Assembly: GCA_964618925.1 (NCBI GenBank)
Contig: CAZUCZ010000001.1
Coordinates: 1,464-53,817 of the forward strand
Length of the DNA stretch: 52,354 nucleotides
From: an uncultured Candidatus Saccharibacteria bacterium
GTDB taxonomy: Bacteria; Patescibacteriota; Minisyncoccia; Phycocordibacterales; UBA9973
Reading direction: 5' to 3'
Part shown: positions 1 to 52,354 of the stretch, one piece after another
How positions within the stretch are numbered: the stretch's first letter is position 1
How the letters are laid out: each line of letters starts with the position of its first letter
The notes under the pieces: model-generated
Databases searched by the model: none
The model's input: only the letters and a program-made list of their open reading frames with translations
What the model was told of the DNA's origin: nothing
Made by a program: the position numbers and the translations under genes

Positions 1-1
1 C

Positions 2-775
2 GACCATCGTATCACCAATCAAAAATTCGAAACATCATATATCAACGAAAAATTACAAGAGATCAAGAACACAACCAAAAGTGCTGAAGCCTGGAACAAT
101 GAACATTTTGCACACGACTTCCCTTTTGTATACAAAAAGGCGGTACACGCATATGAACGCATTTCAAAAACACTCTCTGTAAAGATGCATAGCACACTCG
201 GACATATGAGTTTTCTTAACAAAATACTCGACCCGCTCGACGCAACACAGATAAGCCTTGAACGGTTCGCCCTCGAAACATCGCGCAAATCCAAACTCGC
301 CGCTGCGCGAGAAGTGCTCGTAAAACACAAACACGAATACCTCGCGCTCGAGAGCGAAAAGTTCGCCTTTGAGATAACAGACAGGCTCGGTGGAAGCTAT
401 TTTCTCACTGCAGATGAGATCATGATCGACGAAGATAAAAAAGAAATACGCATCCAAGAAGCCAAAAATGCGACAAAAGATAAATTGCCAAAACCTGCTG
501 ACATCAAAGATGGGCTCTTTAAAATACTTTTGTTTTCACAGATACAATCCATCTCTATAGACGGTGTCTCCTACACCCATAGGGTGAGCATCAAACTCAC
601 CGGTGACATACATACGACACTACACCTCCCTGCGGAGACCGACGCAGTCGCATCATTCATCACACAAGAGAAATTCTCACAGGCAGACAAGCACACCATA
701 ACCATGCTGCACGAGGAAGCAAGAGCCAATCAGTATGAAATAGTGATAACATCTAACACTCCAAAAACCACCTAA
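2..775 (+). CDS. Hypothetical protein, 5'-truncated by the window edge; possible PD-(D/E)xK nuclease-like motif
   Basis: The frame is open from base 2 (DHRITNQKFETSY...) with no stop before the first Met at 185, so the gene starts upstream of the window. IDEDKKEIRIQEAK (428-466) fits D-x(n)-E-x-K. No other recognisable family signature. Confidence 0.35.
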   Translation, partial: DHRITNQKFETSYINEKLQEIKNTTKSAEAWNNEHFAHDFPFVYKKAVHAYERISKTLSVKMHSTLGHMSFLNKILDPLDATQISLERFALETSRKSKLAAAREVLVKHKHEYLALESEKFAFEITDRLGGSYFLTADEIMIDEDKKEIRIQEAKNATKDKLPKPADIKDGLFKILLFSQIQSISIDGVSYTHRVSIKLTGDIHTTLHLPAETDAVASFITQEKFSQADKHTITMLHEEARANQYEIVITSNTPKTT

Positions 776-788
776 AACGTGCTATACT

Positions 789-1658
789 ATGGACCATATG
801 AAATTTAAAGACAAAATATATAACATCATAGACAGTAAACCATTCAAAATAATCACCTACGTATTCGCGGTGATCGGGCTTGTGTTTACTCTTGTATTTA
901 TTGGTATGCAATTTGGCATATTTAATGTCCGTGGATCAAATGCAGATCGTAATGCATCGCTCAACATTCCTAAAAAAGAAATAGTCCAAGACTGCACCGA
1001 TCCAAAGAAAACAGTATGTAACTGGAACCAAACAAAAGAATGGGAGATCTTGAGTGCCGCATTTAAAAAAGATGCACCAGTGATAAACAAAGTAGCTGCC
1101 GAAGTCGGCGTCTCTCCTCGGATGCTCGTCGCCACAGTCGCCCCAGAGCAGATCAGATTCTTTACTTCAAATCGTGAAAGTTTCAAGAAATATTTTGAAC
1201 CACTCAAGATCCTCGTTTCATTGTCCAAATTCTCTCTCGGTGTATCTGGCATCAAGCAAGACACTGCGAATAAAATCGAAGCATATGCAAACGATCCGAC
1301 GAGTCCGTTTTACCCAGGACCAGGTGCCGCAGCACTCATCGCATACAAAGATGGCGTAGATCATGATACCGAACTTTATAACAGACTCACTGATGAAAAA
1401 GATCATTATTATTCATATCTCTACACTGCTCTCTTTATCAAAGAAATTCAAAACCAATGGCTCGCAAGCGGCTTTGATGTGAGCCAGAAACCAGATGTCA
1501 TCGTTACACTCTTTAACATTGGCTTTGATGCATCCATCCCAAATCCAAACCCGACAGCTGCGGGGTCTACCATCTCACTCGGCGGACATGCGTATAGCTA
1601 CGGAGAACTCGGCACACTCATATACAACTCAAACGAACTAGCAAGCTTTTCAAAATAA
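789..1658 (+). CDS. Hypothetical membrane-anchored (single N-terminal TM) protein
   Basis: 289-aa ORF with a hydrophobic helix ITYVFAVIGLVFTLVFIGMQFGIF near the N-terminus. The rest is hydrophilic with no motif I recognise. Confidence 0.45.
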   Translation: MDHMKFKDKIYNIIDSKPFKIITYVFAVIGLVFTLVFIGMQFGIFNVRGSNADRNASLNIPKKEIVQDCTDPKKTVCNWNQTKEWEILSAAFKKDAPVINKVAAEVGVSPRMLVATVAPEQIRFFTSNRESFKKYFEPLKILVSLSKFSLGVSGIKQDTANKIEAYANDPTSPFYPGPGAAALIAYKDGVDHDTELYNRLTDEKDHYYSYLYTALFIKEIQNQWLASGFDVSQKPDVIVTLFNIGFDASIPNPNPTAAGSTISLGGHAYSYGELGTLIYNSNELASFSK

Positions 1659-2344
1659 TGAAACTCATCATCCTCGCTGCCGGAAAAGGTACACGGTTTG
1701 CACCCCTCACTGATACTATCCCAAAAGGCATGGTGCCTGTGCTCGGCGAGCCGTTATTAAAACACGTCCTTACCCCATATCTGCCTAATGTATCAGATAT
1801 TATATTTGTAGTGAATGCAGGGCTCGGGATGCAGATCAAGGATTATTTTGGCGGCAACTACCTCGGGCATCGTATTTTTTATAAAATCCAAATAGAACAA
1901 AAAGGCACCATGGATGCACTGATGACCTGCAAAGATCTCATTACAGACGATGCACTTTTTTGTGTTGCAAATGGAGATGATCTATTCCGAGAAAAAGATA
2001 TCAAGCAAGCAATTGAATCTAATCAGATCGGCATGGGTATCTCAAAAAAAATGATGCCCAAGAATTATCTCGGAGTAAAAGTAGAAGATGGTATGATCGC
2101 TGGTTTTACCCGGCACGACACACCAGAACCCGTGGTAGAAGATTTATTCTGCAATGGATTTCATATACTCGATAGAAAGATTTTTGAGTTCGAGGGTATG
2201 AAAACCAAAGACGGCGAGCTCGGACTCCCCCATACATTGTTCGAACACTTAGATACATACCCCCTTCGGGCACTTTATTTCACAGAATGGGAGACAGTAA
2301 ACCGCCCCGACGACATCCCTGCGGCAGAGGAGTTTTTACAGTAG
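1658..2344 (+). CDS. Sugar-phosphate nucleotidyltransferase (NTP_transferase family)
   Basis: N-terminal MKLIILAAGKGTRFAPLTDTIPKGMVPV matches the G-x-G-T-R-(x)n-PK signature of glucose-1-P nucleotidyltransferases. Confidence 0.75.
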   Translation: MKLIILAAGKGTRFAPLTDTIPKGMVPVLGEPLLKHVLTPYLPNVSDIIFVVNAGLGMQIKDYFGGNYLGHRIFYKIQIEQKGTMDALMTCKDLITDDALFCVANGDDLFREKDIKQAIESNQIGMGISKKMMPKNYLGVKVEDGMIAGFTRHDTPEPVVEDLFCNGFHILDRKIFEFEGMKTKDGELGLPHTLFEHLDTYPLRALYFTEWETVNRPDDIPAAEEFLQ

Positions 2345-2743
2345 TGCTGAATTGTGAGTTTTGATATGCCAACCTGATTCACTTTTTGTGTAAACAAATG
2401 TATATTTAGCCTTTATTTTAGTTTGACCGCAAGTAAAAACATATATTCCACTAAACACATAATCATTGGGTGATGATAAAGGTTGGCACTCTTGTTGTAT
2501 TAAAAACCCTACAGGGTCTTTCAAGAAAAATAATTCAAAATAGCCCCGTATTTGTTCTTTTCCTCTGCAAATTATTTGTTCAGTGGTATTCGGTAGCGTG
2601 GGCAATAATATTACATCTTCAGCATAAATACTGAGAATTTTTTCTAAATCTTTATTTTTTAATGCTTCGTTCCAGGTATTAAAGTTTTCTTGCGCAATTT
2701 GCTTTAATGGATTTTCTTTTTCCATAACAGGTACGGTGTCCAT
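2336..2743 (-). CDS. NTF2-fold / SnoaL-DUF4440-like small protein
   Basis: 135-aa ORF. WNEALKNKDLEKILSIYAEDVILLPTL... resembles SnoaL/DUF4440 N-termini. AT-rich relative to its neighbours. The 3' end overlaps the convergent 1658..2344 gene by 9 nt. Confidence 0.45.
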   Translation of the reverse strand: MDTVPVMEKENPLKQIAQENFNTWNEALKNKDLEKILSIYAEDVILLPTLPNTTEQIICRGKEQIRGYFELFFLKDPVGFLIQQECQPLSSPNDYVFSGIYVFTCGQTKIKAKYTFVYTKSESGWHIKTHNSALL

Positions 2744-2844
2744 ACGATATAAATATATTATTAATAAATTTATAAAAAATAATAACCCACTTTGTTTAAA
2801 AATTCAAATTTTGTTATTTTACCCCCTATTGATATATTGTAATC

Positions 2845-3432
2845 ATGGATAAGCACATAAAACTCGAGAAAATACACACAAAATGGATGGTTGAATGCAC
2901 CTGTGAACTCAAGAAAACCGCGACACAGGCGGTCCCAGGACACGGGAACCCGGATGCAGATATTGTATTTATCGGCGAAGCACCTGGTAAAAAAGAAGAC
3001 CAGCTCGGGGTGCCTTTTGTTGGTGCCGCAGGAAAATTCCTCGACGAAATGCTTAGAGAGATCAAATTAAAACGAGAAGATATATACATTACTAACATAG
3101 TAAAATATCGCCCACCGAACAATCGCGATCCCCTCCCCGAAGAAAAAGCAGCCTGCCGAACCTGGCTCCTCGAAGAACTTAAAATAATTTCGCCAAAAGT
3201 TATTATATTTTTGGGTCGCCATGCCATGAATAACTTCTTCCCTGATTTAAAAATAGGACAGGCGCACGGCAAGCTCCTCGTCAAACCATTCAAGGGTATA
3301 TCCACAAAGTATTTCTACCCACTCTACCACCCCGCTGCCGCACTCTATGACGGCTCAATGCGAGAGACGTTGCTTGCCGATTTTAATAAAATTCCAAAGG
3401 TATTAAAGGAAATTGAAAAAAGACAAGCTTAG
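2845..3432 (+). CDS. Uracil-DNA glycosylase, family 4
   Basis: GEAPGKKEDQLGVPFVGAAGKFLDEML and a C-terminal HPAAAL-type motif (YHPAAALYD) are the family-4 UDG signatures. Confidence 0.8.
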   Translation: MDKHIKLEKIHTKWMVECTCELKKTATQAVPGHGNPDADIVFIGEAPGKKEDQLGVPFVGAAGKFLDEMLREIKLKREDIYITNIVKYRPPNNRDPLPEEKAACRTWLLEELKIISPKVIIFLGRHAMNNFFPDLKIGQAHGKLLVKPFKGISTKYFYPLYHPAAALYDGSMRETLLADFNKIPKVLKEIEKRQA

Positions 3433-3447
3433 TGGTAATCTTCTTAG

Positions 3448-4206
3448 ATGAAGAGTAATACAAAAATCATCGTTCTCGCTGCTGGTAAAGGCACTCGTAT
3501 GGGTGGCGATATGCCAAAAGTGCTCTCTCAGGTAAAAGGTAAAGCGATGATTACTCACCTCCTCGAATCCATCGAAAAATCTGGCATCGACACAGAACCC
3601 ACTATCATTGTGGGTTATAAAAAAGAGTTAGTGATCGCTAAACTTGAAAAAACCGGTAAAAAATATAATTTCATCTACCAAGAAAATCAACTTGGCACTG
3701 GACATGCAGTAAACCTCGCCAAAGAAAGTTTGCAGGGTGCTGCGGATAACATCATCATTCTCTATGGCGACCACCCATTTGTCAGCAGTGAGACGATTAA
3801 AAAAATAAATGATGCGCATATTAAGTCCGGCAAAAAAATCACCATGGCCACAGTAAAACTACCCGACTTCAAAGATTGGCGAATCAACTTCGTAAATTTT
3901 TCTCGTATTATTCGCGATGAATCTGGCAACATCATACGCGATGTCCAATATAAAGACGCAACTGATGCAGAAATAAAGATCACTGAAGTAAACCCATGTT
4001 ATTTTTGTTTTGATGCGTCGTGGCTCTGGGAAAATCTGACAACACTAGAAAACAACAACGCCCAGAAGGAATACTATCTGACTGACCTCATAAAAATAGC
4101 CCATGACCATAATATCGAGACAGAATCTATCGCCATCGAGCCACACGAAGCACTCGGGGCAAATACACACGCTGAACTTGGAATCCTCGAACGGTTCGCA
4201 GTATAA
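3448..4206 (+). CDS. GlmU-like N-terminal uridyltransferase domain only (no LbH acetyltransferase domain)
   Basis: IIVLAAGKGTRMGGDMPKVLSQVKGKAMI, QENQLGTGHAV and ILYGDHPF match the GlmU pyrophosphorylase domain. The ORF stops at 252 aa. Confidence 0.7.
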   Translation: MKSNTKIIVLAAGKGTRMGGDMPKVLSQVKGKAMITHLLESIEKSGIDTEPTIIVGYKKELVIAKLEKTGKKYNFIYQENQLGTGHAVNLAKESLQGAADNIIILYGDHPFVSSETIKKINDAHIKSGKKITMATVKLPDFKDWRINFVNFSRIIRDESGNIIRDVQYKDATDAEIKITEVNPCYFCFDASWLWENLTTLENNNAQKEYYLTDLIKIAHDHNIETESIAIEPHEALGANTHAELGILERFAV

Positions 4207-4274
4207 TAACTGTATTACTACTTCATAATAAGTTCATAGAAAGTTTATATATTATTAGAGTAACTAATAAGATT

Positions 4275-5516
4275 ATGCACAACCCATTTGAAAATGCGAT
4301 GATGCAGCTCGATAATGCTGCAAAGATAACTGATAAGCTCAGCAATGAATTTATTTTGCGCATGCGTGCGCCAGATCGAGATATCAGATTCTCCATACCA
4401 GTCACCATGGATGACGGTTCGCTTCACATATTTGAAGGCTACCGTGTTGAATACAACAACGCCCTCGGACCCTACAAAGGCGGCATTCGATACCACCCGG
4501 ATACTGAGATCAATGAAGTCAAAGCACTCGCCTTTTGGATGGCACTCAAATGCGCTGTCGCCGGTATCCCGATGGGTGGAGGCAAAGGTGGTATTACGGT
4601 TGATCCAAAAAAATTATCTAAAGGAGAACTCGAAAGGCTTTCACGCGGCTGGGTTGGAAGGCTTTCTGATATTCTAGGACCCCACAAAGACGTTCCTGCT
4701 CCAGATGTGAATACTACCCCAGAGATCATGGACTGGATGAGTGATGAATTCGAGAAAATAACCCACGCCAAGGCGGGGCAAGCAGGCGAAAACACCAAAG
4801 CCACATTCACCGGCAAGCCAATAGACAAAGGCGGCTCTGAAGGACGTGGACCAGCCACAGGGCTCGGTGGATTTTATGTATTCGATTCTCTCCGTGCACA
4901 GATCGGACTACCAGAAAAATGCCGTGTGGTGGTACAAGGTTTTGGTAACGTCGGCAGTAACGCAGCGAAAATATTTACCGAACATGGGCATACGGTAGTA
5001 GCTATCTCCGACTCCAAAGGAGGCATCTATAAAGAAGATGGCATAGATATAGACAAGCTCACAGAACACAAGAAAAATACAGGGTCTTTAGCGGGTTTTG
5101 AGGGTAGTAAAACTGTGACAAATGAAGAACTTTTAGCGCTCGAATGCGACCTCTTGGTGCCCGCTGCATTTGAAAATGTCATAACTGACCAGAACGCTGA
5201 TAAAGTACGCGCCAAGGCGATATTAGAGCTCGCCAACGGTCCTATAACCCCCGAGGCAGATGAAATATTGTTCCAAAAGCACATCCCTGTCGTGCCTGAC
5301 ATTTTAGCTAATTCTGGAGGTGTGACTGTGTCATATTTTGAATGGGATCAAAATCTCAAAGGCGAACACTGGACGGAAAAAGAAGTCTTTGAAAAGCTCC
5401 AGCCGCTCATGCATACAGCTGCCCAAAATATATTTAAAAAATCACAGGACCACACCACCTACCTCCGCATGGGGGCGTTTATATTAGCACTTGAACGTAT
5501 TCAGGAAGAGATGTAA
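4275..5516 (+). CDS. gdhA: Glutamate dehydrogenase (Glu/Leu/Phe/Val dehydrogenase family)
   Basis: GGIRYHPDTEINEVKALAFWMALKCAVAGIPMGGGKGGI is the catalytic Lys/Gly-rich motif. VQGFGNVGS is the Rossmann motif. Confidence 0.9.
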   Translation: MHNPFENAMMQLDNAAKITDKLSNEFILRMRAPDRDIRFSIPVTMDDGSLHIFEGYRVEYNNALGPYKGGIRYHPDTEINEVKALAFWMALKCAVAGIPMGGGKGGITVDPKKLSKGELERLSRGWVGRLSDILGPHKDVPAPDVNTTPEIMDWMSDEFEKITHAKAGQAGENTKATFTGKPIDKGGSEGRGPATGLGGFYVFDSLRAQIGLPEKCRVVVQGFGNVGSNAAKIFTEHGHTVVAISDSKGGIYKEDGIDIDKLTEHKKNTGSLAGFEGSKTVTNEELLALECDLLVPAAFENVITDQNADKVRAKAILELANGPITPEADEILFQKHIPVVPDILANSGGVTVSYFEWDQNLKGEHWTEKEVFEKLQPLMHTAAQNIFKKSQDHTTYLRMGAFILALERIQEEM

Positions 5517-5577
5517 TTATACACTAATTTTTAATTTAACTCTTGATTATTCGTACCACTGAGAATATAATTGAGCA

Positions 5578-6270
5578 ATGGAATCTAAGTGGTTCAAATT
5601 AAAAACAAGAGCAATAACTTTTAGAAAACAAGGAAAATCTATAAGAAATATTGAATTAACTCTGGGCATACCCCGCTCTACTTTAAGTGGTTGGTTTAAA
5701 AATATTAAACTTACTACATCGCAAGCTAAAATCCTCGAACAGAAACATAAAAAATCTTTAATAGCAGCCCGAAAAAAGGCCGTACTCTGGCATAATAAAC
5801 AAAAAAATAATAGGTTGCAATTAGCAGAACACGAAGCTAATAAGACTTTATTCAAAATAAATAGCAATCAAGAAATTATGGAGCTAGCACTTGCACTCCT
5901 ATATTTAGGTGAAGGATTTAAAAAATCTCCAACTACAGGAATTGGTAATACTGACCCTTTGCTCTTAAAATTTTTTCTTAAAATAATGTTGAATGTATAT
6001 AAATTAGATATTAGAAAAATTAGGTTTGATTTACATATTCGTGCTGATCAAAACCCAGAGTCCATTAAAAAATACTGGTCAAAAATATTAGGAGCTCCTT
6101 TAAATAGATTTAAATCTATTTCGGTTGACAAAAGAACCATTGGAAGAATATCTTATAAAGATTATAAAGGAGTATGCGTAATTGATTGTGGTAACATTGC
6201 GATACAAAGAAAATTGGTATATATTGGTAGGAAGTTTTGTGAAAAAACTATAGAAAATTTGGGCGGTTAG
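5578..6270 (+). CDS. Hypothetical DNA-binding protein: N-terminal HTH, possible LAGLIDADG-like core
   Basis: RKQGKSIRNIELTLGIPRSTLSGWFKN looks like a resolvase-type HTH. LALALLYLGEGFKK weakly resembles a LAGLIDADG motif. Very AT-rich. The last 10 nt, including the TAG stop, overlap the 5' end of tRNA-Val. Confidence 0.4.
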   Translation: MESKWFKLKTRAITFRKQGKSIRNIELTLGIPRSTLSGWFKNIKLTTSQAKILEQKHKKSLIAARKKAVLWHNKQKNNRLQLAEHEANKTLFKINSNQEIMELALALLYLGEGFKKSPTTGIGNTDPLLLKFFLKIMLNVYKLDIRKIRFDLHIRADQNPESIKKYWSKILGAPLNRFKSISVDKRTIGRISYKDYKGVCVIDCGNIAIQRKLVYIGRKFCEKTIENLGG

Positions 6271-6333
6271 CTCATTTGGTAGAGCGACTCATTGACGTTG
6301 AGTAGGTGACAAGTTCGATTCTTGTACCGCCCA
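6261..6333 (+). tRNA. tRNA-Val (anticodon GAC)
   Basis: Hand-folded cloverleaf: acceptor GGGCGGT/ACCGCCC, D-arm GCTC-ATTTGGTA-GAGC, anticodon arm ACTCA-TTGACGT-TGAGT, T-arm ACAAG-TTCGATT-CTTGT, discriminator A. No encoded CCA. Confidence 0.9.
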
Positions 6334-6340
6334 CAAATTT

Positions 6341-7285
6341 ATGTATAAACTAAATTCTGAAAAACAAATTTCAGCTAATAAAGAAATTATTACAAAAATA
6401 CTGGTCGAGTATTCTATTTCTAATTTCACTTTTCAACCAATAAATGAAGGGATAGCAAATAGTTCTTTTATTATTCAAAGTGATGAACAGAAATACGTTT
6501 TACGAATCTATGCACAAGGAAAAAATGATAAGGATATTCTTTTTGAAATTAATTTTCAAGACTATTTAAGAAGTAATGGCATCCCTATACCTGCAATATA
6601 TCCAAATAAAAATAACAAAGAATTAACCATCATTAAGGAAAATGGCTTAGAATGGCAATGTATACTGATGGAATTTATAGAGGGTCAAAGTGTCACTCCT
6701 CATCCTTCCACAGAGCTCAATATAGAACTAGCAAAATTACAAGCCAGAATGCATATATTGGGAATAGATTTTACAAATACAATAAATAATTCAATAAAAC
6801 TGTCTGAACTTCAGGATTCCCTCGCGAAAGAAATAAAAGAAACTCCAGTAACCAATAATGACGTTCCTGAATTTATAGAACGAGTGAAAAACTTTAATTA
6901 TCAACTTGATTCCAGCCTTCCATATGGATACAACCACTTAGACATAGATTTTGATGGAAATGTAATTACCAAAGATAATCATATTGTGGGAATCATAGAT
7001 TTTGAAGACCTGAAATATTCCCCTCCTGTAGTTTGCCTGGGTTACACATTATGGAATATTTTAGATGATGAAGGAATAGATGCAGTAATAAATTATCTTA
7101 ATGCCTACGAAGAAATTCGCCCCCTTACTTCACTCGAAAGCAAAACACTACCTCATGTAATTTTCTTTCGAAATTACGTTATAGGAATACTTCGTCTCCT
7201 CTTGTGGAAAAAAGATAGAAACATCAACGACATATTAGATATCTTACAACTAGAAAAAGAGATACCTAAAATGAAATTTAAGTAA
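6341..7285 (+). CDS. Phosphotransferase-family kinase (APH / homoserine-kinase-II / choline-kinase-like)
   Basis: YVLRIY (ATP-Lys region), YNHLDIDFDGNVI (catalytic-loop-like, atypical) and GIIDFEDL (DFE = DFG-equivalent). Starts 8 nt after tRNA-Val. Very AT-rich. Confidence 0.65.
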   Translation: MYKLNSEKQISANKEIITKILVEYSISNFTFQPINEGIANSSFIIQSDEQKYVLRIYAQGKNDKDILFEINFQDYLRSNGIPIPAIYPNKNNKELTIIKENGLEWQCILMEFIEGQSVTPHPSTELNIELAKLQARMHILGIDFTNTINNSIKLSELQDSLAKEIKETPVTNNDVPEFIERVKNFNYQLDSSLPYGYNHLDIDFDGNVITKDNHIVGIIDFEDLKYSPPVVCLGYTLWNILDDEGIDAVINYLNAYEEIRPLTSLESKTLPHVIFFRNYVIGILRLLLWKKDRNINDILDILQLEKEIPKMKFK

Positions 7286-7304
7286 GAAATCTTTCTTTTA
7301 AGAT

Positions 7305-7790
7305 TTATTGCGTATCTGCACTAGGTCCGTAGATAGAAGGAACTTTTGCACCCATTGCGCGGAGGTATGTAGAAAGTTGTCCACGGTGATGAATCGCATC
7401 AAACAGAAAACCCCATGCCATGCCGTATTTCTTGTCCTCCCATTTACCATTTGGACCCATGTCGAGGACACCCATACCATTCTCCCAATCATCCTCAGAA
7501 ATATTTTCTACGTCTTGTAAGAGTTGTGTGTACCCAGTATCAAAAGTCTTAAGCATGTCTTCTTTGTTTGTACTTTGCATCGCATGTGCATTAAAATTAG
7601 GAACTCCTTTGGTTAAAATTCCAGAAATTGCTTCCCATTGCGCAGTCAGCTGTGCAGCGAGGTTTCCTGCTTCGCGAGCTTTTTCGTGAACTTTGTGACT
7701 AAATTTATCATCTGGTAATGCTTCGATCGCATCTCTAAATTTTTTCTGTTCATCTTTTAAAGTTTTAATAAAAAATTCTTTTGTATTCAT
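7305..7790 (-). CDS. DinB-family (DinB_2-like) protein
   Basis: C-terminal FDAIHHRGQLSTYLRAMG is the DinB-superfamily His-containing helix. 161 aa is a typical size. Confidence 0.7.
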   Translation of the reverse strand: MNTKEFFIKTLKDEQKKFRDAIEALPDDKFSHKVHEKAREAGNLAAQLTAQWEAISGILTKGVPNFNAHAMQSTNKEDMLKTFDTGYTQLLQDVENISEDDWENGMGVLDMGPNGKWEDKKYGMAWGFLFDAIHHRGQLSTYLRAMGAKVPSIYGPSADTQ

Positions 7791-8012
7791 AATTTGTATA
7801 TGTTATATGTATTAATACATACAGTATAACCCACTCGAAAAAAAGGAACAATTAGTATATAATCAATCAATATTTATATGAATCCGGTTAGTAGAAAATG
7901 ACATTAAAAGGAAACATATAGATCGGCATATTGTATGGATAAAAAAGCTTTTATTAATTTAATATATATAGACAATTTGCTCTTTTAGAGCGATGTCATT
8001 TTTCACTACCGG

Positions 8013-9242
8013 ATGAAGATATTATCGATCGAAACATCCTGCGACGACACAGGTATCACCATAATGGAAGTCACCGGCGGCATTACGAACGCTTCTTTTA
8101 AGGTGCTCGCAGATAGCGCAAATTCTCAAATCGCGACCCACATCCCCTACGGCGGCGTCTACCCTGCCCTTGCTAAACGCGAACATCAGAAAAATCTACC
8201 TATCTTACTCGAGCAAGTATTGCTCGAAGCAAAACTAGATAAACCTGCCCGCAATGCTTCCGGCATAGCTGGTGCAGGCGGGAAGAAACAACCAGTCGAT
8301 ATCATCGCGGTCACCTATGGTCCCGGGCTCGAAATGTGCCTCTGGGAAGGCATCACCTTTGCAAAAGATCTCGCTAAGAAATGGAATGTGCCGCTCATCC
8401 CGACAGACCACATGGCAGGACACATCTGCTCGGTATTTGGTAAAAAACACAATGCGAACGAGCCGCAGAAAAAAACCAAAGCAAAGTTCCAAATCCCAAA
8501 AATCAAAACACCACTGCTATCTCTACTTGTTTCCGGCGGACACACCCAGCTCATCGTCAGCAAGAAATGGATGGAATACGAGATCATCGGGGAGACACTC
8601 GACGATGCCGTCGGTGAAGCGTATGACAAAGTCGCCCGTATGCTTGGGCTACCCTACCCTGGTGGACCAGAGATTTCAAGACTTGCAAACGAAGCCAGAA
8701 TCAAAAAACTCGGGCACGAACCCGAGAGAAGCCTTGGGAGGAGCGACGGCGACGGACAGAGAAAATTTTCAGCAGAAAATTTTCGTGCTGAATCCGGGTT
8801 CGTGCCCGAGTTTTCCCTCCCCCGCCCTATGTTGAAATCTAAAGATTTTAATTTTTCATATTCTGGATTAAAAACATCAGTATTATATTTGATAAGGGAC
8901 ATGGGTGGACTCGAAAAAATAAACGAAGAGACAAAACGCGCCATCGCACTCGAATTCGAAAACGCGGCAATAGAATGCCTCCTTTATAAAACAGCGAAAG
9001 CAATAGAGAAATACAATATCAAGACGGTGATCGTCGGTGGTGGAGTGTCTGGCAATTCATTCCTGCAACAAGAAATGAAAAAGCTCGTCGGCAAAAATAT
9101 AAAACTTTACATGCCACAGAAAAACCTCTCTGGAGATAATTCCCTCATGATCGGTATCGCCGGCTATCTCGAATACATAAAAAATAAAAAGAAAGTTCCA
9201 AAACCTGAGACCATCAAAGCCGACGGCAATGTAAAGCTCTAA
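8013..9242 (+). CDS. tsaD: tRNA N6-adenosine threonylcarbamoyltransferase TsaD, with lineage-specific insertions
   Basis: MKILSIETSCDDTG, VTYGPGL, LLVSGGHTQL, FSYSGLKT and VGGGVSGN are Kae1/TsaD landmarks. At 409 aa it is about 60-70 aa longer than usual because of at least three inserted segments. Confidence 0.9.
   Translation: MKILSIETSCDDTGITIMEVTGGITNASFKVLADSANSQIATHIPYGGVYPALAKREHQKNLPILLEQVLLEAKLDKPARNASGIAGAGGKKQPVDIIAVTYGPGLEMCLWEGITFAKDLAKKWNVPLIPTDHMAGHICSVFGKKHNANEPQKKTKAKFQIPKIKTPLLSLLVSGGHTQLIVSKKWMEYEIIGETLDDAVGEAYDKVARMLGLPYPGGPEISRLANEARIKKLGHEPERSLGRSDGDGQRKFSAENFRAESGFVPEFSLPRPMLKSKDFNFSYSGLKTSVLYLIRDMGGLEKINEETKRAIALEFENAAIECLLYKTAKAIEKYNIKTVIVGGGVSGNSFLQQEMKKLVGKNIKLYMPQKNLSGDNSLMIGIAGYLEYIKNKKKVPKPETIKADGNVKL
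8709..8810. repeat. 102-bp palindromic element with perfect 16-bp terminal inverted repeats, in frame inside tsaD (codons 233-266)
   Basis: CTCGGGCACGAACCCG (8709-8724) is the exact reverse complement of CGGGTTCGTGCCCGAG (8795-8810). There is an internal 9-bp hairpin AAAATTTTC-AGCA-GAAAATTTT. Length is 102 = 34 codons, starting on a codon boundary. Confidence 0.85.
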
Positions 9243-9283
9243 AGAGGTGCAAAAAGCTACTAAAATATGATATTATTGCTGGT

Positions 9284-11443
9284 ATGGACGAGAAGCTCTT
9301 AAAGCCGTATAACCCAAAAGAAACCGAAGAAAGAATATATAAACTATGGGAGGATAGTGGTTTTTTTAATCCCGATGTCTGTGTAAAGGAAGGTATCACG
9401 AAGGCAGATGCCCCGTATTTTTCTATCGTTCTCCCCCCTCCAAATGCGACTGGTGTGCTCCATCTCGGACATGCACTCGAAGACTCGATGCAAGACACCA
9501 TGATCCGTTATAATCGTATGAAAGGTAAACGCACACTCTGGGTACCCGGCACCGACCACGCAGCTATAGCGACTGATGCAAAGGTGGGAAAAATTCTAGA
9601 AAAAGAAGGTCTGAAAAAACGAGACATCGGACGTGAAAAGTTCCTCGAACGTGTAGATGAGTTCGTAGACAATAGTAGAAAAACAATAGTAAAACAATTA
9701 CGCAAGATCGGTGCTTCGCTCGACTGGTCTCGTGAAGCTTTTACGTATGACGAAGCACGTAACTTTGCAGTACGTACTACATTTAAAAAAATGTATGACG
9801 ATGGACTCATCTACCGAGGTAATAAGATAGTAAACTGGGATCCAAAAGGTCAGACGGTAATCTCCGATGATGAAATAGTCTACGAAGAAAGAAAAGCAAA
9901 ACTCTATACCTTTAAATACAGCAAGGACTTCCCTATCTCTATTTCAACAACTCGCCCGGAAACCAAAGTCGGTGATACTGCGGTGGCGGTGCACCCAGAC
10001 GATGCACGATACAAAGAATTTGTCGGTAAAGAATATGATTTAGAATTTTGTGGAGTGCCGATACATATTAAAATAATAGCTGACAAAGAAGTCGACCCGG
10101 CATTTGGTACTGGTGCACTCGGAGTTACTCCTGCGCATGCGCTCATCGACTGGGAAATGGCAGACAGGCACGACCTCCCTCGCCCACAGGTTATCAACGA
10201 ATACGCAAAGATGATGGTAGGTGGAGAAAACTTACTCGGTAAAAAAACTACTGAAGCAAAAGAAGTAGTAGTAGAATGGCTCCGCTCCGAAGGGCTACTC
10301 GAAAAAGAAGAAGAGATAAATCAAAATATCAGTACTGCTGAGCGCACCGGAGGCATCATCGAACCTCTCCCAAAACTCCAATGGTTCGTCGATGTAAATA
10401 AAAAAATTCCTGAGCGTGGTAACAAATCTTTAAAAGAACTCATGCTCGAACCGGTAAGAAATAAAAACATAGAGATACTACCAGATCATTTTGAAAAAGT
10501 TTATTTTAATTGGATTGAAAATCTCCGTGACTGGTGTATATCAAGACAAATCTGGTACGGACACAGGGTGCCGGTATGGTATAAAAACGATGAAATATAT
10601 TGTGGTGTAGAAGCACCCGGTGGCGAAGGTTGGGTACAAGACGAAGACACTCTCGACACCTGGTTCTCTTCTGGGTTGTGGACTTTTTCTACTCTCGGCT
10701 GGCCAGATATGGATGCATCTGATCTAAAGAATTTCCACCCGACTAACGTCATCAACCCTGGATATGAAATACTCTTCTTCTGGGTCGCACGTATGATCCT
10801 CATGTCTCAATACTTGATCGGTGACATACCTTTCAAGACCGTATACCTGCACGGGATGCTCCGTGATGCAAAGGGACGTAAATTTAGTAAATCTCTCGAC
10901 AATGGCGTAGACCCTATCGAAATCATAAATGAATTCGGCGCAGATGCCCTCCGCATGTCTATGATCGTGGGCATAGGTCCCGGCGCTGATGGAAAGTTCG
11001 ATATACAAAAAGTAAAAGCATATGGAAAATTTAGTAATAAAATCTGGAATGCGACACGATTCGTACTCGACAATACCAAAGATTTTGATTTTGAAAAAGC
11101 TATCGAATATGACGCTGATGACAAAGCTTCAGACGAAGAATTACAAAATCTCGTCACCGAAATCACCAGAGAACTAGATGAATATAAATTCTATATTGTT
11201 GCCGAGAAGCTATATCATTATTTCTGGCACACATTTGCTGATATAATAATAGAACGGTCAAAGAAAAAAATATTAGAAGGAGCCGGTGCCGATTCTGCAA
11301 AGAAATTACTTTATACACACCTCGTCACACTACTCACTGTGCTGCATCCGTTTATGCCGTTCGTAACCGAAGAAATCTGGAGCATGCTCCCTCTAAAAAA
11401 CAAACAGTTATTACTTATTGAAAAATGGCCAACCCAACGATAA
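9284..11443 (+). CDS. valS: Valyl-tRNA synthetase (short form, no C-terminal coiled-coil)
   Basis: PPPNATGVLHLGHA (HIGH), TTRPETKVGDTAVAVHP (editing domain), KFSKSLDN (KMSKS). 719 aa. Confidence 0.9.
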   Translation: MDEKLLKPYNPKETEERIYKLWEDSGFFNPDVCVKEGITKADAPYFSIVLPPPNATGVLHLGHALEDSMQDTMIRYNRMKGKRTLWVPGTDHAAIATDAKVGKILEKEGLKKRDIGREKFLERVDEFVDNSRKTIVKQLRKIGASLDWSREAFTYDEARNFAVRTTFKKMYDDGLIYRGNKIVNWDPKGQTVISDDEIVYEERKAKLYTFKYSKDFPISISTTRPETKVGDTAVAVHPDDARYKEFVGKEYDLEFCGVPIHIKIIADKEVDPAFGTGALGVTPAHALIDWEMADRHDLPRPQVINEYAKMMVGGENLLGKKTTEAKEVVVEWLRSEGLLEKEEEINQNISTAERTGGIIEPLPKLQWFVDVNKKIPERGNKSLKELMLEPVRNKNIEILPDHFEKVYFNWIENLRDWCISRQIWYGHRVPVWYKNDEIYCGVEAPGGEGWVQDEDTLDTWFSSGLWTFSTLGWPDMDASDLKNFHPTNVINPGYEILFFWVARMILMSQYLIGDIPFKTVYLHGMLRDAKGRKFSKSLDNGVDPIEIINEFGADALRMSMIVGIGPGADGKFDIQKVKAYGKFSNKIWNATRFVLDNTKDFDFEKAIEYDADDKASDEELQNLVTEITRELDEYKFYIVAEKLYHYFWHTFADIIIERSKKKILEGAGADSAKKLLYTHLVTLLTVLHPFMPFVTEEIWSMLPLKNKQLLLIEKWPTQR

Positions 11444-11449
11444 TATAAA

Positions 11450-12133
11450 ATGTTTAATGACCCAAAAACTTTAGTGATCGCTTTTATTGGTGGCATTCTG
11501 CCGTCTCTCGTATGGTTATGGTTTTGGGTTAAAGAAGAAGGCAAGAAAAGAGAGCCAAAGGGGTTGCTCACGATCATATTTATCATGGGCATGCTCGCGG
11601 TGCTTTGCGTCCTGCCAATACAAAAACTGATACAGATATATATCACGAACGACATCATACGCATCATAGGCTGGGCGAGCGTGGAAGAGCTCATGAAGCT
11701 TCTTGCGGTAGTTGTCATTCTATATAAAACAGAATACCTGGACGAACCCATCGAATGGCCTATATACCTCATCACGGCAGCCCTCGGATTCGCCGCGCTC
11801 GAGAATGCACTTTTCTTAATAAAACCAGTTGCAGTCGGTGCCACTACGGTGAGCTTGCTGACCGGACACCTTAGATTCCTCGGATCTACCTTGCTTCATA
11901 CTGTTTCAAGTGGCATGCTCGGTATCGCCTTTGGTATTGCATTTCATTTGAAAGGATTTAAAAGATTTTGGCACATTGCCATGGGTTTTATTTTTGCAAT
12001 TACCTTGCATAGTCTCTTTAATTTTTTTATAATAAGAAATGACGGAACAGATTTCTTGAAAGTCTTTGGATTTTTATGGGTCGTCACTATTGTCGTAATG
12101 TTACTTTACGAAAAAGTAAGAAGAATGGAGTAA
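11450..12133 (+). CDS. PrsW-family intramembrane metalloprotease
   Basis: Polytopic membrane protein with EELMKLLAV (E-E-x-x-K) and a later H-x-x-x-N-type motif (TLHSLFNFF), as in PrsW. Confidence 0.65.
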   Translation: MFNDPKTLVIAFIGGILPSLVWLWFWVKEEGKKREPKGLLTIIFIMGMLAVLCVLPIQKLIQIYITNDIIRIIGWASVEELMKLLAVVVILYKTEYLDEPIEWPIYLITAALGFAALENALFLIKPVAVGATTVSLLTGHLRFLGSTLLHTVSSGMLGIAFGIAFHLKGFKRFWHIAMGFIFAITLHSLFNFFIIRNDGTDFLKVFGFLWVVTIVVMLLYEKVRRME

Positions 12134-12163
12134 TAATTTAATAATCATTAACTATATATCATC

Positions 12164-12646
12164 ATGGAGAATAAAAAAAGAACTTTTTTTGAGAGACTCA
12201 CAGGCAGCATTAGTATGAAAGATTACGAAGAAGAAGAAAATCTCAAAAAACATTCAAAGGAGTCAACAAAAGAAGATAAAAAAGAGACTCAGGTATGGGT
12301 AGAAGAAGAGCCCGACGAAGCAGAGCTCGCAGTAGATGTATATCAAACTCCTACACATATCGTAGTCCAGACTATGGTAGCTGGTGTACGACCTGATGAT
12401 CTTGAACTCACCATCGGCAGAGACACCATAACCATTCGCGGCAAGCGAGAAGAAAATCAAACCATTGATGAAGAGAATTATTTCACCAAAGAACTCTATT
12501 GGGGTAAGTTTTCTCGTATCATCACCCTCCCTGCCGAAGTGGAACCCGAAGAAGTCGAAGCAACAGAAAAACACGGACTCCTCACGATCAAAATGCAAAA
12601 AGTAGACAGAGAAAAGAAAAACAGTGTTAAAGTAAAATCAATCTAA
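12164..12646 (+). CDS. Small heat-shock protein (Hsp20/alpha-crystallin family)
   Basis: The alpha-crystallin domain DVYQTPTHIVVQTMVAGVRPDDLELTI...GKFSRIITLPAEVEPEEVEATEKHGLLTIKMQK, preceded by an acidic N-terminal extension. Confidence 0.85.
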   Translation: MENKKRTFFERLTGSISMKDYEEEENLKKHSKESTKEDKKETQVWVEEEPDEAELAVDVYQTPTHIVVQTMVAGVRPDDLELTIGRDTITIRGKREENQTIDEENYFTKELYWGKFSRIITLPAEVEPEEVEATEKHGLLTIKMQKVDREKKNSVKVKSI

Positions 12647-12650
12647 ATAT

Positions 12651-12677
12651 AAAACACCCCACAAAGTGGGGTGTTTT
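12651..12677. terminator. Bidirectional intrinsic terminator (hsp20 on +, tRNA-Phe on -)
   Basis: AAAACACCCCAC-aaa-GTGGGGTGTTTT: a 12-bp stem flanked by an A-run and a T-run, 5 nt after the hsp20 stop. Confidence 0.8.
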
Positions 12678-12685
12678 ATATTATG

Positions 12686-12758
12686 TGCTTGGGGGCAGAA
12701 TCGCACTGCCGACCCTTCCCTCTTCAGGGGAATGCTCTACTAACTGAGCTACCCAAGC
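12686..12758 (-). tRNA. tRNA-Phe (anticodon GAA) with a non-canonical D-loop/T-loop pair
   Basis: Reverse complement is GCTTGGG TA GCTC AGTTAGTA GAGC A TTCCC CTGAAGA GGGAA GGGTC GGCAG TGCGATT CTGCC CCCAAGC A. The T-loop reads TGCGATT (G at position 55) and the D-loop AGTTAGTA (A at position 18). Confidence 0.8.
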
Positions 12759-12764
12759 AAGCTA

Positions 12765-13001
12765 TTACTGATATCCGTTTAAAATACTGTTCGCACCACC
12801 ACCATATACATTGATCAGATCCCCCAAATATGGCTGTATAAAGTAGTACGCACCCGCTGCTGAGCCTATGATGAATAACCAGTATATGATCGTCATAATA
12901 CGCTGTATACGCATAGAACGCATCATAGAATGGAGCATTTTATTGTTCTCTTCACTAAGAGCAACACTTTTATCTAAAAGCTCTTTTTCATCTGGAGGCA
13001 T
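12765..13001 (-). CDS. Small hypothetical membrane protein
   Basis: 78-aa ORF with one clear TM helix (IMTIIYWLFIIGSAAGAYYFI). No family recognised. Confidence 0.4.
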   Translation of the reverse strand: MPPDEKELLDKSVALSEENNKMLHSMMRSMRIQRIMTIIYWLFIIGSAAGAYYFIQPYLGDLINVYGGGANSILNGYQ

Positions 13002-13085
13002 AGTTCAATATTAGCAAAAATGTCCAAAAAAATCCAATTTTCAAAGCTGGCTTTATATGTTATGTTATAAAGGTAGTTTTCATAT

Positions 13086-13157
13086 GCCCTCGTAGTTCAA
13101 TGGATAGAACAGTTCCGTCCTAAGGAATAGATGCACGTTCGATTCGTACCGAGGGCA
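13086..13157 (+). tRNA. tRNA-Arg (anticodon CCU)
   Basis: GCCCTCG TA GTTC AATGGATA GAAC A GTTCC GTCCTAA GGAAT AGAT GCACG TTCGATT CGTAC CGAGGGC A. One C-A mismatch in the T-stem and a 4-nt variable loop. Confidence 0.8.
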
Positions 13158-13238
13158 CTAGATATATGTAATATATCCTTCATTCAGACGTCATAATACT
13201 TATGAACGGTCGAATTTTAATTTTTAAACTACAACACT

Positions 13239-13388
13239 ATGCTTACTACAATCGCAATCATATTAATAGCCTTATGGCTTCTCGGATTAGTCACCTCATA
13301 TACCCTCGGAGGATTTATACACATACTACTTGTCATCGCAATCGTTATAGTCTTACTCAGACTGATACGCGGTGAAAAAGTATTCTAA
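13239..13388 (+). CDS. lmo0937-family small membrane protein (49 aa; below the ORF-track cut-off)
   Basis: Hand translation gives MLTTIAIILIALWLLGLVTSYTLGGFIHILLVIAIVIVLLRLIRGEKVF. The GGFIHILLVIAIV..L.RLIRG pattern is the lmo0937-family signature as I remember it. A strong terminator follows. Confidence 0.6.
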   Translation: MLTTIAIILIALWLLGLVTSYTLGGFIHILLVIAIVIVLLRLIRGEKVF

Positions 13389-13392
13389 AAAT

Positions 13393-13422
13393 AAAAAACT
13401 CTACCTCACGGTAGAGTTTTTT
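13393..13422. terminator. Bidirectional intrinsic terminator between convergent genes
   Basis: AAAAAACTCTACC-tcac-GGTAGAGTTTTTT: a 13-bp stem including the A/T runs. Confidence 0.8.
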
Positions 13423-13443
13423 ATTTAGGATCATATTGTTAAG

Positions 13444-13683
13444 TTAGACAGCAACTCCGAGCATGTTGGCTATTTTTGATTGATCAAACCCAACAGTCAG
13501 TTCATCACCGATCACAATAACCGGCACACCCATTTGTCCGCTCTTTTCTACCATTTCTTTTCTTTTATCTAGGTCACTCGCCACATCATGCTCTGTATAA
13601 GCGACATTGTGTGCCTTAAAGAACTCTTTTGCCATGTGGCAAAAATGACATGTCGGTGTTGAATAAATAGTTACATTTTTCAT
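13444..13683 (-). CDS. Glutaredoxin-like protein (NrdH/YruB type)
   Basis: 79 aa. IYSTPTCHFCHMAKEFF carries the CxxC motif and GVPVIVIGDELTVGFD is the thioredoxin-fold C-terminus. Confidence 0.8.
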   Translation of the reverse strand: MKNVTIYSTPTCHFCHMAKEFFKAHNVAYTEHDVASDLDKRKEMVEKSGQMGVPVIVIGDELTVGFDQSKIANMLGVAV

Positions 13684-13716
13684 AGAAATATTAATTAATT
13701 ATTAATGGATATACAT

Positions 13717-13747
13717 TATATCAATAAGCGAAGAGTAACGCAAAAGT
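13717..13747. repeat. 31-bp direct repeat, copy 1
   Basis: TATATCAATAAGCGAAGAGTAACGCAAAAGT. It is 30/31 identical to 13791-13821. Confidence 0.85.
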
Positions 13748-13790
13748 TTACTTTTATGTTATCTGAGTGCCATTGATATATAGTACGCTA

Positions 13791-13821
13791 TATATCAATA
13801 AGCGAGGAGTAACGCAAAAGT
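13791..13821. repeat. 31-bp direct repeat, copy 2, abutting the 3' end of tRNA-Gly
   Basis: TATATCAATAAGCGAGGAGTAACGCAAAAGT. The last base is the tRNA-Gly discriminator position. Its first 8 nt form the right arm of a perfect 26-nt palindrome (13773-13798). Confidence 0.85.
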
Positions 13822-13891
13822 GCGGGATACGAGAATCGAACTCGTGTTTAATCCTTGGGAAGGACTCGTTCTACCACTAGACCAATCCCGC
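13821..13891 (-). tRNA. tRNA-Gly (anticodon CCC)
   Basis: Reverse complement is GCGGGAT TG GTCT AGTGGTA GAAC G AGTCC TTCCCAA GGATT AAAC ACGAG TTCGATT CTCGT ATCCCGC A. One mismatch in the D-stem. Confidence 0.8.
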
Positions 13892-13907
13892 AAAACAGGC
13901 ATATATA

Positions 13908-14291
13908 TTATTTAAACCAATTCTTCCAGAAAAACAAGAACGAAAAGAACCCATGATATGCAGTAGCTTCTACTGGTGGTGTATTTTTATCATCGACGAC
14001 AACGATAAGCTCCTCACCTTCTTTGACTACGGGGAATTTCTCTCTAATACTCTCTTCGATGCCTTCTTGGCTTTGAAGCTTGGCAACGTCATTCGAAAAG
14101 ATCTCTTTTTTCTTTTGAGACTCCATGAGCTTATTCTCAGCGAGTCGTCTATTTTCCCTGGTCATCTGCATCTTATTAAATAAACCGATCACCCCCCACG
14201 CAAAGAGTAGCAATAAAATAACCAAACATATTAAGACTGGTTTAGACTCTAAGACGCTCCGCCATCTCTTCTTTTGTTGAAAATCTTCCAT
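13908..14291 (-). CDS. Septum-formation initiator-like protein (FtsB/DivIC family)
   Basis: N-terminal TM helix (VLICLVILLLLFAWGVIGLF), then a coiled-coil (RENRRLAENKLMESQKKKEIFSNDVAKLQ), then EESIREKF..VKEGEELIVV, as in FtsB/DivIC. Confidence 0.6.
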   Translation of the reverse strand: MEDFQQKKRWRSVLESKPVLICLVILLLLFAWGVIGLFNKMQMTRENRRLAENKLMESQKKKEIFSNDVAKLQSQEGIEESIREKFPVVKEGEELIVVVDDKNTPPVEATAYHGFFSFLFFWKNWFK

Positions 14292-14311
14292 GATATGGTA
14301 TTATACTACAT

Positions 14312-14425
14312 ATGCTTTTCAATAAAAAACATCAGAAGAAAATACAGTTTGTCTGGGCACTCGTAAGCATCCTCATCATCCTCAGTATGATACTGCTCTA
14401 TTCCCCTATTTTTAGATTAAAATAA
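14312..14425 (+). CDS. Possible 37-aa membrane peptide (speculative)
   Basis: Hand translation gives MLFNKKHQKKIQFVWALVSILIILSMILLYSPIFRLK: a basic N-terminus plus one TM helix. No clear SD. Only the ORF and its hydrophobicity support it. Confidence 0.2.
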   Translation: MLFNKKHQKKIQFVWALVSILIILSMILLYSPIFRLK

Positions 14426-14443
14426 GCCGGCAGAGTAAAATAT

Positions 14444-14527
14444 AATCTTTTGAAGGGGTTTGGCGAGTGACGGCGAGCCAACTTCAGGATTTTTTAACCT
14501 TCAAAAAATCCGTACCGAAAAAAGATT
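14444..14527. repeat. Intergenic palindromic element, copy A
   Basis: Outer arms AATCTTTT/AAAAGATT. Contains GAGTGACGGCGAG and a 9-bp hairpin GGATTTTTT-AACCTTC-AAAAAATCC (14487-14511). About three-quarters identical by eye to 34514-34600. Confidence 0.8.
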
Positions 14528-14548
14528 GATATTTTATTTGGATTTTTA

Positions 14549-16351
14549 CTAGTTATCTCCACTTTTCATCATCTTCAAGAAAACATCTTGAGATATGTTT
14601 ACCTTTCCGCGCTCTTTCATTTTCTTCTTTCCTTTCTTTTGCTTTTCTCGTAATTTCATTTTACGAGTTATGTCTCCTCCGTACATGTGCTGAGTCACGT
14701 CTTTTTTCATACCTGATTTAGATCGTGAAGATATTATTCTACCCAACGCCTTGCCTTGTATTTTCATAGCAAACATTTGGCGTGGTAAAAGTTTATCGAG
14801 TTTTTCTACCGACTTTTCGGCTTCTTCTTCCACTCTCCTCTTGGATATAACTTTAGAAAAAGCAGGTACGACTTCGTCTGCGACTATCATATCGAGTCTA
14901 GTTACGTTGGCTTCTCGCATTTCTCCCACATCATAAGATATAGATGCATACCCAGAAGAAGTACTTTTTAGTTCATCAAAGAAGTTACGCATGAGCTCAC
15001 GAAGGGGCATCTTCACTGACACAGAAGACCTATTGTCTCCAAAATTCTCGGTCTCGCCTATTTCAGCTTCATGATCAAACAACAACTGCATTATCGGACC
15101 CAGGTACACAGAAGGTGAAATTATTTTCACACTGACCCAAGGCTCAAATACTTTATCGATATTACCATCATCAGGGAAAAAGTACGGTGAATATATTTTT
15201 TCTTTCTTGCCATTACGAAGTAATACTTCATACGTAATAGATGGAGTTGTTATAACGAGGTCTAGATTAAACTCTCTCTTTAATCTTTCGGTTATGATCT
15301 CCAGGTGGAGCATCCCCAGGAACCCACAGCGGAATCCTTTACCTAAAGACCCTGAGGCTTCTTCTTCATAAGAAAACGCTGAGTCAGAAAGCTTTAGCTT
15401 TCCAAGTGCAAGTTTGAGTTCGGCAAAATCATCTGCATCTTCAGGGAATACTGACGCCCACACCACAGGGAGCGGCTGCATATATCCTGGGAAGGCAGGT
15501 AGCGGATTCTTCGCCATGGTTATGGTATCTCCAACAGAAGCAATACCTGGTTTTTTAATACCTGTAACTATATACCCGGTCTCACCAGCAGATAAAAACT
15601 CTCTTGGAGTTTCCTCTGGAGAAAAAGTACCAACCTCAAGAGCTGTAAATTTTTCTTTGGATATGGCAAAGAGTAAGTTGTCGCCTTTACTAATTTTCCC
15701 ATCGAGTACACGTATGAAAACTATCACTCCTCTGTGATTTGAATATTTAAAATCAAAAACCAGAGCGCGAGTAGATCCCTCTTTTTTTTCGGTTTCTTTT
15801 GGCTCAGGTATTCTTTTAATGATTTCTTTTAATAGATTTTCTACACCTTCGCCAGTACGCCCTGACACGAGCAAGATATCATCAGGATCACAGTCGAGAA
15901 GCTCTACCACCTCCTCTTTGATATCATCCACTCGAGCAAGCGGAGAGTCTATCTTTGATAATACAGGGATTATCTTAAGCCCACCTTCACGAGCCATAGA
16001 GAGAGTGGTCAGCGTCTGAGCTTGCACCCCCTGAGTAGCATCTACGAGCAATATAGAGCCCTCTACGGCTTTGAGGGCACGCGATACCTCATATGAGAAG
16101 TCTATGTGCCCTGGTGTGTCGATCAGGTTGAGGACATAGTTTTCAGCACCTAATTTGTATTCCATGCGCACCGGCTGCATCTTGATCGTGATACCACGCT
16201 CGCGTTCGAGCTCCATGGTATCGAGCATCTGATCACGCATCTTACGCTCTGGTATGGTATGAGTAATTTCAAGCATCCTATCAGCCAAGGTACTTTTACC
16301 ATGGTCTATGTGGGCAATAATTGAAAAATTCCTAATATTTCTTAGGTCCAT
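14549..16351 (-). CDS. lepA: Elongation factor 4 (LepA)
   Basis: NFSIIAHIDHGKSTLADR, DTPGH and the LepA-specific C-terminal domain. 600 aa. Confidence 0.95.
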   Translation of the reverse strand: MDLRNIRNFSIIAHIDHGKSTLADRMLEITHTIPERKMRDQMLDTMELERERGITIKMQPVRMEYKLGAENYVLNLIDTPGHIDFSYEVSRALKAVEGSILLVDATQGVQAQTLTTLSMAREGGLKIIPVLSKIDSPLARVDDIKEEVVELLDCDPDDILLVSGRTGEGVENLLKEIIKRIPEPKETEKKEGSTRALVFDFKYSNHRGVIVFIRVLDGKISKGDNLLFAISKEKFTALEVGTFSPEETPREFLSAGETGYIVTGIKKPGIASVGDTITMAKNPLPAFPGYMQPLPVVWASVFPEDADDFAELKLALGKLKLSDSAFSYEEEASGSLGKGFRCGFLGMLHLEIITERLKREFNLDLVITTPSITYEVLLRNGKKEKIYSPYFFPDDGNIDKVFEPWVSVKIISPSVYLGPIMQLLFDHEAEIGETENFGDNRSSVSVKMPLRELMRNFFDELKSTSSGYASISYDVGEMREANVTRLDMIVADEVVPAFSKVISKRRVEEEAEKSVEKLDKLLPRQMFAMKIQGKALGRIISSRSKSGMKKDVTQHMYGGDITRKMKLREKQKKGKKKMKERGKVNISQDVFLKMMKSGDN

Positions 16352-16403
16352 ATACGTATCTTAGCAGAAAATTGATAAAAATACAGTAGTAGTAAGGTTT
16401 AAA

Positions 16404-18179
16404 TTAAATCTGATTCTTAAAACCACCCGCCTGGAGATCCCAGAGTTTTTTATACAATCCCCCATCTTTTTGAGATAATTCTTCGTGGGTGCCATCTTCA
16501 ATAATCTTACCTTTGCGGATGACAATAATCCTATCCATCTCACGAATCGTAGACAGTCTATGAGCGATCACTATCGCAGTCTTGCCCTTGATCAGAGTGC
16601 GAAGTGCATCTTGGATCAGTAATTCTGAATGTGAGTCAAGTGCCGAAGTCGCCTCATCGAGTATCAGTATCGGCGCATTTTTTAAGATAGCCCGGGCGAT
16701 GGCTACACGCTGCCGCTCACCTCCTGAAAGTTTTACTCCCCGCTCCCCTACATATGTTTCGTATTTTTGTGGTAGTGCATCGATAAATTCATCACAGTGA
16801 GCAAGGTGTGCTGCACGCAAGACTTCTTCGTCTGTGGCGTCACGCTTACCATAGCGAATATTTTCCATCAAGGTACGGTGGAACAATGTTGGATCTTGTG
16901 GCACAAAGGCGATATTTTCTCGAAGATTATCCTGAGAGATAGTTTGGATATCTACACCATCGATCAGGATTTTACCTTTGCGTAGATTAAACAATCTCAT
17001 AAGGAGTCGTACAAATGTAGACTTCCCAGCACCCGAAGACCCCACCATGGCGATCTTCTGCCCTGCAGGAATTGTGAGAGAAAATTCATCCAAAACTTTG
17101 GTGTTGTTATTTTCATACACGTACGTGACATTGTCGAATACAACTTCACCTTTTACTTCCTCGAGCTTTTGGGTTGGATTATCTTGTATTTCATATGGCA
17201 TATCTAGTATTACTGCCATTTCTTCCGCGTCAGCAAAACTTTCGTAATAGGCACGCACGATAGCACCGAAGCTCCACAAGTTTTCAGCGAGGCGTATAAA
17301 GTAACTTTGTAGCAATACTACGATAGGTAATGTAATAAGTCCGAGCTTCCAATCATCGAGCACTTTCCAGAAAATAATAAACTCTGTACAGAGTATCAAG
17401 AACGACTGAATACTCGCAAAACCTTCCCAAAGAAGCCAGTTAAATGTGGTTTTCTGGCGTTGATCTTGGATAACTCCATGGATACGTTCTTTCTCGTGGG
17501 TATATCCAGTAAATAATTGAATCGATGAGTGGTTACCGATCGAGTCCGCCAAAGCACCCACTGTTTTTGAATCAGCCGCGGAAGCGATAATGTCATATTT
17601 GAGTTTGAAACGGATATATACAAATGCTGCAATAATAAACACAATACAAAAGATGCCAAGAATATACGAATATTTTGGTAAAAGCGTATAGATGGCTATC
17701 ACGGTACCAATACCACGAACAATCAGTGGCAAACCGTCGACCATCATACGATCAGTTAATTTCTCAAATGCGCGTGCATACTTATTTATTTTTTGAGTTA
17801 ATGATCCTCCGAAGTTATTTGCAAAGAATGACATCGAATGCCCGAGCATGTGCGCGATTGCTTGTTCACGCAACCCAGCCATCACACTTGCTTCTAGATA
17901 TGATAAGAAAAATCCTGAAAAACGACGGATGATGAAGCGAATAAAATTTAAAATCAGAATTAAAATAATAATTGCTTTCCCAGCAGCCACCACACTAAAA
18001 TCATTGGTACTGAGCACATTCCAGAGTCGTAAATATTGAAGTGGTATGTACACATCGAGCGCCGATGCAGTGACCATACAAAAAATCACAGAGAAAAACG
18101 CCACTTTGTAGTGTCTGGTAACTTGCCAAAAATATTTAAGCACCAATCCACGGTGCATATTAGAATAATCCTTTTCCAT
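16404..18179 (-). CDS. ABC transporter, fused permease/ATPase (MsbA/exporter type)
   Basis: Six-TM N-terminal half, then GSSGAGKST (Walker A), LSGGERQRVAIARA (signature) and ILILDEATSALD (Walker B). Confidence 0.9.
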   Translation of the reverse strand: MEKDYSNMHRGLVLKYFWQVTRHYKVAFFSVIFCMVTASALDVYIPLQYLRLWNVLSTNDFSVVAAGKAIIILILILNFIRFIIRRFSGFFLSYLEASVMAGLREQAIAHMLGHSMSFFANNFGGSLTQKINKYARAFEKLTDRMMVDGLPLIVRGIGTVIAIYTLLPKYSYILGIFCIVFIIAAFVYIRFKLKYDIIASAADSKTVGALADSIGNHSSIQLFTGYTHEKERIHGVIQDQRQKTTFNWLLWEGFASIQSFLILCTEFIIFWKVLDDWKLGLITLPIVVLLQSYFIRLAENLWSFGAIVRAYYESFADAEEMAVILDMPYEIQDNPTQKLEEVKGEVVFDNVTYVYENNNTKVLDEFSLTIPAGQKIAMVGSSGAGKSTFVRLLMRLFNLRKGKILIDGVDIQTISQDNLRENIAFVPQDPTLFHRTLMENIRYGKRDATDEEVLRAAHLAHCDEFIDALPQKYETYVGERGVKLSGGERQRVAIARAILKNAPILILDEATSALDSHSELLIQDALRTLIKGKTAIVIAHRLSTIREMDRIIVIRKGKIIEDGTHEELSQKDGGLYKKLWDLQAGGFKNQI

Positions 18180-18245
18180 ATATAGATTAAAATAGACTTA
18201 TGCGTCTGGACACATATTATACAATAAAAGATAAAAAATGCTAAA

Positions 18246-19925
18246 TTAGAGCTCTTCTTGAGATGGAGCGAGGATTTTTGCGTTCCAGAATTTGGTTTTG
18301 AATGTTTTTAATACTTCTTTTAGTTCTTCACTCTTAAGGAGATACAAGACTACCACGGCTACGCCTATGCCGAGCATTCCCGATATAAATCCTTGCAAAA
18401 ATACTCCGAAAAATGTCGTCGTACCAAAAATTGGTGAGAGCACATTGAGACTTAAATACGCTACGAGCCCCAAGAAAAATGATGCCCCAAGACTTTGGAA
18501 AAAAGTTTTCGTGATGAATGATTCCCCTTGCATGAAATCTTTCCGCACAAAGAACCAGTGGAGAATCGCATTCAAGATAGTCCCCGCTGAATATGCAAGC
18601 GGCAACATGAGAACTTCGGTGCCAGGTATATCTTCAACCTTGAGTAGTGATTCGATAAAATATCGTACATAGGTTACATTTTCAAATAGATGTATAAATA
18701 CATATGACAAAATCACGATCACAATAGAACAAGAAAAGTTAACAATAAGTGGACGCTTGGTATCACCATTTGCATAGTATGCTCGAGAAAGTAGTGTGAT
18801 CATCCCCTGCGCTAAGATCGATATAGAGAATATCGCAAGTGATGCTGCCACCAGCCTCGTATTATCCCAAGAAAATGTTGGCGAGCCGAGAATGACTCGC
18901 ACGATCTGCGCACGAACCACAATAAAGAGAAAGATAACAGGCAGCGACCAAAAGACAATAGCACGGGCTGCCGACTTTAAGTGATTTCTAAATTCATCGA
19001 GCTTCCCGGATGCAATAGATTTTGTGAGAGTCGGAAACGCAGCCACCGCATACGAGATACCGATAATATTGAGTGGTACTGATTGCAGATTATATGATAA
19101 GTTAAAGATAGAGATAGAACCACTTTTCAAATACGACGCCAGTGCAATGATCGAGATCAATGCAATGTTGTTAAAAGAAAGTCCGAGCGTACGAGGAAGT
19201 GATGTAAGGGCAACACGTTTTATATCAGTAAAGTTTATAGACCACGAAAACTTTGGGGTAAAGCCGCAGCTTTTTGAAGAGATCGCTTGAACTAAAAAAT
19301 GCAAAAACGCTCCGAGTGCCACCCCCATCGCAAGTCCATAGATACCAAAGAATGGATACAGAAATACAATGCCAATAATAATACCGGTATTGTATAGAAT
19401 AGGGCTCAAAGAATAAATAAAGAACTTACGAAACAACTGCGTGACCGTACCAAAGAGATTCGACAACCCCATCAGTATCGGAGACAAGAGCATGATCCGT
19501 GACAACACGACAAGCTTTGCTTGCATATCTGGTGTAAACCCAGGTGCGATGAATGGAATCAGATGTGGAATAATCAGAAAAATAATCCCAGAAATGAGCA
19601 CCATAGTAGCGAGAAAGACGGTAAAAACATCATTCAGAAACTTGCGAGATTTTTCAGTCACCTTACCATCATCCATTTTATCCACGATAAATGGTATGAG
19701 CACTGTGATGGATGCAAGTGAGGCAATAGAAATAAAAATCAGATCAGGAATACGAAATGCAGCATAGTATGCATCGAGCTGTGGAGAAGGACCAATAAAG
19801 TATGCAATTGATCGATCACGGAACAGTGCCAACACCTGAGACAAGAAAGCGAAAAAGCCGAGTAATAGTGCCGCCTGGTTAACACTACTATATTCTTTGG
19901 AGAGTATTCTGAGGATTTTATTCAT
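18246..19925 (-). CDS. murJ: Lipid II flippase MurJ (MviN family)
   Basis: 559-aa polytopic protein. The N-terminus ...LLGFFAFLSQVLALFRDRSIAYFIGPSPQLDAYYAAFRIPDL matches the MurJ consensus. Confidence 0.85.
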   Translation of the reverse strand: MNKILRILSKEYSSVNQAALLLGFFAFLSQVLALFRDRSIAYFIGPSPQLDAYYAAFRIPDLIFISIASLASITVLIPFIVDKMDDGKVTEKSRKFLNDVFTVFLATMVLISGIIFLIIPHLIPFIAPGFTPDMQAKLVVLSRIMLLSPILMGLSNLFGTVTQLFRKFFIYSLSPILYNTGIIIGIVFLYPFFGIYGLAMGVALGAFLHFLVQAISSKSCGFTPKFSWSINFTDIKRVALTSLPRTLGLSFNNIALISIIALASYLKSGSISIFNLSYNLQSVPLNIIGISYAVAAFPTLTKSIASGKLDEFRNHLKSAARAIVFWSLPVIFLFIVVRAQIVRVILGSPTFSWDNTRLVAASLAIFSISILAQGMITLLSRAYYANGDTKRPLIVNFSCSIVIVILSYVFIHLFENVTYVRYFIESLLKVEDIPGTEVLMLPLAYSAGTILNAILHWFFVRKDFMQGESFITKTFFQSLGASFFLGLVAYLSLNVLSPIFGTTTFFGVFLQGFISGMLGIGVAVVVLYLLKSEELKEVLKTFKTKFWNAKILAPSQEEL

Positions 19926-19928
19926 CGT

Positions 19929-22004
19929 CTATTGCTTTTTTGTAGTATCTTTTGTTTCAGAAGTATTTGTAGATGTACCTCTTAGAGAATCGACGTATTT
20001 CATCAAGTCCTTATTACCTGGAGCAAATGAAAGAGCTTTCTGTGCGTATGAGACAGCACCTGCTGTGTCGCCCTCGTTTTTAGCTATTTGTGACAATGTG
20101 ATAAGTGCATCAATATAATCTGGCTTGAGAGTTAATGCTTGATTTGCATAATCTTTGGCATCTGAATTTTTACCAAGAGATATAGATACATTTGCCATCA
20201 CAAGCTTGAGACGTGGATTGTTTGGATTTAATTTTGAAGCACTCTCGTATGCTTCGAGGGCTTTACTGTAGCCATCTTTTACTCCGATAATACCAGCTGT
20301 CTGGAAGACATTACCGAGCATTTGGTAGTTAAGATAATTCTTATTATTATACGTAGTTGCAAGCTGGGCACCACTTACTGCTTGATCTAGGGATGTTTGT
20401 AATGTTGCTTTGTCAGCATCGGAAATATCTGTAGCGCCTGCTGAGACGATGGAATTCATCTTAAGAAGATATACCTGTGCATAGGTACGGAGATATAAGT
20501 CGTTTGTATTTAATACGAGGGCTTTATTGATATATGTTTCCGCGTCAGCTACATTTGCTGCAGAGAGAGTCTTTGTAAAGTACGGTACAGAAATAAAACG
20601 CTGAATATATTTGAATCCAACAGCTGCAGAAAGAATCATAAGAATTACAAGCACGAGCATAGAGATGAAACTCTTTCGGTGATCATTTAAGAACGACACA
20701 GAGAGCTCGCCTTCTTTGGTGTTCGAAGACACGAGCCCAATGAATACTCCAGCAAACACGAACGCAAGAAGAAAGATCACACTACCAGTAAAGTAGAAAA
20801 ATGAAGCAATGAAGAGGTATAGTGAGAGAAAGAAAAATGATACTGTCTCAAGACTGATGTTATTCTTCAGACTAAAGAAGAGCCACTTGATACCAGTAAT
20901 AACGAATAGTACTAAGAAGACGATCCAAGCCAGGATACCGAGGAGTCCAGTTGTTGCAGTAAGTGTTGGCAATAAGCCAGCGCCAGAATTAAACGATACA
21001 TCCCAAAACTGAGTTTGATTAATGAGGACCGGTTTATACATTGCCCATGCCTCAGTAAAACGGTTTGGTCCGATACCTAAGACTGGATGATCTTTAACTA
21101 CATCCTTAGTTACCGAAAACGTAGACATGAGAGAAGGACTGATCTCGTTATTTACTAGTCCGAGTCGTGTAGGGAGAATTCCTCCGATCAACCCAGCAGA
21201 CATAAAGAAGAATAGAGACACAAGCACAACACCAAAAGAAAATAGTGGGAAATTATTCTTCATTGCCTCTTTCCCTTTCGCAGAATTTATAGATACTTTG
21301 TATATAAAAATAAGAAGTGCGAAAATACCAAGAATCTCCCAGGCAAACACAAAGTTCACTAATGTGATTAATGCCAAAGCAACGACGACAAATACTCCGA
21401 GGATGATCTTGAGAGTCTTCTCGATAGGAAATAGTTCCAGTAAAAAGAGAGCTGCAACTACAAAGAAACCAGTAAAAATTCCAAAAGAGTTCCAAGAACC
21501 TAAGATATTATCAGTCTTGTTTACTAATACTCCGAGCGCTAATACTTTTGGTAAAAATAAATGAAGTGCTTGGAACACCATCACTACTAATGCCGAAGCA
21601 ATCGTACCGAACAATACCATGCGTGCATTTTTAGGATCTTTGAAGATAAGAGCTGCCATAAGCATAAGCAGAAAAGCTGCGAGCATGAACCAAAAAGTAC
21701 CGACATCGAGCATCGTACCAAAGAATGATGCATCGAGTGCTCCAGAAAAAATAGCAGACAGTAGCGTCACTACCACAACACCAAGCCCTGCGACGAGCGG
21801 GAGAGATTTTGGAAGCGTGATATGCCCATCAGAGAATCTCACGATAATCCAAAAGATTACGGAAATGATCAGACCAATAACTAAAAATAATCCCTTACCA
21901 GTTTCGATAGGAATATTTGTAAAAGGTAGGAAAAAAATTGGTAATAAAGTTACTACTAAAAAGAGAGACCAGAACGATAGCTTGGTTAATATATTTGAAT
22001 TCAT
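19929..22004 (-). CDS. O-antigen-ligase-like (Wzy_C) polytopic membrane protein with C-terminal TPR repeats
   Basis: More than 10 TM helices over about 450 aa, followed by repeated TPR-like units (...YAQVYLLKMN..., ALEAYESASKLNPNNPR, AKDYANQALTLKPDYIDA, AVSYAQKALSFAPGN). Confidence 0.6.
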   Translation of the reverse strand: MNSNILTKLSFWSLFLVVTLLPIFFLPFTNIPIETGKGLFLVIGLIISVIFWIIVRFSDGHITLPKSLPLVAGLGVVVVTLLSAIFSGALDASFFGTMLDVGTFWFMLAAFLLMLMAALIFKDPKNARMVLFGTIASALVVMVFQALHLFLPKVLALGVLVNKTDNILGSWNSFGIFTGFFVVAALFLLELFPIEKTLKIILGVFVVVALALITLVNFVFAWEILGIFALLIFIYKVSINSAKGKEAMKNNFPLFSFGVVLVSLFFFMSAGLIGGILPTRLGLVNNEISPSLMSTFSVTKDVVKDHPVLGIGPNRFTEAWAMYKPVLINQTQFWDVSFNSGAGLLPTLTATTGLLGILAWIVFLVLFVITGIKWLFFSLKNNISLETVSFFFLSLYLFIASFFYFTGSVIFLLAFVFAGVFIGLVSSNTKEGELSVSFLNDHRKSFISMLVLVILMILSAAVGFKYIQRFISVPYFTKTLSAANVADAETYINKALVLNTNDLYLRTYAQVYLLKMNSIVSAGATDISDADKATLQTSLDQAVSGAQLATTYNNKNYLNYQMLGNVFQTAGIIGVKDGYSKALEAYESASKLNPNNPRLKLVMANVSISLGKNSDAKDYANQALTLKPDYIDALITLSQIAKNEGDTAGAVSYAQKALSFAPGNKDLMKYVDSLRGTSTNTSETKDTTKKQ

Positions 22005-22023
22005 ATGTTTATTATACTACACA

Positions 22024-25000
22024 CTAGACGACGATGTTAATAATCTTCCTGGGGATAAAAATCACTTTTTTGATATCCGCGACGAGCCATTTTTTGACAT
22101 CTGGGATCTGGGTTGCAATAGCTAGTGCTTCGGATTCGAGGATTTCTGGGCTTGCCTTAAATTCTGCACGAACTTTACCGTTTATTTGAATCACGATAGT
22201 CACTTCTAGTTCTTTCATTTTACTTTTATTTGCTTTCGGCCATGACTCCAATACGAGGAGACTTTTATGTCCTAAATTATTCCAGATTTCTTCAGTTATG
22301 TGTGGTGCGAATGGAGATAGAATTTTCAAAAATAGTTCAAAATCTTTTTTATCTACACATGCTGCTTTCTCCATTTCATTTACTAAGATCATCATTGATG
22401 AAATACAAGTATTGAAAGCAAAATTTTCTATATCTGTGGTAACTTTCTGGATTGTTTTATGTAGAACTGTTTGCAGCACTGCATCTGAGGTTGTCTTTTT
22501 ATCTGCAGGAATTTTTTGTGAAAGTTTCCAGACACGTTCGAGAAAACGACGTGATCCAACAATGTTGTCAGTACTCCATGGAAGTGATGCATCGAATGGA
22601 CCCATGAACATTTCATATACCCGTAGTGTATCTGCACCATAATTTTTGACAATTTCATCTGGGTTAATGACATTACCCCAACGCTTACTCATCTTTCTAT
22701 TGTCCGTACCCAGAATCATACCTTGATTACGAAGTGTCTGAAATGGTTCTTCGGTCACCACGAGTCCGTAATCTTTTAAGAATTTGTGCCAGAAACGCGA
22801 GTAAAGTAAATGTCCTGTGGCGTGTTCCTGTCCACCAACATACATATCTACATTTTTCCAATACTTTATCGCTGACTTATCAGCAAAAGATTTCTTATTC
22901 TTCGGATCCATGTAACGCAAGAAATACCAAGAAGACCCTGCCCAACCTGGCATCGTATTCGTCTCGTAGCCATGCTTCATCCAATCTTTCACACTTGCGA
23001 GCGGAGACTCTCCGGTACCGAGTGGTTTATATGACTTTACAGGTGGAAGTTTGAGAGGAAGTTTTTTCTCAGGCAATTCTTTTATCATCCCCTCTTTGTC
23101 GTACATGAGTGGTATAGGTTCTCCCCAATACCGCTGCCGTGCAAAGATAGCATCACGCATTTTGTAATTTACCTTGCGGGTAGCAAAACCTTTTTTTACG
23201 AGCCAGTCTGTGATATCTGCTCGTGCTTCATGAACTTCTCTTCCTTTAAATTCTGGTGGTTCTGTTAAAATTCCATCTAATATAGGTTGCTCTTTACCTA
23301 GAAGAACGTTCCATCTATATCGCAAACTTTCTGTGGTTAAAAAAGATTCTACTTCTTCTTTTTTAAGCCAAATGAATTCATGGTTTTGTTTCTCTGTCTC
23401 TGAGACTTCTTTTTGGTCTCCATTTTCTAATTCAAAATAAAATGTATCGAAATGTCCAAAACGGTTTTGGTCTTTTGGTTTATGAAAAAACAAACTATGA
23501 TATCTACCGAGCTTCTTTACTAGTTTTAAATTAAAATACCCAGTTTCCTCTTCAATCTCAGCTCGAGCTGCTTCTTCAGCTGTCTGTCCTTTTTCTATAC
23601 CACCACTAATAAAAGTTCCCCAGTTTACTTTCTTCCATTTTAATCCTAAGTACTTGTCTTCTGACCAATGTTTAACGATCGCAAGGATCGCATCTCTCTC
23701 AACTGTTGGTTTATCCTTTCGCACTGCATCCATCCCATCATTGTCCACAAAAAACGGTTCAATAACTTCTTTTAATTTAATATTAAACTTTTTTGCAAAG
23801 GCAAAATCGCGAACGTCATGTGCAGAACATTTTACAATACCTGTACCATAATCTTTTAATGCAAAACTCGCTACCCATATTGGCAAGTCGCCATTACCGA
23901 GCGGATCGATGGCATATCTGCCAGTAAAAATGCCATCGATGTCTTTATATTCATCCCCAAGTTTATTTCTCTTATCTATTATTTCTTTAGCTTTCTTTAG
24001 TACAGCATCTTTTTCTGGTCTACCTTCGAGTAATTTTAAAAGAAGCGGATGATCTGGAGCAATAACAAAAAATGTATCAGCATAGCAGGCTTCGTAGTGG
24101 GCACTAAATGTTTTTATGATAATATCACTATCTTTAACTTTCGCAGAAAAGATTAAACCTTCACTCTTCCCTATCCAGTTCTTCTGTATTTCTTTTATAT
24201 GAAGTGACCAATTCAAACTATCGAGTCCAGAGAGGAGTCTGTCTGCATATGCGGTGATGCGCATGAACCATTGACGCATGTTTTTCTTCTCGACTGGATA
24301 TCCGCCACGCTCAGACACAGGACCATGTGGACCATCGACGACTTCATCATTTGCAAGAACTGTACCGAGTCCTGGACACCAATTCACCTCGGCATAGCCT
24401 TCATACGCGAGACGATATTTCATCAAGGTATCTTGCTTTTCTTTTGGGGTTTTGATCTTCCATTCTTTTGCGGTGAAAATTCCTACATTATTGTCAGAGA
24501 CTGCATCTATATTTTCATTACCAGACTTTTCAAAAATCTTGGTGAGTTTTTCTATCGGCTGTGCTTTATTTGTCTTTTTGTCATACCAAGAATTGTAAAT
24601 CTTTAAGAATATCCATTGCGTCCATTTATAAAATTCTGGATCCGTCGTGTTTACTCTACGATCCCAATCATACGAGAGTCCGATAATAGAGAGCTGCTTT
24701 TCAAATGTTTTGACATTTTTCTCTACTGCTTGGCGAGGGTTAATATTGTGATCTATCGCATATTGCTCTGCAGGTAAACCAAATGCATCATAACCCATCG
24801 GATGAAGAACATTGTATCCTTCCATCCGTTTCATTCGTGCAAATACATCGGACCCAATGTATCCTTTTGGATGCCCCACGTGCAACCCAACCCCTGAAGG
24901 ATATGGGAACATATCGAGCACATAGTATTTTTTCTGCTTTGATTTATTTGAGGTTTTGTAAGCCTTCTTTTTCTCCCAAATACTCTGCCATGATTTTTCA

Positions 25001-25026
25001 ATTTTCTTATGATCGTATTCTTTCAT
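22024..25026 (-). CDS. leuS: Leucyl-tRNA synthetase carrying an inserted Nudix-like domain
   Basis: PYPSGVGLHVGHP (HIGH), a CP1 block GTGIVKCSAHDVRDFAFA, RKVNYKMRDAIFARQRYWGEPIP and KMSKRWGN (KMSKS). At 1000 aa it is about 140-190 aa longer than typical bacterial LeuRS. Confidence 0.9.
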   Translation of the reverse strand: MKEYDHKKIEKSWQSIWEKKKAYKTSNKSKQKKYYVLDMFPYPSGVGLHVGHPKGYIGSDVFARMKRMEGYNVLHPMGYDAFGLPAEQYAIDHNINPRQAVEKNVKTFEKQLSIIGLSYDWDRRVNTTDPEFYKWTQWIFLKIYNSWYDKKTNKAQPIEKLTKIFEKSGNENIDAVSDNNVGIFTAKEWKIKTPKEKQDTLMKYRLAYEGYAEVNWCPGLGTVLANDEVVDGPHGPVSERGGYPVEKKNMRQWFMRITAYADRLLSGLDSLNWSLHIKEIQKNWIGKSEGLIFSAKVKDSDIIIKTFSAHYEACYADTFFVIAPDHPLLLKLLEGRPEKDAVLKKAKEIIDKRNKLGDEYKDIDGIFTGRYAIDPLGNGDLPIWVASFALKDYGTGIVKCSAHDVRDFAFAKKFNIKLKEVIEPFFVDNDGMDAVRKDKPTVERDAILAIVKHWSEDKYLGLKWKKVNWGTFISGGIEKGQTAEEAARAEIEEETGYFNLKLVKKLGRYHSLFFHKPKDQNRFGHFDTFYFELENGDQKEVSETEKQNHEFIWLKKEEVESFLTTESLRYRWNVLLGKEQPILDGILTEPPEFKGREVHEARADITDWLVKKGFATRKVNYKMRDAIFARQRYWGEPIPLMYDKEGMIKELPEKKLPLKLPPVKSYKPLGTGESPLASVKDWMKHGYETNTMPGWAGSSWYFLRYMDPKNKKSFADKSAIKYWKNVDMYVGGQEHATGHLLYSRFWHKFLKDYGLVVTEEPFQTLRNQGMILGTDNRKMSKRWGNVINPDEIVKNYGADTLRVYEMFMGPFDASLPWSTDNIVGSRRFLERVWKLSQKIPADKKTTSDAVLQTVLHKTIQKVTTDIENFAFNTCISSMMILVNEMEKAACVDKKDFELFLKILSPFAPHITEEIWNNLGHKSLLVLESWPKANKSKMKELEVTIVIQINGKVRAEFKASPEILESEALAIATQIPDVKKWLVADIKKVIFIPRKIINIVV

Positions 25027-25050
25027 AATAACATTCGCTGTAACGAGTTT

Positions 25051-26079
25051 TTATTTTACAGGTTTTGGAAACGGTGGATAGATATCTTTATCTATCGTCC
25101 TTTCGAAACACGTCCTACCCACCCCATGTTCCCAAGACTGATTCATCCCCCCTTCAGTTGGATATGAAGACACTGCAACGTCACTTGCCATCATTGGCAT
25201 TACCCCGCCGTAGCCTTTGTATTCTCTCCAGCCCTTTGGTATTGGTAAATTAAAATCAGCACATAACTCAAACGTCAGAGGACCCTTCACCGCATACTCA
25301 TATGTCTTACCTTTTTCAAATTGAGGATCTACTGGTACCGCATATCCGGATAATGCATTTGATAGATCAGTAAGTTTTTCAGGCAAATGTTCTTTTTGTT
25401 GCCAATAGGTAATCACTTGGTATTGGATACTCTGGAGGTCTTGCATTCTCTTATCATCCAAACGCAAATCGCGTTGTTTCCATGGTGTACCGATCACAGT
25501 GAAGCTCCACACAATCACCGCTAAGACAATAATACTCGATTTAATAGCAGTCCAGGTGTTTACATTGAACCCTAAGATTGTTTCCTTGTGCTTCAATTTA
25601 CAAATAAAATATACGCCGACATAGAGCGCCGCTATTAATACTGCGACAACCTTTAAGATAAATCGTATTGTGATCTCACCTGAGACAAAGTACTGCACAA
25701 GTGCGACGAGGTCTATCGCAGTTACGAGTGCTGATAAAAACAATATAATATAGACGAGCCATTTCTTAACCATCTCATCTATTTTACTTATTTCATTTTT
25801 CAAATGTTTGTTCCAAAAATAAGACACGGTAAGGAGCACTGGAAAGAATATAATGAGGGTTGCGAGTGCAAATCTGATACCTTCGTAGTCATAGGTAGAA
25901 TAACCATATTGATAGCTTGCATTTAAAACATCCGGAAAACGCTTTTCGAGCGTTCCAAAAACAAGATTTAAAAAAGATACGACAGAAGTTATTAAAGTTA
26001 CGAGTAATCCTAAAGACAAGAAGAAGAAACTTACGTTCATCCTTGACTTATCCACTTGTAAATTTTGTTGTGTTTCCAT
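25051..26079 (-). CDS. DUF5671-like membrane protein
   Basis: Five or so TM helices, then a C-terminal soluble domain DLRLDDKRMQDLQSIQYQVITYWQQKEHLPEKLTDL. I remember this pattern from DUF5671 proteins common in CPR genomes. Confidence 0.5.
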   Translation of the reverse strand: METQQNLQVDKSRMNVSFFFLSLGLLVTLITSVVSFLNLVFGTLEKRFPDVLNASYQYGYSTYDYEGIRFALATLIIFFPVLLTVSYFWNKHLKNEISKIDEMVKKWLVYIILFLSALVTAIDLVALVQYFVSGEITIRFILKVVAVLIAALYVGVYFICKLKHKETILGFNVNTWTAIKSSIIVLAVIVWSFTVIGTPWKQRDLRLDDKRMQDLQSIQYQVITYWQQKEHLPEKLTDLSNALSGYAVPVDPQFEKGKTYEYAVKGPLTFELCADFNLPIPKGWREYKGYGGVMPMMASDVAVSSYPTEGGMNQSWEHGVGRTCFERTIDKDIYPPFPKPVK

Positions 26080-26126
26080 ATTTTATAATATATCATATAA
26101 AGATAAGTTAATACATACAACATTCT

Positions 26127-26756
26127 ATGAATAATAAATTTGACGATTTCTCTAAAAAATTGACTGCTTCAATAGGTTCTACGAAGTCGCTCGTAGTGCA
26201 TAGTATTTTCTTTGTAGGTATTTTTGCATTGCGTTTTTTTGGAGTCACTACTTCTGATATTTTGCTCATTTTGACCACCATCGTATCACTCGAAGCCATC
26301 TATCTATCGATTTTTATTCAGATCACTGTCAACCAACAGGGTCGTGAACTCGAAGAAGTGTCTGAAGACATCGAAGAAATCCAGAAAGATGTGGAAGAAA
26401 TTCAAGAAGACGTCGAAGAAGTGTCAGAGGACATCGATGAGATTCAGAAAGACGTGGAAGAAATTCAAGAAGATGTGGAAGAAGTTTCAGTAGATATTGA
26501 CGAGATTCAGAAAGACGTGGAAGGTGTATCAGAAGATATCGATGAGATTCAGAAAGACGTGGAGGAAATATCCGAAGAAGAGGAAGCTGAACAAAGAGAA
26601 GAACAACTCGAAGCACAAGTCGAAGCAGATAAATTCAAACATATCGAAGAAACTCTCCAGTCTCTCTTGCGTGAAGTTTCAAAACTCAAAAACGACAAAA
26701 AAGCACCTATGAAAATAACAGGTAAAACCAAAGCAAAATCGACTAAGAGAAAATGA
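26127..26756 (+). CDS. DUF1003-like two-TM protein with an acidic tandem-repeat tail
   Basis: The N-terminal 70 aa (two TM helices, LEAIYLSIFIQITVNQQGR) resemble DUF1003. Residues 76-155 are EEVSEDI(E/D)EIQKDVEEIQEDV-type repeats. Confidence 0.5.
   Translation: MNNKFDDFSKKLTASIGSTKSLVVHSIFFVGIFALRFFGVTTSDILLILTTIVSLEAIYLSIFIQITVNQQGRELEEVSEDIEEIQKDVEEIQEDVEEVSEDIDEIQKDVEEIQEDVEEVSVDIDEIQKDVEGVSEDIDEIQKDVEEISEEEEAEQREEQLEAQVEADKFKHIEETLQSLLREVSKLKNDKKAPMKITGKTKAKSTKRK
26352..26585 (+). repeat. In-frame tandem repeat (two 63-bp units, then degenerate 42-45-bp units) inside the DUF1003-like gene
   Basis: 26352-26414 and 26415-26477 are near-identical 63-mers. They are followed by partial copies encoding EEVSVDIDEIQKDVE / GVSEDIDEIQKDVE. 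Confidence 0.85.
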
Positions 26757-26932
26757 TGTTAATGAGCAATCCTCTACTACTTTGATTTTTTATAAATAAT
26801 TGCTAGGATATTTTTGGACAACCGAAGTACAAAGGTGTCAGGGCTCACTAGTAGGATGCCGAACCTATGAACACATGGTTTTTACCTTTTCCCTATATGT
26901 GGGAGGTGAACGCATTATCTAATGAGCAGTCC

Positions 26933-26967
26933 AAAGGCTGATGATCTAAGGATTATCAGCCTTTTTT
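26933..26967. terminator. Intrinsic terminator (stronger in the + orientation), overlapping the ychF stop codon
   Basis: AAAGGCTGAT-gatctaaggatt-ATCAGCCTTT followed by TTT. The six-T run at 26962-26967 spans the right arm and the start of the ychF stop codon. Confidence 0.7.
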
Positions 26968-27961
26968 AGACCAAGAATTCAATCACATCGCCATCTTTGA
27001 CGATATACTCTTTGCCTTCAGTGCGAACAAGCCCTTTCTCTCGTGCAACTTTGTATGATCCACACGCAAGTAGATCTTGCCAATTTATCACCTCGGCACG
27101 GATAAACCTATCCTTAAAATCATTGTGTATAGCTGCACCAGCTTCTGGAGCACTACTTTCTTTTTTGATTGTCCATGCGCGGGTTTCATCTTCACCAGTA
27201 GTGAAAAATGTTTCCAACCCAAGCAACTCATAACTTTTCTTGATTAAATCATTAAAACCTATTTCAAAAACAGGATCGATCTTTACATATAAAGCATCCC
27301 CTACATCTATAGGTATATTTTCATTGGCTTCCGAAGTATTCAGTGCATAGAGCATCGGCTTTAAGGTCAATAAATTGAGCGACTTAATACAGAAAAGTTC
27401 TTCTGAGGAAAGCCCTGCATATTTTGCGAGTTTACCTTCTTCTAAGACTTTCTCTACTTTTTTTAACACTGCTTCTTCTTTGATAGCTTCTTTATCATTT
27501 CGTTTTACATCCTTTGCTACGTTGGCTAGTCTCTTACTTACTGTTTCAAAATCAGCGAGCACAAGTTCGAGATTAATAACTCCGATATCTTGTGATGGAT
27601 CCACTTTGTTGTTGACATGGATCACTGAACTGTCTTCAAAGGTACGCACCATATGCAAGATCGCATCCACTTCGCGAATATTTGTTAAGAATTTATTACC
27701 GAGCCCTTCCCCCTTTGAAGCGCCCTCTACGAGTCCTGCGATATCTACAAACTCGACAACTGCGGGAATAGTTTTCTTTGATTTACTCATGTCAGAAAGC
27801 TTGCTCAGTCTTTCATCTGGCACCGGCACAATACCTACTGATGGATCAATAGTACAAAACGGATAATTTTCAGCTGGTACGCTTTTCTTTGTTAGTGCAT
27901 TAAATAAGGTCGATTTACCCACGTTTGGTAGACCAACTATGCCCACAGATAATTTACTCAT
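26966..27961 (-). CDS. ychF: Ribosome-binding ATPase YchF
   Basis: MSKLSVGIVGLPNVGKSTLFNALT (G1), DIAGLVEGASKGEGLGN and the C-terminal TGS-like GKEYIVKDGDVIEF. I chose the Met at 27961 because the longer ORF to 28018 adds a non-conserved leader and overlaps the pfkB start. Confidence 0.85.
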   Translation of the reverse strand: MSKLSVGIVGLPNVGKSTLFNALTKKSVPAENYPFCTIDPSVGIVPVPDERLSKLSDMSKSKKTIPAVVEFVDIAGLVEGASKGEGLGNKFLTNIREVDAILHMVRTFEDSSVIHVNNKVDPSQDIGVINLELVLADFETVSKRLANVAKDVKRNDKEAIKEEAVLKKVEKVLEEGKLAKYAGLSSEELFCIKSLNLLTLKPMLYALNTSEANENIPIDVGDALYVKIDPVFEIGFNDLIKKSYELLGLETFFTTGEDETRAWTIKKESSAPEAGAAIHNDFKDRFIRAEVINWQDLLACGSYKVAREKGLVRTEGKEYIVKDGDVIEFLV

Positions 27962-28016
27962 AAAAATGAGTATAGTACAATTTTGCAAAAATTTCACTAC
28001 GGGGTACAATAACCAC

Positions 28017-29009
28017 ATGGAAAAAATAGATTTTTTAGCGATTGGAGATATTGTTATTGACGCGTTTATTAAATTAAAAGACGCTCATGTTAACTGCAAA
28101 ATTGATACAGATGCATGCGAGCTCTGTGTACGATTCGGAGACAAAGTACCATACGAATCTGTGACTATAGTACCTGCAGTGGGAAACAGCCCAAACGCTG
28201 CAGTATCTGCTGCACGACTTGGACTCAACACAGGACTCATTAGTAATATCGGTGATGACCAACATGGTACAGAATGCTTAGACGCACTAAAAGCAAATGG
28301 AGTGAGTACAGAACACATCGCCATAGAACCCGGTAAGACAACAAACTATCATTATGTACTCTGGTACGACGTAGATCGTACGATACTTATCAAACATACT
28401 GCCTTTGACTATAGGCTCCCTACCCTACCCGAAGTATCTTGGATGTATTTGAGTTCTCTCGCCGACAACACCTTACCCTATCATTTAGAAATAGCAGAAT
28501 TTTTAAAAACTCATCCAGAGACAAAGCTCGCCTTTCAGCCAGGAACATTCCAAATCAAACTTGGCACAGACACACTCAAGAACATCTACGCACACACAGA
28601 AATATTTTTCTGTAATCTCGAAGAAGCAGCGAAAATATTACAGATCGAAAATAAAGACGTACTTACCCTTTCAAAGGGTATCCAAGCACTGGGACCCAAA
28701 ATAGTATCTATTAGTGATGGACCCCACGGGGCATATGTATATGTAAATGACGAGCTCTGGCACCTTCCGGTGTATCCTGATATTGCCCCGCCGGTCGACC
28801 GTACGGGTGCAGGAGATGCATTTGCATCTACTTTTACGGCAGGACTGGCACTCGGTATGACACCTATCGACGCATTCGCCTGGGGACCGATAAACTCCAT
28901 GTCTGTCGTTCAAGAAATAGGTGCCCAAAAAGGACTCCTCTCCAAAGAGAAAATACTTGAATACCTCAAAAACGCTCCTGCAGAATACAAAGCTAAAAAA
29001 ATAAATTAA
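28017..29009 (+). CDS. Carbohydrate kinase, PfkB/ribokinase family
   Basis: MEKIDFLAIGDIVIDAF and the C-terminal DRTGAGDAFASTFTAGLALG signature. Start chosen at the Met preceding the conserved N-terminus. Confidence 0.8.
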   Translation: MEKIDFLAIGDIVIDAFIKLKDAHVNCKIDTDACELCVRFGDKVPYESVTIVPAVGNSPNAAVSAARLGLNTGLISNIGDDQHGTECLDALKANGVSTEHIAIEPGKTTNYHYVLWYDVDRTILIKHTAFDYRLPTLPEVSWMYLSSLADNTLPYHLEIAEFLKTHPETKLAFQPGTFQIKLGTDTLKNIYAHTEIFFCNLEEAAKILQIENKDVLTLSKGIQALGPKIVSISDGPHGAYVYVNDELWHLPVYPDIAPPVDRTGAGDAFASTFTAGLALGMTPIDAFAWGPINSMSVVQEIGAQKGLLSKEKILEYLKNAPAEYKAKKIN

Positions 29010-29011
29010 CT

Positions 29012-30178
29012 ATGGAAAAAGGCAATATTCAATTCATAGATCCAGAGAAAGAGGCATCAATCAAAGATATTGATCAAGCCTTCGTGGCAAAAGATTTCTT
29101 GGTAGACGCAGATATTGATCTCATGGCTACGTCTATTGCAGAGAGCATCAAAAATAAATTAACTGACAAATCCACAGAAGAAGACATCATCGCAATTATA
29201 AACACCCTCGATGCAGAACAGATATTAAACAACAATGATTTATTTACACAGTCTGGGATGCGTTTATCAAATACTAAAGACCTAAAAAACATAACCGTGA
29301 CCTGGGTAGATGCAAATCATGCTAGAAAAACGGAAATAATAGAAGCAGCGGATCTTGAACCATTTCTTTCACATATTAAGTCGATGGTGCTGGACAAGCT
29401 TGCAAGTTTTCTACCAAAAAATATCAATGCAGAAATAATTAAAAGTAGGTTTGGTAAAAGAGTATTTCAACTAGAAAATAAGAAAGTACTGAAAAACCCG
29501 ATAATCTCGCCAAGTATTAATGATTCTCACACTGAAAATTCTTTACTTGATGAATATGATAGATCTCACATAGAAGCACTGGATTTCTTGCATAGCATAC
29601 CAGAAAATGAACGGAGTCCATATATCTCTTTTGACTCAGAAAAGATAGATACGAAAAATGCAAGAATTATAAAACAAAATATTAAGTTGGATAACTTATT
29701 GCAAATAATAGATTCTAATCATAAACCAAAGCTTACAAAAATGATAGATTATTTTATAGATATACTCAAAGGACATGAATTTCTCATTGCTCACGATTTA
29801 TTTTTAACAGATAATGCCCTGAAAAATTTGGGTGTAAACCTAGATACAGATACTGGTATATTGTTCGATTTTGATGGCTTAGAAAAAAAAGGTGTTGAAG
29901 CAAGATATATCCATCATCGAGGATGCCTACCCCCAGAAAGAACCGGTATTCCTCTGGCTCCTATCACTGAAGCTAATATTGTATATGAATTGGGTCTAAG
30001 CCTACAAGGAATCATGCCAGAATATCTACTTGACGATACAGGGCTTATCAGACCTGAGTTTACCAAAAATGAAATCATAAATTTTATAGATAACATGACT
30101 GACAAGGATCCAAAAAAGAGACCTACAATAAAACAAATAATCAGTGAGCTAGAAAAATTTAAAGGTGAAATACAGTAG
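29012..30178 (+). CDS. Hypothetical protein with a protein-kinase-like C-lobe
   Basis: Residues about 255-385: IAHDLFLTDN (HxD..N-like), LFDFDG (DFG-like), PPER (APE-like), NIVYELG (DxWSxG-like), DKDPKKRPT (subdomain XI). No Gly-rich loop recognised in the N-terminal 240 aa. Confidence 0.45.
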   Translation: MEKGNIQFIDPEKEASIKDIDQAFVAKDFLVDADIDLMATSIAESIKNKLTDKSTEEDIIAIINTLDAEQILNNNDLFTQSGMRLSNTKDLKNITVTWVDANHARKTEIIEAADLEPFLSHIKSMVLDKLASFLPKNINAEIIKSRFGKRVFQLENKKVLKNPIISPSINDSHTENSLLDEYDRSHIEALDFLHSIPENERSPYISFDSEKIDTKNARIIKQNIKLDNLLQIIDSNHKPKLTKMIDYFIDILKGHEFLIAHDLFLTDNALKNLGVNLDTDTGILFDFDGLEKKGVEARYIHHRGCLPPERTGIPLAPITEANIVYELGLSLQGIMPEYLLDDTGLIRPEFTKNEIINFIDNMTDKDPKKRPTIKQIISELEKFKGEIQ

Positions 30179-30193
30179 AAAGAATTTTTAAAT

Positions 30194-31192
30194 TCAAATT
30201 TTCTTCGCTAAAACTTTTTTCACCGCTTCTTTGATAGATTCTTTGCCCATGCCGTAATACTCAATAAGCTCTTCTGGTGTACCGCTCTGACCAAATTTAT
30301 CTTTCACTCCGACGAATTCCATCGGCACAGGATAATGCTGTGCTAATACCTCAGCAACTGCCGAACCCATGCCTCCAGCGATCTGATGCTCTTCGACTGT
30401 GACGATTTTTTTTGTTTCTTTTGCAAGAGAAACTACTCCTTCTACATCTATCGGTTTAATAGTTGGAAGATTCATAACTTTTGTTTTAATACCTTCTCCT
30501 TCAAGTTCTTTTGCCGCAACGAGAGCCTTGTACATAAGTCCACCAGTAACAATAATGCCAACCTCCGCTACTCCCACATCGGGCATCCAAAAAATTTCTG
30601 CCTTACCGATAGTAAAGGGTGTTTCTTCTGTGGTAATAATAGGTGTCTTTTCGCGAGCAAGGCGGAGATATGCAGGCTTACTGCTCGTAGCGAGTGTGAG
30701 CGTAGCTTTTTTTGCTTCGATACTATCACATGGAGATAGCACAGTCATATTTGGAATCATACGCATGAGCGCGATGTCTTCGAGCGCTTGGTGCGTACCA
30801 CCATCAGGTCCAACAGAGATCCCAGCATGTGATCCTACTATCTTTACAGGTCTGTCGTTGTATGCGATGGTCGTTCGAATCTGCTCCCAATTTCTCCCAG
30901 GAGAAAACATCGCGTACGAAGAACAAAAAGGAATCTTACCCATGGCTGCCATACCAGATGCCACTGTTACAAGGTTTTGCTCAGCGACACCGACTTCGAT
31001 AAAACGCTCAGGGAATTTTTCTTTGAAAAAGTTCATCTGAGTAGACTCAGTGAGATCAGCACACAGTGCCACCACATTTACATCTTTTTCTCCCGCTAAG
31101 ACTAAACCCTGCCCAAATCCTTTGCGGATTGGTGCCTGTTCCACATCGTCATTAAAAAGCTTTGTATTTAATTTTAAATTTGGGTTTAACAT
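30194..31192 (-). CDS. Transketolase, C-terminal subunit (split tkt)
   Basis: The pyrimidine-binding and C-terminal domains: FIEVGVAEQNLVTVASGMA, HAGISVGPDGGTHQALEDIALMR. Confidence 0.9.
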   Translation of the reverse strand: MLNPNLKLNTKLFNDDVEQAPIRKGFGQGLVLAGEKDVNVVALCADLTESTQMNFFKEKFPERFIEVGVAEQNLVTVASGMAAMGKIPFCSSYAMFSPGRNWEQIRTTIAYNDRPVKIVGSHAGISVGPDGGTHQALEDIALMRMIPNMTVLSPCDSIEAKKATLTLATSSKPAYLRLAREKTPIITTEETPFTIGKAEIFWMPDVGVAEVGIIVTGGLMYKALVAAKELEGEGIKTKVMNLPTIKPIDVEGVVSLAKETKKIVTVEEHQIAGGMGSAVAEVLAQHYPVPMEFVGVKDKFGQSGTPEELIEYYGMGKESIKEAVKKVLAKKI

Positions 31193-31207
31193 TGATTATG
31201 TAAAGTC

Positions 31208-32086
31208 TTACTGATGCTCGCTTTGAATTTTACCACCGAGGGTGCGCAATTCATCTAAGGCATGTTTATAATCTTCCTTTGCTTTACCACTATTTGGATC
31301 ATAGCCATGCCATTTATAATCTCGTTCAAATTCATGCACACCTTTACCTGGTATGGTGTGCGCGATAAGCACAATTGGCTTACCGTACATGGCTTGTGCC
31401 TCTTGCACGGCTTCATTTAATGCTGCAAAGTCATGTCCGCTTACCTCTATCACATGCCAATTGAACGCTCTCCATTTATCGGGAAGTGAATTGAGGGGCA
31501 TAATGTCTTCGGTAAAACCGTCGATCTGAATATTGTTTCTATCCACAATGGCGATCAAGTTACGAAGTTTATTTTTCCCGGCAAGCATGATAGCTTCCCA
31601 ATTATTCCCTTCATCGAGCTCACCATCACCAAGGAAACAATATATAAATCTATCTTTATCTTTTTTATCTATGCGGTCTGCAAGTGCCATACCCACCGCT
31701 TGTGAAAGCCCAGAGCCGAGTGGTCCAGAGCTATTTTCGAGGTATGGTAAATATTCCCGATGTGGATGCCCTTGAAGCCTGGAACCAAGTTTGCGCAATG
31801 TTTTTAATTCTTCTAGTGGAAAATATCCTGCATGTGCCATCGTCGCATACAAGACCGGGCATATGTGCCCATTTGAGAGAATCAGTCTATCACGCTCTGC
31901 CCAGGTCGGATTCTTAGGATCGTGTTTTAATACATGAAAATAAAAAAGAGTGAATATGTCTGCCATACCGAGTGGACCAGCAGTGTGCCCACTGCCCGCT
32001 TCGATAAGCATTTCTATGATGCTCTTCCTGATATCGTTGGCTTTGAGTTCGAGTTCTTTGATTTTTGAGTCAGATAAAAATGCCAT
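31208..32086 (-). CDS. Transketolase, N-terminal (TPP-binding) subunit (split tkt)
   Basis: GSGHTAGPLGMADIF, SNGH, and GDGELDEGNNWEA (TPP/Mg motif GDG..E.N). Confidence 0.9.
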   Translation of the reverse strand: MAFLSDSKIKELELKANDIRKSIIEMLIEAGSGHTAGPLGMADIFTLFYFHVLKHDPKNPTWAERDRLILSNGHICPVLYATMAHAGYFPLEELKTLRKLGSRLQGHPHREYLPYLENSSGPLGSGLSQAVGMALADRIDKKDKDRFIYCFLGDGELDEGNNWEAIMLAGKNKLRNLIAIVDRNNIQIDGFTEDIMPLNSLPDKWRAFNWHVIEVSGHDFAALNEAVQEAQAMYGKPIVLIAHTIPGKGVHEFERDYKWHGYDPNSGKAKEDYKHALDELRTLGGKIQSEHQ

Positions 32087-32131
32087 ACTATAATTATAAC
32101 ATTTTTAGAAAAACGTAGTAAGTAAAAATAC

Positions 32132-32848
32132 TTATATATTCTTAAAATCCTCTATCGTAGAGACAATATCATCAGTCTTGAAAATAGCTGACCCTGCCAC
32201 CAGCCGATCCACACCCACATCACGAAGCTTAAATACAGATTCTTTATTTACTCCGCCGTCAACTGAAATTATCATCCCCGGCGAGTGCGCTTTTATTTTT
32301 TGTATATGTTCGAGACACTTCTCGCTAAATTCTTCACCTTGAAATCCAATACGCTCGATACCCATAACTTGTACAAAATCAATAGTATTGAGTAATGGGA
32401 AAATTTGCTCGACAGGGGTGGTGGGGTTAATCGCCACTCCTATCTCTATGACGTCTCGTACATATGTATCTATACCCTCGAGGAAGTTCTTGAATTCTTC
32501 TCGGTCTGATACTGATTCTAAGTGAAACACAATTCTCTTTGGTCCGAGCTTGGTGTAAATATCAAAATTCTCAATTACGTTTGCCACCATGAGGTCGAGC
32601 TCGAAATCGATATCCTCCCAAAATGGCATTCCTTCTCTTTCATTCAAAATAGCTAAAAAATGTTTATCGAAATCATTGGCTAGAAATTCTTCCTCTTGAG
32701 CGGAAGCAAAAAAAGGCCAGGTGATATTTTTAACAAAAATGCCATCACAAATATCTACTTGTATCAGAGGCACAAAGCCGCGTACGAGGGAGATATGATT
32801 CTTTAGATCTTCATAATTTTTAGGTAGTACTGCAGGAATTATTTCCAT
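32132..32848 (-). CDS. Ribulose-phosphate 3-epimerase-like protein
   Basis: MEIIPAVLP..., VDICDGIFVKN, ISVDGGVN and VAGSAIF match Rpe landmarks, with extra loops. Start placed at the Met at 32848, because the longer ORF would overlap rpiB by about 150 nt. Confidence 0.65.
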   Translation of the reverse strand: MEIIPAVLPKNYEDLKNHISLVRGFVPLIQVDICDGIFVKNITWPFFASAQEEEFLANDFDKHFLAILNEREGMPFWEDIDFELDLMVANVIENFDIYTKLGPKRIVFHLESVSDREEFKNFLEGIDTYVRDVIEIGVAINPTTPVEQIFPLLNTIDFVQVMGIERIGFQGEEFSEKCLEHIQKIKAHSPGMIISVDGGVNKESVFKLRDVGVDRLVAGSAIFKTDDIVSTIEDFKNI

Positions 32849-32849
32849 T

Positions 32850-33347
32850 TTATTTTTTATCGATTTTGTTAATGCGACGTACGTGTCGTGCGTCATTTGA
32901 AAACTCTGTCTTGAGAAAAAGTTCACTTGCAAACTTGGCAGCATCATCAGACACAAAACGCACCCCGATAGATAAGACATTTGCATTATTGTGTTCACGT
33001 TCGAGTTTTACGATTTCAAATGAATCTACACTTTTGTCGCCATTGATATCGACTGCGCCCTGCGGCAGCATCTCTCCATAAAAGACTACCGCACGCACAC
33101 CCGGCACTCTATTAGCAACGATGGCTTCGCCTTGCCCTGAGCCACCGAGTATAATCCCAAAACTCCCTTCGTCACCTGAAACAGCTTCGGCAACAGGACG
33201 TATGAAATCTGGGTAATCATCGTCTTCATCATAATGTACTGGACCCTTGTCGATGACTTCATACCCAAGTCCGAGTTCTGGTAAATATGTTTTAATTTTT
33301 TCTTTAAGATCATACCCTGCATGATCTGATCCGATGTAAATTTTCAT
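32850..33347 (-). CDS. rpiB: Ribose-5-phosphate isomerase B
   Basis: MKIYIGSDHAGYDLKEKI..., GILLGGSGQGEAIVANR-type core (ILGGSGQGEAIVANRVPGVRA). Confidence 0.9.
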   Translation of the reverse strand: MKIYIGSDHAGYDLKEKIKTYLPELGLGYEVIDKGPVHYDEDDDYPDFIRPVAEAVSGDEGSFGIILGGSGQGEAIVANRVPGVRAVVFYGEMLPQGAVDINGDKSVDSFEIVKLEREHNNANVLSIGVRFVSDDAAKFASELFLKTEFSNDARHVRRINKIDKK

Positions 33348-33351
33348 AATT

Positions 33352-34434
33352 TTATTTTAGTGCTGGAACAACTGGTGTTGCTTCTGGTTTTTTCTCTTCG
33401 GGTTGTTCGATTGAGTTTCCTGTTTTGATCACGTGGTCTACGAGCGTGTATGTGTACCCCATCTCGTTGTCATACCAGCCGAGAACTTTAACAAGGTTGC
33501 CTCCGACGACACGAGTCATCTTGAGGTCCGCAATAGAGGCATGTGATTCACCGAGAATGTCTGAAGAGACTAGGTCTTCTTCGGTGACTGCAAAAACTTT
33601 ATTCCAGCGAGAATCCATCGCTGCTTTTTTCAAGATTTCATTTACCTCAGGCGCGGTAGTCGGCTTCTTTGAAATAAATGTGATATCTACGATAGAACCT
33701 GCGGGTACAGGCACACGAATAGAGATACCGTCAAATAATCCTGTTAATTCTGGAAATGCTTTGGTAACTGCAATCGCCGCACCCGTAGAACTCGGTACGA
33801 TGTTTTGTGCAGCAGCGCGACCTTCGCGGAAATCTTTTTTATTTGGTCCATCGACAAGCGCTTGGGATGCGGTGTACCCGTGTACTGTATTTAAAATGGC
33901 TTTATCTATGCCGAGCGCTTCGTGGAGTATCGCGATGAGCGGAGAAGCTGCATTGGTCGTACAAGACGCGTTTGAAGTGACATCACAAGATCCAAATTTA
34001 TTTTCATTAATCGCCATGAGAATGGTTTCCCCGGCGACCGGTCCTTCACCATCTTTGGCTGGTGCAGAAATTACTACTTTTTTAGCCCCCGCTTTGATGT
34101 GTGCGCCAGCTTTTGTATAGGAAGTAAAGAACCCAGTAGACTCTACCACCACATCGATGTTCATATCTCTCCATGGGAGCATGCTCGGATCTGTCTGAGC
34201 AAGCACTTTGATTACTTTCCCATCAATGGTGATTTGATCTCCATCGGCAGTGATTTCATGATTCCATCCTTTGTATACGGTGTCGTGCTTGAGTAAATAC
34301 GCCATATTAGCAATATCACCAAGATCATTTATCGCGACTATTTCGAGTTCAGGCTTATCCCAAGCGATTTTTAAAAATGCCCTCCCTATTCTGCCAAAAC
34401 CATTGATACCCACGCGGATTTTTTTATCTGCCAT
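33352..34434 (-). CDS. gap: Glyceraldehyde-3-phosphate dehydrogenase
   Basis: RVGINGFGRIGR, SNASCTTNA (catalytic Cys) and WYDNEMGY. Confidence 0.95.
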   Translation of the reverse strand: MADKKIRVGINGFGRIGRAFLKIAWDKPELEIVAINDLGDIANMAYLLKHDTVYKGWNHEITADGDQITIDGKVIKVLAQTDPSMLPWRDMNIDVVVESTGFFTSYTKAGAHIKAGAKKVVISAPAKDGEGPVAGETILMAINENKFGSCDVTSNASCTTNAASPLIAILHEALGIDKAILNTVHGYTASQALVDGPNKKDFREGRAAAQNIVPSSTGAAIAVTKAFPELTGLFDGISIRVPVPAGSIVDITFISKKPTTAPEVNEILKKAAMDSRWNKVFAVTEEDLVSSDILGESHASIADLKMTRVVGGNLVKVLGWYDNEMGYTYTLVDHVIKTGNSIEQPEEKKPEATPVVPALK

Positions 34435-34513
34435 AATTTATTGTGTACTTAATTTTAATACATATAGTATAGCAAAAATACAGAATGCAACAAAGAAGAA
34501 AGTAACTTTGAAT

Positions 34514-34600
34514 GTAACTTTTTAAGGGGTTTCGAACTCGACGGAGCGAGAATTTCAGGATTTTTTAAGCTTCAAAAAATCCGTACCGGCAAAAAGTTAC
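34514..34600. repeat. Intergenic palindromic element, copy B (gap/dnaE divergent spacer)
   Basis: Perfect 10-bp terminal inverted repeat GTAACTTTTT (34514-34523) / AAAAAGTTAC (34591-34600). Internal hairpin GGATTTTTT-AAGCTTC-AAAAAATCC (34558-34582). Homologous to 14444-14527. Confidence 0.8.
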
Positions 34601-34639
34601 TACTTCAGAAATTACTTCATAGTATGTTATTATAAGAAA

Positions 34640-37600
34640 ATGCCCAAGGAAAAAGACTCAAATTTCGTACACCTCCATACTCACAGCCACTACTCCCTCC
34701 TCGACGGTCTTTCAAAGATAGAGGATCTCGTTGATCTCGCTAAAAAATACAAAATGGAGGCGCTTGCTATCACTGACCACGGTAATATGTACGGTGCAAT
34801 TGAATTCTATAAACTCGCTAAAAAAGCAGGCATAAAACCCATTATAGGCATAGAGGCGTACACCACCGCAGGTAAACGCACTGACAGGACCACCGAAGCC
34901 GGAGGTGGTAAAAGGTACAACCACTTGATCTTGCTCGCAAAAAACATGCAAGGATATAAAAACCTCATTCAACTCGTCACACTCTCACAACTCGAAGGGA
35001 TGTATTATAAACCCCGCATGGACAAAGAAATCTTAAGAAAACATTCTGAGGGTATCATTGCACTCTCTGGATGCATGGGCGGTGAGCTTGCGCAGGCACT
35101 CATGAAGCTCGACCTCGAAGGTGGCGAAAGAATCGCAAAAGAATACCAAGATATCTTTGGTAAAGAAAACTATTTTTTAGAAATACAACATTATGGAAAT
35201 CTCGAAGGTGGAAAAGAACTCAAAGCAGGACTCCTCGCACTTAATAAAAAACTCGGTATTCCTCTCGTCGCCACTATTGATTCACACTATTCTCATAAAG
35301 ATGACGCGAAGGCACACGACACGCTCTTATCTATCCAAACAAACTCTGATATTAAAAGTGAGAACAAATTCTCTTTTGGTGATGGTGATTATTCTTTTAG
35401 GAATACCAAAGAAGTAAAAGAGATGTTCAAAGATACACCTGAAGCCATCGCAAACACAGTCAAAATAGCCGACATGTGTAATCTCGAGCTCGAGCTCGGT
35501 AAGTGGGTGTTCCCAAATTTTGAAATCGAAAAAGGTAAAAGCTATGATCAAAAACTGCGAGAGCTCGCGTATGCTGGTTTTGAAACGTTGGGTGTCGCTC
35601 AAACACCGGAGGTGCTCGAGCGTGTTGAGTACGAGCTCAAAGTCATCACTGATAAAGGATATTCGCCATACTTTCTCGTAGTCGGAGACTTATTGCGACA
35701 TGCCAAAGAAAATGGAATCCTCACTACGATCAGAGGATCCGTCGCCGGATCTATGGTCACGTATCTGATCGGTATTACAAACGTAAATCCAATAGAATAC
35801 AAAATCCCCTTTGAACGATTCTTAAATCCATTCCGTCCTTCCGCACCCGACATCGATATGGACTACGCCGACAATAGACGTGATGAAATGATCGAATACG
35901 CAAAACAAAAATATGGCGCAGACCATGTGGCACAGATCGGAACCTTTGGTACTATGATGGCGCGTGGTGCCGTGCGTGACGTCGCTCGCGCGCTCGCATA
36001 CCCGTACGCAGTTGGTGACAGAATTTCGAAAATGATCCCTATGGGCTCCCAAGGTATGCCGATGACCATAGATCATGCGATGAAGATAGTCCCTGAGCTC
36101 AAAGAAATTTACAACAAAGAAAAAGACACTAAAGAAATTATTGATCTTGCAAAGAAACTCGAAGGATGTGTGAGACACATCTCTGTGCACGCCGCAGGAG
36201 TCGTGATCTCTCCAGAGCCGCTTTACAACTACTCACCGACACAATTCGATCCGAAGGGTGGAAAAATAATTACCCAATACGACATGTACAGCATCGAGGA
36301 AGCGGGTCTACTGAAGTTTGACTTCTTGGGTATTCGCAACCTATCAATTTTATCTGATGCAGTGTCACTGGTGAAAAATTTCTACAATATCGAGATTGAT
36401 ATAGAGCGCATACCACTCGATGACAAAAAAACATTTGAACTACTCGCAAGTGGACAAACTGAAGGACTATTTCAATTAAACGGCAGTGGTATGACGAGAT
36501 ACCTCAAAGAGTTAAAGCCGACGTCGATCCACGATATCAATGCCATGGTGGCGCTGTATCGCCCTGGACCGATGGACTCGATACCCGAATACATCAAACG
36601 TAAACACAACCCAAGCCTCATAAAATATTTAGATCCACGAATGAAAAAATATCTCGGTGATTCATATGGCATCATCGTGTACCAAGACGACCTCCTTTTG
36701 TCTGCGATCGAGCTTGCGGGGTATAACTGGGAAGAAGCAGATAAATTCCGTAAAGCAGTCGGTAAAAAAATACCGGCTGAAATGGCGGCACAAAAAGAAA
36801 AACTCATCAAAGGTATTATCGCTAATGGACAGACTCCCACATTTGCTGAAAAGCTCTGGAAGCTCTTCGAGCCGTTCCAAGCATATGGTTTCGGAAAGGC
36901 CCACGCCGCAAGCTATGGAAAGGTCGCATACCAAACAGCGTACATGAAGGCGAATTACCCTGTGGAATACATGACAGCCATTTTGACTGCAGAGTCTGGT
37001 GATGTAGAAAAAATATCAGAAATCATCGAAGAATGTAAACACATGGAGATCCCTGTTTTACCACCAAACATAAATGAAAGTTATGGTGGCTTTACTTGCT
37101 TACCCGCCGAAGCTGATACGATAATCAGCAAAGAAAATGTAAGTAAGAAAATCCGATTTGGATTTTACACTATCAAAAATCTTGGTACTGATATTGGAGA
37201 TGCAATTATCAAAGAGAGAAAAGAACATGGAAAATTCAAATCCATGACAGATTTCCTCGACAGAATTAAACACAAAAATCTAAACAAAAAGTCTATGGAT
37301 GCGCTCATTAAATCAGGATGTATGGACGAGTGGGGGGACCGTGGTGTATTCCTCGCAAATATGGAAGACATGCTTGCGTATAATCATGCCAAAAATAAAG
37401 AGAATGAAAACCAAGGTTCATTGTTTGGAAGTTTACCGACAGAGATCTCATCTTTTAAAATGAAAGAGGCAGCACCTGCCACCCAGGCAGAAAAATTGCT
37501 CTGGGAAAAAGAATTACTTGGACTCTATATTTCTGGGCATCCACTCGACAGACTCAGAGAAAAATTAGAGAGCCGCCCACTCAATATTAAAAAAATCAAA

Positions 37601-37861
37601 GATCAACTCACCAACGGTATGCAAGTCACCATCGCGGGAATTATCGAATCCTCGAGGCAAGTCGTCACCAAGAAAAATGAACGCATGGCATTCCTCAAGA
37701 TCGCTGACCTTTCAGACTCCATCGAAGCGGTCGCCTTCCCTTCTATCTTTAAAGACTCCATCGACATCCTCGTGCCTGAAAAATGCATCGCCCTTTCAGG
37801 CAAAGTTTCAAATAGAAATAACGAAAAGAGTATAATAATCGAAGCAGTAAAAGAGATTTAA
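34640..37861 (+). CDS. dnaE: DNA polymerase III alpha subunit
   Basis: PHP domain FVHLHTHSHYSLLDG, polymerase core ...PDIDMDY..., and an OB-fold C-terminus. 1073 aa. Confidence 0.95.
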   Translation: MPKEKDSNFVHLHTHSHYSLLDGLSKIEDLVDLAKKYKMEALAITDHGNMYGAIEFYKLAKKAGIKPIIGIEAYTTAGKRTDRTTEAGGGKRYNHLILLAKNMQGYKNLIQLVTLSQLEGMYYKPRMDKEILRKHSEGIIALSGCMGGELAQALMKLDLEGGERIAKEYQDIFGKENYFLEIQHYGNLEGGKELKAGLLALNKKLGIPLVATIDSHYSHKDDAKAHDTLLSIQTNSDIKSENKFSFGDGDYSFRNTKEVKEMFKDTPEAIANTVKIADMCNLELELGKWVFPNFEIEKGKSYDQKLRELAYAGFETLGVAQTPEVLERVEYELKVITDKGYSPYFLVVGDLLRHAKENGILTTIRGSVAGSMVTYLIGITNVNPIEYKIPFERFLNPFRPSAPDIDMDYADNRRDEMIEYAKQKYGADHVAQIGTFGTMMARGAVRDVARALAYPYAVGDRISKMIPMGSQGMPMTIDHAMKIVPELKEIYNKEKDTKEIIDLAKKLEGCVRHISVHAAGVVISPEPLYNYSPTQFDPKGGKIITQYDMYSIEEAGLLKFDFLGIRNLSILSDAVSLVKNFYNIEIDIERIPLDDKKTFELLASGQTEGLFQLNGSGMTRYLKELKPTSIHDINAMVALYRPGPMDSIPEYIKRKHNPSLIKYLDPRMKKYLGDSYGIIVYQDDLLLSAIELAGYNWEEADKFRKAVGKKIPAEMAAQKEKLIKGIIANGQTPTFAEKLWKLFEPFQAYGFGKAHAASYGKVAYQTAYMKANYPVEYMTAILTAESGDVEKISEIIEECKHMEIPVLPPNINESYGGFTCLPAEADTIISKENVSKKIRFGFYTIKNLGTDIGDAIIKERKEHGKFKSMTDFLDRIKHKNLNKKSMDALIKSGCMDEWGDRGVFLANMEDMLAYNHAKNKENENQGSLFGSLPTEISSFKMKEAAPATQAEKLLWEKELLGLYISGHPLDRLREKLESRPLNIKKIKDQLTNGMQVTIAGIIESSRQVVTKKNERMAFLKIADLSDSIEAVAFPSIFKDSIDILVPEKCIALSGKVSNRNNEKSIIIEAVKEI

Positions 37862-37865
37862 TCTA

Positions 37866-38093
37866 CTACATACTATAATCTGTGTCAGGGATTATGGGTG
37901 GTTTTGCTATGTCTTTCGCTTGTAAAACTGCATCACCTGGTAAGATTTCTCCCGCTAGTAGTTTTTCTAAAACCTGCCTAACTTGAGGTATGTCGTACTC
38001 TTGATTATTCTCTTCGAGACTCAGAATAATACCTTCGATTTGACTCACCGCACTTTTAAATGGATTAAAATTTTCTGGGCTACTATATTGCAT
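37866..38093 (-). CDS. Hypothetical small protein
   Basis: 75-aa ORF with no recognisable motif. It fills the gap between dnaE and pth. Confidence 0.35.
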   Translation of the reverse strand: MQYSSPENFNPFKSAVSQIEGIILSLEENNQEYDIPQVRQVLEKLLAGEILPGDAVLQAKDIAKPPIIPDTDYSM

Positions 38094-38105
38094 ACTCTTT
38101 TTATA

Positions 38106-38654
38106 TTAATTATAAATACTCATCGCCTTTTCTCGACCTTCGGTAAATATCATTTCGATTGCGTCGGTGATTTTCTTACTCATCTTTTTTATTTGCTCGA
38201 GTTCTGGCTTTTTGAATTCACCGAGGAGGAACTTCATTACTGCTTCCTCACCTTTTGGTTTGCGGATTTTTCCTGTTGGCGTCGTCGGAGCGATACCTAC
38301 TCGTACCCGTACGAACTCCGTACTCTTTACGGATTTGATAATAGAGCCCACACCATTATGACCACCAGAAGATCTATTGAAGGAGATTTTGATTTTCCCC
38401 AGCGGTAAATCAATGTCATCATAAATCACGATTAAATTTTCCAAATCTTTTTTTGTTTTTACAAATGGAGCCACTGCTTTACCTGAATGATTCATAAAGG
38501 TATCAGGTAAAATAAACTTCACCTGCCTACCGGCAGGCAGGCTTTTTTGATCTTTAATTTTTTTCTCTACGAGCGCGGCTAAAATACGCCCTGTATTGTG
38601 TCTCGTATTCTCATATTCTGTTCCAGGATTACCTAGTCCTACTACAATTTTCAT
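38106..38654 (-). CDS. pth: Peptidyl-tRNA hydrolase
   Basis: MKIVVGLGNPGTEYENTRHNTG, PDTFMNHSG and GGHNG. ATG at 38654 with AAGGTG about 13 nt upstream. The track start at 38690 is a TTG. Confidence 0.9.
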   Translation of the reverse strand: MKIVVGLGNPGTEYENTRHNTGRILAALVEKKIKDQKSLPAGRQVKFILPDTFMNHSGKAVAPFVKTKKDLENLIVIYDDIDLPLGKIKISFNRSSGGHNGVGSIIKSVKSTEFVRVRVGIAPTTPTGKIRKPKGEEAVMKFLLGEFKKPELEQIKKMSKKITDAIEMIFTEGREKAMSIYN

Positions 38655-38769
38655 ACTTGAATCATAACACCTTGGATTCAAAATATCCAACCAGGCAAAA
38701 AATCATCAAAATACATTACAAAACATATTTGAATATTCTGTCAATCTTATTGTGTGTTATATTATAGCC

Positions 38770-39342
38770 ATGGAAAAAGAACAATCTCAAAATAAAACGA
38801 CCTGGCAATCCATTTGGGAGCTTGTGCGTTTTGCGGCTATCGCATTACTCATAGTTGTGCCGATACGTCTATTTATCATAGAACCTTTTGTGGTTTCAGG
38901 ATCTTCAATGTTCCCGACATTCAAAAATGGCGACTACTTAATCATAGACAAGATTTCCTACGAATTAGGAGACCCCCATAGGGATGACATCGTGGTATTT
39001 AGATATCCAAATGATCCAAGTAAGTTTTTCATTAAGAGAATTATCGGACTTCCTGGAGAAACTGTAGATATTACAGGCAGCACCGTCACCATAACCAATG
39101 GCATACACAAACAAGGCTTCACTCTTACTGAACCATATGTAGAAAATACTTCCAATAATACGACACATCTAGAATTACAAGGCGACGAATATTTTGTAAT
39201 GGGCGACAACAGAAATGCGAGTTCGGATTCCAGATATTGGGGTCCGGTTAAAAGAAAATTATTAGTAGGAAGAGCATTACTACGATTATTACCCGTCACC
39301 ACCCTAGACGTTTTCCCTGGGTCCTATGCACAAAGTGAATAA
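38770..39342 (+). CDS. lepB: Signal peptidase I
   Basis: VSGSSMFPTFKNGDYLI (catalytic Ser), KRIIGLPGE (Lys box) and GDNRNASSDSRYWG. Confidence 0.85.
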   Translation: MEKEQSQNKTTWQSIWELVRFAAIALLIVVPIRLFIIEPFVVSGSSMFPTFKNGDYLIIDKISYELGDPHRDDIVVFRYPNDPSKFFIKRIIGLPGETVDITGSTVTITNGIHKQGFTLTEPYVENTSNNTTHLELQGDEYFVMGDNRNASSDSRYWGPVKRKLLVGRALLRLLPVTTLDVFPGSYAQSE

Positions 39343-39363
39343 TAAAAATTAATATAAAAATTT

Positions 39364-40662
39364 ATGAAAAAGACAACAACCAAAAGCAAAGCACGAGAGA
39401 TAGCATCACCAAAAGGCATGCGCGATATCATGAATGAGACATATTATAATTTTCAAGGCTTTTTCGAGAAAGCTCAAGAGATCGCGGTCTACTATGGATT
39501 CAAGCCGATAGACACACCAATGCTCGAGCACGAAGAAATATTCACTACCAGTATTGGTGAAGGTACAGACATCATCGACAAAGAGATGTATACCCTAAAG
39601 ACAAAAGGCGGTGACCACCTCGCACTTCGCCCTGAACACACCGCCCCACTCATGCGTTCATATATCGAAAATGGCATGCAAAACATGCCACAACCCGTCA
39701 TGTTCTACCAATACGGACCAATTTTTAGACACGACAAACCTCAAAAGGGTCGTTATCGACAATTTTGGCAATTCGACCTAGATTCACTAGGTAATGATAA
39801 AAGTATCATGGATGCCCTCGTCATTAAGGCTGGTATGAGTATCCTCGAAGAGGCTGGTGCCACAAATCTATCAATAGACATAAATTCTATTGGTGACAAA
39901 GAATGCAGAAATGGATATGTAAAAGAATTAGTGAGTTATTATAAAAAACACTTGAGTAGTCTCCCTGCAGTTGACCGCGAACGTCTCAAAGTGAACCCAC
40001 TACGTATCCTTGACTCCAAAGAAGAAAAGACAAAAGAAATAAACGAACGTGCTCCAGACTCTATTTCATTCCTTTGTGCATCTTGCAAAAAACACTTCAA
40101 AGAAGTCCTCGAATATCTCGAGGAGATTGGCGTACCATATAATGTAAACAAAAATTTAGTTCGTGGACTTTCCTACTACACACGTACTGTGTTTGAAGTA
40201 TATACTGAGCCAGACGAAGAAGGTGGTCTCCCTGTCCAAGTCGCTTCTGGTGGACGTTATGACTATCTCGCAAAACAAATCGGTGGCAAAAAAGATGTGC
40301 CTGCGGTCGGGTTCTCAATGGGAGTCGATCGTATCGTCGAAGCAAAATGGTATAAAAAGCTTTCTCCACGCATTATTAAAAAGCCAAAGATATACTTTAT
40401 CCAACTCGGCTCTGAAGCCAAACTCAAGAGTTTAAATATCATCGAAATATTACGTAAAGCACATATACCAATAGCGCAATCTCTCTCCAAAGACTCTCTT
40501 GGCTCCCAGCTCGCTATCGCTGAAAAACTTGCGATCCCTTATGCACTTATTTTCGGAGTTAAGGAAGCATTAGATAATTCTGTGATCGTACGAAATATGA
40601 GCAACCGATCTCAAGACACAGTGAAGTTGAATAAATTGCTCGAATACTTAAAAGAACTTTAA
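39364..40662 (+). CDS. hisS: Histidyl-tRNA synthetase
   Basis: LRPEHTAPLMR (motif 2 region), FRHDKPQKGRYRQFWQFD, and GGRYDYL / GFSMGVDR (motif 3). Confidence 0.9.
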   Translation: MKKTTTKSKAREIASPKGMRDIMNETYYNFQGFFEKAQEIAVYYGFKPIDTPMLEHEEIFTTSIGEGTDIIDKEMYTLKTKGGDHLALRPEHTAPLMRSYIENGMQNMPQPVMFYQYGPIFRHDKPQKGRYRQFWQFDLDSLGNDKSIMDALVIKAGMSILEEAGATNLSIDINSIGDKECRNGYVKELVSYYKKHLSSLPAVDRERLKVNPLRILDSKEEKTKEINERAPDSISFLCASCKKHFKEVLEYLEEIGVPYNVNKNLVRGLSYYTRTVFEVYTEPDEEGGLPVQVASGGRYDYLAKQIGGKKDVPAVGFSMGVDRIVEAKWYKKLSPRIIKKPKIYFIQLGSEAKLKSLNIIEILRKAHIPIAQSLSKDSLGSQLAIAEKLAIPYALIFGVKEALDNSVIVRNMSNRSQDTVKLNKLLEYLKEL

Positions 40663-40671
40663 AATACACTT

Positions 40672-41256
40672 ATGAAGATCATCCTTCAACAACAAGAACG
40701 CGTACTACGCAAGGTAGCTAAGGAAGTTCCCCTACCTGATATCACAAAACCAAAGATCAAAAAAATCTTAAAGGAGATGTCCGTATCGCTCGCAAGCCAA
40801 CACGATGGTGTAGCTATCGCTGCACCACAGATCGGATATAGCTTCCGAATCTTTCTGGTCTCAGGTAAAATTTTTGGAGCAGGATTTTCTAGGCGGGGTG
40901 TCTCGCAGGCTGACGAGCCGAGAGGCAGCGCTGAATCAGCAGATTCAGACAGCGACCCCGCAAAGAAAGATCCTGGGACCAAGAAGGATCTTGTGTTTAT
41001 TAACCCAAAGATATCAAAACTCTCACGTGAACGAGCCTGGGTACCCGAAGGCTGCCTTTCAGTACGATGGCTCTACGGCAAGACCTTTAGATCCAAAAAA
41101 GCTACCGTGACCGCATACGACGAAGAAGGTAAAAAGTTCACCCGTGGTGCTTCGGGACTCCTCGCACAGATATTCCAACACGAGACAGACCACCTAAACG
41201 GCATTCTCTTTATCGATCACGCCAAAGATATAAAAGAAGAATTACCAGCGAAATAA
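40672..41256 (+). CDS. def: Peptide deformylase with an inserted acidic low-complexity segment
   Basis: GVAIAAPQIG (motif 1), EGCLS (motif 2) and QHETDH (motif 3). About 30 extra residues (GAGFSRRGVSQADEPRGSAESADSDSDPAKKDPG) lie between motif 1 and the INP strand. Confidence 0.9.
   Translation: MKIILQQQERVLRKVAKEVPLPDITKPKIKKILKEMSVSLASQHDGVAIAAPQIGYSFRIFLVSGKIFGAGFSRRGVSQADEPRGSAESADSDSDPAKKDPGTKKDLVFINPKISKLSRERAWVPEGCLSVRWLYGKTFRSKKATVTAYDEEGKKFTRGASGLLAQIFQHETDHLNGILFIDHAKDIKEELPAK
40881..40974. repeat. GC-rich imperfect palindromic element, in frame inside def
   Basis: The outer arms AGGAT.TTCT..GCGGGG....TCGC (40881-40906) pair with GCGA CCCCGC..AGAA..ATCCT (40952-40974). Perfect inner hairpin CTGAATC-AGCA-GATTCAG (40931-40948). 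Confidence 0.65.
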
Positions 41257-41270
41257 TTTTTACATCGTAG

Positions 41271-42128
41271 ATGCAAGATCATAAAAAACTAAATTTCGTA
41301 TTTTTTGGTACTTCAGAGGAAGCAACATATGCGCTTGATGCTTTATATGAAAAAGGATACATACCTTCCTTGATCGTTACTGCACCTGATAGACCGGCAG
41401 GAAGGAACCATGAGCTAAAGGCTCCACTCGCAAAGCTGTGGGCACAAGAACACACTGTTCCCTTTCTTCAACCAGAAAAAATTACTGCTGAAGTTATCGA
41501 AGAAATTGCGAAACAACATGCAGAGATATTTATTGTAGTTGGCTACGGAAGGATCTTGCCTCAAGCGTTAATAGATATTCCAAAATATAACACACTGAAC
41601 ATTCATACTTCTTTATTGCCACTCCACCGTGGACCTACACCCATAGAAGGACCAATCCTTGCTGGAGACAGAGAGACTGGTATCACGATCATGGTTATAG
41701 ACAAAGATGTTGACCATGGTCCAATTATCAAGCAAGAAGTCTACCCTCTGATCGGCACAGAAACAACACCAGAGCTGACCAAAATACTTTTTACCCGTGG
41801 TGGTGAACTACTCGCAGAATTACTCCCAGATTGGATTATGGGGAAAATTACCCCAAGAGAACAAGATCACTCGAAAGCTACCTTCACAAAAAAACTTAAA
41901 AAAGAAGATGGCTTGGTAGATATAGAAAAAAATTCTGATAAGGAGTTATGGGCAAAATTCCGAGCCTATACCCCCTGGCCACGGATTTTCTTTTTCCAAA
42001 ACGGCAAGAGAATCATCATCACTGACGCTGCTCTTGAGAATGGCAAATTTATAATAAAGAAAGTAATCCCTGAAGGTAAAAAGGAAATGTCATGGGAAAT
42101 TTTTCAACAATCTAATACTTCCCTGTAA
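41271..42128 (+). CDS. fmt: Methionyl-tRNA formyltransferase
   Basis: FFGTSEEATYALDAL, NIHTSLLPLHRGPTPIE (SLLP/HRG motif) and a C-terminal beta-barrel domain. Confidence 0.9.
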   Translation: MQDHKKLNFVFFGTSEEATYALDALYEKGYIPSLIVTAPDRPAGRNHELKAPLAKLWAQEHTVPFLQPEKITAEVIEEIAKQHAEIFIVVGYGRILPQALIDIPKYNTLNIHTSLLPLHRGPTPIEGPILAGDRETGITIMVIDKDVDHGPIIKQEVYPLIGTETTPELTKILFTRGGELLAELLPDWIMGKITPREQDHSKATFTKKLKKEDGLVDIEKNSDKELWAKFRAYTPWPRIFFFQNGKRIIITDAALENGKFIIKKVIPEGKKEMSWEIFQQSNTSL

Positions 42129-42510
42129 ATGGGTTTCTCTTAGAGAGTCCCTTCATCATTTTCTTTACACTCGCGGCACCTCTCTTGAATAGAGTTTGTT
42201 TACGATCTTTGTTTTTATTGATCTCTCTGAACAAATTTTCTTTCACTGTATCAATAGCGACATAGAGATCTTCTTCGTCAGCACTTGAATAAAATTCCTT
42301 ACCGCCAATATTTATCAAGCAATACGCCCGAAATACTTCTCCGCCTTTGTGATGATTCGTACTCTTGCCCACCTCAAATGACACACTCACCTGCCCACCG
42401 TTTTGCTCAATCCCGGAGATTAACTTTTCTAGGTTAGTCACTCTTTTTAAGACATGATCCTTGATAGACTCTGTTAATTCTATGTTCTTGCCTTGTAGAT
42501 TTATTTGCAT
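42112..42510 (-). CDS. hpf: Ribosome hibernation/modulation factor (RaiA/HPF, S30AE family)
   Basis: MQINLQGKNIELTESIKDHVLKRVTNLEKL is the typical S30AE N-terminus. The 3' end overlaps the convergent fmt by 17 nt. Confidence 0.8.
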   Translation of the reverse strand: MQINLQGKNIELTESIKDHVLKRVTNLEKLISGIEQNGGQVSVSFEVGKSTNHHKGGEVFRAYCLINIGGKEFYSSADEEDLYVAIDTVKENLFREINKNKDRKQTLFKRGAASVKKMMKGLSKRNPFTGKY

Positions 42511-42514
42511 ATAT

Positions 42515-43117
42515 TTATGATACTTTAGTAAATAATTTTTTAATAGAAAGCTGCACTACGACTATTATAATAATTATTAATAAAATAAAACCCACTGCAA
42601 TATATAAATTATTAAATAAAAGTGCTACATAAGTAAACCCAAGCCCAGAAAGAAAACCTATGGGGAAAATAACAAGCATTGATAAAAATATAGCACCAGA
42701 TTCATAGAGGATGAATTTTTTGAAACGTATATTCGTTTTGCTGACATACATCATCAACAAAAACGATGTACCGATGAGAAATTTTATAAGGGTGAGTGCG
42801 ATGAAGTGATTGTTGCGGCTAATTTTTCTCACCGCATCTGTGATGACCGAAGTTGTCGTATCAGCATATCGATGTAATACCACACGACTCGCTGTACTTG
42901 TGCTACCGATAATAAACCAGAGGATATTCGGTGCAAGTGCACCAAGAAAACTAAATATAATAACCGGCACCGTTGAGACAATCTTCTGCGCAGTCAAAAA
43001 ACCAAGAGTAAACAAACCCACTTCTCCTCCAAATACCGCCCCAAAAAACACTATGATGTATTCGAGCGATCTATGTTCTATGATAAGTGTACGCAGCCAT
43101 ACCGCGGGTTCTAGCAT
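42515..43117 (-). CDS. DedA/VTT-like membrane protein
   Basis: 200 aa, 4-5 TM helices. YIIVFFGAVFGGEVGLFTLGFL loosely resembles the DedA N-terminal re-entrant region. AT-rich. Confidence 0.4.
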   Translation of the reverse strand: MLEPAVWLRTLIIEHRSLEYIIVFFGAVFGGEVGLFTLGFLTAQKIVSTVPVIIFSFLGALAPNILWFIIGSTSTASRVVLHRYADTTTSVITDAVRKISRNNHFIALTLIKFLIGTSFLLMMYVSKTNIRFKKFILYESGAIFLSMLVIFPIGFLSGLGFTYVALLFNNLYIAVGFILLIIIIIVVVQLSIKKLFTKVS

Positions 43118-43154
43118 ATATACATTTTACCACGAAACCAGGCTTTTGTAGAAA

Positions 43155-43835
43155 TTATTTTAAGAGAAATCTGAGGCTTGAAACTACGCGGATTTTCTTG
43201 AATTCAGGAGATCCTGGGTCCTTGTCGGTAATATCGAATACTCCTTGATTACCTCGTGAGACAGACCCGAGCTTAGAACCTGACTCAGATGCAAATTGCT
43301 GTGCAGAATCTTTCGCATTTTTGATCGCTTCAGCAAGCATTTCTGGTTTTACACTATTGATATCAGAAAATTGAAATTCAATAGAATTTTGATTTAAAGT
43401 AACACCTTGTTTGACGAGTGCGAGGGTATCACTGGATGCAGATTTTACGAGATCAACCTTTTTAGTATATACAGAAAGTTGAGTTGATGAATTATATCTA
43501 AATAGTGATCCTGAGTATGTATCTTGGTAGATGTTAACTGGTGCAACATTTATTTCAGACTCTTCGAAGCCTTTGGTGATGAGAAATGCTTTTACTGCTT
43601 TGGTGTTTTTATCTATTTGGGCATAGAGAGAATCGATGTCATTAGACTTCACCTCAAAGCTCATAGACCAAATAGCCACATCAGCTTTGACGATCTTTTC
43701 TGAAAGACCCTTTACCTCTACATATGCACCTTGGCTAGAAAAGCTCTTAGCGGCGACAAAGAAAGCAATAGAAAATATAAGTATTCCTACTGCAATGCTG
43801 ACCTTTCCATAATATTTTAAATCTTCTTTTTGCAT
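43155..43835 (-). CDS. SIMPL/DUF541-domain protein
   Basis: N-terminal TM helix, then VEVKGLSEKIVKADVAIWSMSFEV... and a C-terminal ...RVVSSLRFLL pattern, typical of DUF541 (26-kDa periplasmic immunogenic protein family). Confidence 0.65.
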   Translation of the reverse strand: MQKEDLKYYGKVSIAVGILIFSIAFFVAAKSFSSQGAYVEVKGLSEKIVKADVAIWSMSFEVKSNDIDSLYAQIDKNTKAVKAFLITKGFEESEINVAPVNIYQDTYSGSLFRYNSSTQLSVYTKKVDLVKSASSDTLALVKQGVTLNQNSIEFQFSDINSVKPEMLAEAIKNAKDSAQQFASESGSKLGSVSRGNQGVFDITDKDPGSPEFKKIRVVSSLRFLLK

Positions 43836-43843
43836 AATAGTGT

Positions 43844-43972
43844 TTAAGCTCTTCGCTTTTTATTTTTAGACTTACTTGCAAGCATGGTTTTCTTTACTTC
43901 GAGTCTTTTTTTAGTTTTGTGACTTCTGCGTGATTTATTCTTAGGACTAAGTGTGGTACTTCTTTTTGCCAT
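43844..43972 (-). CDS. Small, highly basic 42-aa ORF, ribosomal-protein-like (bL32-like RRSH motif); not in the ORF track
   Basis: Hand translation gives MAKRSTTLSPKNKSRRSHKTKKRLEVKKTMLASKSKNKKRRA. LSPKNKSRRSH resembles the bL32 N-terminal TSK..KR..RRSH motif. There is no zinc ribbon. It ends 9 nt before the SIMPL gene start. Confidence 0.4.
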   Translation of the reverse strand: MAKRSTTLSPKNKSRRSHKTKKRLEVKKTMLASKSKNKKRRA

Positions 43973-44082
43973 ATATTTGTGCGTCTAGTGACGATAAATT
44001 TATTATTAATATATGTATAGTATACCCTAAAAAACTGGTTACTTCAACCTCAAAATACGGAAGGTGTTTCTCTTGCATATTC

Positions 44083-44529
44083 TTACATATGATGAGCAAG
44101 GGTGTCTTTTTCTTCTTCAGAGTGTATTGCAAGCAGTACAAGTACTAAGATATAAACAATATGTTCATCGATAATAGGGTTGTTGGCAGGAAGCATAAGA
44201 GATACATACATGAGGAAAAGCATTACCCCACCGGCGAGACAGCCCCATTTTACATACTTATTCAGTGCCAAGGTAAGCCCGATAAACAATAATCCGATCA
44301 TGAAAATCCAGTCTATGGCTGCAATACCAGCGAGGCTATGGAACAAAGAAACAAAGGGACCTTTCACTCCAAAAGACAAGAACCCTGCCGTTGGTGAACC
44401 ACCATGTATCCATGCCTTATCAGGGGTAGTAGCAAAACCAAAACCAAAAACTTTATCCACAAATGCCCAGAGGAAAATAAAACTCATCACATAACGTAAA
44501 ATACGATACACTGTTTTTTCTAATTTCAT
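44083..44529 (-). CDS. DoxX-family membrane protein
   Basis: 148 aa with four TM helices. ILRYVMSFIFLWAFVDKVFGFGF... resembles DoxX/TQO small-subunit proteins. Confidence 0.55.
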   Translation of the reverse strand: MKLEKTVYRILRYVMSFIFLWAFVDKVFGFGFATTPDKAWIHGGSPTAGFLSFGVKGPFVSLFHSLAGIAAIDWIFMIGLLFIGLTLALNKYVKWGCLAGGVMLFLMYVSLMLPANNPIIDEHIVYILVLVLLAIHSEEEKDTLAHHM

Positions 44530-44616
44530 ATAGTTATTTTATTAAAGAGGTTAATAATACTAACTTACTGTGTATACCAATCCTCTGCTACGACCTTTAT
44601 CTGAGGATTTTGGTTA

Positions 44617-44889
44617 TTAGGTTAATTTCAATATTGCACGAAGTTCACTCAGATTATCTGCCGTCAGGAATCGTAATAATCTTTGGACATTTGTAATATC
44701 AAGAAATAATTCTGGTTTTTCTTTCATTGTTTGTTCTATTGACTTAGCACTTGCAGCAAATTCAGGATTAGTTTTATATAAGTCTCTTAAATTCTCTAAA
44801 AGTTTTTTCTTTTGATCTTCACTAGCCTCTTGGTGTCTGCGTAGCATACTTGGATCACTACTGTTCGCAAAATTAAAAGTTTCACCCAT
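44617..44889 (-). CDS. Hypothetical protein
   Basis: 90-aa hydrophilic ORF with no motif recognised. Confidence 0.35.
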   Translation of the reverse strand: MGETFNFANSSDPSMLRRHQEASEDQKKKLLENLRDLYKTNPEFAASAKSIEQTMKEKPELFLDITNVQRLLRFLTADNLSELRAILKLT

Positions 44890-44912
44890 AATTCTCTATT
44901 AGATTAAAAATC

Positions 44913-45485
44913 TTATCCTTGCTTTTTGAGCCATGCCACCATCTTAGTAAATGTCGCCTTGCCGGCTTCCCCGCTAGCAGTGAGACCTTGCGCTTTTTGG
45001 AAAGCTGCCACAGCTGTCTTTGTCGATGCGCCATAATCATTATCAACCTTATTTGAAGTTTTGTTATATAAATTCAAGAACTTTTGTACACTGCCAACAG
45101 CAGGACCCACAGATTTTAATTTCAACACTACCCCCGCATTTGCGAGCTTTTGAATGTCATTGATGAGTGTTTGATTTTTATATGTTGTAGTAGTTGGCTT
45201 TGTGGTTGTTGGAGTTTTGACTGGGGTTGTTGGTTTTTCTGGAGCTGGAGTAACCACAGGTGTTTCCGGGCTTTGTGTAGGTGTAGTGGTTTGTGTACTT
45301 GCAAGCTGTGCATTTAATCTTTCTATCTCGAGTTTGAGACTTTGATTTTCATCTTCAAGTGTTCTGATTTTTTGGGTGTTCACGTGTTCAGTGCCGGTCT
45401 GCATAGTAGTCACCGCCCAATACCCCACAGCGCCAACGAGTACCAAAACAATGATTGATGTAAAAATAAATTTTAACGTATCCAT
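44913..45485 (-). CDS. Membrane-anchored peptidoglycan-binding (PG_binding_1) protein
   Basis: N-terminal TM helix, a coiled coil, a Thr/Pro-rich linker, then VGSVQKFLNLY...DNDYGASTKTAVAAFQKAQGLTASGEAGKATFTKM (PG-binding repeat). Confidence 0.7.
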   Translation of the reverse strand: MDTLKFIFTSIIVLVLVGAVGYWAVTTMQTGTEHVNTQKIRTLEDENQSLKLEIERLNAQLASTQTTTPTQSPETPVVTPAPEKPTTPVKTPTTTKPTTTTYKNQTLINDIQKLANAGVVLKLKSVGPAVGSVQKFLNLYNKTSNKVDNDYGASTKTAVAAFQKAQGLTASGEAGKATFTKMVAWLKKQG

Positions 45486-45502
45486 ATATATATTTTACCC
45501 TG

Positions 45503-46084
45503 TTATACTTTTTCTTTCAAGGTTTTTCTTTCTCTGAAGGAAATAAAGGAGACCATCAGTGAATTCGTAATGATCATGGCAATAGAATGCAGCATCGTTG
45601 CAATGTTATACGCCTGAAGTGAAAACAGCGTTAATATATGACGTACTACATTTGCTCCATACAATACCGGTCCTTCTGTCTCAGGATAACGCCAGGTTTT
45701 GAGCAATGTCGGCACAAATGCAATAAGGTCGATACTCACCACAATGACCACAGAAATAGTGGGGTCTTTTGTTAAAATCCAAGGGATAATACCGAGCAGT
45801 GCTGCGACAAGAAAATAGGTGTCTACTTTTTTTATGTTTTTAAAACCGTACTGGAGAGAAAAAAGAAAAATGATCAAAGTAAAAAACTCAGCGACAGCGG
45901 TAGGTAGCACCCCAATCCCCGCTCCTTTTACCAATTGCCCAAAGAATGTCACAGCAGAAACAATAGTCCACACGAGCCATGTATAGGGGTGTGGTTGCAC
46001 TTTCTTTTTTAACACATCAGAGAGATATGGCACATTTCCGAAAATTGCAACGCATGCAGCTATCACTGCTATGATTTCTTTCAT
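45503..46084 (-). CDS. Hypothetical polytopic membrane protein
   Basis: 193 aa with about 6 TM helices. No family recognised. Confidence 0.4.
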   Translation of the reverse strand: MKEIIAVIAACVAIFGNVPYLSDVLKKKVQPHPYTWLVWTIVSAVTFFGQLVKGAGIGVLPTAVAEFFTLIIFLFSLQYGFKNIKKVDTYFLVAALLGIIPWILTKDPTISVVIVVSIDLIAFVPTLLKTWRYPETEGPVLYGANVVRHILTLFSLQAYNIATMLHSIAMIITNSLMVSFISFRERKTLKEKV

Positions 46085-46141
46085 GTACTCAGTATACCAC
46101 TAATCAGTAGAGTGTGTGCGAGAAAGGCGACCAAATTCGTA

Positions 46142-46606
46142 TTATAGATGTATGTTAAGTAAGTTTAAGAGTAACGGTGCAAGCGGGTCAGACGACAGTC
46201 CATACACCATAATACCGCCGAGCATCCCTGTAATTGAAATAGCGAGCAAGCCACACAATGCAAGGATCTTGGAAAGAACCCCATTAGAGATAGTGAGGAA
46301 TTTGGTTTTAAATATACCAATGATCTCAACAAGAAGTAACACTCCATACAGAACAATAGAAATAAAAGCAAACATGCCATGCATTTCTACAAGTTCTTTA
46401 TTTGGCTGGACGAGCTCTTCAGCGATCCCACCCGTAAACATCGCGGCAAAGGCACCAACAATACCAAGAACCAACAATATCCGCTCGATATCCTTCCAAG
46501 CCACACGAGGGATCAATTTTGAAAGTGGTAATATTTTTATAATTGAATACAACACAAGCAATGCGATAGGAAAATGCACAATAATCGGGTGTATATTATA
46601 TGTCAT
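46142..46606 (-). CDS. DUF2231-like membrane protein
   Basis: IHPIIVHFPIALLVL at the N-terminus is the DUF2231 hallmark. Four TM helices. Confidence 0.6.
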   Translation of the reverse strand: MTYNIHPIIVHFPIALLVLYSIIKILPLSKLIPRVAWKDIERILLVLGIVGAFAAMFTGGIAEELVQPNKELVEMHGMFAFISIVLYGVLLLVEIIGIFKTKFLTISNGVLSKILALCGLLAISITGMLGGIMVYGLSSDPLAPLLLNLLNIHL

Positions 46607-46688
46607 AGTATCTATAGTATACGTAATGATGGTATACTTGTCTACAAAAGAGTATAGTATATATGACTATTATATTACTGTCCTCAAT

Positions 46689-46714
46689 GTAACAAAGATA
46701 ACAGGATATACGTC
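46689..46714 (+). promoter_or_regulatory. Candidate ECF-type promoter (GTAAC-N17-CGTC) directly upstream of the sigma gene
   Basis: GTAAC (46689-46693) and CGTC (46711-46714) are separated by 17 nt. The ATG at 46723 is only about 9 nt downstream, implying a leaderless or near-leaderless mRNA. Pattern match only. Confidence 0.25.
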
Positions 46715-46722
46715 AATAACCA

Positions 46723-47241
46723 ATGAGTACCGATACAAACAAGGAAAAAGACATATTTATGGAGCTTTATGACACCCATGCAGATGCTATTTTTCGATTC
46801 TGTTATTTTAAAACAGGTAATAGAGAGGTGGCTAAAGACTTAACCCAAGATGTGTTCATCAAGGTCTTTAACCATATGGAAAAAGGGACTGCCGAAGAAT
46901 TACGAAGTCCTAAAAGCTTTGTCTATGCTATCGCTAAAAACACGGTTATAGATTATTGGAGGAAAAGTAAAAGCCTCACAGAAGACAGTCTTCCAGAAGG
47001 GTTCTTTGAGTCGATACCTGATACGCACACCATAGAAAGCACTGTGGACTACTCGATCATACTATCAGTACTCGATAAATTACCCCCCTCTGATCGCGAA
47101 GTCATATTGCTTAGATATATCGAGGATTTGAGCTCAAAAGAAATGGCACAGGTATTAGGAGAACGAGAAAATACAATTTTAGTAAGAATTAGTCGTGCAA
47201 AAGAAAAATTAAGAATTTTATTAAAAGATATAAAAAATTAA
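46723..47241 (+). CDS. ECF-type RNA polymerase sigma factor (sigma-70 family, group 4)
   Basis: Region 2 (DAIFRFCYFKTGNREVAKDLTQDVFIKV) and region 4 (REVILLRYIEDLSSKEMAQVLGERENTILVRISRAKEKL). Confidence 0.85.
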   Translation: MSTDTNKEKDIFMELYDTHADAIFRFCYFKTGNREVAKDLTQDVFIKVFNHMEKGTAEELRSPKSFVYAIAKNTVIDYWRKSKSLTEDSLPEGFFESIPDTHTIESTVDYSIILSVLDKLPPSDREVILLRYIEDLSSKEMAQVLGERENTILVRISRAKEKLRILLKDIKN

Positions 47242-47242
47242 A

Positions 47243-48430
47243 ATGGATAACGAATTAAAAGATATAATTAAAGCAGTTCAGAGTATTAAACTCACTGATG
47301 AGGAGAAGTTACATATGCGCAATGCCCTACTCGAACACAAAAAATCTTTTACGTCGTCCCCCGTACACACGAGAAGTCCTTATTTTTCTTTTGACTATAT
47401 CAGGCATCACTATCTCATCACTCATAAAGAAAAAATGCTCAGTGCTTTTATTATCATACTGCTTATTGGTATCACCGGTGGGACTTCTGCTTTCGCTGAA
47501 CATGCCGTTCCTGGAGACCTGCTTTATAAAGTAAAAGTCTCTGTCAATGAACCGGTAGCAGGTGTCTTTGCGTTCACCCAAGAAGAGAAAACAGAATGGA
47601 AAGAAAGATTAGTCGAACGTAGATTGCGCGAAGTACATCTCCTTGCGATGAGAAACAGTCTCGATGAAACAAAACGAATCGCCCTCGAAAATACGATCAA
47701 AGCTCAGGTAGATGATTTTAATACAAGTGTAAATACTCTCGCTCGTGAACAAGACCATGCGGAAGATTCCTCCGATTTAAATATCAGACTACAAGCATCA
47801 CTCAGAGCATATCAAAATGTCCTTGGAGATATCATCGATGATGACACTACCACTCAAAATACCAAAATTGAAACTGGGAAAATCTTACTCGCCCTCAAAG
47901 ACTCCAAAAACCGCACCAAAGAAGATAATAAAAATATTGAATTAGCTTTAGGAGAAAATGAACACCCAGCCAACATAAAAGCAAGCAAACTAGCACCAAA
48001 CCCAGACAAAAAACAAGCAGCTACCCTCGCCCTATTACACAACACCAAGTTAATCTATCAAAAAGAAAAAATACACCTCTCTCTCAATATTCAAACTCAG
48101 ATCGACACCAAGTTTAAAAATGCCGAAGGATTACTACAAGAAGGTCAAAACCTCGCTAATGAAAATAAAGGTGAAGAGGCAAAAGCAAAATTCACAGAAG
48201 CGATACGTGTACTAAACTCTATCAAACTGCTCACACTGTCAAACATCATAAAAATCGACCTTGAAGATGATGACCACATGGACATGGAACACGAAGATGT
48301 TGAAGAAGAAGACACGGATGAGACCACCCCACACGCCGAGGACTCTACCCCAAAAGAACAGTCTGACCCTCTCATTGTACCTAAGATAGATCTGCATATA
48401 GATTCAGATCTATTGAAGATTAATATCTAA
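47243..48430 (+). CDS. Putative anti-sigma factor / DUF5667-like membrane protein
   Basis: Starts 1 nt after the sigma stop. One TM helix (AFIIILLIGITGGTSAF), followed by PGDLLYKVK and a long helical, then acidic, ectodomain. Confidence 0.5.
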   Translation: MDNELKDIIKAVQSIKLTDEEKLHMRNALLEHKKSFTSSPVHTRSPYFSFDYIRHHYLITHKEKMLSAFIIILLIGITGGTSAFAEHAVPGDLLYKVKVSVNEPVAGVFAFTQEEKTEWKERLVERRLREVHLLAMRNSLDETKRIALENTIKAQVDDFNTSVNTLAREQDHAEDSSDLNIRLQASLRAYQNVLGDIIDDDTTTQNTKIETGKILLALKDSKNRTKEDNKNIELALGENEHPANIKASKLAPNPDKKQAATLALLHNTKLIYQKEKIHLSLNIQTQIDTKFKNAEGLLQEGQNLANENKGEEAKAKFTEAIRVLNSIKLLTLSNIIKIDLEDDDHMDMEHEDVEEEDTDETTPHAEDSTPKEQSDPLIVPKIDLHIDSDLLKINI

Positions 48431-48479
48431 GTTGGTTTCATCTAAATTTCATTTATGAAATATATAGTATAATGACAAT

Positions 48480-48971
48480 ATGAAAAAAGTTGTCTTGTCA
48501 TTATTTTTAATAGTTAGTTTTACTGCATATACGCTCTACACCCGGATCATTGGTACAGACGTTCCTTTGACGTTAACACCTGAAACAAACAAACCAGTCA
48601 CACCGTTGGTATTACCCACATACACTCCAAAAACACCAACCCCGACAGGAGTAGCCTCCAGTCCGACACCCTCTCAAAATACAGGAAAATATAAAAACGG
48701 TACATACACAGGACCAAGTATCGACGCATACTATGGCAATGTCCAAGTAAAAGTGGTCATAACCGGGGGCAAGATCACTGATGTGCAATTTTTAGATCAT
48801 CCACAGAGCAGACAAACATCTATCCGGATTAACGAACGTGCGATACCATACCTTATCAGTGAAGCAATTAGTGCTCAGAGTGCAGACGTAAATGCAGTTT
48901 CTGGAGCATCCTTTACGAGCGCCGCCTATAAGGAATCGTTATCAAGTGCACTTAATGAAGCAACAATCTAA
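48480..48971 (+). CDS. Secreted/anchored FMN-binding-domain protein (RnfG/NqrC-like) with a flavinylation motif
   Basis: Signal/anchor helix, a Pro/Thr linker, an FMN_bind-like core and DVNAVSGASFTS (SGAS at 48900-48911), matching the [S/T]GA[S/T] ApbE target motif. Confidence 0.75.
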   Translation: MKKVVLSLFLIVSFTAYTLYTRIIGTDVPLTLTPETNKPVTPLVLPTYTPKTPTPTGVASSPTPSQNTGKYKNGTYTGPSIDAYYGNVQVKVVITGGKITDVQFLDHPQSRQTSIRINERAIPYLISEAISAQSADVNAVSGASFTSAAYKESLSSALNEATI

Positions 48972-48972
48972 T

Positions 48973-49731
48973 ATGAAACGAGTAGAAATGATCATGGGCA
49001 CACCAATAATAATTGAGATCAAAGACGAAGAAGCTCGTCTTGAAGTATTTGAACAAGTTTTTGATTATTTTAGATATGTAGATGAGACATTTAGCACGTA
49101 TAAAGATGAGAGTGAGATCATGCATCTCAATAATAAAAAAATAAAACCAGGAGCTATGAGCCCTGACATGCGTGATGTATTTTCCATTGCAGAAGAAACA
49201 AAAAGAATCACACATGGGTATTTTGATATTGTTACTCCATCTGGTATGTATGATCCTTCGGGTGTGGTAAAGGGCTGGTCTATCTTACATGCAAGTAAGA
49301 TTATCAAAAATCATGGTATCCAGAATTTTTATGTAGAAGCAGGTGGCGACATACAGACAAGTGGCACAAATGAACAAAATGAACCATGGTGTATTGGTAT
49401 ACAAAATCCTTTTAATAAAAAGAGAGAAATAGTAAAGAAGGTATATATACAAGACAAAGGCATCGCCACATCAGGCAACTACGTACGAGGCGCGCATATT
49501 TACAATCCAAAAGACACCACAGATCCTCTTGATGAAATCGTGAGTACCACTGTCATCGGACCGGACATACTCGAAGCTGACAGATACGCCACCGCAGCCT
49601 TTGCGATGGGTAGAAATGGTATCTATTTTATCGAAAACTTGGATGGTTTTGAAGGATATGCAATCGACAAAAACGGCATCGCCACGATGACAACTAACTT
49701 TATGAAATATACCGATAAAACACATGCTTAA
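48973..49731 (+). CDS. apbE: FAD:protein FMN transferase (ApbE family)
   Basis: MKRVEMIMGTPIIIEI..., DPSGVVKGWS, YVEAGGDI and ATSGNY are ApbE landmarks. Start chosen at the ATG 2 nt after the upstream stop. Confidence 0.8.
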   Translation: MKRVEMIMGTPIIIEIKDEEARLEVFEQVFDYFRYVDETFSTYKDESEIMHLNNKKIKPGAMSPDMRDVFSIAEETKRITHGYFDIVTPSGMYDPSGVVKGWSILHASKIIKNHGIQNFYVEAGGDIQTSGTNEQNEPWCIGIQNPFNKKREIVKKVYIQDKGIATSGNYVRGAHIYNPKDTTDPLDEIVSTTVIGPDILEADRYATAAFAMGRNGIYFIENLDGFEGYAIDKNGIATMTTNFMKYTDKTHA

Positions 49732-51271
49732 TGTCGTAGATACAATTTTAAATCGCATCACTATGTACCGTGTCGTGTTATACGTCCTTATTTTCTTTTT
49801 TTTAGGAGCCCTCGCATTATCGTTCTTTAAATTTTTACCCTATACACCAATCGATCTCATCATATCCCTTTTAGTAATCCTTGTCGTCTCATACCTGACC
49901 AATATTCTCTTCTCATACGGATATGACGCGCCGACAAATGTAGAATCCATCTATATCACGGCACTCATTTTATTCTTTATCATTACTCCGATCCAGGGTG
50001 GTGTATATTCCCAGTTTCTACCTCTTGCCATCTGGGCATCGATCTGGGCCATGGCTTCGAAATACATCTTTGCAATTGGTCGCAAACACATCTTTAACCC
50101 CGCAGCTATTGCAGTCGTATTGCTTGCACTGACGATACACCAATCAGCAAGTTGGTGGATAGGCACTCCTGTGATGTTGCCCTTTGTGCTCATTGGAGGA
50201 TTCTTGATCGTAAAAAAAATACTACGCTTAGATATGGTGCTCAGTTTTGGGCTTTCAGCAATCTTGGCTATTGTCATCTTAGAGATAGTAAAAGGTTCAG
50301 ACGTAACACAGATATATAACACAGTGCTACTCACACTCAAAAACTCAGCGTTCTTCTTCTTTGCATTTGTGATGCTTACTGAGCCACTCACCGCCCCCAC
50401 CACGAGATGGTCCAGAATCATATTCGGCATCATCGTAGGGGTGCTCTCCGCACCCGCACTTCACATCGGCTCATTCTACTCTACCCCCGAGCTTGCACTT
50501 GTGATTGGAAACGTTTTTGCGTACATCGTGAGCCCAAAGGAAAAATTACTTCTCAGATTAAAGAAACGAGTGTCGATAGGCACTGACACGTTTGATTTTA
50601 TTTTTGATAGAGATCCAAGTTTTCATTTCAAGCCAGGACAATACATGGAGTGGACACTCGCTCATCGTAGCCCAGACACACGTGGAAATAGACGTTATTT
50701 TACACTCGCTTCATCCCCTACTGAAAACGAAATACACCTGGGTGTGAAATTTTACCCCAAAGAGAATAAGATAAGTAGTTTCAAAAATAGACTGCTCGCA
50801 CTACCTATAGGTGGAGAAATCTTAGCATCACAAACCTCCGGCGACTTTGTATTACCAAAAAACGAAACTCAAGGTCTTGTATTTATCGCGGGTGGTATCG
50901 GTATCACACCATTTAGAAGTATGATCAAATACCTCACAGATACAAAACAAAAACGAGACGTCACCTTGCTATATTCAAACAAAAAAGTCTCAGACATATC
51001 CTACAAAGAAGTTTTTGACGAAGCGGCACGAGTACTCGGCATTAAGACAATATATGCAATTACTGACAAAGGCGAAGAGATAGCTCCAGGCTCGATGTAT
51101 GGTGGTTTTATTGATGCACACATGATAGAACAAACAATACCTGATTACAAAAATAAATTGTTTTATATCTCAGGGCCACACGGCATGGTGAGTGTATTTG
51201 AAACTACTCTCAAATCTATGGGCATACCACGTAAAAATATTAAGATAGATTTCTTCCCTGGTTTCGCCTAG
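49724..51271 (+). CDS. RnfD/NqrB-like membrane domain fused to an FNR-type FAD/NAD(P)H-binding reductase
   Basis: The N-terminal half has GRKHIFNPAAIAVVLL and AFVMLTEPLTAPTTRWSRIIFG (compare RnfD ...FNPA... and ...TDPVT.STT..GR.IFG). The C-terminal half has RRYFTLASSP (RxYS/T FAD motif) and GGIGITPFRSM (NAD(P)H motif). Confidence 0.75.
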   Translation: MLNVVDTILNRITMYRVVLYVLIFFFLGALALSFFKFLPYTPIDLIISLLVILVVSYLTNILFSYGYDAPTNVESIYITALILFFIITPIQGGVYSQFLPLAIWASIWAMASKYIFAIGRKHIFNPAAIAVVLLALTIHQSASWWIGTPVMLPFVLIGGFLIVKKILRLDMVLSFGLSAILAIVILEIVKGSDVTQIYNTVLLTLKNSAFFFFAFVMLTEPLTAPTTRWSRIIFGIIVGVLSAPALHIGSFYSTPELALVIGNVFAYIVSPKEKLLLRLKKRVSIGTDTFDFIFDRDPSFHFKPGQYMEWTLAHRSPDTRGNRRYFTLASSPTENEIHLGVKFYPKENKISSFKNRLLALPIGGEILASQTSGDFVLPKNETQGLVFIAGGIGITPFRSMIKYLTDTKQKRDVTLLYSNKKVSDISYKEVFDEAARVLGIKTIYAITDKGEEIAPGSMYGGFIDAHMIEQTIPDYKNKLFYISGPHGMVSVFETTLKSMGIPRKNIKIDFFPGFA

Positions 51272-51276
51272 AAAGA

Positions 51277-52353
51277 TTAGTGCACAGTCTCAAAAACAAT
51301 CTTGCGAGAAATAAGCATTGCAGTGAAGATCAAGATGCTTGCTGCTAAGAATGGATAATTAATAGCGAGAAGTGCAAGCGACCCTCCGGCGATAGGTCCG
51401 AGAATTTGTCCGATACTCATATATGATGCATTAATACCCATGATCTCCCCCTGGCGTTCTTTTCCAGTAAGACTGGACAATATGGTCTGTGTTAATGTCT
51501 GCACCGTCGAGTTTGCGAGTCCCATAATGATACTCGCAAATAGAAGACCATATATGGAATGTGTGAAGAATAGTAATACAAATGACACTGTAAGTGTAGA
51601 CAATGCAATAGTAAATGCCTGACGTGTTCCAAACTTTTTCGCGAGTTGTGATACGAAGAAAAGCTGACTGATAAGACCGATAACACCAAATAACACGAAG
51701 ATAAGTGAGACCGTGCGCTCAGTCAGATGAAGTATTTTCAGAGAAAATGGCTGGAATGCAAAGATATACATCCCAAAAGCAAATGCCCACAAGAAAGAAA
51801 TGATAAGCATGGATCCAGTGTTTGGATTAAATATCTCCGCGGCAAGCTTTTTGAAATCAAATAATTTGCGATGGCTCGTAACGCCCATATTATTGTTTGT
51901 CTCGTCGAGTAATGTGACTGCGAGAATAACCGCAATCAAAGAGATAACTCCCGCGATAATAAATGGCAGCTTAATAGAAATACCGACAGTAAGTGCAGAA
52001 ATAGCAGGACCAGCGATAAATCCAATACCAAAACATGCACCGATAATACCAAAGGCGCGCGCTCGGTCTTTACCGTCAACACTATCTGATATCACTGCTT
52101 GCGCCACAGGGATATTCCCGGCAGTCAGTCCATCGAGTCCTCGAGCGATGAATAAAAAAATTGCACTCGGCGCAAATGCCATGAGGAAAAATGATCCGGC
52201 AGTACCAAGGAGCGAGAGTATCAACAGTGGTCTCCTACCATACTTATCAGACAAAATCCCTATGATCGGTGTAGCAATAAACTGACATATAGAAAATATG
52301 TCAAATAAAATACCGTTCTGGAAATCAGTGAGACCATACTCTACGGAGTAAGG
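51277..52353 (-). CDS. MFS transporter, 5'-truncated by the window edge
   Basis: The frame stays open to the window end (PYSVEYGLTDFQNGILFDIFSICQFIATPIIGILSDKYGRRP...). GILSDKYGRRP is the MFS loop 2-3 motif. The track start at 52254 is an internal TTG. Confidence 0.85.
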   Translation of the reverse strand, partial: PYSVEYGLTDFQNGILFDIFSICQFIATPIIGILSDKYGRRPLLILSLLGTAGSFFLMAFAPSAIFLFIARGLDGLTAGNIPVAQAVISDSVDGKDRARAFGIIGACFGIGFIAGPAISALTVGISIKLPFIIAGVISLIAVILAVTLLDETNNNMGVTSHRKLFDFKKLAAEIFNPNTGSMLIISFLWAFAFGMYIFAFQPFSLKILHLTERTVSLIFVLFGVIGLISQLFFVSQLAKKFGTRQAFTIALSTLTVSFVLLFFTHSIYGLLFASIIMGLANSTVQTLTQTILSSLTGKERQGEIMGINASYMSIGQILGPIAGGSLALLAINYPFLAASILIFTAMLISRKIVFETVH

Positions 52354-52354
52354 A

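Follow-up and report, generated by a model that had tools for sequence, protein, structure and literature searches.

An in-frame palindromic element in a patescibacterial tsaD gene, probably one copy of an old dispersed repeat family

Palindromic repeats within protein-coding genes are best documented in Rickettsia, where the Rickettsia palindromic elements RPE-1 to RPE-10 form in-frame fusions in many genes (Ogata et al. 2000, 2002, summarised in PMC10969869); elsewhere, scattered intragenic REPs are on record. The REP unit is a simple hairpin of 20–40 nt that has a CCA tail and, at one end, a GTAG or CGTC tag left unpaired, REPs sit within 20 bp behind ORFs, and their intragenic copies encode 20–30 aa (PMC3733652). 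The CGTC-tagged REP superfamily, for which no dedicated transposase is known, includes RPE-4 and RPE-6 (Di Nocera et al. 2013, PMC3733652). Bacterial MITEs (Correia/NEMIS, ERIC, BOX and RUP) are small, non-autonomous, dispersed elements bounded by inverted repeats, which are occasionally fused in frame to host ORFs (PMC10969869).

The element described here lies within the tsaD gene of the window (the whole stretch of DNA that was analysed, 52,354 nt). The product of this gene was identified as TsaD by the NCBIfam family TIGR03723 (307 bits vs the cut-off of 296), and a homologue search revealed Patescibacteria TsaD proteins as its nearest relatives. The features of the locus are as follows:

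8013..9242, plus strand: tsaD, the host gene, encoding the tRNA t6A37 threonylcarbamoyltransferase; an unbroken ORF of 409 aa (TIGR03723)
8705..8814, plus strand: the whole palindromic element in tsaD, 110 nt, subfamily S3 in our naming
8705..8724, plus strand: left arm (5' strand of stem P1), 100% complementary to 8795–8814
8795..8814, plus strand: right arm (3' strand of P1), the final bases of which overlap the native Phe-Ser codons of FSLPRPM
8740..8753, plus strand: remnant of stem P2, GGAGC-GACG-GCGAC, with the near-invariant family loop GACG; the stem is partly decayed
8761..8784, plus strand: hairpin P3, GAAAATTTTC-AGCA-GAAAATTTTC, with the near-invariant AGCA loop, identified from sequence and fold

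An earlier note on this DNA, made from the sequence alone, had described a 102-nt element with 16-nt arms. These arms (8709–8724, CTCGGGCACGAACCCG, and 8795–8810, CGGGTTCGTGCCCGAG) are indeed exact reverse complements, but the complementarity extends to 20 nt (8705–8724, AAAACTCGGGCACGAACCCG, and 8795–8814, CGGGTTCGTGCCCGAGTTTT), so that the element occupies 8705–8814 and consists of a 70-nt core flanked by perfect 20-nt arms. This pair is the top inverted repeat of the window; the chance expectation is about 1e-5 perfect 20-nt pairs within 200 nt per 52 kb. The inner P3 hairpin is present where the same note had placed it, and the P2 stem, partly decayed here, is intact in a relative (L001: GGAGC-GACG-GCTCC). 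The RNA fold of 8700–8820 has an energy of -56.8 kcal/mol (z -7.2; none of 200 shuffles equals it) and the DNA fold one of -35.6 kcal/mol (z -7.6). The reading frame had also been described correctly: position 8709 opens codon 233, and the 102 nt that follow make up 34 codons with no stop and with the peptide as claimed; the whole element, 8705–8814, encodes KLGHEPERSLGRSDGDGQRKFSAENFRAESGFVPEF in frame. The description 'much more GC-rich' is somewhat generous, because the GC excess (0.57 in 8709–8810, compared with 0.46 in the remaining tsaD and 0.40 in the window) lies in the arms, and the core has a GC content of 0.49. A tRNA-like element was considered and rejected, as the ARAGORN scan of the window reports just the 4 true tRNAs.

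A covariance model (R1) built from the tsaD inserts of relatives matched the element at 8717–8802 (56.4 bits, E 6e-16) and yielded 77 matches in 0.88 Mb of related contigs, about 20 of them away from the tsaD loop. Groundwater sets named 'Hain' are the source of several related contigs. Four matches lie in the window, two coding (tsaD and def) and two intergenic (A and B). Besides the tsaD element, these are:

40672..41256, plus strand: def, peptide deformylase, the second host gene in the window (AAPQIG, EGCLS and HETDH motifs; homologues with PF01327)
40879..40976, plus strand: S1 copy in frame in def, encoding GFSRRGVSQADEPRGSAESADSDSDPAKKD (79.9 bits, E 9e-24)
14436..14536, plus strand: intergenic copy A, subfamily S4 (covariance model 45.3 bits; coordinates are the palindrome limits)
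34513..34601, plus strand: intergenic copy B, subfamily S4, in the divergent gapA-dnaE spacer (covariance model 49.4 bits)

The 11/13 match between the tsaD element and element A, on which the earlier note had based part of its case for a dispersed family, is real, and the covariance model links all copies, including A and B (E ~1e-12 for both). The model also links the fourth window copy, the one in peptide deformylase, which that note had not listed, and dozens of copies in related genomes. As empty-site controls and negative controls of the model, we used contig-scan matches of the TsaD alignment, mostly distant or non-CPR; among the matches listed, there was no match of the model in non-Patescibacteria loci, and matches away from the tsaD site occurred only in two loci labelled as Patescibacteria.

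All 16 copies that were examined are palindromes of 85–117 nt. The family has the anatomy of a long hairpin, the arms of which enclose a ~65-nt core that takes the form of a three-way junction, with a short stem capped by GACG (P2) and a stem of 7–10 bp capped by AGCA (P3). The arms are largely copy-specific: the inner ~12 nt (..AATCTTTGCGGGG) are common, and each locus has outer 10–20 nt of its own. Pairing in P3 reaches 98% over the family, and double changes are seen at 7/7 pairs. The unpaired junction and loop bases (GGGGTTT, GACG, ACTTCAG and CCGTACC) are conserved from one genome to another, with covariation in the P2 stem. Both orientations of the same core were found at the tsaD, def and lepA sites, and filled as well as empty sites were found for each location of the family. 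Stop-free frames are about twice as frequent in the coding subfamilies as in shuffled sequence, and the intergenic subfamily exhibits no such excess. Recent bursts within a genome were rejected, since copies are no more similar within one genome (identity 0.71) than between genomes (0.74).

The def copy is a palindrome over its whole extent, 40879–40976 (DNA fold z -5.9), and most def orthologues have the same insert, a few of them with its orientation reversed. A second site in tsaD is occupied in L098 and L113, and fmt carries an in-frame copy in L168, with the site empty in the window, in L170 and in L171. Copy A immediately follows the lepA stop codon (lepA, 14549..16351, minus strand); of 13 related loci, 3 have the element in this spacer and 10 lack it. 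Three copies abut the lepA stop codon or stand no more than about 12 nt from it. The gapA-dnaE spacer is filled in the window, and the element is absent from it in L168, L170 and L171. In general, S4 copies are located 11–37 nt behind a stop codon (11 of 12), in either orientation. The idea that the element inserts at the tip of a hairpin which the host already had was rejected, given that no hairpin is present where the site is empty in def, in fmt and in the 10 lepA spacers; for the same reason, the arms must either come with the element or arise afterwards. Hairpins devoid of the core were observed at the tsaD site in L103, L145 and L151.

We regard the family as new and previously undescribed, and the kind of element as already known. 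The full-text literature on Patescibacteria or the Candidate Phyla Radiation together with palindromic elements contained no prior description that we could find. Rfam 15 matched only the 4 tRNAs of the window at the gathering score, and permissive scans (E up to 10), which covered the tsaD, def and A copies as well as L138 and the three S4 copies in it, gave nothing for the elements beyond generic long hairpins that score far under the threshold. Viral contigs contained 0 matches to exact DNA patterns of the S1 and S4 cores. The 30-aa def peptide had no match at E<=0.001 among 1.8 billion representatives, a search too underpowered to indicate absence, and a technically limited query for more host proteins with a 49-aa concatenated peptide retrieved 2 word-sharing candidates, neither of which scored.

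The relatives of the window's tsaD were retrieved via a motif near the N-terminus, so that retrieval did not depend on the insert. In each of the 76 loci obtained in this way the length of the insert is a multiple of 3 and there is no stop codon. A member of the family occupies exactly this tsaD loop in 41 of 58 distinct alleles and unrelated palindromes occupy it in 12; the family members stand in either orientation and in differing frames, sometimes in tandem, and the same nucleotides are translated in different frames among the orthologues. Most orthologues in the clade do have some insert at this position of TsaD. A homologous segment without palindromic DNA in all orthologues, which the earlier note had named as evidence against its reading, was not found: every long insert in the clade is palindromic DNA, and the empty sites that it had suggested looking for are present outside the clade, in solved structures and inside the clade. 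The solved TsaD structures have either nothing or only 2–3 residues at the position of the insert (8iey and 6nak), their chains passing from ...LA.EG straight to Y/F.LP.P; residues 229 to 267 of the query correspond to chain residues 190 to 193 in 8iey, with the same gap in 6nak. In the AlphaFold model the pLDDT is below 50 at residues 237–264, compared with the mean of 85 for the model. Thus, the insert is predicted to be a disordered loop between the ...ISRLA helix and FSLPRPM that would leave the fold of the host protein undisturbed.

That the inserts are always in frame and stop-free argues for translation of the tsaD copy. In this respect the family differs from some of the short GC-rich hairpin-forming mobile DNA of fungal mitochondria (GC clusters, double-hairpin elements and 'byp' elements), which is likewise found inside protein genes of a reduced genome: the ribosome passes over byp elements, for which no reading frame has to be kept, while the inserts studied here, with 76/76 in frame and stop-free, appear to be translated.

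The nucleotide identity of the core is 0.77–0.85 vs 0.52–0.56 at the flanking third codon positions, and third codon positions within the insert are conserved as well as the other positions. The mRNA-sense strand has 109 G.U pairs and the antisense strand 245 (2.2x). Nearest neighbours agree in the type of insert with a concordance of 0.28 (0.17 after shuffling), and pairs of tsaD genes with 94–99% identity in the remainder of the gene contain elements that differ, or no element, as confirmed at the DNA level. The only filled/empty tsaD pair seen at the DNA level exhibits raised divergence over ~100 nt on one flank of the element, which looks like a recombination tract and not a clean insertion. 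The tsaD insert is not peculiar to this lineage, and the loop is a clade-wide, fast-turning hot spot.

The element works like an RPE, by an analogy of behaviour that rests on published descriptions of RPEs and spans different phyla; we do not claim that it is a member of any RPE family. RPEs are hairpin-forming repeats of ~100–150 bp without a transposase of their own, and the copies described here measure 85–117 nt (110 nt in tsaD); both are dispersed in a small, reduced genome, with copies in intergenic regions and within genes, many of the copies being in frame and stop-free in housekeeping genes (here two sites in tsaD, def and fmt). In both, many insertions are old and common to related species, and the insert is compatible with the fold of the host protein, in our case according to the predicted structure. 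What distinguishes the patescibacterial family is the conserved three-way-junction core with near-invariant GACG and AGCA loops, the mostly copy-specific arms, and the clade-wide occupation of one protein loop, where several subfamilies are found, tandem copies included, with both orientations and several frames represented and with turnover between tsaD genes that are 94–99% identical elsewhere. With REPs and REPINs the family shares palindromes that mostly stand close behind stop codons in either orientation and often form larger hairpins, and some intragenic REPs encode residues too, occasionally at the same site in related species. The near-invariant GACG corresponds to CGTC on the other strand; in contrast to the terminal tag of the REP unit, this tetranucleotide is the loop of the P2 hairpin inside a ~65-nt three-way junction. 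Like MITEs, the family is small (85–117 nt) and has no transposase ORF, but the outer ends of the arms vary between copies where MITEs have identical termini, no target-site duplication was found, and no partner insertion sequence was seen among the 41 of 50 window ORFs that were examined.

The best reading of these data is that the tsaD element is one copy of an old family of palindromic repeats of 85–117 nt, spread across a Patescibacteria (Paceibacteria/Nomurabacteria-like) clade. We assign a probability of roughly 0.65 to the interpretation that this is a REP/RPE-like family of palindromic selfish DNA, the tsaD copy of which is translated as a disordered loop; the analogy with Rickettsia palindromic elements, i.e. 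a miniature palindrome tolerated in frame, had already been drawn in the earlier note and is supported. The two orientations, the varied frames, the covarying stems, the conservation of the core and the G.U asymmetry all point to behaviour at the level of DNA rather than of the peptide or the mRNA, and the unit would accordingly be expected to act as DNA and not within the messenger. It may spread by a hairpin-dependent insertion process, the survivors of selection being only those copies that land in permissive loops and in hydrophilic, stop-free frames. Intrastrand hairpin-templated repair could keep the arms and stems complementary and possibly extend them into flanking codons, recombination between the arms could flip the core, and homologous recombination between lineages could shuffle the alleles of the tsaD loop. 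Classical cut-and-paste behaviour of the MITE type is unsupported, because neither a transposase nor a target-site duplication was found and the arm ends are not conserved: no transposase or recombinase domain and no RAYT gene was seen among the window ORFs scanned or otherwise identified (41 of 50), and no direct repeats were found at the palindrome limits of the 16 copies or in the filled/empty comparisons. The conserved unpaired bases of the loops and junctions argue against pure junk, although a host function would fit them as well; they suggest a putative protein partner that would recognise them.

A bolder version of the selfish-DNA reading, which we put forward tentatively as possible and not as probable, is that the three-way-junction core is the recognition module of an undescribed type of hairpin-dependent mobile DNA in Patescibacteria. 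In this version a putative nuclease, recombinase or host factor would recognise the invariant GACG and AGCA loops, the unit would settle in frame in essential genes, it would flip in place, its arms would lengthen into adjacent codons through fold-back templated synthesis, and recombination would exchange it between lineages. If true, the family would be more than a passive analogue of RPEs, namely a general source of lineage-specific inserts in CPR proteins.

Perhaps the core could also be a nucleic-acid motif beneficial to the host and not selfish DNA, i.e. a REP-like binding site or an RNA or ssDNA structure that serves, for example, to stabilise transcript ends, to terminate transcription or to bind a nucleoid or replication protein, with its main home behind stop codons and the copies in genes as strays. 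REPs have been credited with such roles (PMC3733652), and the position of 11/12 S4 copies 11–37 nt behind a stop codon, the conservation of unpaired bases between genomes while P2 covaries, the equal identity within and between genomes, and the conservation of the core far above synonymous sites would all agree with this explanation. We nevertheless consider it unlikely. Presence and absence vary at the orthologous lepA spacer (3/13 filled) and gapA-dnaE spacer (filled in the window, empty in L168, L170 and L171), so these spacers evidently manage without the element; its orientation relative to the upstream gene flips, copy B lies between divergent gene starts, and Rfam yields no match for it at E as high as 10. 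Nor would a function at the ends of transcripts account for the recurrent in-frame copies in tsaD, def and fmt.

The hairpin might alternatively act in cis within the tsaD messenger, for instance as a regulatory stem, an RNase III site or a point of translational pausing, and be selected for its influence on tsaD expression, as the very stable RNA fold (-56.8 kcal/mol, z -7.2), the covarying stems and the retention of an insert at the same place in most orthologues would allow. This explanation is already disfavoured, and we rate it as improbable: the core occurs in both orientations at one site, so some mRNAs would carry loops reading CGUC and UGCU, close relatives have unrelated palindromes or empty sites, the antisense strand has 2.2 times the G.U pairs of the mRNA strand, and the family is also found in intergenic DNA, where it is antisense to the neighbouring genes.

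Selection at the protein level is disfavoured as well, and strongly so. Had the 34–37 residues been selected as a lineage-specific functional loop of TsaD, with the palindromy incidental, one could understand why the peptide is always in frame and why some peptide types are widespread (e.g. GVSQADGPRGSA..DSDP), but the orthologues use different frames and the opposite strand, which yields unrelated peptides, third codon positions are conserved like the rest, and amino-acid changes are paired, following the pairing of the stem. Moreover, Def and Fmt, which are unrelated enzymes, contain the same peptide, disorder is predicted for the segment, and the insert is missing in relatives that are 99% identical elsewhere. 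Finally, it is barely credible that the segment is an intervening sequence and never becomes part of the protein, whether as an intron, through excision of an RNA hairpin or through translational bypass, even though the long stem brings both junctions together and CPR rRNA genes are known for intervening sequences: an intron or bypass was rejected on the frame statistics, excision requiring neither the multiple of 3 nor the lack of stops observed in 76/76 inserts, no Rfam intron family matches, and an intein was rejected as the peptide has no intein blocks, lacking the N-terminal Cys/Ser and the C-terminal His-Asn plus Cys/Ser/Thr junctions.

If the family is indeed REP/RPE-like selfish DNA, the phenomenon known from Rickettsia recurs clade-wide in a second lineage with very small genomes, in the essential translation-related genes tsaD, def and fmt. 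Some of the so far unexplained inserts of CPR proteins would thereby be given a definite origin, and parts of these proteins, as predicted, may be translated selfish DNA, a matter of consequence for annotation and structure modelling. The tsaD loop may also serve as a fast-turning marker of recombination between uncultured lineages. Moreover, the family offers an unusually clear natural case in which a protein sequence is steered by pairing in the nucleic acid: since the stem has to stay paired, amino acids change two at a time, and the paired changes that track stem covariation are seen, e.g., in APRARG, AVRART and AESADS.

The open reading frame 8013..9242 encodes TsaD (NCBIfam TIGR03723, 307 bits against a cut-off of 296). 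An earlier note had claimed that the 16-mers at 8709-8724 and 8795-8810 within this gene are exact reverse complements, which we verified on the sequence; perfect pairing in fact comprises 20 nt per arm (8705-8724 with 8795-8814) and is the top inverted repeat of the window, the chance expectation for such 20-nt pairs being ~1e-5. The AGCA-capped inner hairpin is present as described (8761-8784), and the element starts in frame at codon 233 and contains no stop. It was also said to be GC-richer than its surroundings, which is true of the whole (0.57; gene 0.46, window 0.40), but the excess lies in the arms. Predicted folding energies of the region are -56.8 kcal/mol for RNA (z -7.2) and -35.6 kcal/mol for DNA (z -7.6), with no shuffle equally stable in either case. 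In the AlphaFold model of TsaD (mean pLDDT 85), values below 50 occur only at residues 237-264 (the element), at residues 84-89 (a second insertion site) and at the C-terminus.

Among the matches listed, TsaD has 24 residues from PGGP to PRPM both in non-CPR bacteria and in many Patescibacteria, and residues 229-267 of the window's TsaD correspond to only 2-3 residues in the solved structures 8iey and 6nak. Most of the 120 nearest homologues (identity 61% or more; source names Patescibacteria, Nomurabacteria or Paceibacterota) carry an insert at exactly this position, between the ISRLA helix and FSLPRPM (hereafter the tsaD loop), and the inserted peptides are of several unrelated types. Eighty metagenome loci (L-numbers) were sampled via the N-terminal motif LEMCLWE, i.e. 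independently of the insert. All 76 loci with both flanking anchors (the window and three further loci included) have an insert without stops whose length is divisible by three, which argues strongly that it is translated; the same statistics counter an intron or a bypass element. A long hairpin fold is found in every long insert, and the peptide types prove to be translations of one nucleotide element in different frames or from the opposite strand. The 58 distinct tsaD alleles comprise 41 with a member of this family, 12 with unrelated long palindromes and 5 that are short, and some alleles (L148, L117, L140, L147) contain two elements in tandem. The loop of relatives hosts at least five other palindromic insert families, mutually unrelated, at the same exact position (L129/L096/L107, L094/L098/L101, L100/L126/L157, L125, L099, L151), and in L103, L145 and L151 a hairpin occurs alone, with no core.

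A covariance model built from the tsaD inserts of relatives (R1) identified four copies in the window, all on the plus strand:

Copies of the family in the window, with R1 scores
40879-40976, plus strand, palindrome in frame in the peptide deformylase gene def (ORF 40672-41256); R1 match 40884-40971, 79.9 bits
8705-8814, plus strand, palindrome in tsaD; 56.4 bits
34513-34601, plus strand, copy B in the gapA-dnaE spacer; 49.4 bits
14436-14536, plus strand, copy A, intergenic, behind lepA; 45.3 bits

The top-scoring copy, in def, was absent from the list of the earlier note; its peptide, RRGVSQADEPRGSAESADSDSDP, is of the type commonest in TsaD. The cumulative GC skew falls steadily over the whole window, and its four family copies all point the same way; a replication-strand bias is a possible cause, four copies being too few to tell. 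R1 detected ~20 further copies off the tsaD loop in 0.88 Mb of related contigs, among them those at a second in-frame site in TsaD (L098, L113). In the methionyl-tRNA formyltransferase gene fmt (10587-11483) of L168, a locus obtained by fetching around def, an in-frame copy at 10800-10925 has perfect 25-bp arms and encodes LGDIFAISSQADEPRKAILHQQDMRVSKNIPE; the fmt site is unoccupied in the window (41271-42128), in L170 and in L171, and holds a different short insert in L169. Of 12 intergenic copies, 11 follow a stop codon at a distance of 11-37 nt, in either orientation. The spacer 3' of lepA is filled in 3 of 13 loci, with differing arms and one copy flipped, and no hairpin was found in the ten empty lepA spacers; the gapA-dnaE spacer of three relatives lacks copy B. 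In a 1.17-Mb control set R1 gave no match in non-Patescibacteria DNA, and the only matches beyond the expected tsaD sites were in two loci, both labelled Patescibacteria. Rfam searches with family copies returned no matching family for any of them.

The alignment of 40 oriented cores reveals a three-way junction:

Stems of the family core
P1, the arms, 70% paired across the family
P2, a short stem with a GACG cap, 91% paired, double changes at all 4 pairs
P3, a 7-10-bp stem with an AGCA cap, 98% paired, double changes at 7 of 7 pairs

The overall covariation score is 0.53, compared with 0.20 for shuffled alignments and at most 0.25 with the partners slid; P3 is GC-rich or AT-rich depending on the copy, and loop conservation is 90% or more. 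Four subfamilies can be distinguished, of which S1, S2 and S3 are mostly coding and S4 is intergenic. The window's tsaD copy belongs to S3, with P2 partly decayed, while A and B, previously proposed as its relatives, both proved to be S4 members. S4 has stops in nearly all frames; in the coding subfamilies stop-free frames are about twice as common as in composition-matched shuffles, and the frames in use are the most hydrophilic and least charged of those possible. Weak R1 matches (24-33 bits) with an AGCA-capped AT-rich hairpin and a different 5' half, three of them in the spacer upstream of tsaD (L119 9661-9745; L139 9636-9724, identical to L144 7728-7816; L148 2592-2684) and one elsewhere (L123 10473-10558), are probably a further, more distant subfamily.

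Family copies are found in both orientations at the tsaD loop, behind lepA and in def (plus strand in L168 and L171, minus strand in L169 at 78.5 bits), and L104 and the window use different frames of the same S3 nucleotides, giving ..GSATARTRANFQQKIMGAES and ..GRSDGDGQRKFSAENFRAES, respectively. Cores of one subfamily are 0.77-0.85 identical, compared with only 0.52-0.56 at the third positions of the neighbouring tsaD codons, a highly conserved stretch, and amino acids change in pairs with the stem covariation (SA-PR-A-RG-DSD, SA-VR-A-RT-DSD, SA-ES-A-DS-DSD). G.U pairs are 2.2 times commoner in the antisense-strand fold of the inserts than in the mRNA fold, and in the cores folding is slightly better for the plus strand of the element, regardless of its orientation in the gene. 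Together, the data on orientation, frame, conservation, paired changes and wobble pairs counter selection on the peptide as well as on mRNA structure, and point to a unit that behaves as DNA.

The type of insert hardly follows TsaD relatedness (nearest-neighbour concordance 0.28 versus 0.17 for shuffled labels). The window's TsaD is 94% identical outside the insert to its homologue P0003, which carries a reversed S1 (L167, minus strand, 87.6 bits); the homologues P0019 and P0028 are 99% identical outside the insert, one with a reversed S2 and the other without a palindrome. The DNA of the latter pair shows 96-100% identity along the gene, 60-75% over ~100 nt left of the element and again ~95% immediately right of it, a pattern more like that of a recombination tract than of a clean insertion. 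The def site varies less than the tsaD loop: S1 is forward in most of 120 def homologues and reversed in two, and a minority show an unrelated loop that forms no hairpin. All 16 copies examined form the centre of an 85-117-nt palindrome, in which the inner ~12 nt of the arms (..AATCTTTGCGGGG) are common to the family and the outer part is locus-specific. In the L168 fmt and in tsaD, the outer part of the right arm shares bases with conserved native codons (ELF(L/V)VV and FSLPRP, respectively), which suggests that the palindrome may have grown outward through inverted copying of one flank. Target-site duplications are not visible at the palindrome limits of the 16 copies or in comparisons of filled and empty sites, and no transposase or recombinase domain was found among the 41 of 50 window ORFs scanned or otherwise identified.

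The best-supported interpretation is a family of palindromic selfish repeats that work like the Rickettsia palindromic elements (RPEs; PMC10969869) and REP elements; the likeness to REPs, which also occur inside genes and within 20 nt behind ORFs (PMC3733652), includes both the copies inside genes and the placement behind ORFs. Membership of the RPEs by descent is unlikely. Classical MITEs have conserved termini and a target-site duplication, neither of which is seen in the family, and it differs from the REP unit as defined; we therefore apply neither label. Old copies still show conservation of unpaired bases in the loops and junction, and copies from one genome resemble each other no more than copies from different genomes do; a function at host level or in protein recognition is therefore possible. 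No description of such elements came up in full-text searches of the literature on Patescibacteria or CPR.

The second in-frame TsaD site lies between LPILLE..L..A and IDLIAVTYGPG and is filled with S3-type copies in L098 (9887-9994) and L113 (9884-9991). At this site the window (8241-8290) has extra residues (aa 77-96, pLDDT <50, weak hairpin with z -1.9), possibly a decayed copy. A third segment, HNANEPQKKTKAKFQIP (8448-8498, aa 146-162), has no counterpart in solved TsaD structures, where the alignment shows a gap. Elsewhere in the window, the 1000-aa leucyl-tRNA synthetase (22027-25026, minus strand) is unusual in that its editing domain is followed by an inserted NUDIX domain (PF00293, aa 466-559, E 8.5e-12).

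Follow-up and report, generated by a model that had tools for sequence, protein, structure and literature searches.

Introduction

Aminoacyl-tRNA synthetases are among the best-studied enzymes, and extra catalytic domains within their editing domains are, to our knowledge, rare. A preliminary description of a leucyl-tRNA synthetase (LeuRS) gene from an uncultured bacterium claimed such a case, namely a Nudix-like hydrolase fold grafted into the CP1 editing region of an enzyme with otherwise normal class I landmarks. The canonical Thr-rich editing motif was said to be missing from the same protein, and the second hydrolase was proposed to replace or supplement the lost editing pocket. The locus raises the question of whether a complete hydrolase of another superfamily is nested in a housekeeping synthetase and, if so, what it does there. 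Coordinates are given in the numbering of the window, that is, the whole stretch of 52,354 nt that was analysed (CAZUCZ010000001.1, positions 1,464 to 53,817).

A housekeeping synthetase with normal landmarks

The window comes from a Paceibacterota (Patescibacteria/CPR) bacterium, and its leuS gene encodes a LeuRS of the bacterial type that serves as the housekeeping enzyme. Its main features are as follows.

22024..25026, minus strand: leuS, bacterial-type leucyl-tRNA synthetase, 1000 aa plus stop (ORF, TIGR00396, PDB matches)
24871..24882, minus strand: HIGH signature, here HVGH, residues 49-52 (read in the translation)
22681..22695, minus strand: KMSKS signature, here KMSKR, residues 778-782 (read in the translation)
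22144..22473, minus strand: anticodon-binding domain, residues 852-961 (PF08264, 76 bits)

The 1000-aa protein reaches 847.7 bits against the TIGR00396 leuS_bact equivalog HMM, above the cutoff of 548.4, and matches LeuRS structures in the PDB with E-values down to 5.5e-172, the top match being that of M. mobile (3ZIU). The AF2 model of the full-length enzyme has a mean pLDDT of 88.0 and a pTM of 0.74. The class I landmarks are in place as described: across an alignment of 76 LeuRS sequences, H49, V50, G51 and H52 are invariant, K781 is also invariant, and K778, M779, S780 and R782 are nearly so. Additionally, no rival ORF of at least 80 aa lies in other frames across the region.

A complete Nudix domain nested in the CP1 editing domain

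A complete Nudix hydrolase domain is nested in the CP1 editing domain of this LeuRS, dividing it into two parts.

23755..24183, minus strand: CP1 editing domain, N-terminal three quarters, residues 282-424 (PF13603; aligns to T. thermophilus (Tth) 147-363)
23296..23754, minus strand: nested Nudix domain, residues 425-577, 153 aa, between P424 and E578 (alignments, Pfam, AF2, Foldseek)
23152..23295, minus strand: remainder of CP1, residues 578-625, ending KVNYKMRD and leading back to the catalytic core (aligns to Tth 381-422)

The boundaries of the insert were set by protein and codon alignments against P0036, a syntenic ortholog lacking the Nudix domain. The stretch that begins at residue 578 joins residue 424 directly in Nudix-less relatives. 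The PF13603 match (119.2 bits, residues 282-425) ends at profile position 143 of 185, having started at position 1, which indicates that the Nudix domain interrupts the editing domain. When the enzyme is aligned with 1h3n, the LeuRS of T. thermophilus, residue 423 pairs with Tth 363 and residue 585 with Tth 381. The loop hosting the insert therefore spans about 160 residues, close to the 165 or so first estimated, against 17 in Thermus; across Nudix-less relatives and Thermus LeuRS it measures 5-17 residues. It is a surface loop of CP1, lying about 20 residues past the HDxRD helix.

The identity of the insert is supported by both profile and structure. The Pfam NUDIX model (PF00293, cutoff 21.1) matches residues 466-559 of the whole LeuRS with 45.7 bits (E 8.5e-12), and residues 440-578 taken alone score 50.9 bits (E 2.1e-13). 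The HMM of the Nudix subfamily discussed below gives 244 bits. A separate AF2 model of residues 430-590 has a mean pLDDT of 92.5, and Foldseek places the modelled insert, with probability 1.00 and TM 0.73-0.80, among MutT/Nudix proteins, the Aquifex Ap4A hydrolase, NudI and RppH. The fold is the alpha/beta/alpha sandwich of the Nudix superfamily, and the grafted domain is thus confirmed. The span first proposed for it, 23293-23709 (residues 440-578), takes in the fold but leaves out 15 conserved residues at the N-terminal end. Outside the Nudix box, the subfamily has conserved motifs, with WKK ahead of the box and K..NR, FEL and EE...H...W behind it. The insert is acidic (pI about 5.5, net charge about -5); median pI values are 5.6 for embedded Nudix domains, 5.2 for free ones and 9.2 for the rest of LeuRS. 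The family HMM, applied to the six-frame ORFs of the window, revealed no further member of the subfamily.

The Nudix box and its catalytic residues

23536..23604, minus strand: Nudix box, residues 475-497, GGIEKGQTAEEAARAEIEEETGY, Q-type variant (read in the sequence)

The box reads G475-GIEKG-Q481-TAEEAAR-A489-E490-I-E-E493-E494-T-G-Y497. Compared with the strict pattern GX5EX7REUXEEXGU, it has G1, E16, U17, E19, E20, G22 and U23, with Q481 in place of E7 and A489 in place of R15; its Arg stands at position 14 rather than 15. All three metal-binding Glu (E490, E493, E494) are there. The box is thus as it was first read, with E changed to Q, the Arg shifted by one and the metal-binding residues retained.

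These features recur widely in the subfamily. Of 312 domain instances, 295 (about 95%) have Glu at each of positions 16, 19 and 20, and strong purifying selection acts on the three metal-binding Glu in every context. E7 goes together with R15, or Q7 with a non-Arg residue at 15, and mixed pairs occur in only 4 of the 312 instances. A strict box is found in 52 of 66 embedded relatives. Moreover, the Q7/non-R15 variant is also present in free-standing relatives, where G46, G47, E49, G51, Q52, E61 and E65 are invariant (alignment A1). The window domain is thus probably an active hydrolase, an activity that stays a prediction because of the two departures from the strict box (E7->Q and R15->A).

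A conserved CP1 variant, independent of the insert

24088..24108, minus strand: variant Thr-rich motif, F307-SAHYEA-313, canonical F-TTRPDT (alignment to 1h3n)
23806..23820, minus strand: HDVRD, residues 403-407, with the kept editing-site residues D404 and D407, Tth D344/D347 (alignment)

The canonical Thr-rich motif is absent, as claimed. Tth T247, T248, R249, P250, D251 and T252 pair with S308, A309, H310, Y311, E312 and A313, so that TTRPDT has been replaced by SAHYEA, with both editing Asp (D404 and D407) kept. Over 76 sequences, D404, R406 and D407 do not vary. The variant CP1 has the consensus FSAHFeACYADTF, almost invariant over 60 sequences, and P0026 and P0027 share 92% identity in this domain, on par with the catalytic core. 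Both observations argue that this domain is not decaying. The variant, by itself, has probably lost or changed post-transfer editing, and it is an exchangeable module that occurs on several backbones.

The proposed tie between the Nudix domain and the lost pocket does not hold among the 120 best LeuRS relatives of the window protein, all from Patescibacteria. The insert is present in 66 of these 120. The architecture is common in Patescibacteria and not unique to this protein. Among the 66 enzymes with Nudix, 45 have the canonical TTR(P/A)DT, 17 the variant FSAH(F/Y)EA and 4 other variants; the 54 without Nudix comprise 11 with the canonical motif and 43 with the variant. The window's own clade gives the same picture, as the syntenic orthologs P0027, with Nudix, and P0036, without it, share the same variant CP1. 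In these sequence comparisons, Nudix presence is independent of the canonical Thr-rich motif, and we infer that the threonine-less CP1 variant is conserved in its own right, separately from the insert.

A large Nudix subfamily centred on LeuRS

The insert is a member of a distinct and large Nudix subfamily that resides mostly inside Patescibacteria LeuRS. Embedded relatives were found with a full-length query and an exhaustive search of representatives, whereas a word-indexed search with the insert by itself returned only free-standing Nudix proteins. The exhaustive search gave 471 matches at E<=1e-3. Within the best 150 of these, about 105 carry LeuRS segments and 45 are Nudix-only, and all eight long representatives tested against Pfam proved to be LeuRS. 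None of the best representatives, about 70% of which lie inside LeuRS, places the domain in another synthetase. In GTDB species representatives, the 61 Q-type loci split into 49 inside LeuRS and 12 free-standing ones. The same architecture is seen in dozens of independent NCBI, JGI, ENA and Logan assemblies at 52-80% identity, and the layout is common across Patescibacteria, in many classes and hundreds of related uncultured bacteria.

LeuRS hosts the domain at three different positions and in one to three copies per enzyme. Of these positions, sites 1 and 2 are located in CP1, the binder of the tRNA 3' end. In some relatives an alpha/beta serine hydrolase (Ser_hydrolase, PF06821) sits beside the Nudix domain in the CP1 loops. 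An origin of site 1 by tandem duplication of CP1-Nudix with loss of the first CP1 was rejected, as the double hits represent one CP1 split after its first strand; a real partial CP1 duplication is found in L029 only. At L003/L027, L006, L008 and L026 a free paralog precedes leuS by 2-60 bp, and other free-standing members with the same conserved residues are located away from leuS. This adjacency to leuS could stem from an origin of the insert by local recombination and not from function. As a side observation, one extra hydrolase insert in relatives sits directly before the Thr-rich strand of CP1, and the LeuRS of L008 carries a further insert of another kind in the same loops.

At the syntenic leuS locus, the Nudix cassette has been gained, lost and swapped. 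Between P0026 and P0027, identity is 89-92% for the backbone and 54% for the Nudix domain, whereas between P0026 and P0114 the values are 60% for the backbone and 72% for the Nudix domain. A nucleotide comparison with P0027 gives about 82% identity for the backbone against 58-72% over the insert. A swapped-out cassette is succeeded by another Nudix of the same subfamily. The gene order DUF5671-leuS-TPR(-MurJ-ABC) is common to the window and the P0027 locus, and leuS-TPR-MurJ-ABC is also found at the P0036 locus. Close relatives P0036 and P0038 have LeuRS without the insert, which makes it dispensable for leucylation. Around the insert, no convincing flanking direct or inverted repeats were found, only AT-rich chance matches. 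GC3 is slightly lower in the insert (0.27 vs 0.34), a difference that is not decisive for a mobile origin.

Proposed function and alternative explanations

The best explanation of the locus as a whole, which we hold to be fairly probable, is that an active Nudix hydrolase is tethered to the synthetase and is not a substitute for editing. Held in the CP1 loop, the domain would work as a hydrolase alongside the synthetase, and its substrate would be a small polyphosphate nucleotide made or used there. Candidates are Ap4A-type by-products of the reaction of the adenylate with ATP, or an NTP. This substrate class is put forward tentatively, on account of the acidity of the domain and the presence of NTP and dinucleoside-polyphosphate hydrolases among its nearest relatives. 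By sequence profile, the closest solved structures are those of NudB, NudI and an uncharacterised E. faecalis MutT-family protein; by fold (Foldseek), the Aquifex Ap4A hydrolase, CT771 and RppH join these three. In the comparison with Nudix-type Ap4A hydrolases, 3I7U and 4MPO rank high in the Foldseek results, level with NudI, NudB and RppH. A profile search gave no sequence-level match of the insert to characterised Ap4A hydrolases, no substrate-specific motif was identified in it, and the structures that Foldseek places near it are those of small Nudix enzymes in general. LeuRS is reported (Goerlich et al. 1982) to make Ap4A only weakly compared with LysRS or PheRS.

Assignments to individual Nudix families were tried and rejected. 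The RppH models NF001934-NF001938 of NCBIfam gave at best 21.3 bits against a cutoff of 118 (cutoffs 116-259), the MutT 8-oxo-dGTPase model TIGR00586 gave 13.1 bits against 97.9, and equivalog scores for NudE, ADPRase, NudI and NudB are far under their cutoffs. The insert matches no PADLOC anti-phage defence model, and the free paralog P0001 has a 17.7-bit PADLOC match only.

A broader reading is more speculative and, in our judgement, somewhat doubtful. The Nudix domains, the alpha/beta serine hydrolases and the extra Nudix copies might together form a third catalytic site of the synthetase, acting in cis with leucylation to remove an adenylate-derived nucleotide (Ap4A) or to repair or inspect the tRNA-Leu end.

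It is rather unlikely that the domain is a housekeeping Nudix enzyme, for example an NTP or oxidised-nucleotide pyrophosphatase, merely hosted by a permissive CP1 loop for a co-expression or streamlining benefit and without a link to leucylation. Dispensability in close relatives, variable copy number, the similarly built free members away from leuS and the uptake of unrelated domains by the same loops (Ser_hydrolase and the other insert in L008) would all fit such a guest, and Patescibacteria genomes are small and fusion-rich. However, the concentration of about 70% of the best subfamily representatives in LeuRS, with none found in another synthetase, is hard to square with a permissive loop, as are three different insertion points in the same host protein, free paralogs repeatedly right upstream of leuS and the replacement of a lost cassette by a Nudix of the same subfamily.

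That the Nudix domain is a second hydrolytic site taking over from, or adding to, a defunct CP1 pocket, directed at mis-activated aminoacyl-adenylate or mischarged tRNA-Leu, is improbable. The reading draws on the loss of the Thr-rich motif here, on the location inside CP1 and on the gathering of Ser_hydrolase PF06821 and extra Nudix domains in relatives' CP1 loops, a pattern in keeping with added hydrolytic capacity near the pocket for the tRNA 3' end. Against it stand the missing association between insert and motif loss (45/66 inserts on canonical CP1, 43/54 Nudix-less enzymes with the variant), the syntenic orthologs that have the same variant CP1 without Nudix, and the acidity of the domain, unfavourable for tRNA binding. 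Furthermore, Nudix superfamily enzymes cleave pyrophosphate linkages, and we know of no Nudix activity on acyl-phosphates or aminoacyl esters.

An equally small chance is given to an RNA-end enzyme acting on LeuRS-bound tRNA-Leu as a repair module, either by RppH-like removal of a 5' triphosphate or cap or by removing a 3'-terminal pyrophosphate from the CCA end, such as toxic alarmone-synthetase-type enzymes add. Weak top NCBIfam matches to RppH models (E 2e-4 to 2e-3), RppH structures among the Foldseek neighbours, sites 1 and 2 in the binder of the tRNA 3' end, and a mosaic, copy-number-variable evolution like that of conflict-type systems would suit this role. The RppH equivalog score of 21 bits, however, is far from the cutoffs of 116-259, and the net charge of about -5 is unlike that of RNA-binding Nudix enzymes. 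Moreover, the insert has no PADLOC defence-family match, and the gene neighbourhoods that were inspected showed no toxin partner.

A non-catalytic Nudix fold, serving as a nucleotide sensor or as a structural brace of CP1, is very improbable. Such folds are known from NrtR and the C-terminal domain of MutY, and the window box has neither E7 nor R15; yet the Q7/non-R15 pair is conserved, covaries and also occurs in free-standing proteins, and about 95% of the 312 instances retain E16, E19 and E20. Finally, an assembly or binning artefact, in which a chimeric contig of this metagenome-assembled genome fused a Nudix gene to leuS, is refuted by the in-frame ORF without stops and by the sharing of the architecture among dozens of independent assemblies and 49 GTDB species representatives.

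Comparison with known systems

The window enzyme is like bacterial-type LeuRS (T. thermophilus 1H3N/2BYT, E. coli 4AQ7/4ARC) in its class Ia Rossmann core with HIGH and KMSKS, in the insertion of CP1 after the Zn hairpin and in its anticodon-binding and C-terminal domains. It differs in the 153-aa Nudix domain in a CP1 loop of 17 residues in Thermus, in SAHYEA for TTRPDT and in the deletion of one residue by which GTG-AVMAVPAHD becomes GTG-IVKCSAHD. Naturally editing-deficient LeuRS are known from human mitochondria and from Mycoplasma, the latter with degenerate or missing CP1, and were reportedly described by Lue & Kelley (2005) and Li et al. (2011). They share with the window enzyme the loss of canonical Thr-rich residues in an otherwise functional-looking enzyme, whereas the window CP1 is retained and strongly conserved, keeps both editing Asp and has a putative loss of editing.

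With small stand-alone Nudix hydrolases (E. faecalis MutT-family 2AZW, A. aeolicus Ap4A hydrolase 3I7U, NudI 6DT3, NudB 2O1C, C. trachomatis CT771, E. coli RppH), the domain shares the alpha/beta/alpha fold (TM 0.6-0.8) and the REUXEE-type metal-binding helix. Unlike them, it is nested in another enzyme and has a Q7/A15 box, and it is 12-25% identical to them and reaches no equivalog model. The WKK, K..NR, FEL and EE...H...W motifs match no characterised Nudix family. IleRS with an N-acetyltransferase domain (NCBIfam NF040702) is also a class Ia synthetase with an extra catalytic domain. By contrast, the extra domain of the window enzyme is of another enzyme class and nested in the editing domain, and the LeuRS Nudix occurs in varying numbers of copies and behaves as an exchangeable cassette.

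Implications and annotation

In this case a hydrolase of another superfamily lies inside the CP1 of LeuRS, across many Patescibacteria classes and with conserved catalytic residues. If the domain acts on an activation by-product or on bound tRNA, tRNA charging in organisms with minimal genomes would be tied to the metabolism of nucleotides or alarmones, or to the repair of tRNA. Should there be a third catalytic site, the editing domain would hold a new quality-control or signalling function across a bacterial superphylum. Separately, the conserved CP1 variant without the three threonines may represent a natural change in how this group proofreads translation. The nested Nudix would also offer a directly testable recombinant system.

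In agreement with the preliminary description, no published account of the Nudix-in-LeuRS architecture was found in the literature on LeuRS and other synthetases, Nudix enzymes, CP1, Patescibacteria/CPR and editing. Genomes with this architecture, such as the GW2011 and RIFCSP bins, have been public since about 2015. Several such proteins are labelled only 'class I tRNA ligase family protein' at NCBI, where LeuRS with one or more nested Nudix domains would be a fitting annotation.

The host synthetase and its nested Nudix domain

The studied region lies within leuS, in which residue n corresponds to window positions 25026 - 3n + 1 to 25026 - 3(n - 1):

22024-25026, minus strand: leuS, a single ORF of 1000 codons
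residues 49-52: HVGH motif
residues 778-782: KMSKR motif
23296-23754, minus strand: nested Nudix insert, residues 425-577

The product is a bacterial-type LeuRS. It scores 847.7 bits against TIGR00396 (cutoff 548.4), membership tests place it among the bacterial LeuRS, and its top PDB matches are LeuRS structures. The full-length AF2 model is confident (pLDDT 88.0, pTM 0.74), with 90-96 for the insert and its linkers. PF13603, the LeuRS editing domain, covers residues 282-425 and ends at profile position 143 of 185. In the alignment with Thermus thermophilus LeuRS (Tth, 1h3n), residues 423 and 585 pair with Tth 363 and 381, and therefore about 160 residues stand for a 17-residue loop of the editing domain CP1.

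The preliminary description read this segment as a Nudix fold, placing it at 23293-23709 (residues 440-578), and Pfam, the AF2 model and the structural neighbours all agree with it. Pfam NUDIX (gathering score 21.1) reaches 45.7 bits with the whole protein and 50.9 with the excised segment, and membership tests assign the insert to the Nudix superfamily. Residues 430-590, modelled from an alignment including 25 free-standing relatives, have a mean pLDDT of 92.5. In Foldseek, the modelled domain matches small Nudix enzymes with TM scores of 0.6-0.8, including E. faecalis 2AZW, Aquifex Ap4A hydrolase 3I7U, NudI, NudB, CT771 and RppH. As identities of the insert, RppH, MutT, NudE, NudI and NudB were rejected, all scoring far below their equivalog cutoffs.

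The boundaries follow from comparison with close Nudix-less relatives, which read KLKEVIVP/ENPILDGVLTEP where the window protein reads KLKEVIEP/FFVDNDG, then the Nudix domain and a further 18-letter stretch; the insert is thus residues 425-577. Its first 15 residues (FFVDNDGMDAVRKDKPTVER) belong to the domain, since free-standing homologs begin with the same P(L/I)F(V/I)D...VER segment. The Nudix box, G475-GIEKG-Q-TAEEAAR-A-E-I-E-E-E-T-G-Y497, departs from the strict consensus at two positions, exactly as first described: E7 is Gln and R15 is Ala, with Arg one position earlier. All three metal-binding glutamates (E490, E493, E494) are present. Neither flanking repeats around the insert nor a second copy of the subfamily was found in the window. 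Additionally, GC3 is 0.27 in the insert and 0.34-0.35 on either side of it within the gene, which fits a different history and is not decisive.

Distribution and insertion sites

The nested architecture is that of a family and not a single case. Searching with the full-length protein recovered the window's own LeuRS (P0026) and dozens of other LeuRS with PF00293 at 52-80% identity, which stem from Patescibacteria, Paceibacterota among them, in NCBI, JGI, ENA and Logan assemblies; closely related LeuRS of 845-880 aa are without Nudix. The insert occupies the same position in 66 of the 120 best LeuRS relatives. An exhaustive search with the insert alone over 1.84 billion cluster representatives gave 471 matches at E<=1e-3; among the best 150, about 105 have LeuRS segments and 45 are Nudix-only, and all eight long representatives tested with Pfam are LeuRS. 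With the 161-aa insert as query, a word-indexed search found free-standing Nudix proteins only; every LeuRS-embedded homolog, P0026 included, escaped it, so that taken alone it would wrongly imply a unique fusion. Among GTDB species representatives, 61 loci carry the window's box type (Q7 with non-Arg 15, here Q-type), 49 within LeuRS and 12 free, with the labels Paceibacterota, Moranbacteria, Sungbacteria, Kaiserbacteria, Taylorbacteria, Azambacteria, Adlerbacteria, Staskawiczbacteria and Saccharimonadales. The bin labels Nitrospira, Bdellovibrionales and Nanoarchaeota on some relatives probably reflect mis-binning.

One Nudix subfamily enters LeuRS at three points:

site 1: loop that connects the first CP1 strand to the Thr-rich strand
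site 2: the window's own insertion site
site 3: catalytic core, near query residue 685 (used in P0171, P0211, P0218 and P0247)

Nudix-bearing enzymes hold one to three copies, and the largest, as stop-to-stop ORFs, reach 1461-1559 aa. In the three-copy layout, two domains precede the CP1 core and one follows it, or the copies are combined otherwise:

L011:4642-9318: three-Nudix LeuRS ORF, 1559 aa
L010:1137-5753: three-Nudix LeuRS ORF, 1539 aa
L029:3307-7689: three-Nudix LeuRS ORF, 1461 aa, also with a partial second CP1 (model positions 84-144)

P0111, P0146 and P0188 are likewise listed as three-Nudix giants. Furthermore, some LeuRS contain an alpha/beta serine hydrolase (PF06821 Ser_hydrolase / Abhydrolase_1) besides at least one Nudix, mostly at site 1 just before the Thr-rich strand; the best match in P0231 is N-terminal:

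P0183: residues 245-360
P0231: residues 26-338
P0265: residues 258-442
L011:4642-9318: residues 652-772
L049:4216-7839: residues 283-438

The LeuRS at L008:914-3763 has no Nudix and carries a site-1 insert of about 130 aa (residues ~230-365) without a Pfam match.

Relation to the CP1 editing motif

The reported replacement of the Thr-rich motif is confirmed, as Tth T247-T248-R249-P250-D251-T252 aligns with S308-A309-H310-Y311-E312-A313; the HDxRD helix, however, has two invariant editing-site aspartates, D404 and D407.

CP1 motif in 120 LeuRS relatives; the sample was ordered by similarity to a query that has both a Nudix and the variant CP1, so the counts prove that all combinations exist and are not unbiased frequencies
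Group; canonical TTR(P/A)DT; variant FSAH(F/Y)EA (or FNAH); other variants
With Nudix (n=66); 45; 17; 4
Without Nudix (n=54); 11; 43; 0

In the backbone neighbour-joining tree, the window's own clade holds both states, with the insert in P0026-31 and P0034 and without it in P0036 and P0038. In these alignments, insert and motif loss are independent, and the earlier proposal that the Nudix replaces or supplements a lost editing pocket is not supported: inserts sit on canonical and on variant motifs, and each of these two motifs also occurs without the insert.

The variant CP1 shows no degeneration: P0026 and P0027 are 92% identical over it, and its consensus, including FSAHFeACYADTF and YGTGIVKCSAHDERDFAFAKK, is almost invariant over 60 sequences. 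In the E. coli enzyme, studied in Mursinna 2001, Zhai & Martinis 2005 and Lincecum 2003, T252 reportedly keeps leucine out of the editing pocket, hydrolysis is said to need T247/T248, and the substrate amino group is reportedly anchored by D345. A pocket with S-A...A in place of these threonines and a retained Asp has probably lost or altered post-transfer editing, and the many Nudix-less enzymes that have this variant CP1 would be affected alike. At the expected editing pocket, this variant has newly conserved H310, E312, C314 (Phe in one subclade), D317, C400 and H403:

24085-24099: residues 310-314
23806-23829: residues 400-407

Speculatively, this His/Glu/Cys/Asp set might bind a metal or plug the pocket.

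Cassette exchange at the leuS locus

The order leuS-TPR protein(-MurJ-ABC) is common to the window, to P0027 (canonical-box Nudix, E7+R15) and to P0036 (no Nudix), and the upstream DUF5671 gene is common to the window and the P0027 locus:

19929-22004, minus strand: TPR membrane protein
25051-26079, minus strand: DUF5671 membrane protein
L071:1-3581: locus in the same comparison

Between P0026 and P0027, the N-core and CP1 are 89-92% identical and the Nudix 54%; DNA identity is about 82%, falling to 58-72% over the insert. Compared with P0114, the backbone is 60% and the Nudix 72% identical; with P0035, the values are 81% and 77%, and CP1 differs (50%). The neighbour-joining trees of Nudix and backbone are strongly incongruent, and the embedded P0122 domain nests among free-standing proteins. 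Since the Nudix can be more similar than the backbone, a faster rate is insufficient; by these comparisons, an exchangeable cassette replaced by recombination at an orthologous locus appears to be required.

CP1 (23755-24183) also behaves as an exchangeable module. In a set of P0032/P0035/P0037, P0062/P0078 and P0100/P0122, backbones 77-83% identical to that of the window protein are paired with a CP1 (canonical or of a third 'YDSVPQT' type) of only 36-53% identity, whereas backbones 54-57% identical have CP1 84% identical. The Nudix-less P0036 locus has a Prim-Pol and serine-recombinase island a few kb upstream.

Catalytic conservation and proposed function

In 295 of 312 domain instances, embedded at each site or free, box positions E16, E19 and E20 all have Glu. 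The box is canonical in 192 instances, Q-type in 93 and mixed in only 4, a covariation that fits an interacting pair having been lost and not decay. The 25 closest free-standing proteins (155-197 aa, at most 61% identical) are all closely related to the window domain, and nearly all have the Q-type box. Outside it, embedded and free forms have in common R444, W464-K-K, F507-x-H, K511, N515-R516, FEL and EE...H549...W553. Such conservation suggests selection on the domain as an enzyme. With a pI of 5.5 and a net charge of about -5, the window domain is acidic. Across the family, embedded domains have a median pI of 5.6 and free ones 5.2, compared with 9.2 for the rest of LeuRS.

CP1 of the housekeeping LeuRS thus has a complete Nudix fold tethered in it, with its catalytic glutamates conserved. 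This domain would be an active pyrophosphohydrolase working in cis or near the synthetase. Because its surface is acidic and hydrolases of NTPs and dinucleoside polyphosphates are among its nearest solved relatives, a small polyphosphate nucleotide is tentatively favoured as substrate, the biologically coherent candidate being an Ap4A-type dinucleoside polyphosphate. Synthetases produce such compounds from aminoacyl-adenylate and ATP; LeuRS is reportedly a weak Ap4A producer. The LeuRS scaffold can do without the domain, whose presence has no relation to the editing-motif state. The domain might also be a hosted housekeeping Nudix with no mechanistic tie to leucylation, a rather unlikely reading. 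A tRNA-end enzyme, either RppH-like or removing a 3'-pyrophosphate, is improbable, and so, to the same degree, is the editing substitute first proposed. A non-catalytic sensor or brace is very improbable beside the retained glutamates. An assembly artefact is ruled out for practical purposes, as the same architecture recurs in LeuRS of many assemblies and in GTDB representatives.

Free-standing paralogs beside leuS

Of six free-standing relatives examined, three (L003, L006, L008) are encoded on the leuS strand with 2-60 bp between them and the downstream leuS, and L026 is a fourth case of a free Q-type Nudix directly upstream (2-60 bp gap or overlapping):

L003:8001-8492 and 8553-11438, same strand: free Nudix and leuS (contig identical to that of L027)
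L006:6001-6534 and 6537-9416, same strand: free Nudix and leuS
L008:376-867 and 914-3763, same strand: free Nudix and leuS
L026:5932-6420 and 6410-9355, same strand: free Nudix and leuS

In L003, L006 and L026, the adjacent LeuRS itself holds a canonical-box Nudix, and therefore the two types coexist. Both also occur inside single multi-copy enzymes, e.g. P0111 and P0146.

Many Saccharimonadia-labelled loci have a more distant second Nudix gene 1-2 kb downstream of leuS (L003:12244-13905, L008:4041-5730, and also L016, L019, L020, L025 and L064-L069). In L003 and L008, it scores 33-44 bits against the family HMM and has nusB on one side and the RNase III gene on the other; it may encode an RppH-like enzyme.

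Relation to published work and other features of the window

Both the synthetase and the hydrolase fold are known; their nested combination is undescribed and widespread. No paper on a LeuRS-Nudix or aaRS-Nudix architecture, or on LeuRS editing in Patescibacteria, was found in full-text literature that covers only a minority of subscription journals, so one may nevertheless exist. For years the sequences have been publicly available, several labelled 'class I tRNA ligase family protein' at NCBI and leucyl-tRNA synthetase at JGI. The window has four tRNA genes and none for tRNA-Leu:

6261-6334: tRNA-Val (GAC)
12685-12758: tRNA-Phe (GAA)
13086-13158: tRNA-Arg (CCT)
13820-13891: tRNA-Gly (CCC)

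Positions 6001-8000 form a low-GC stretch (0.32).
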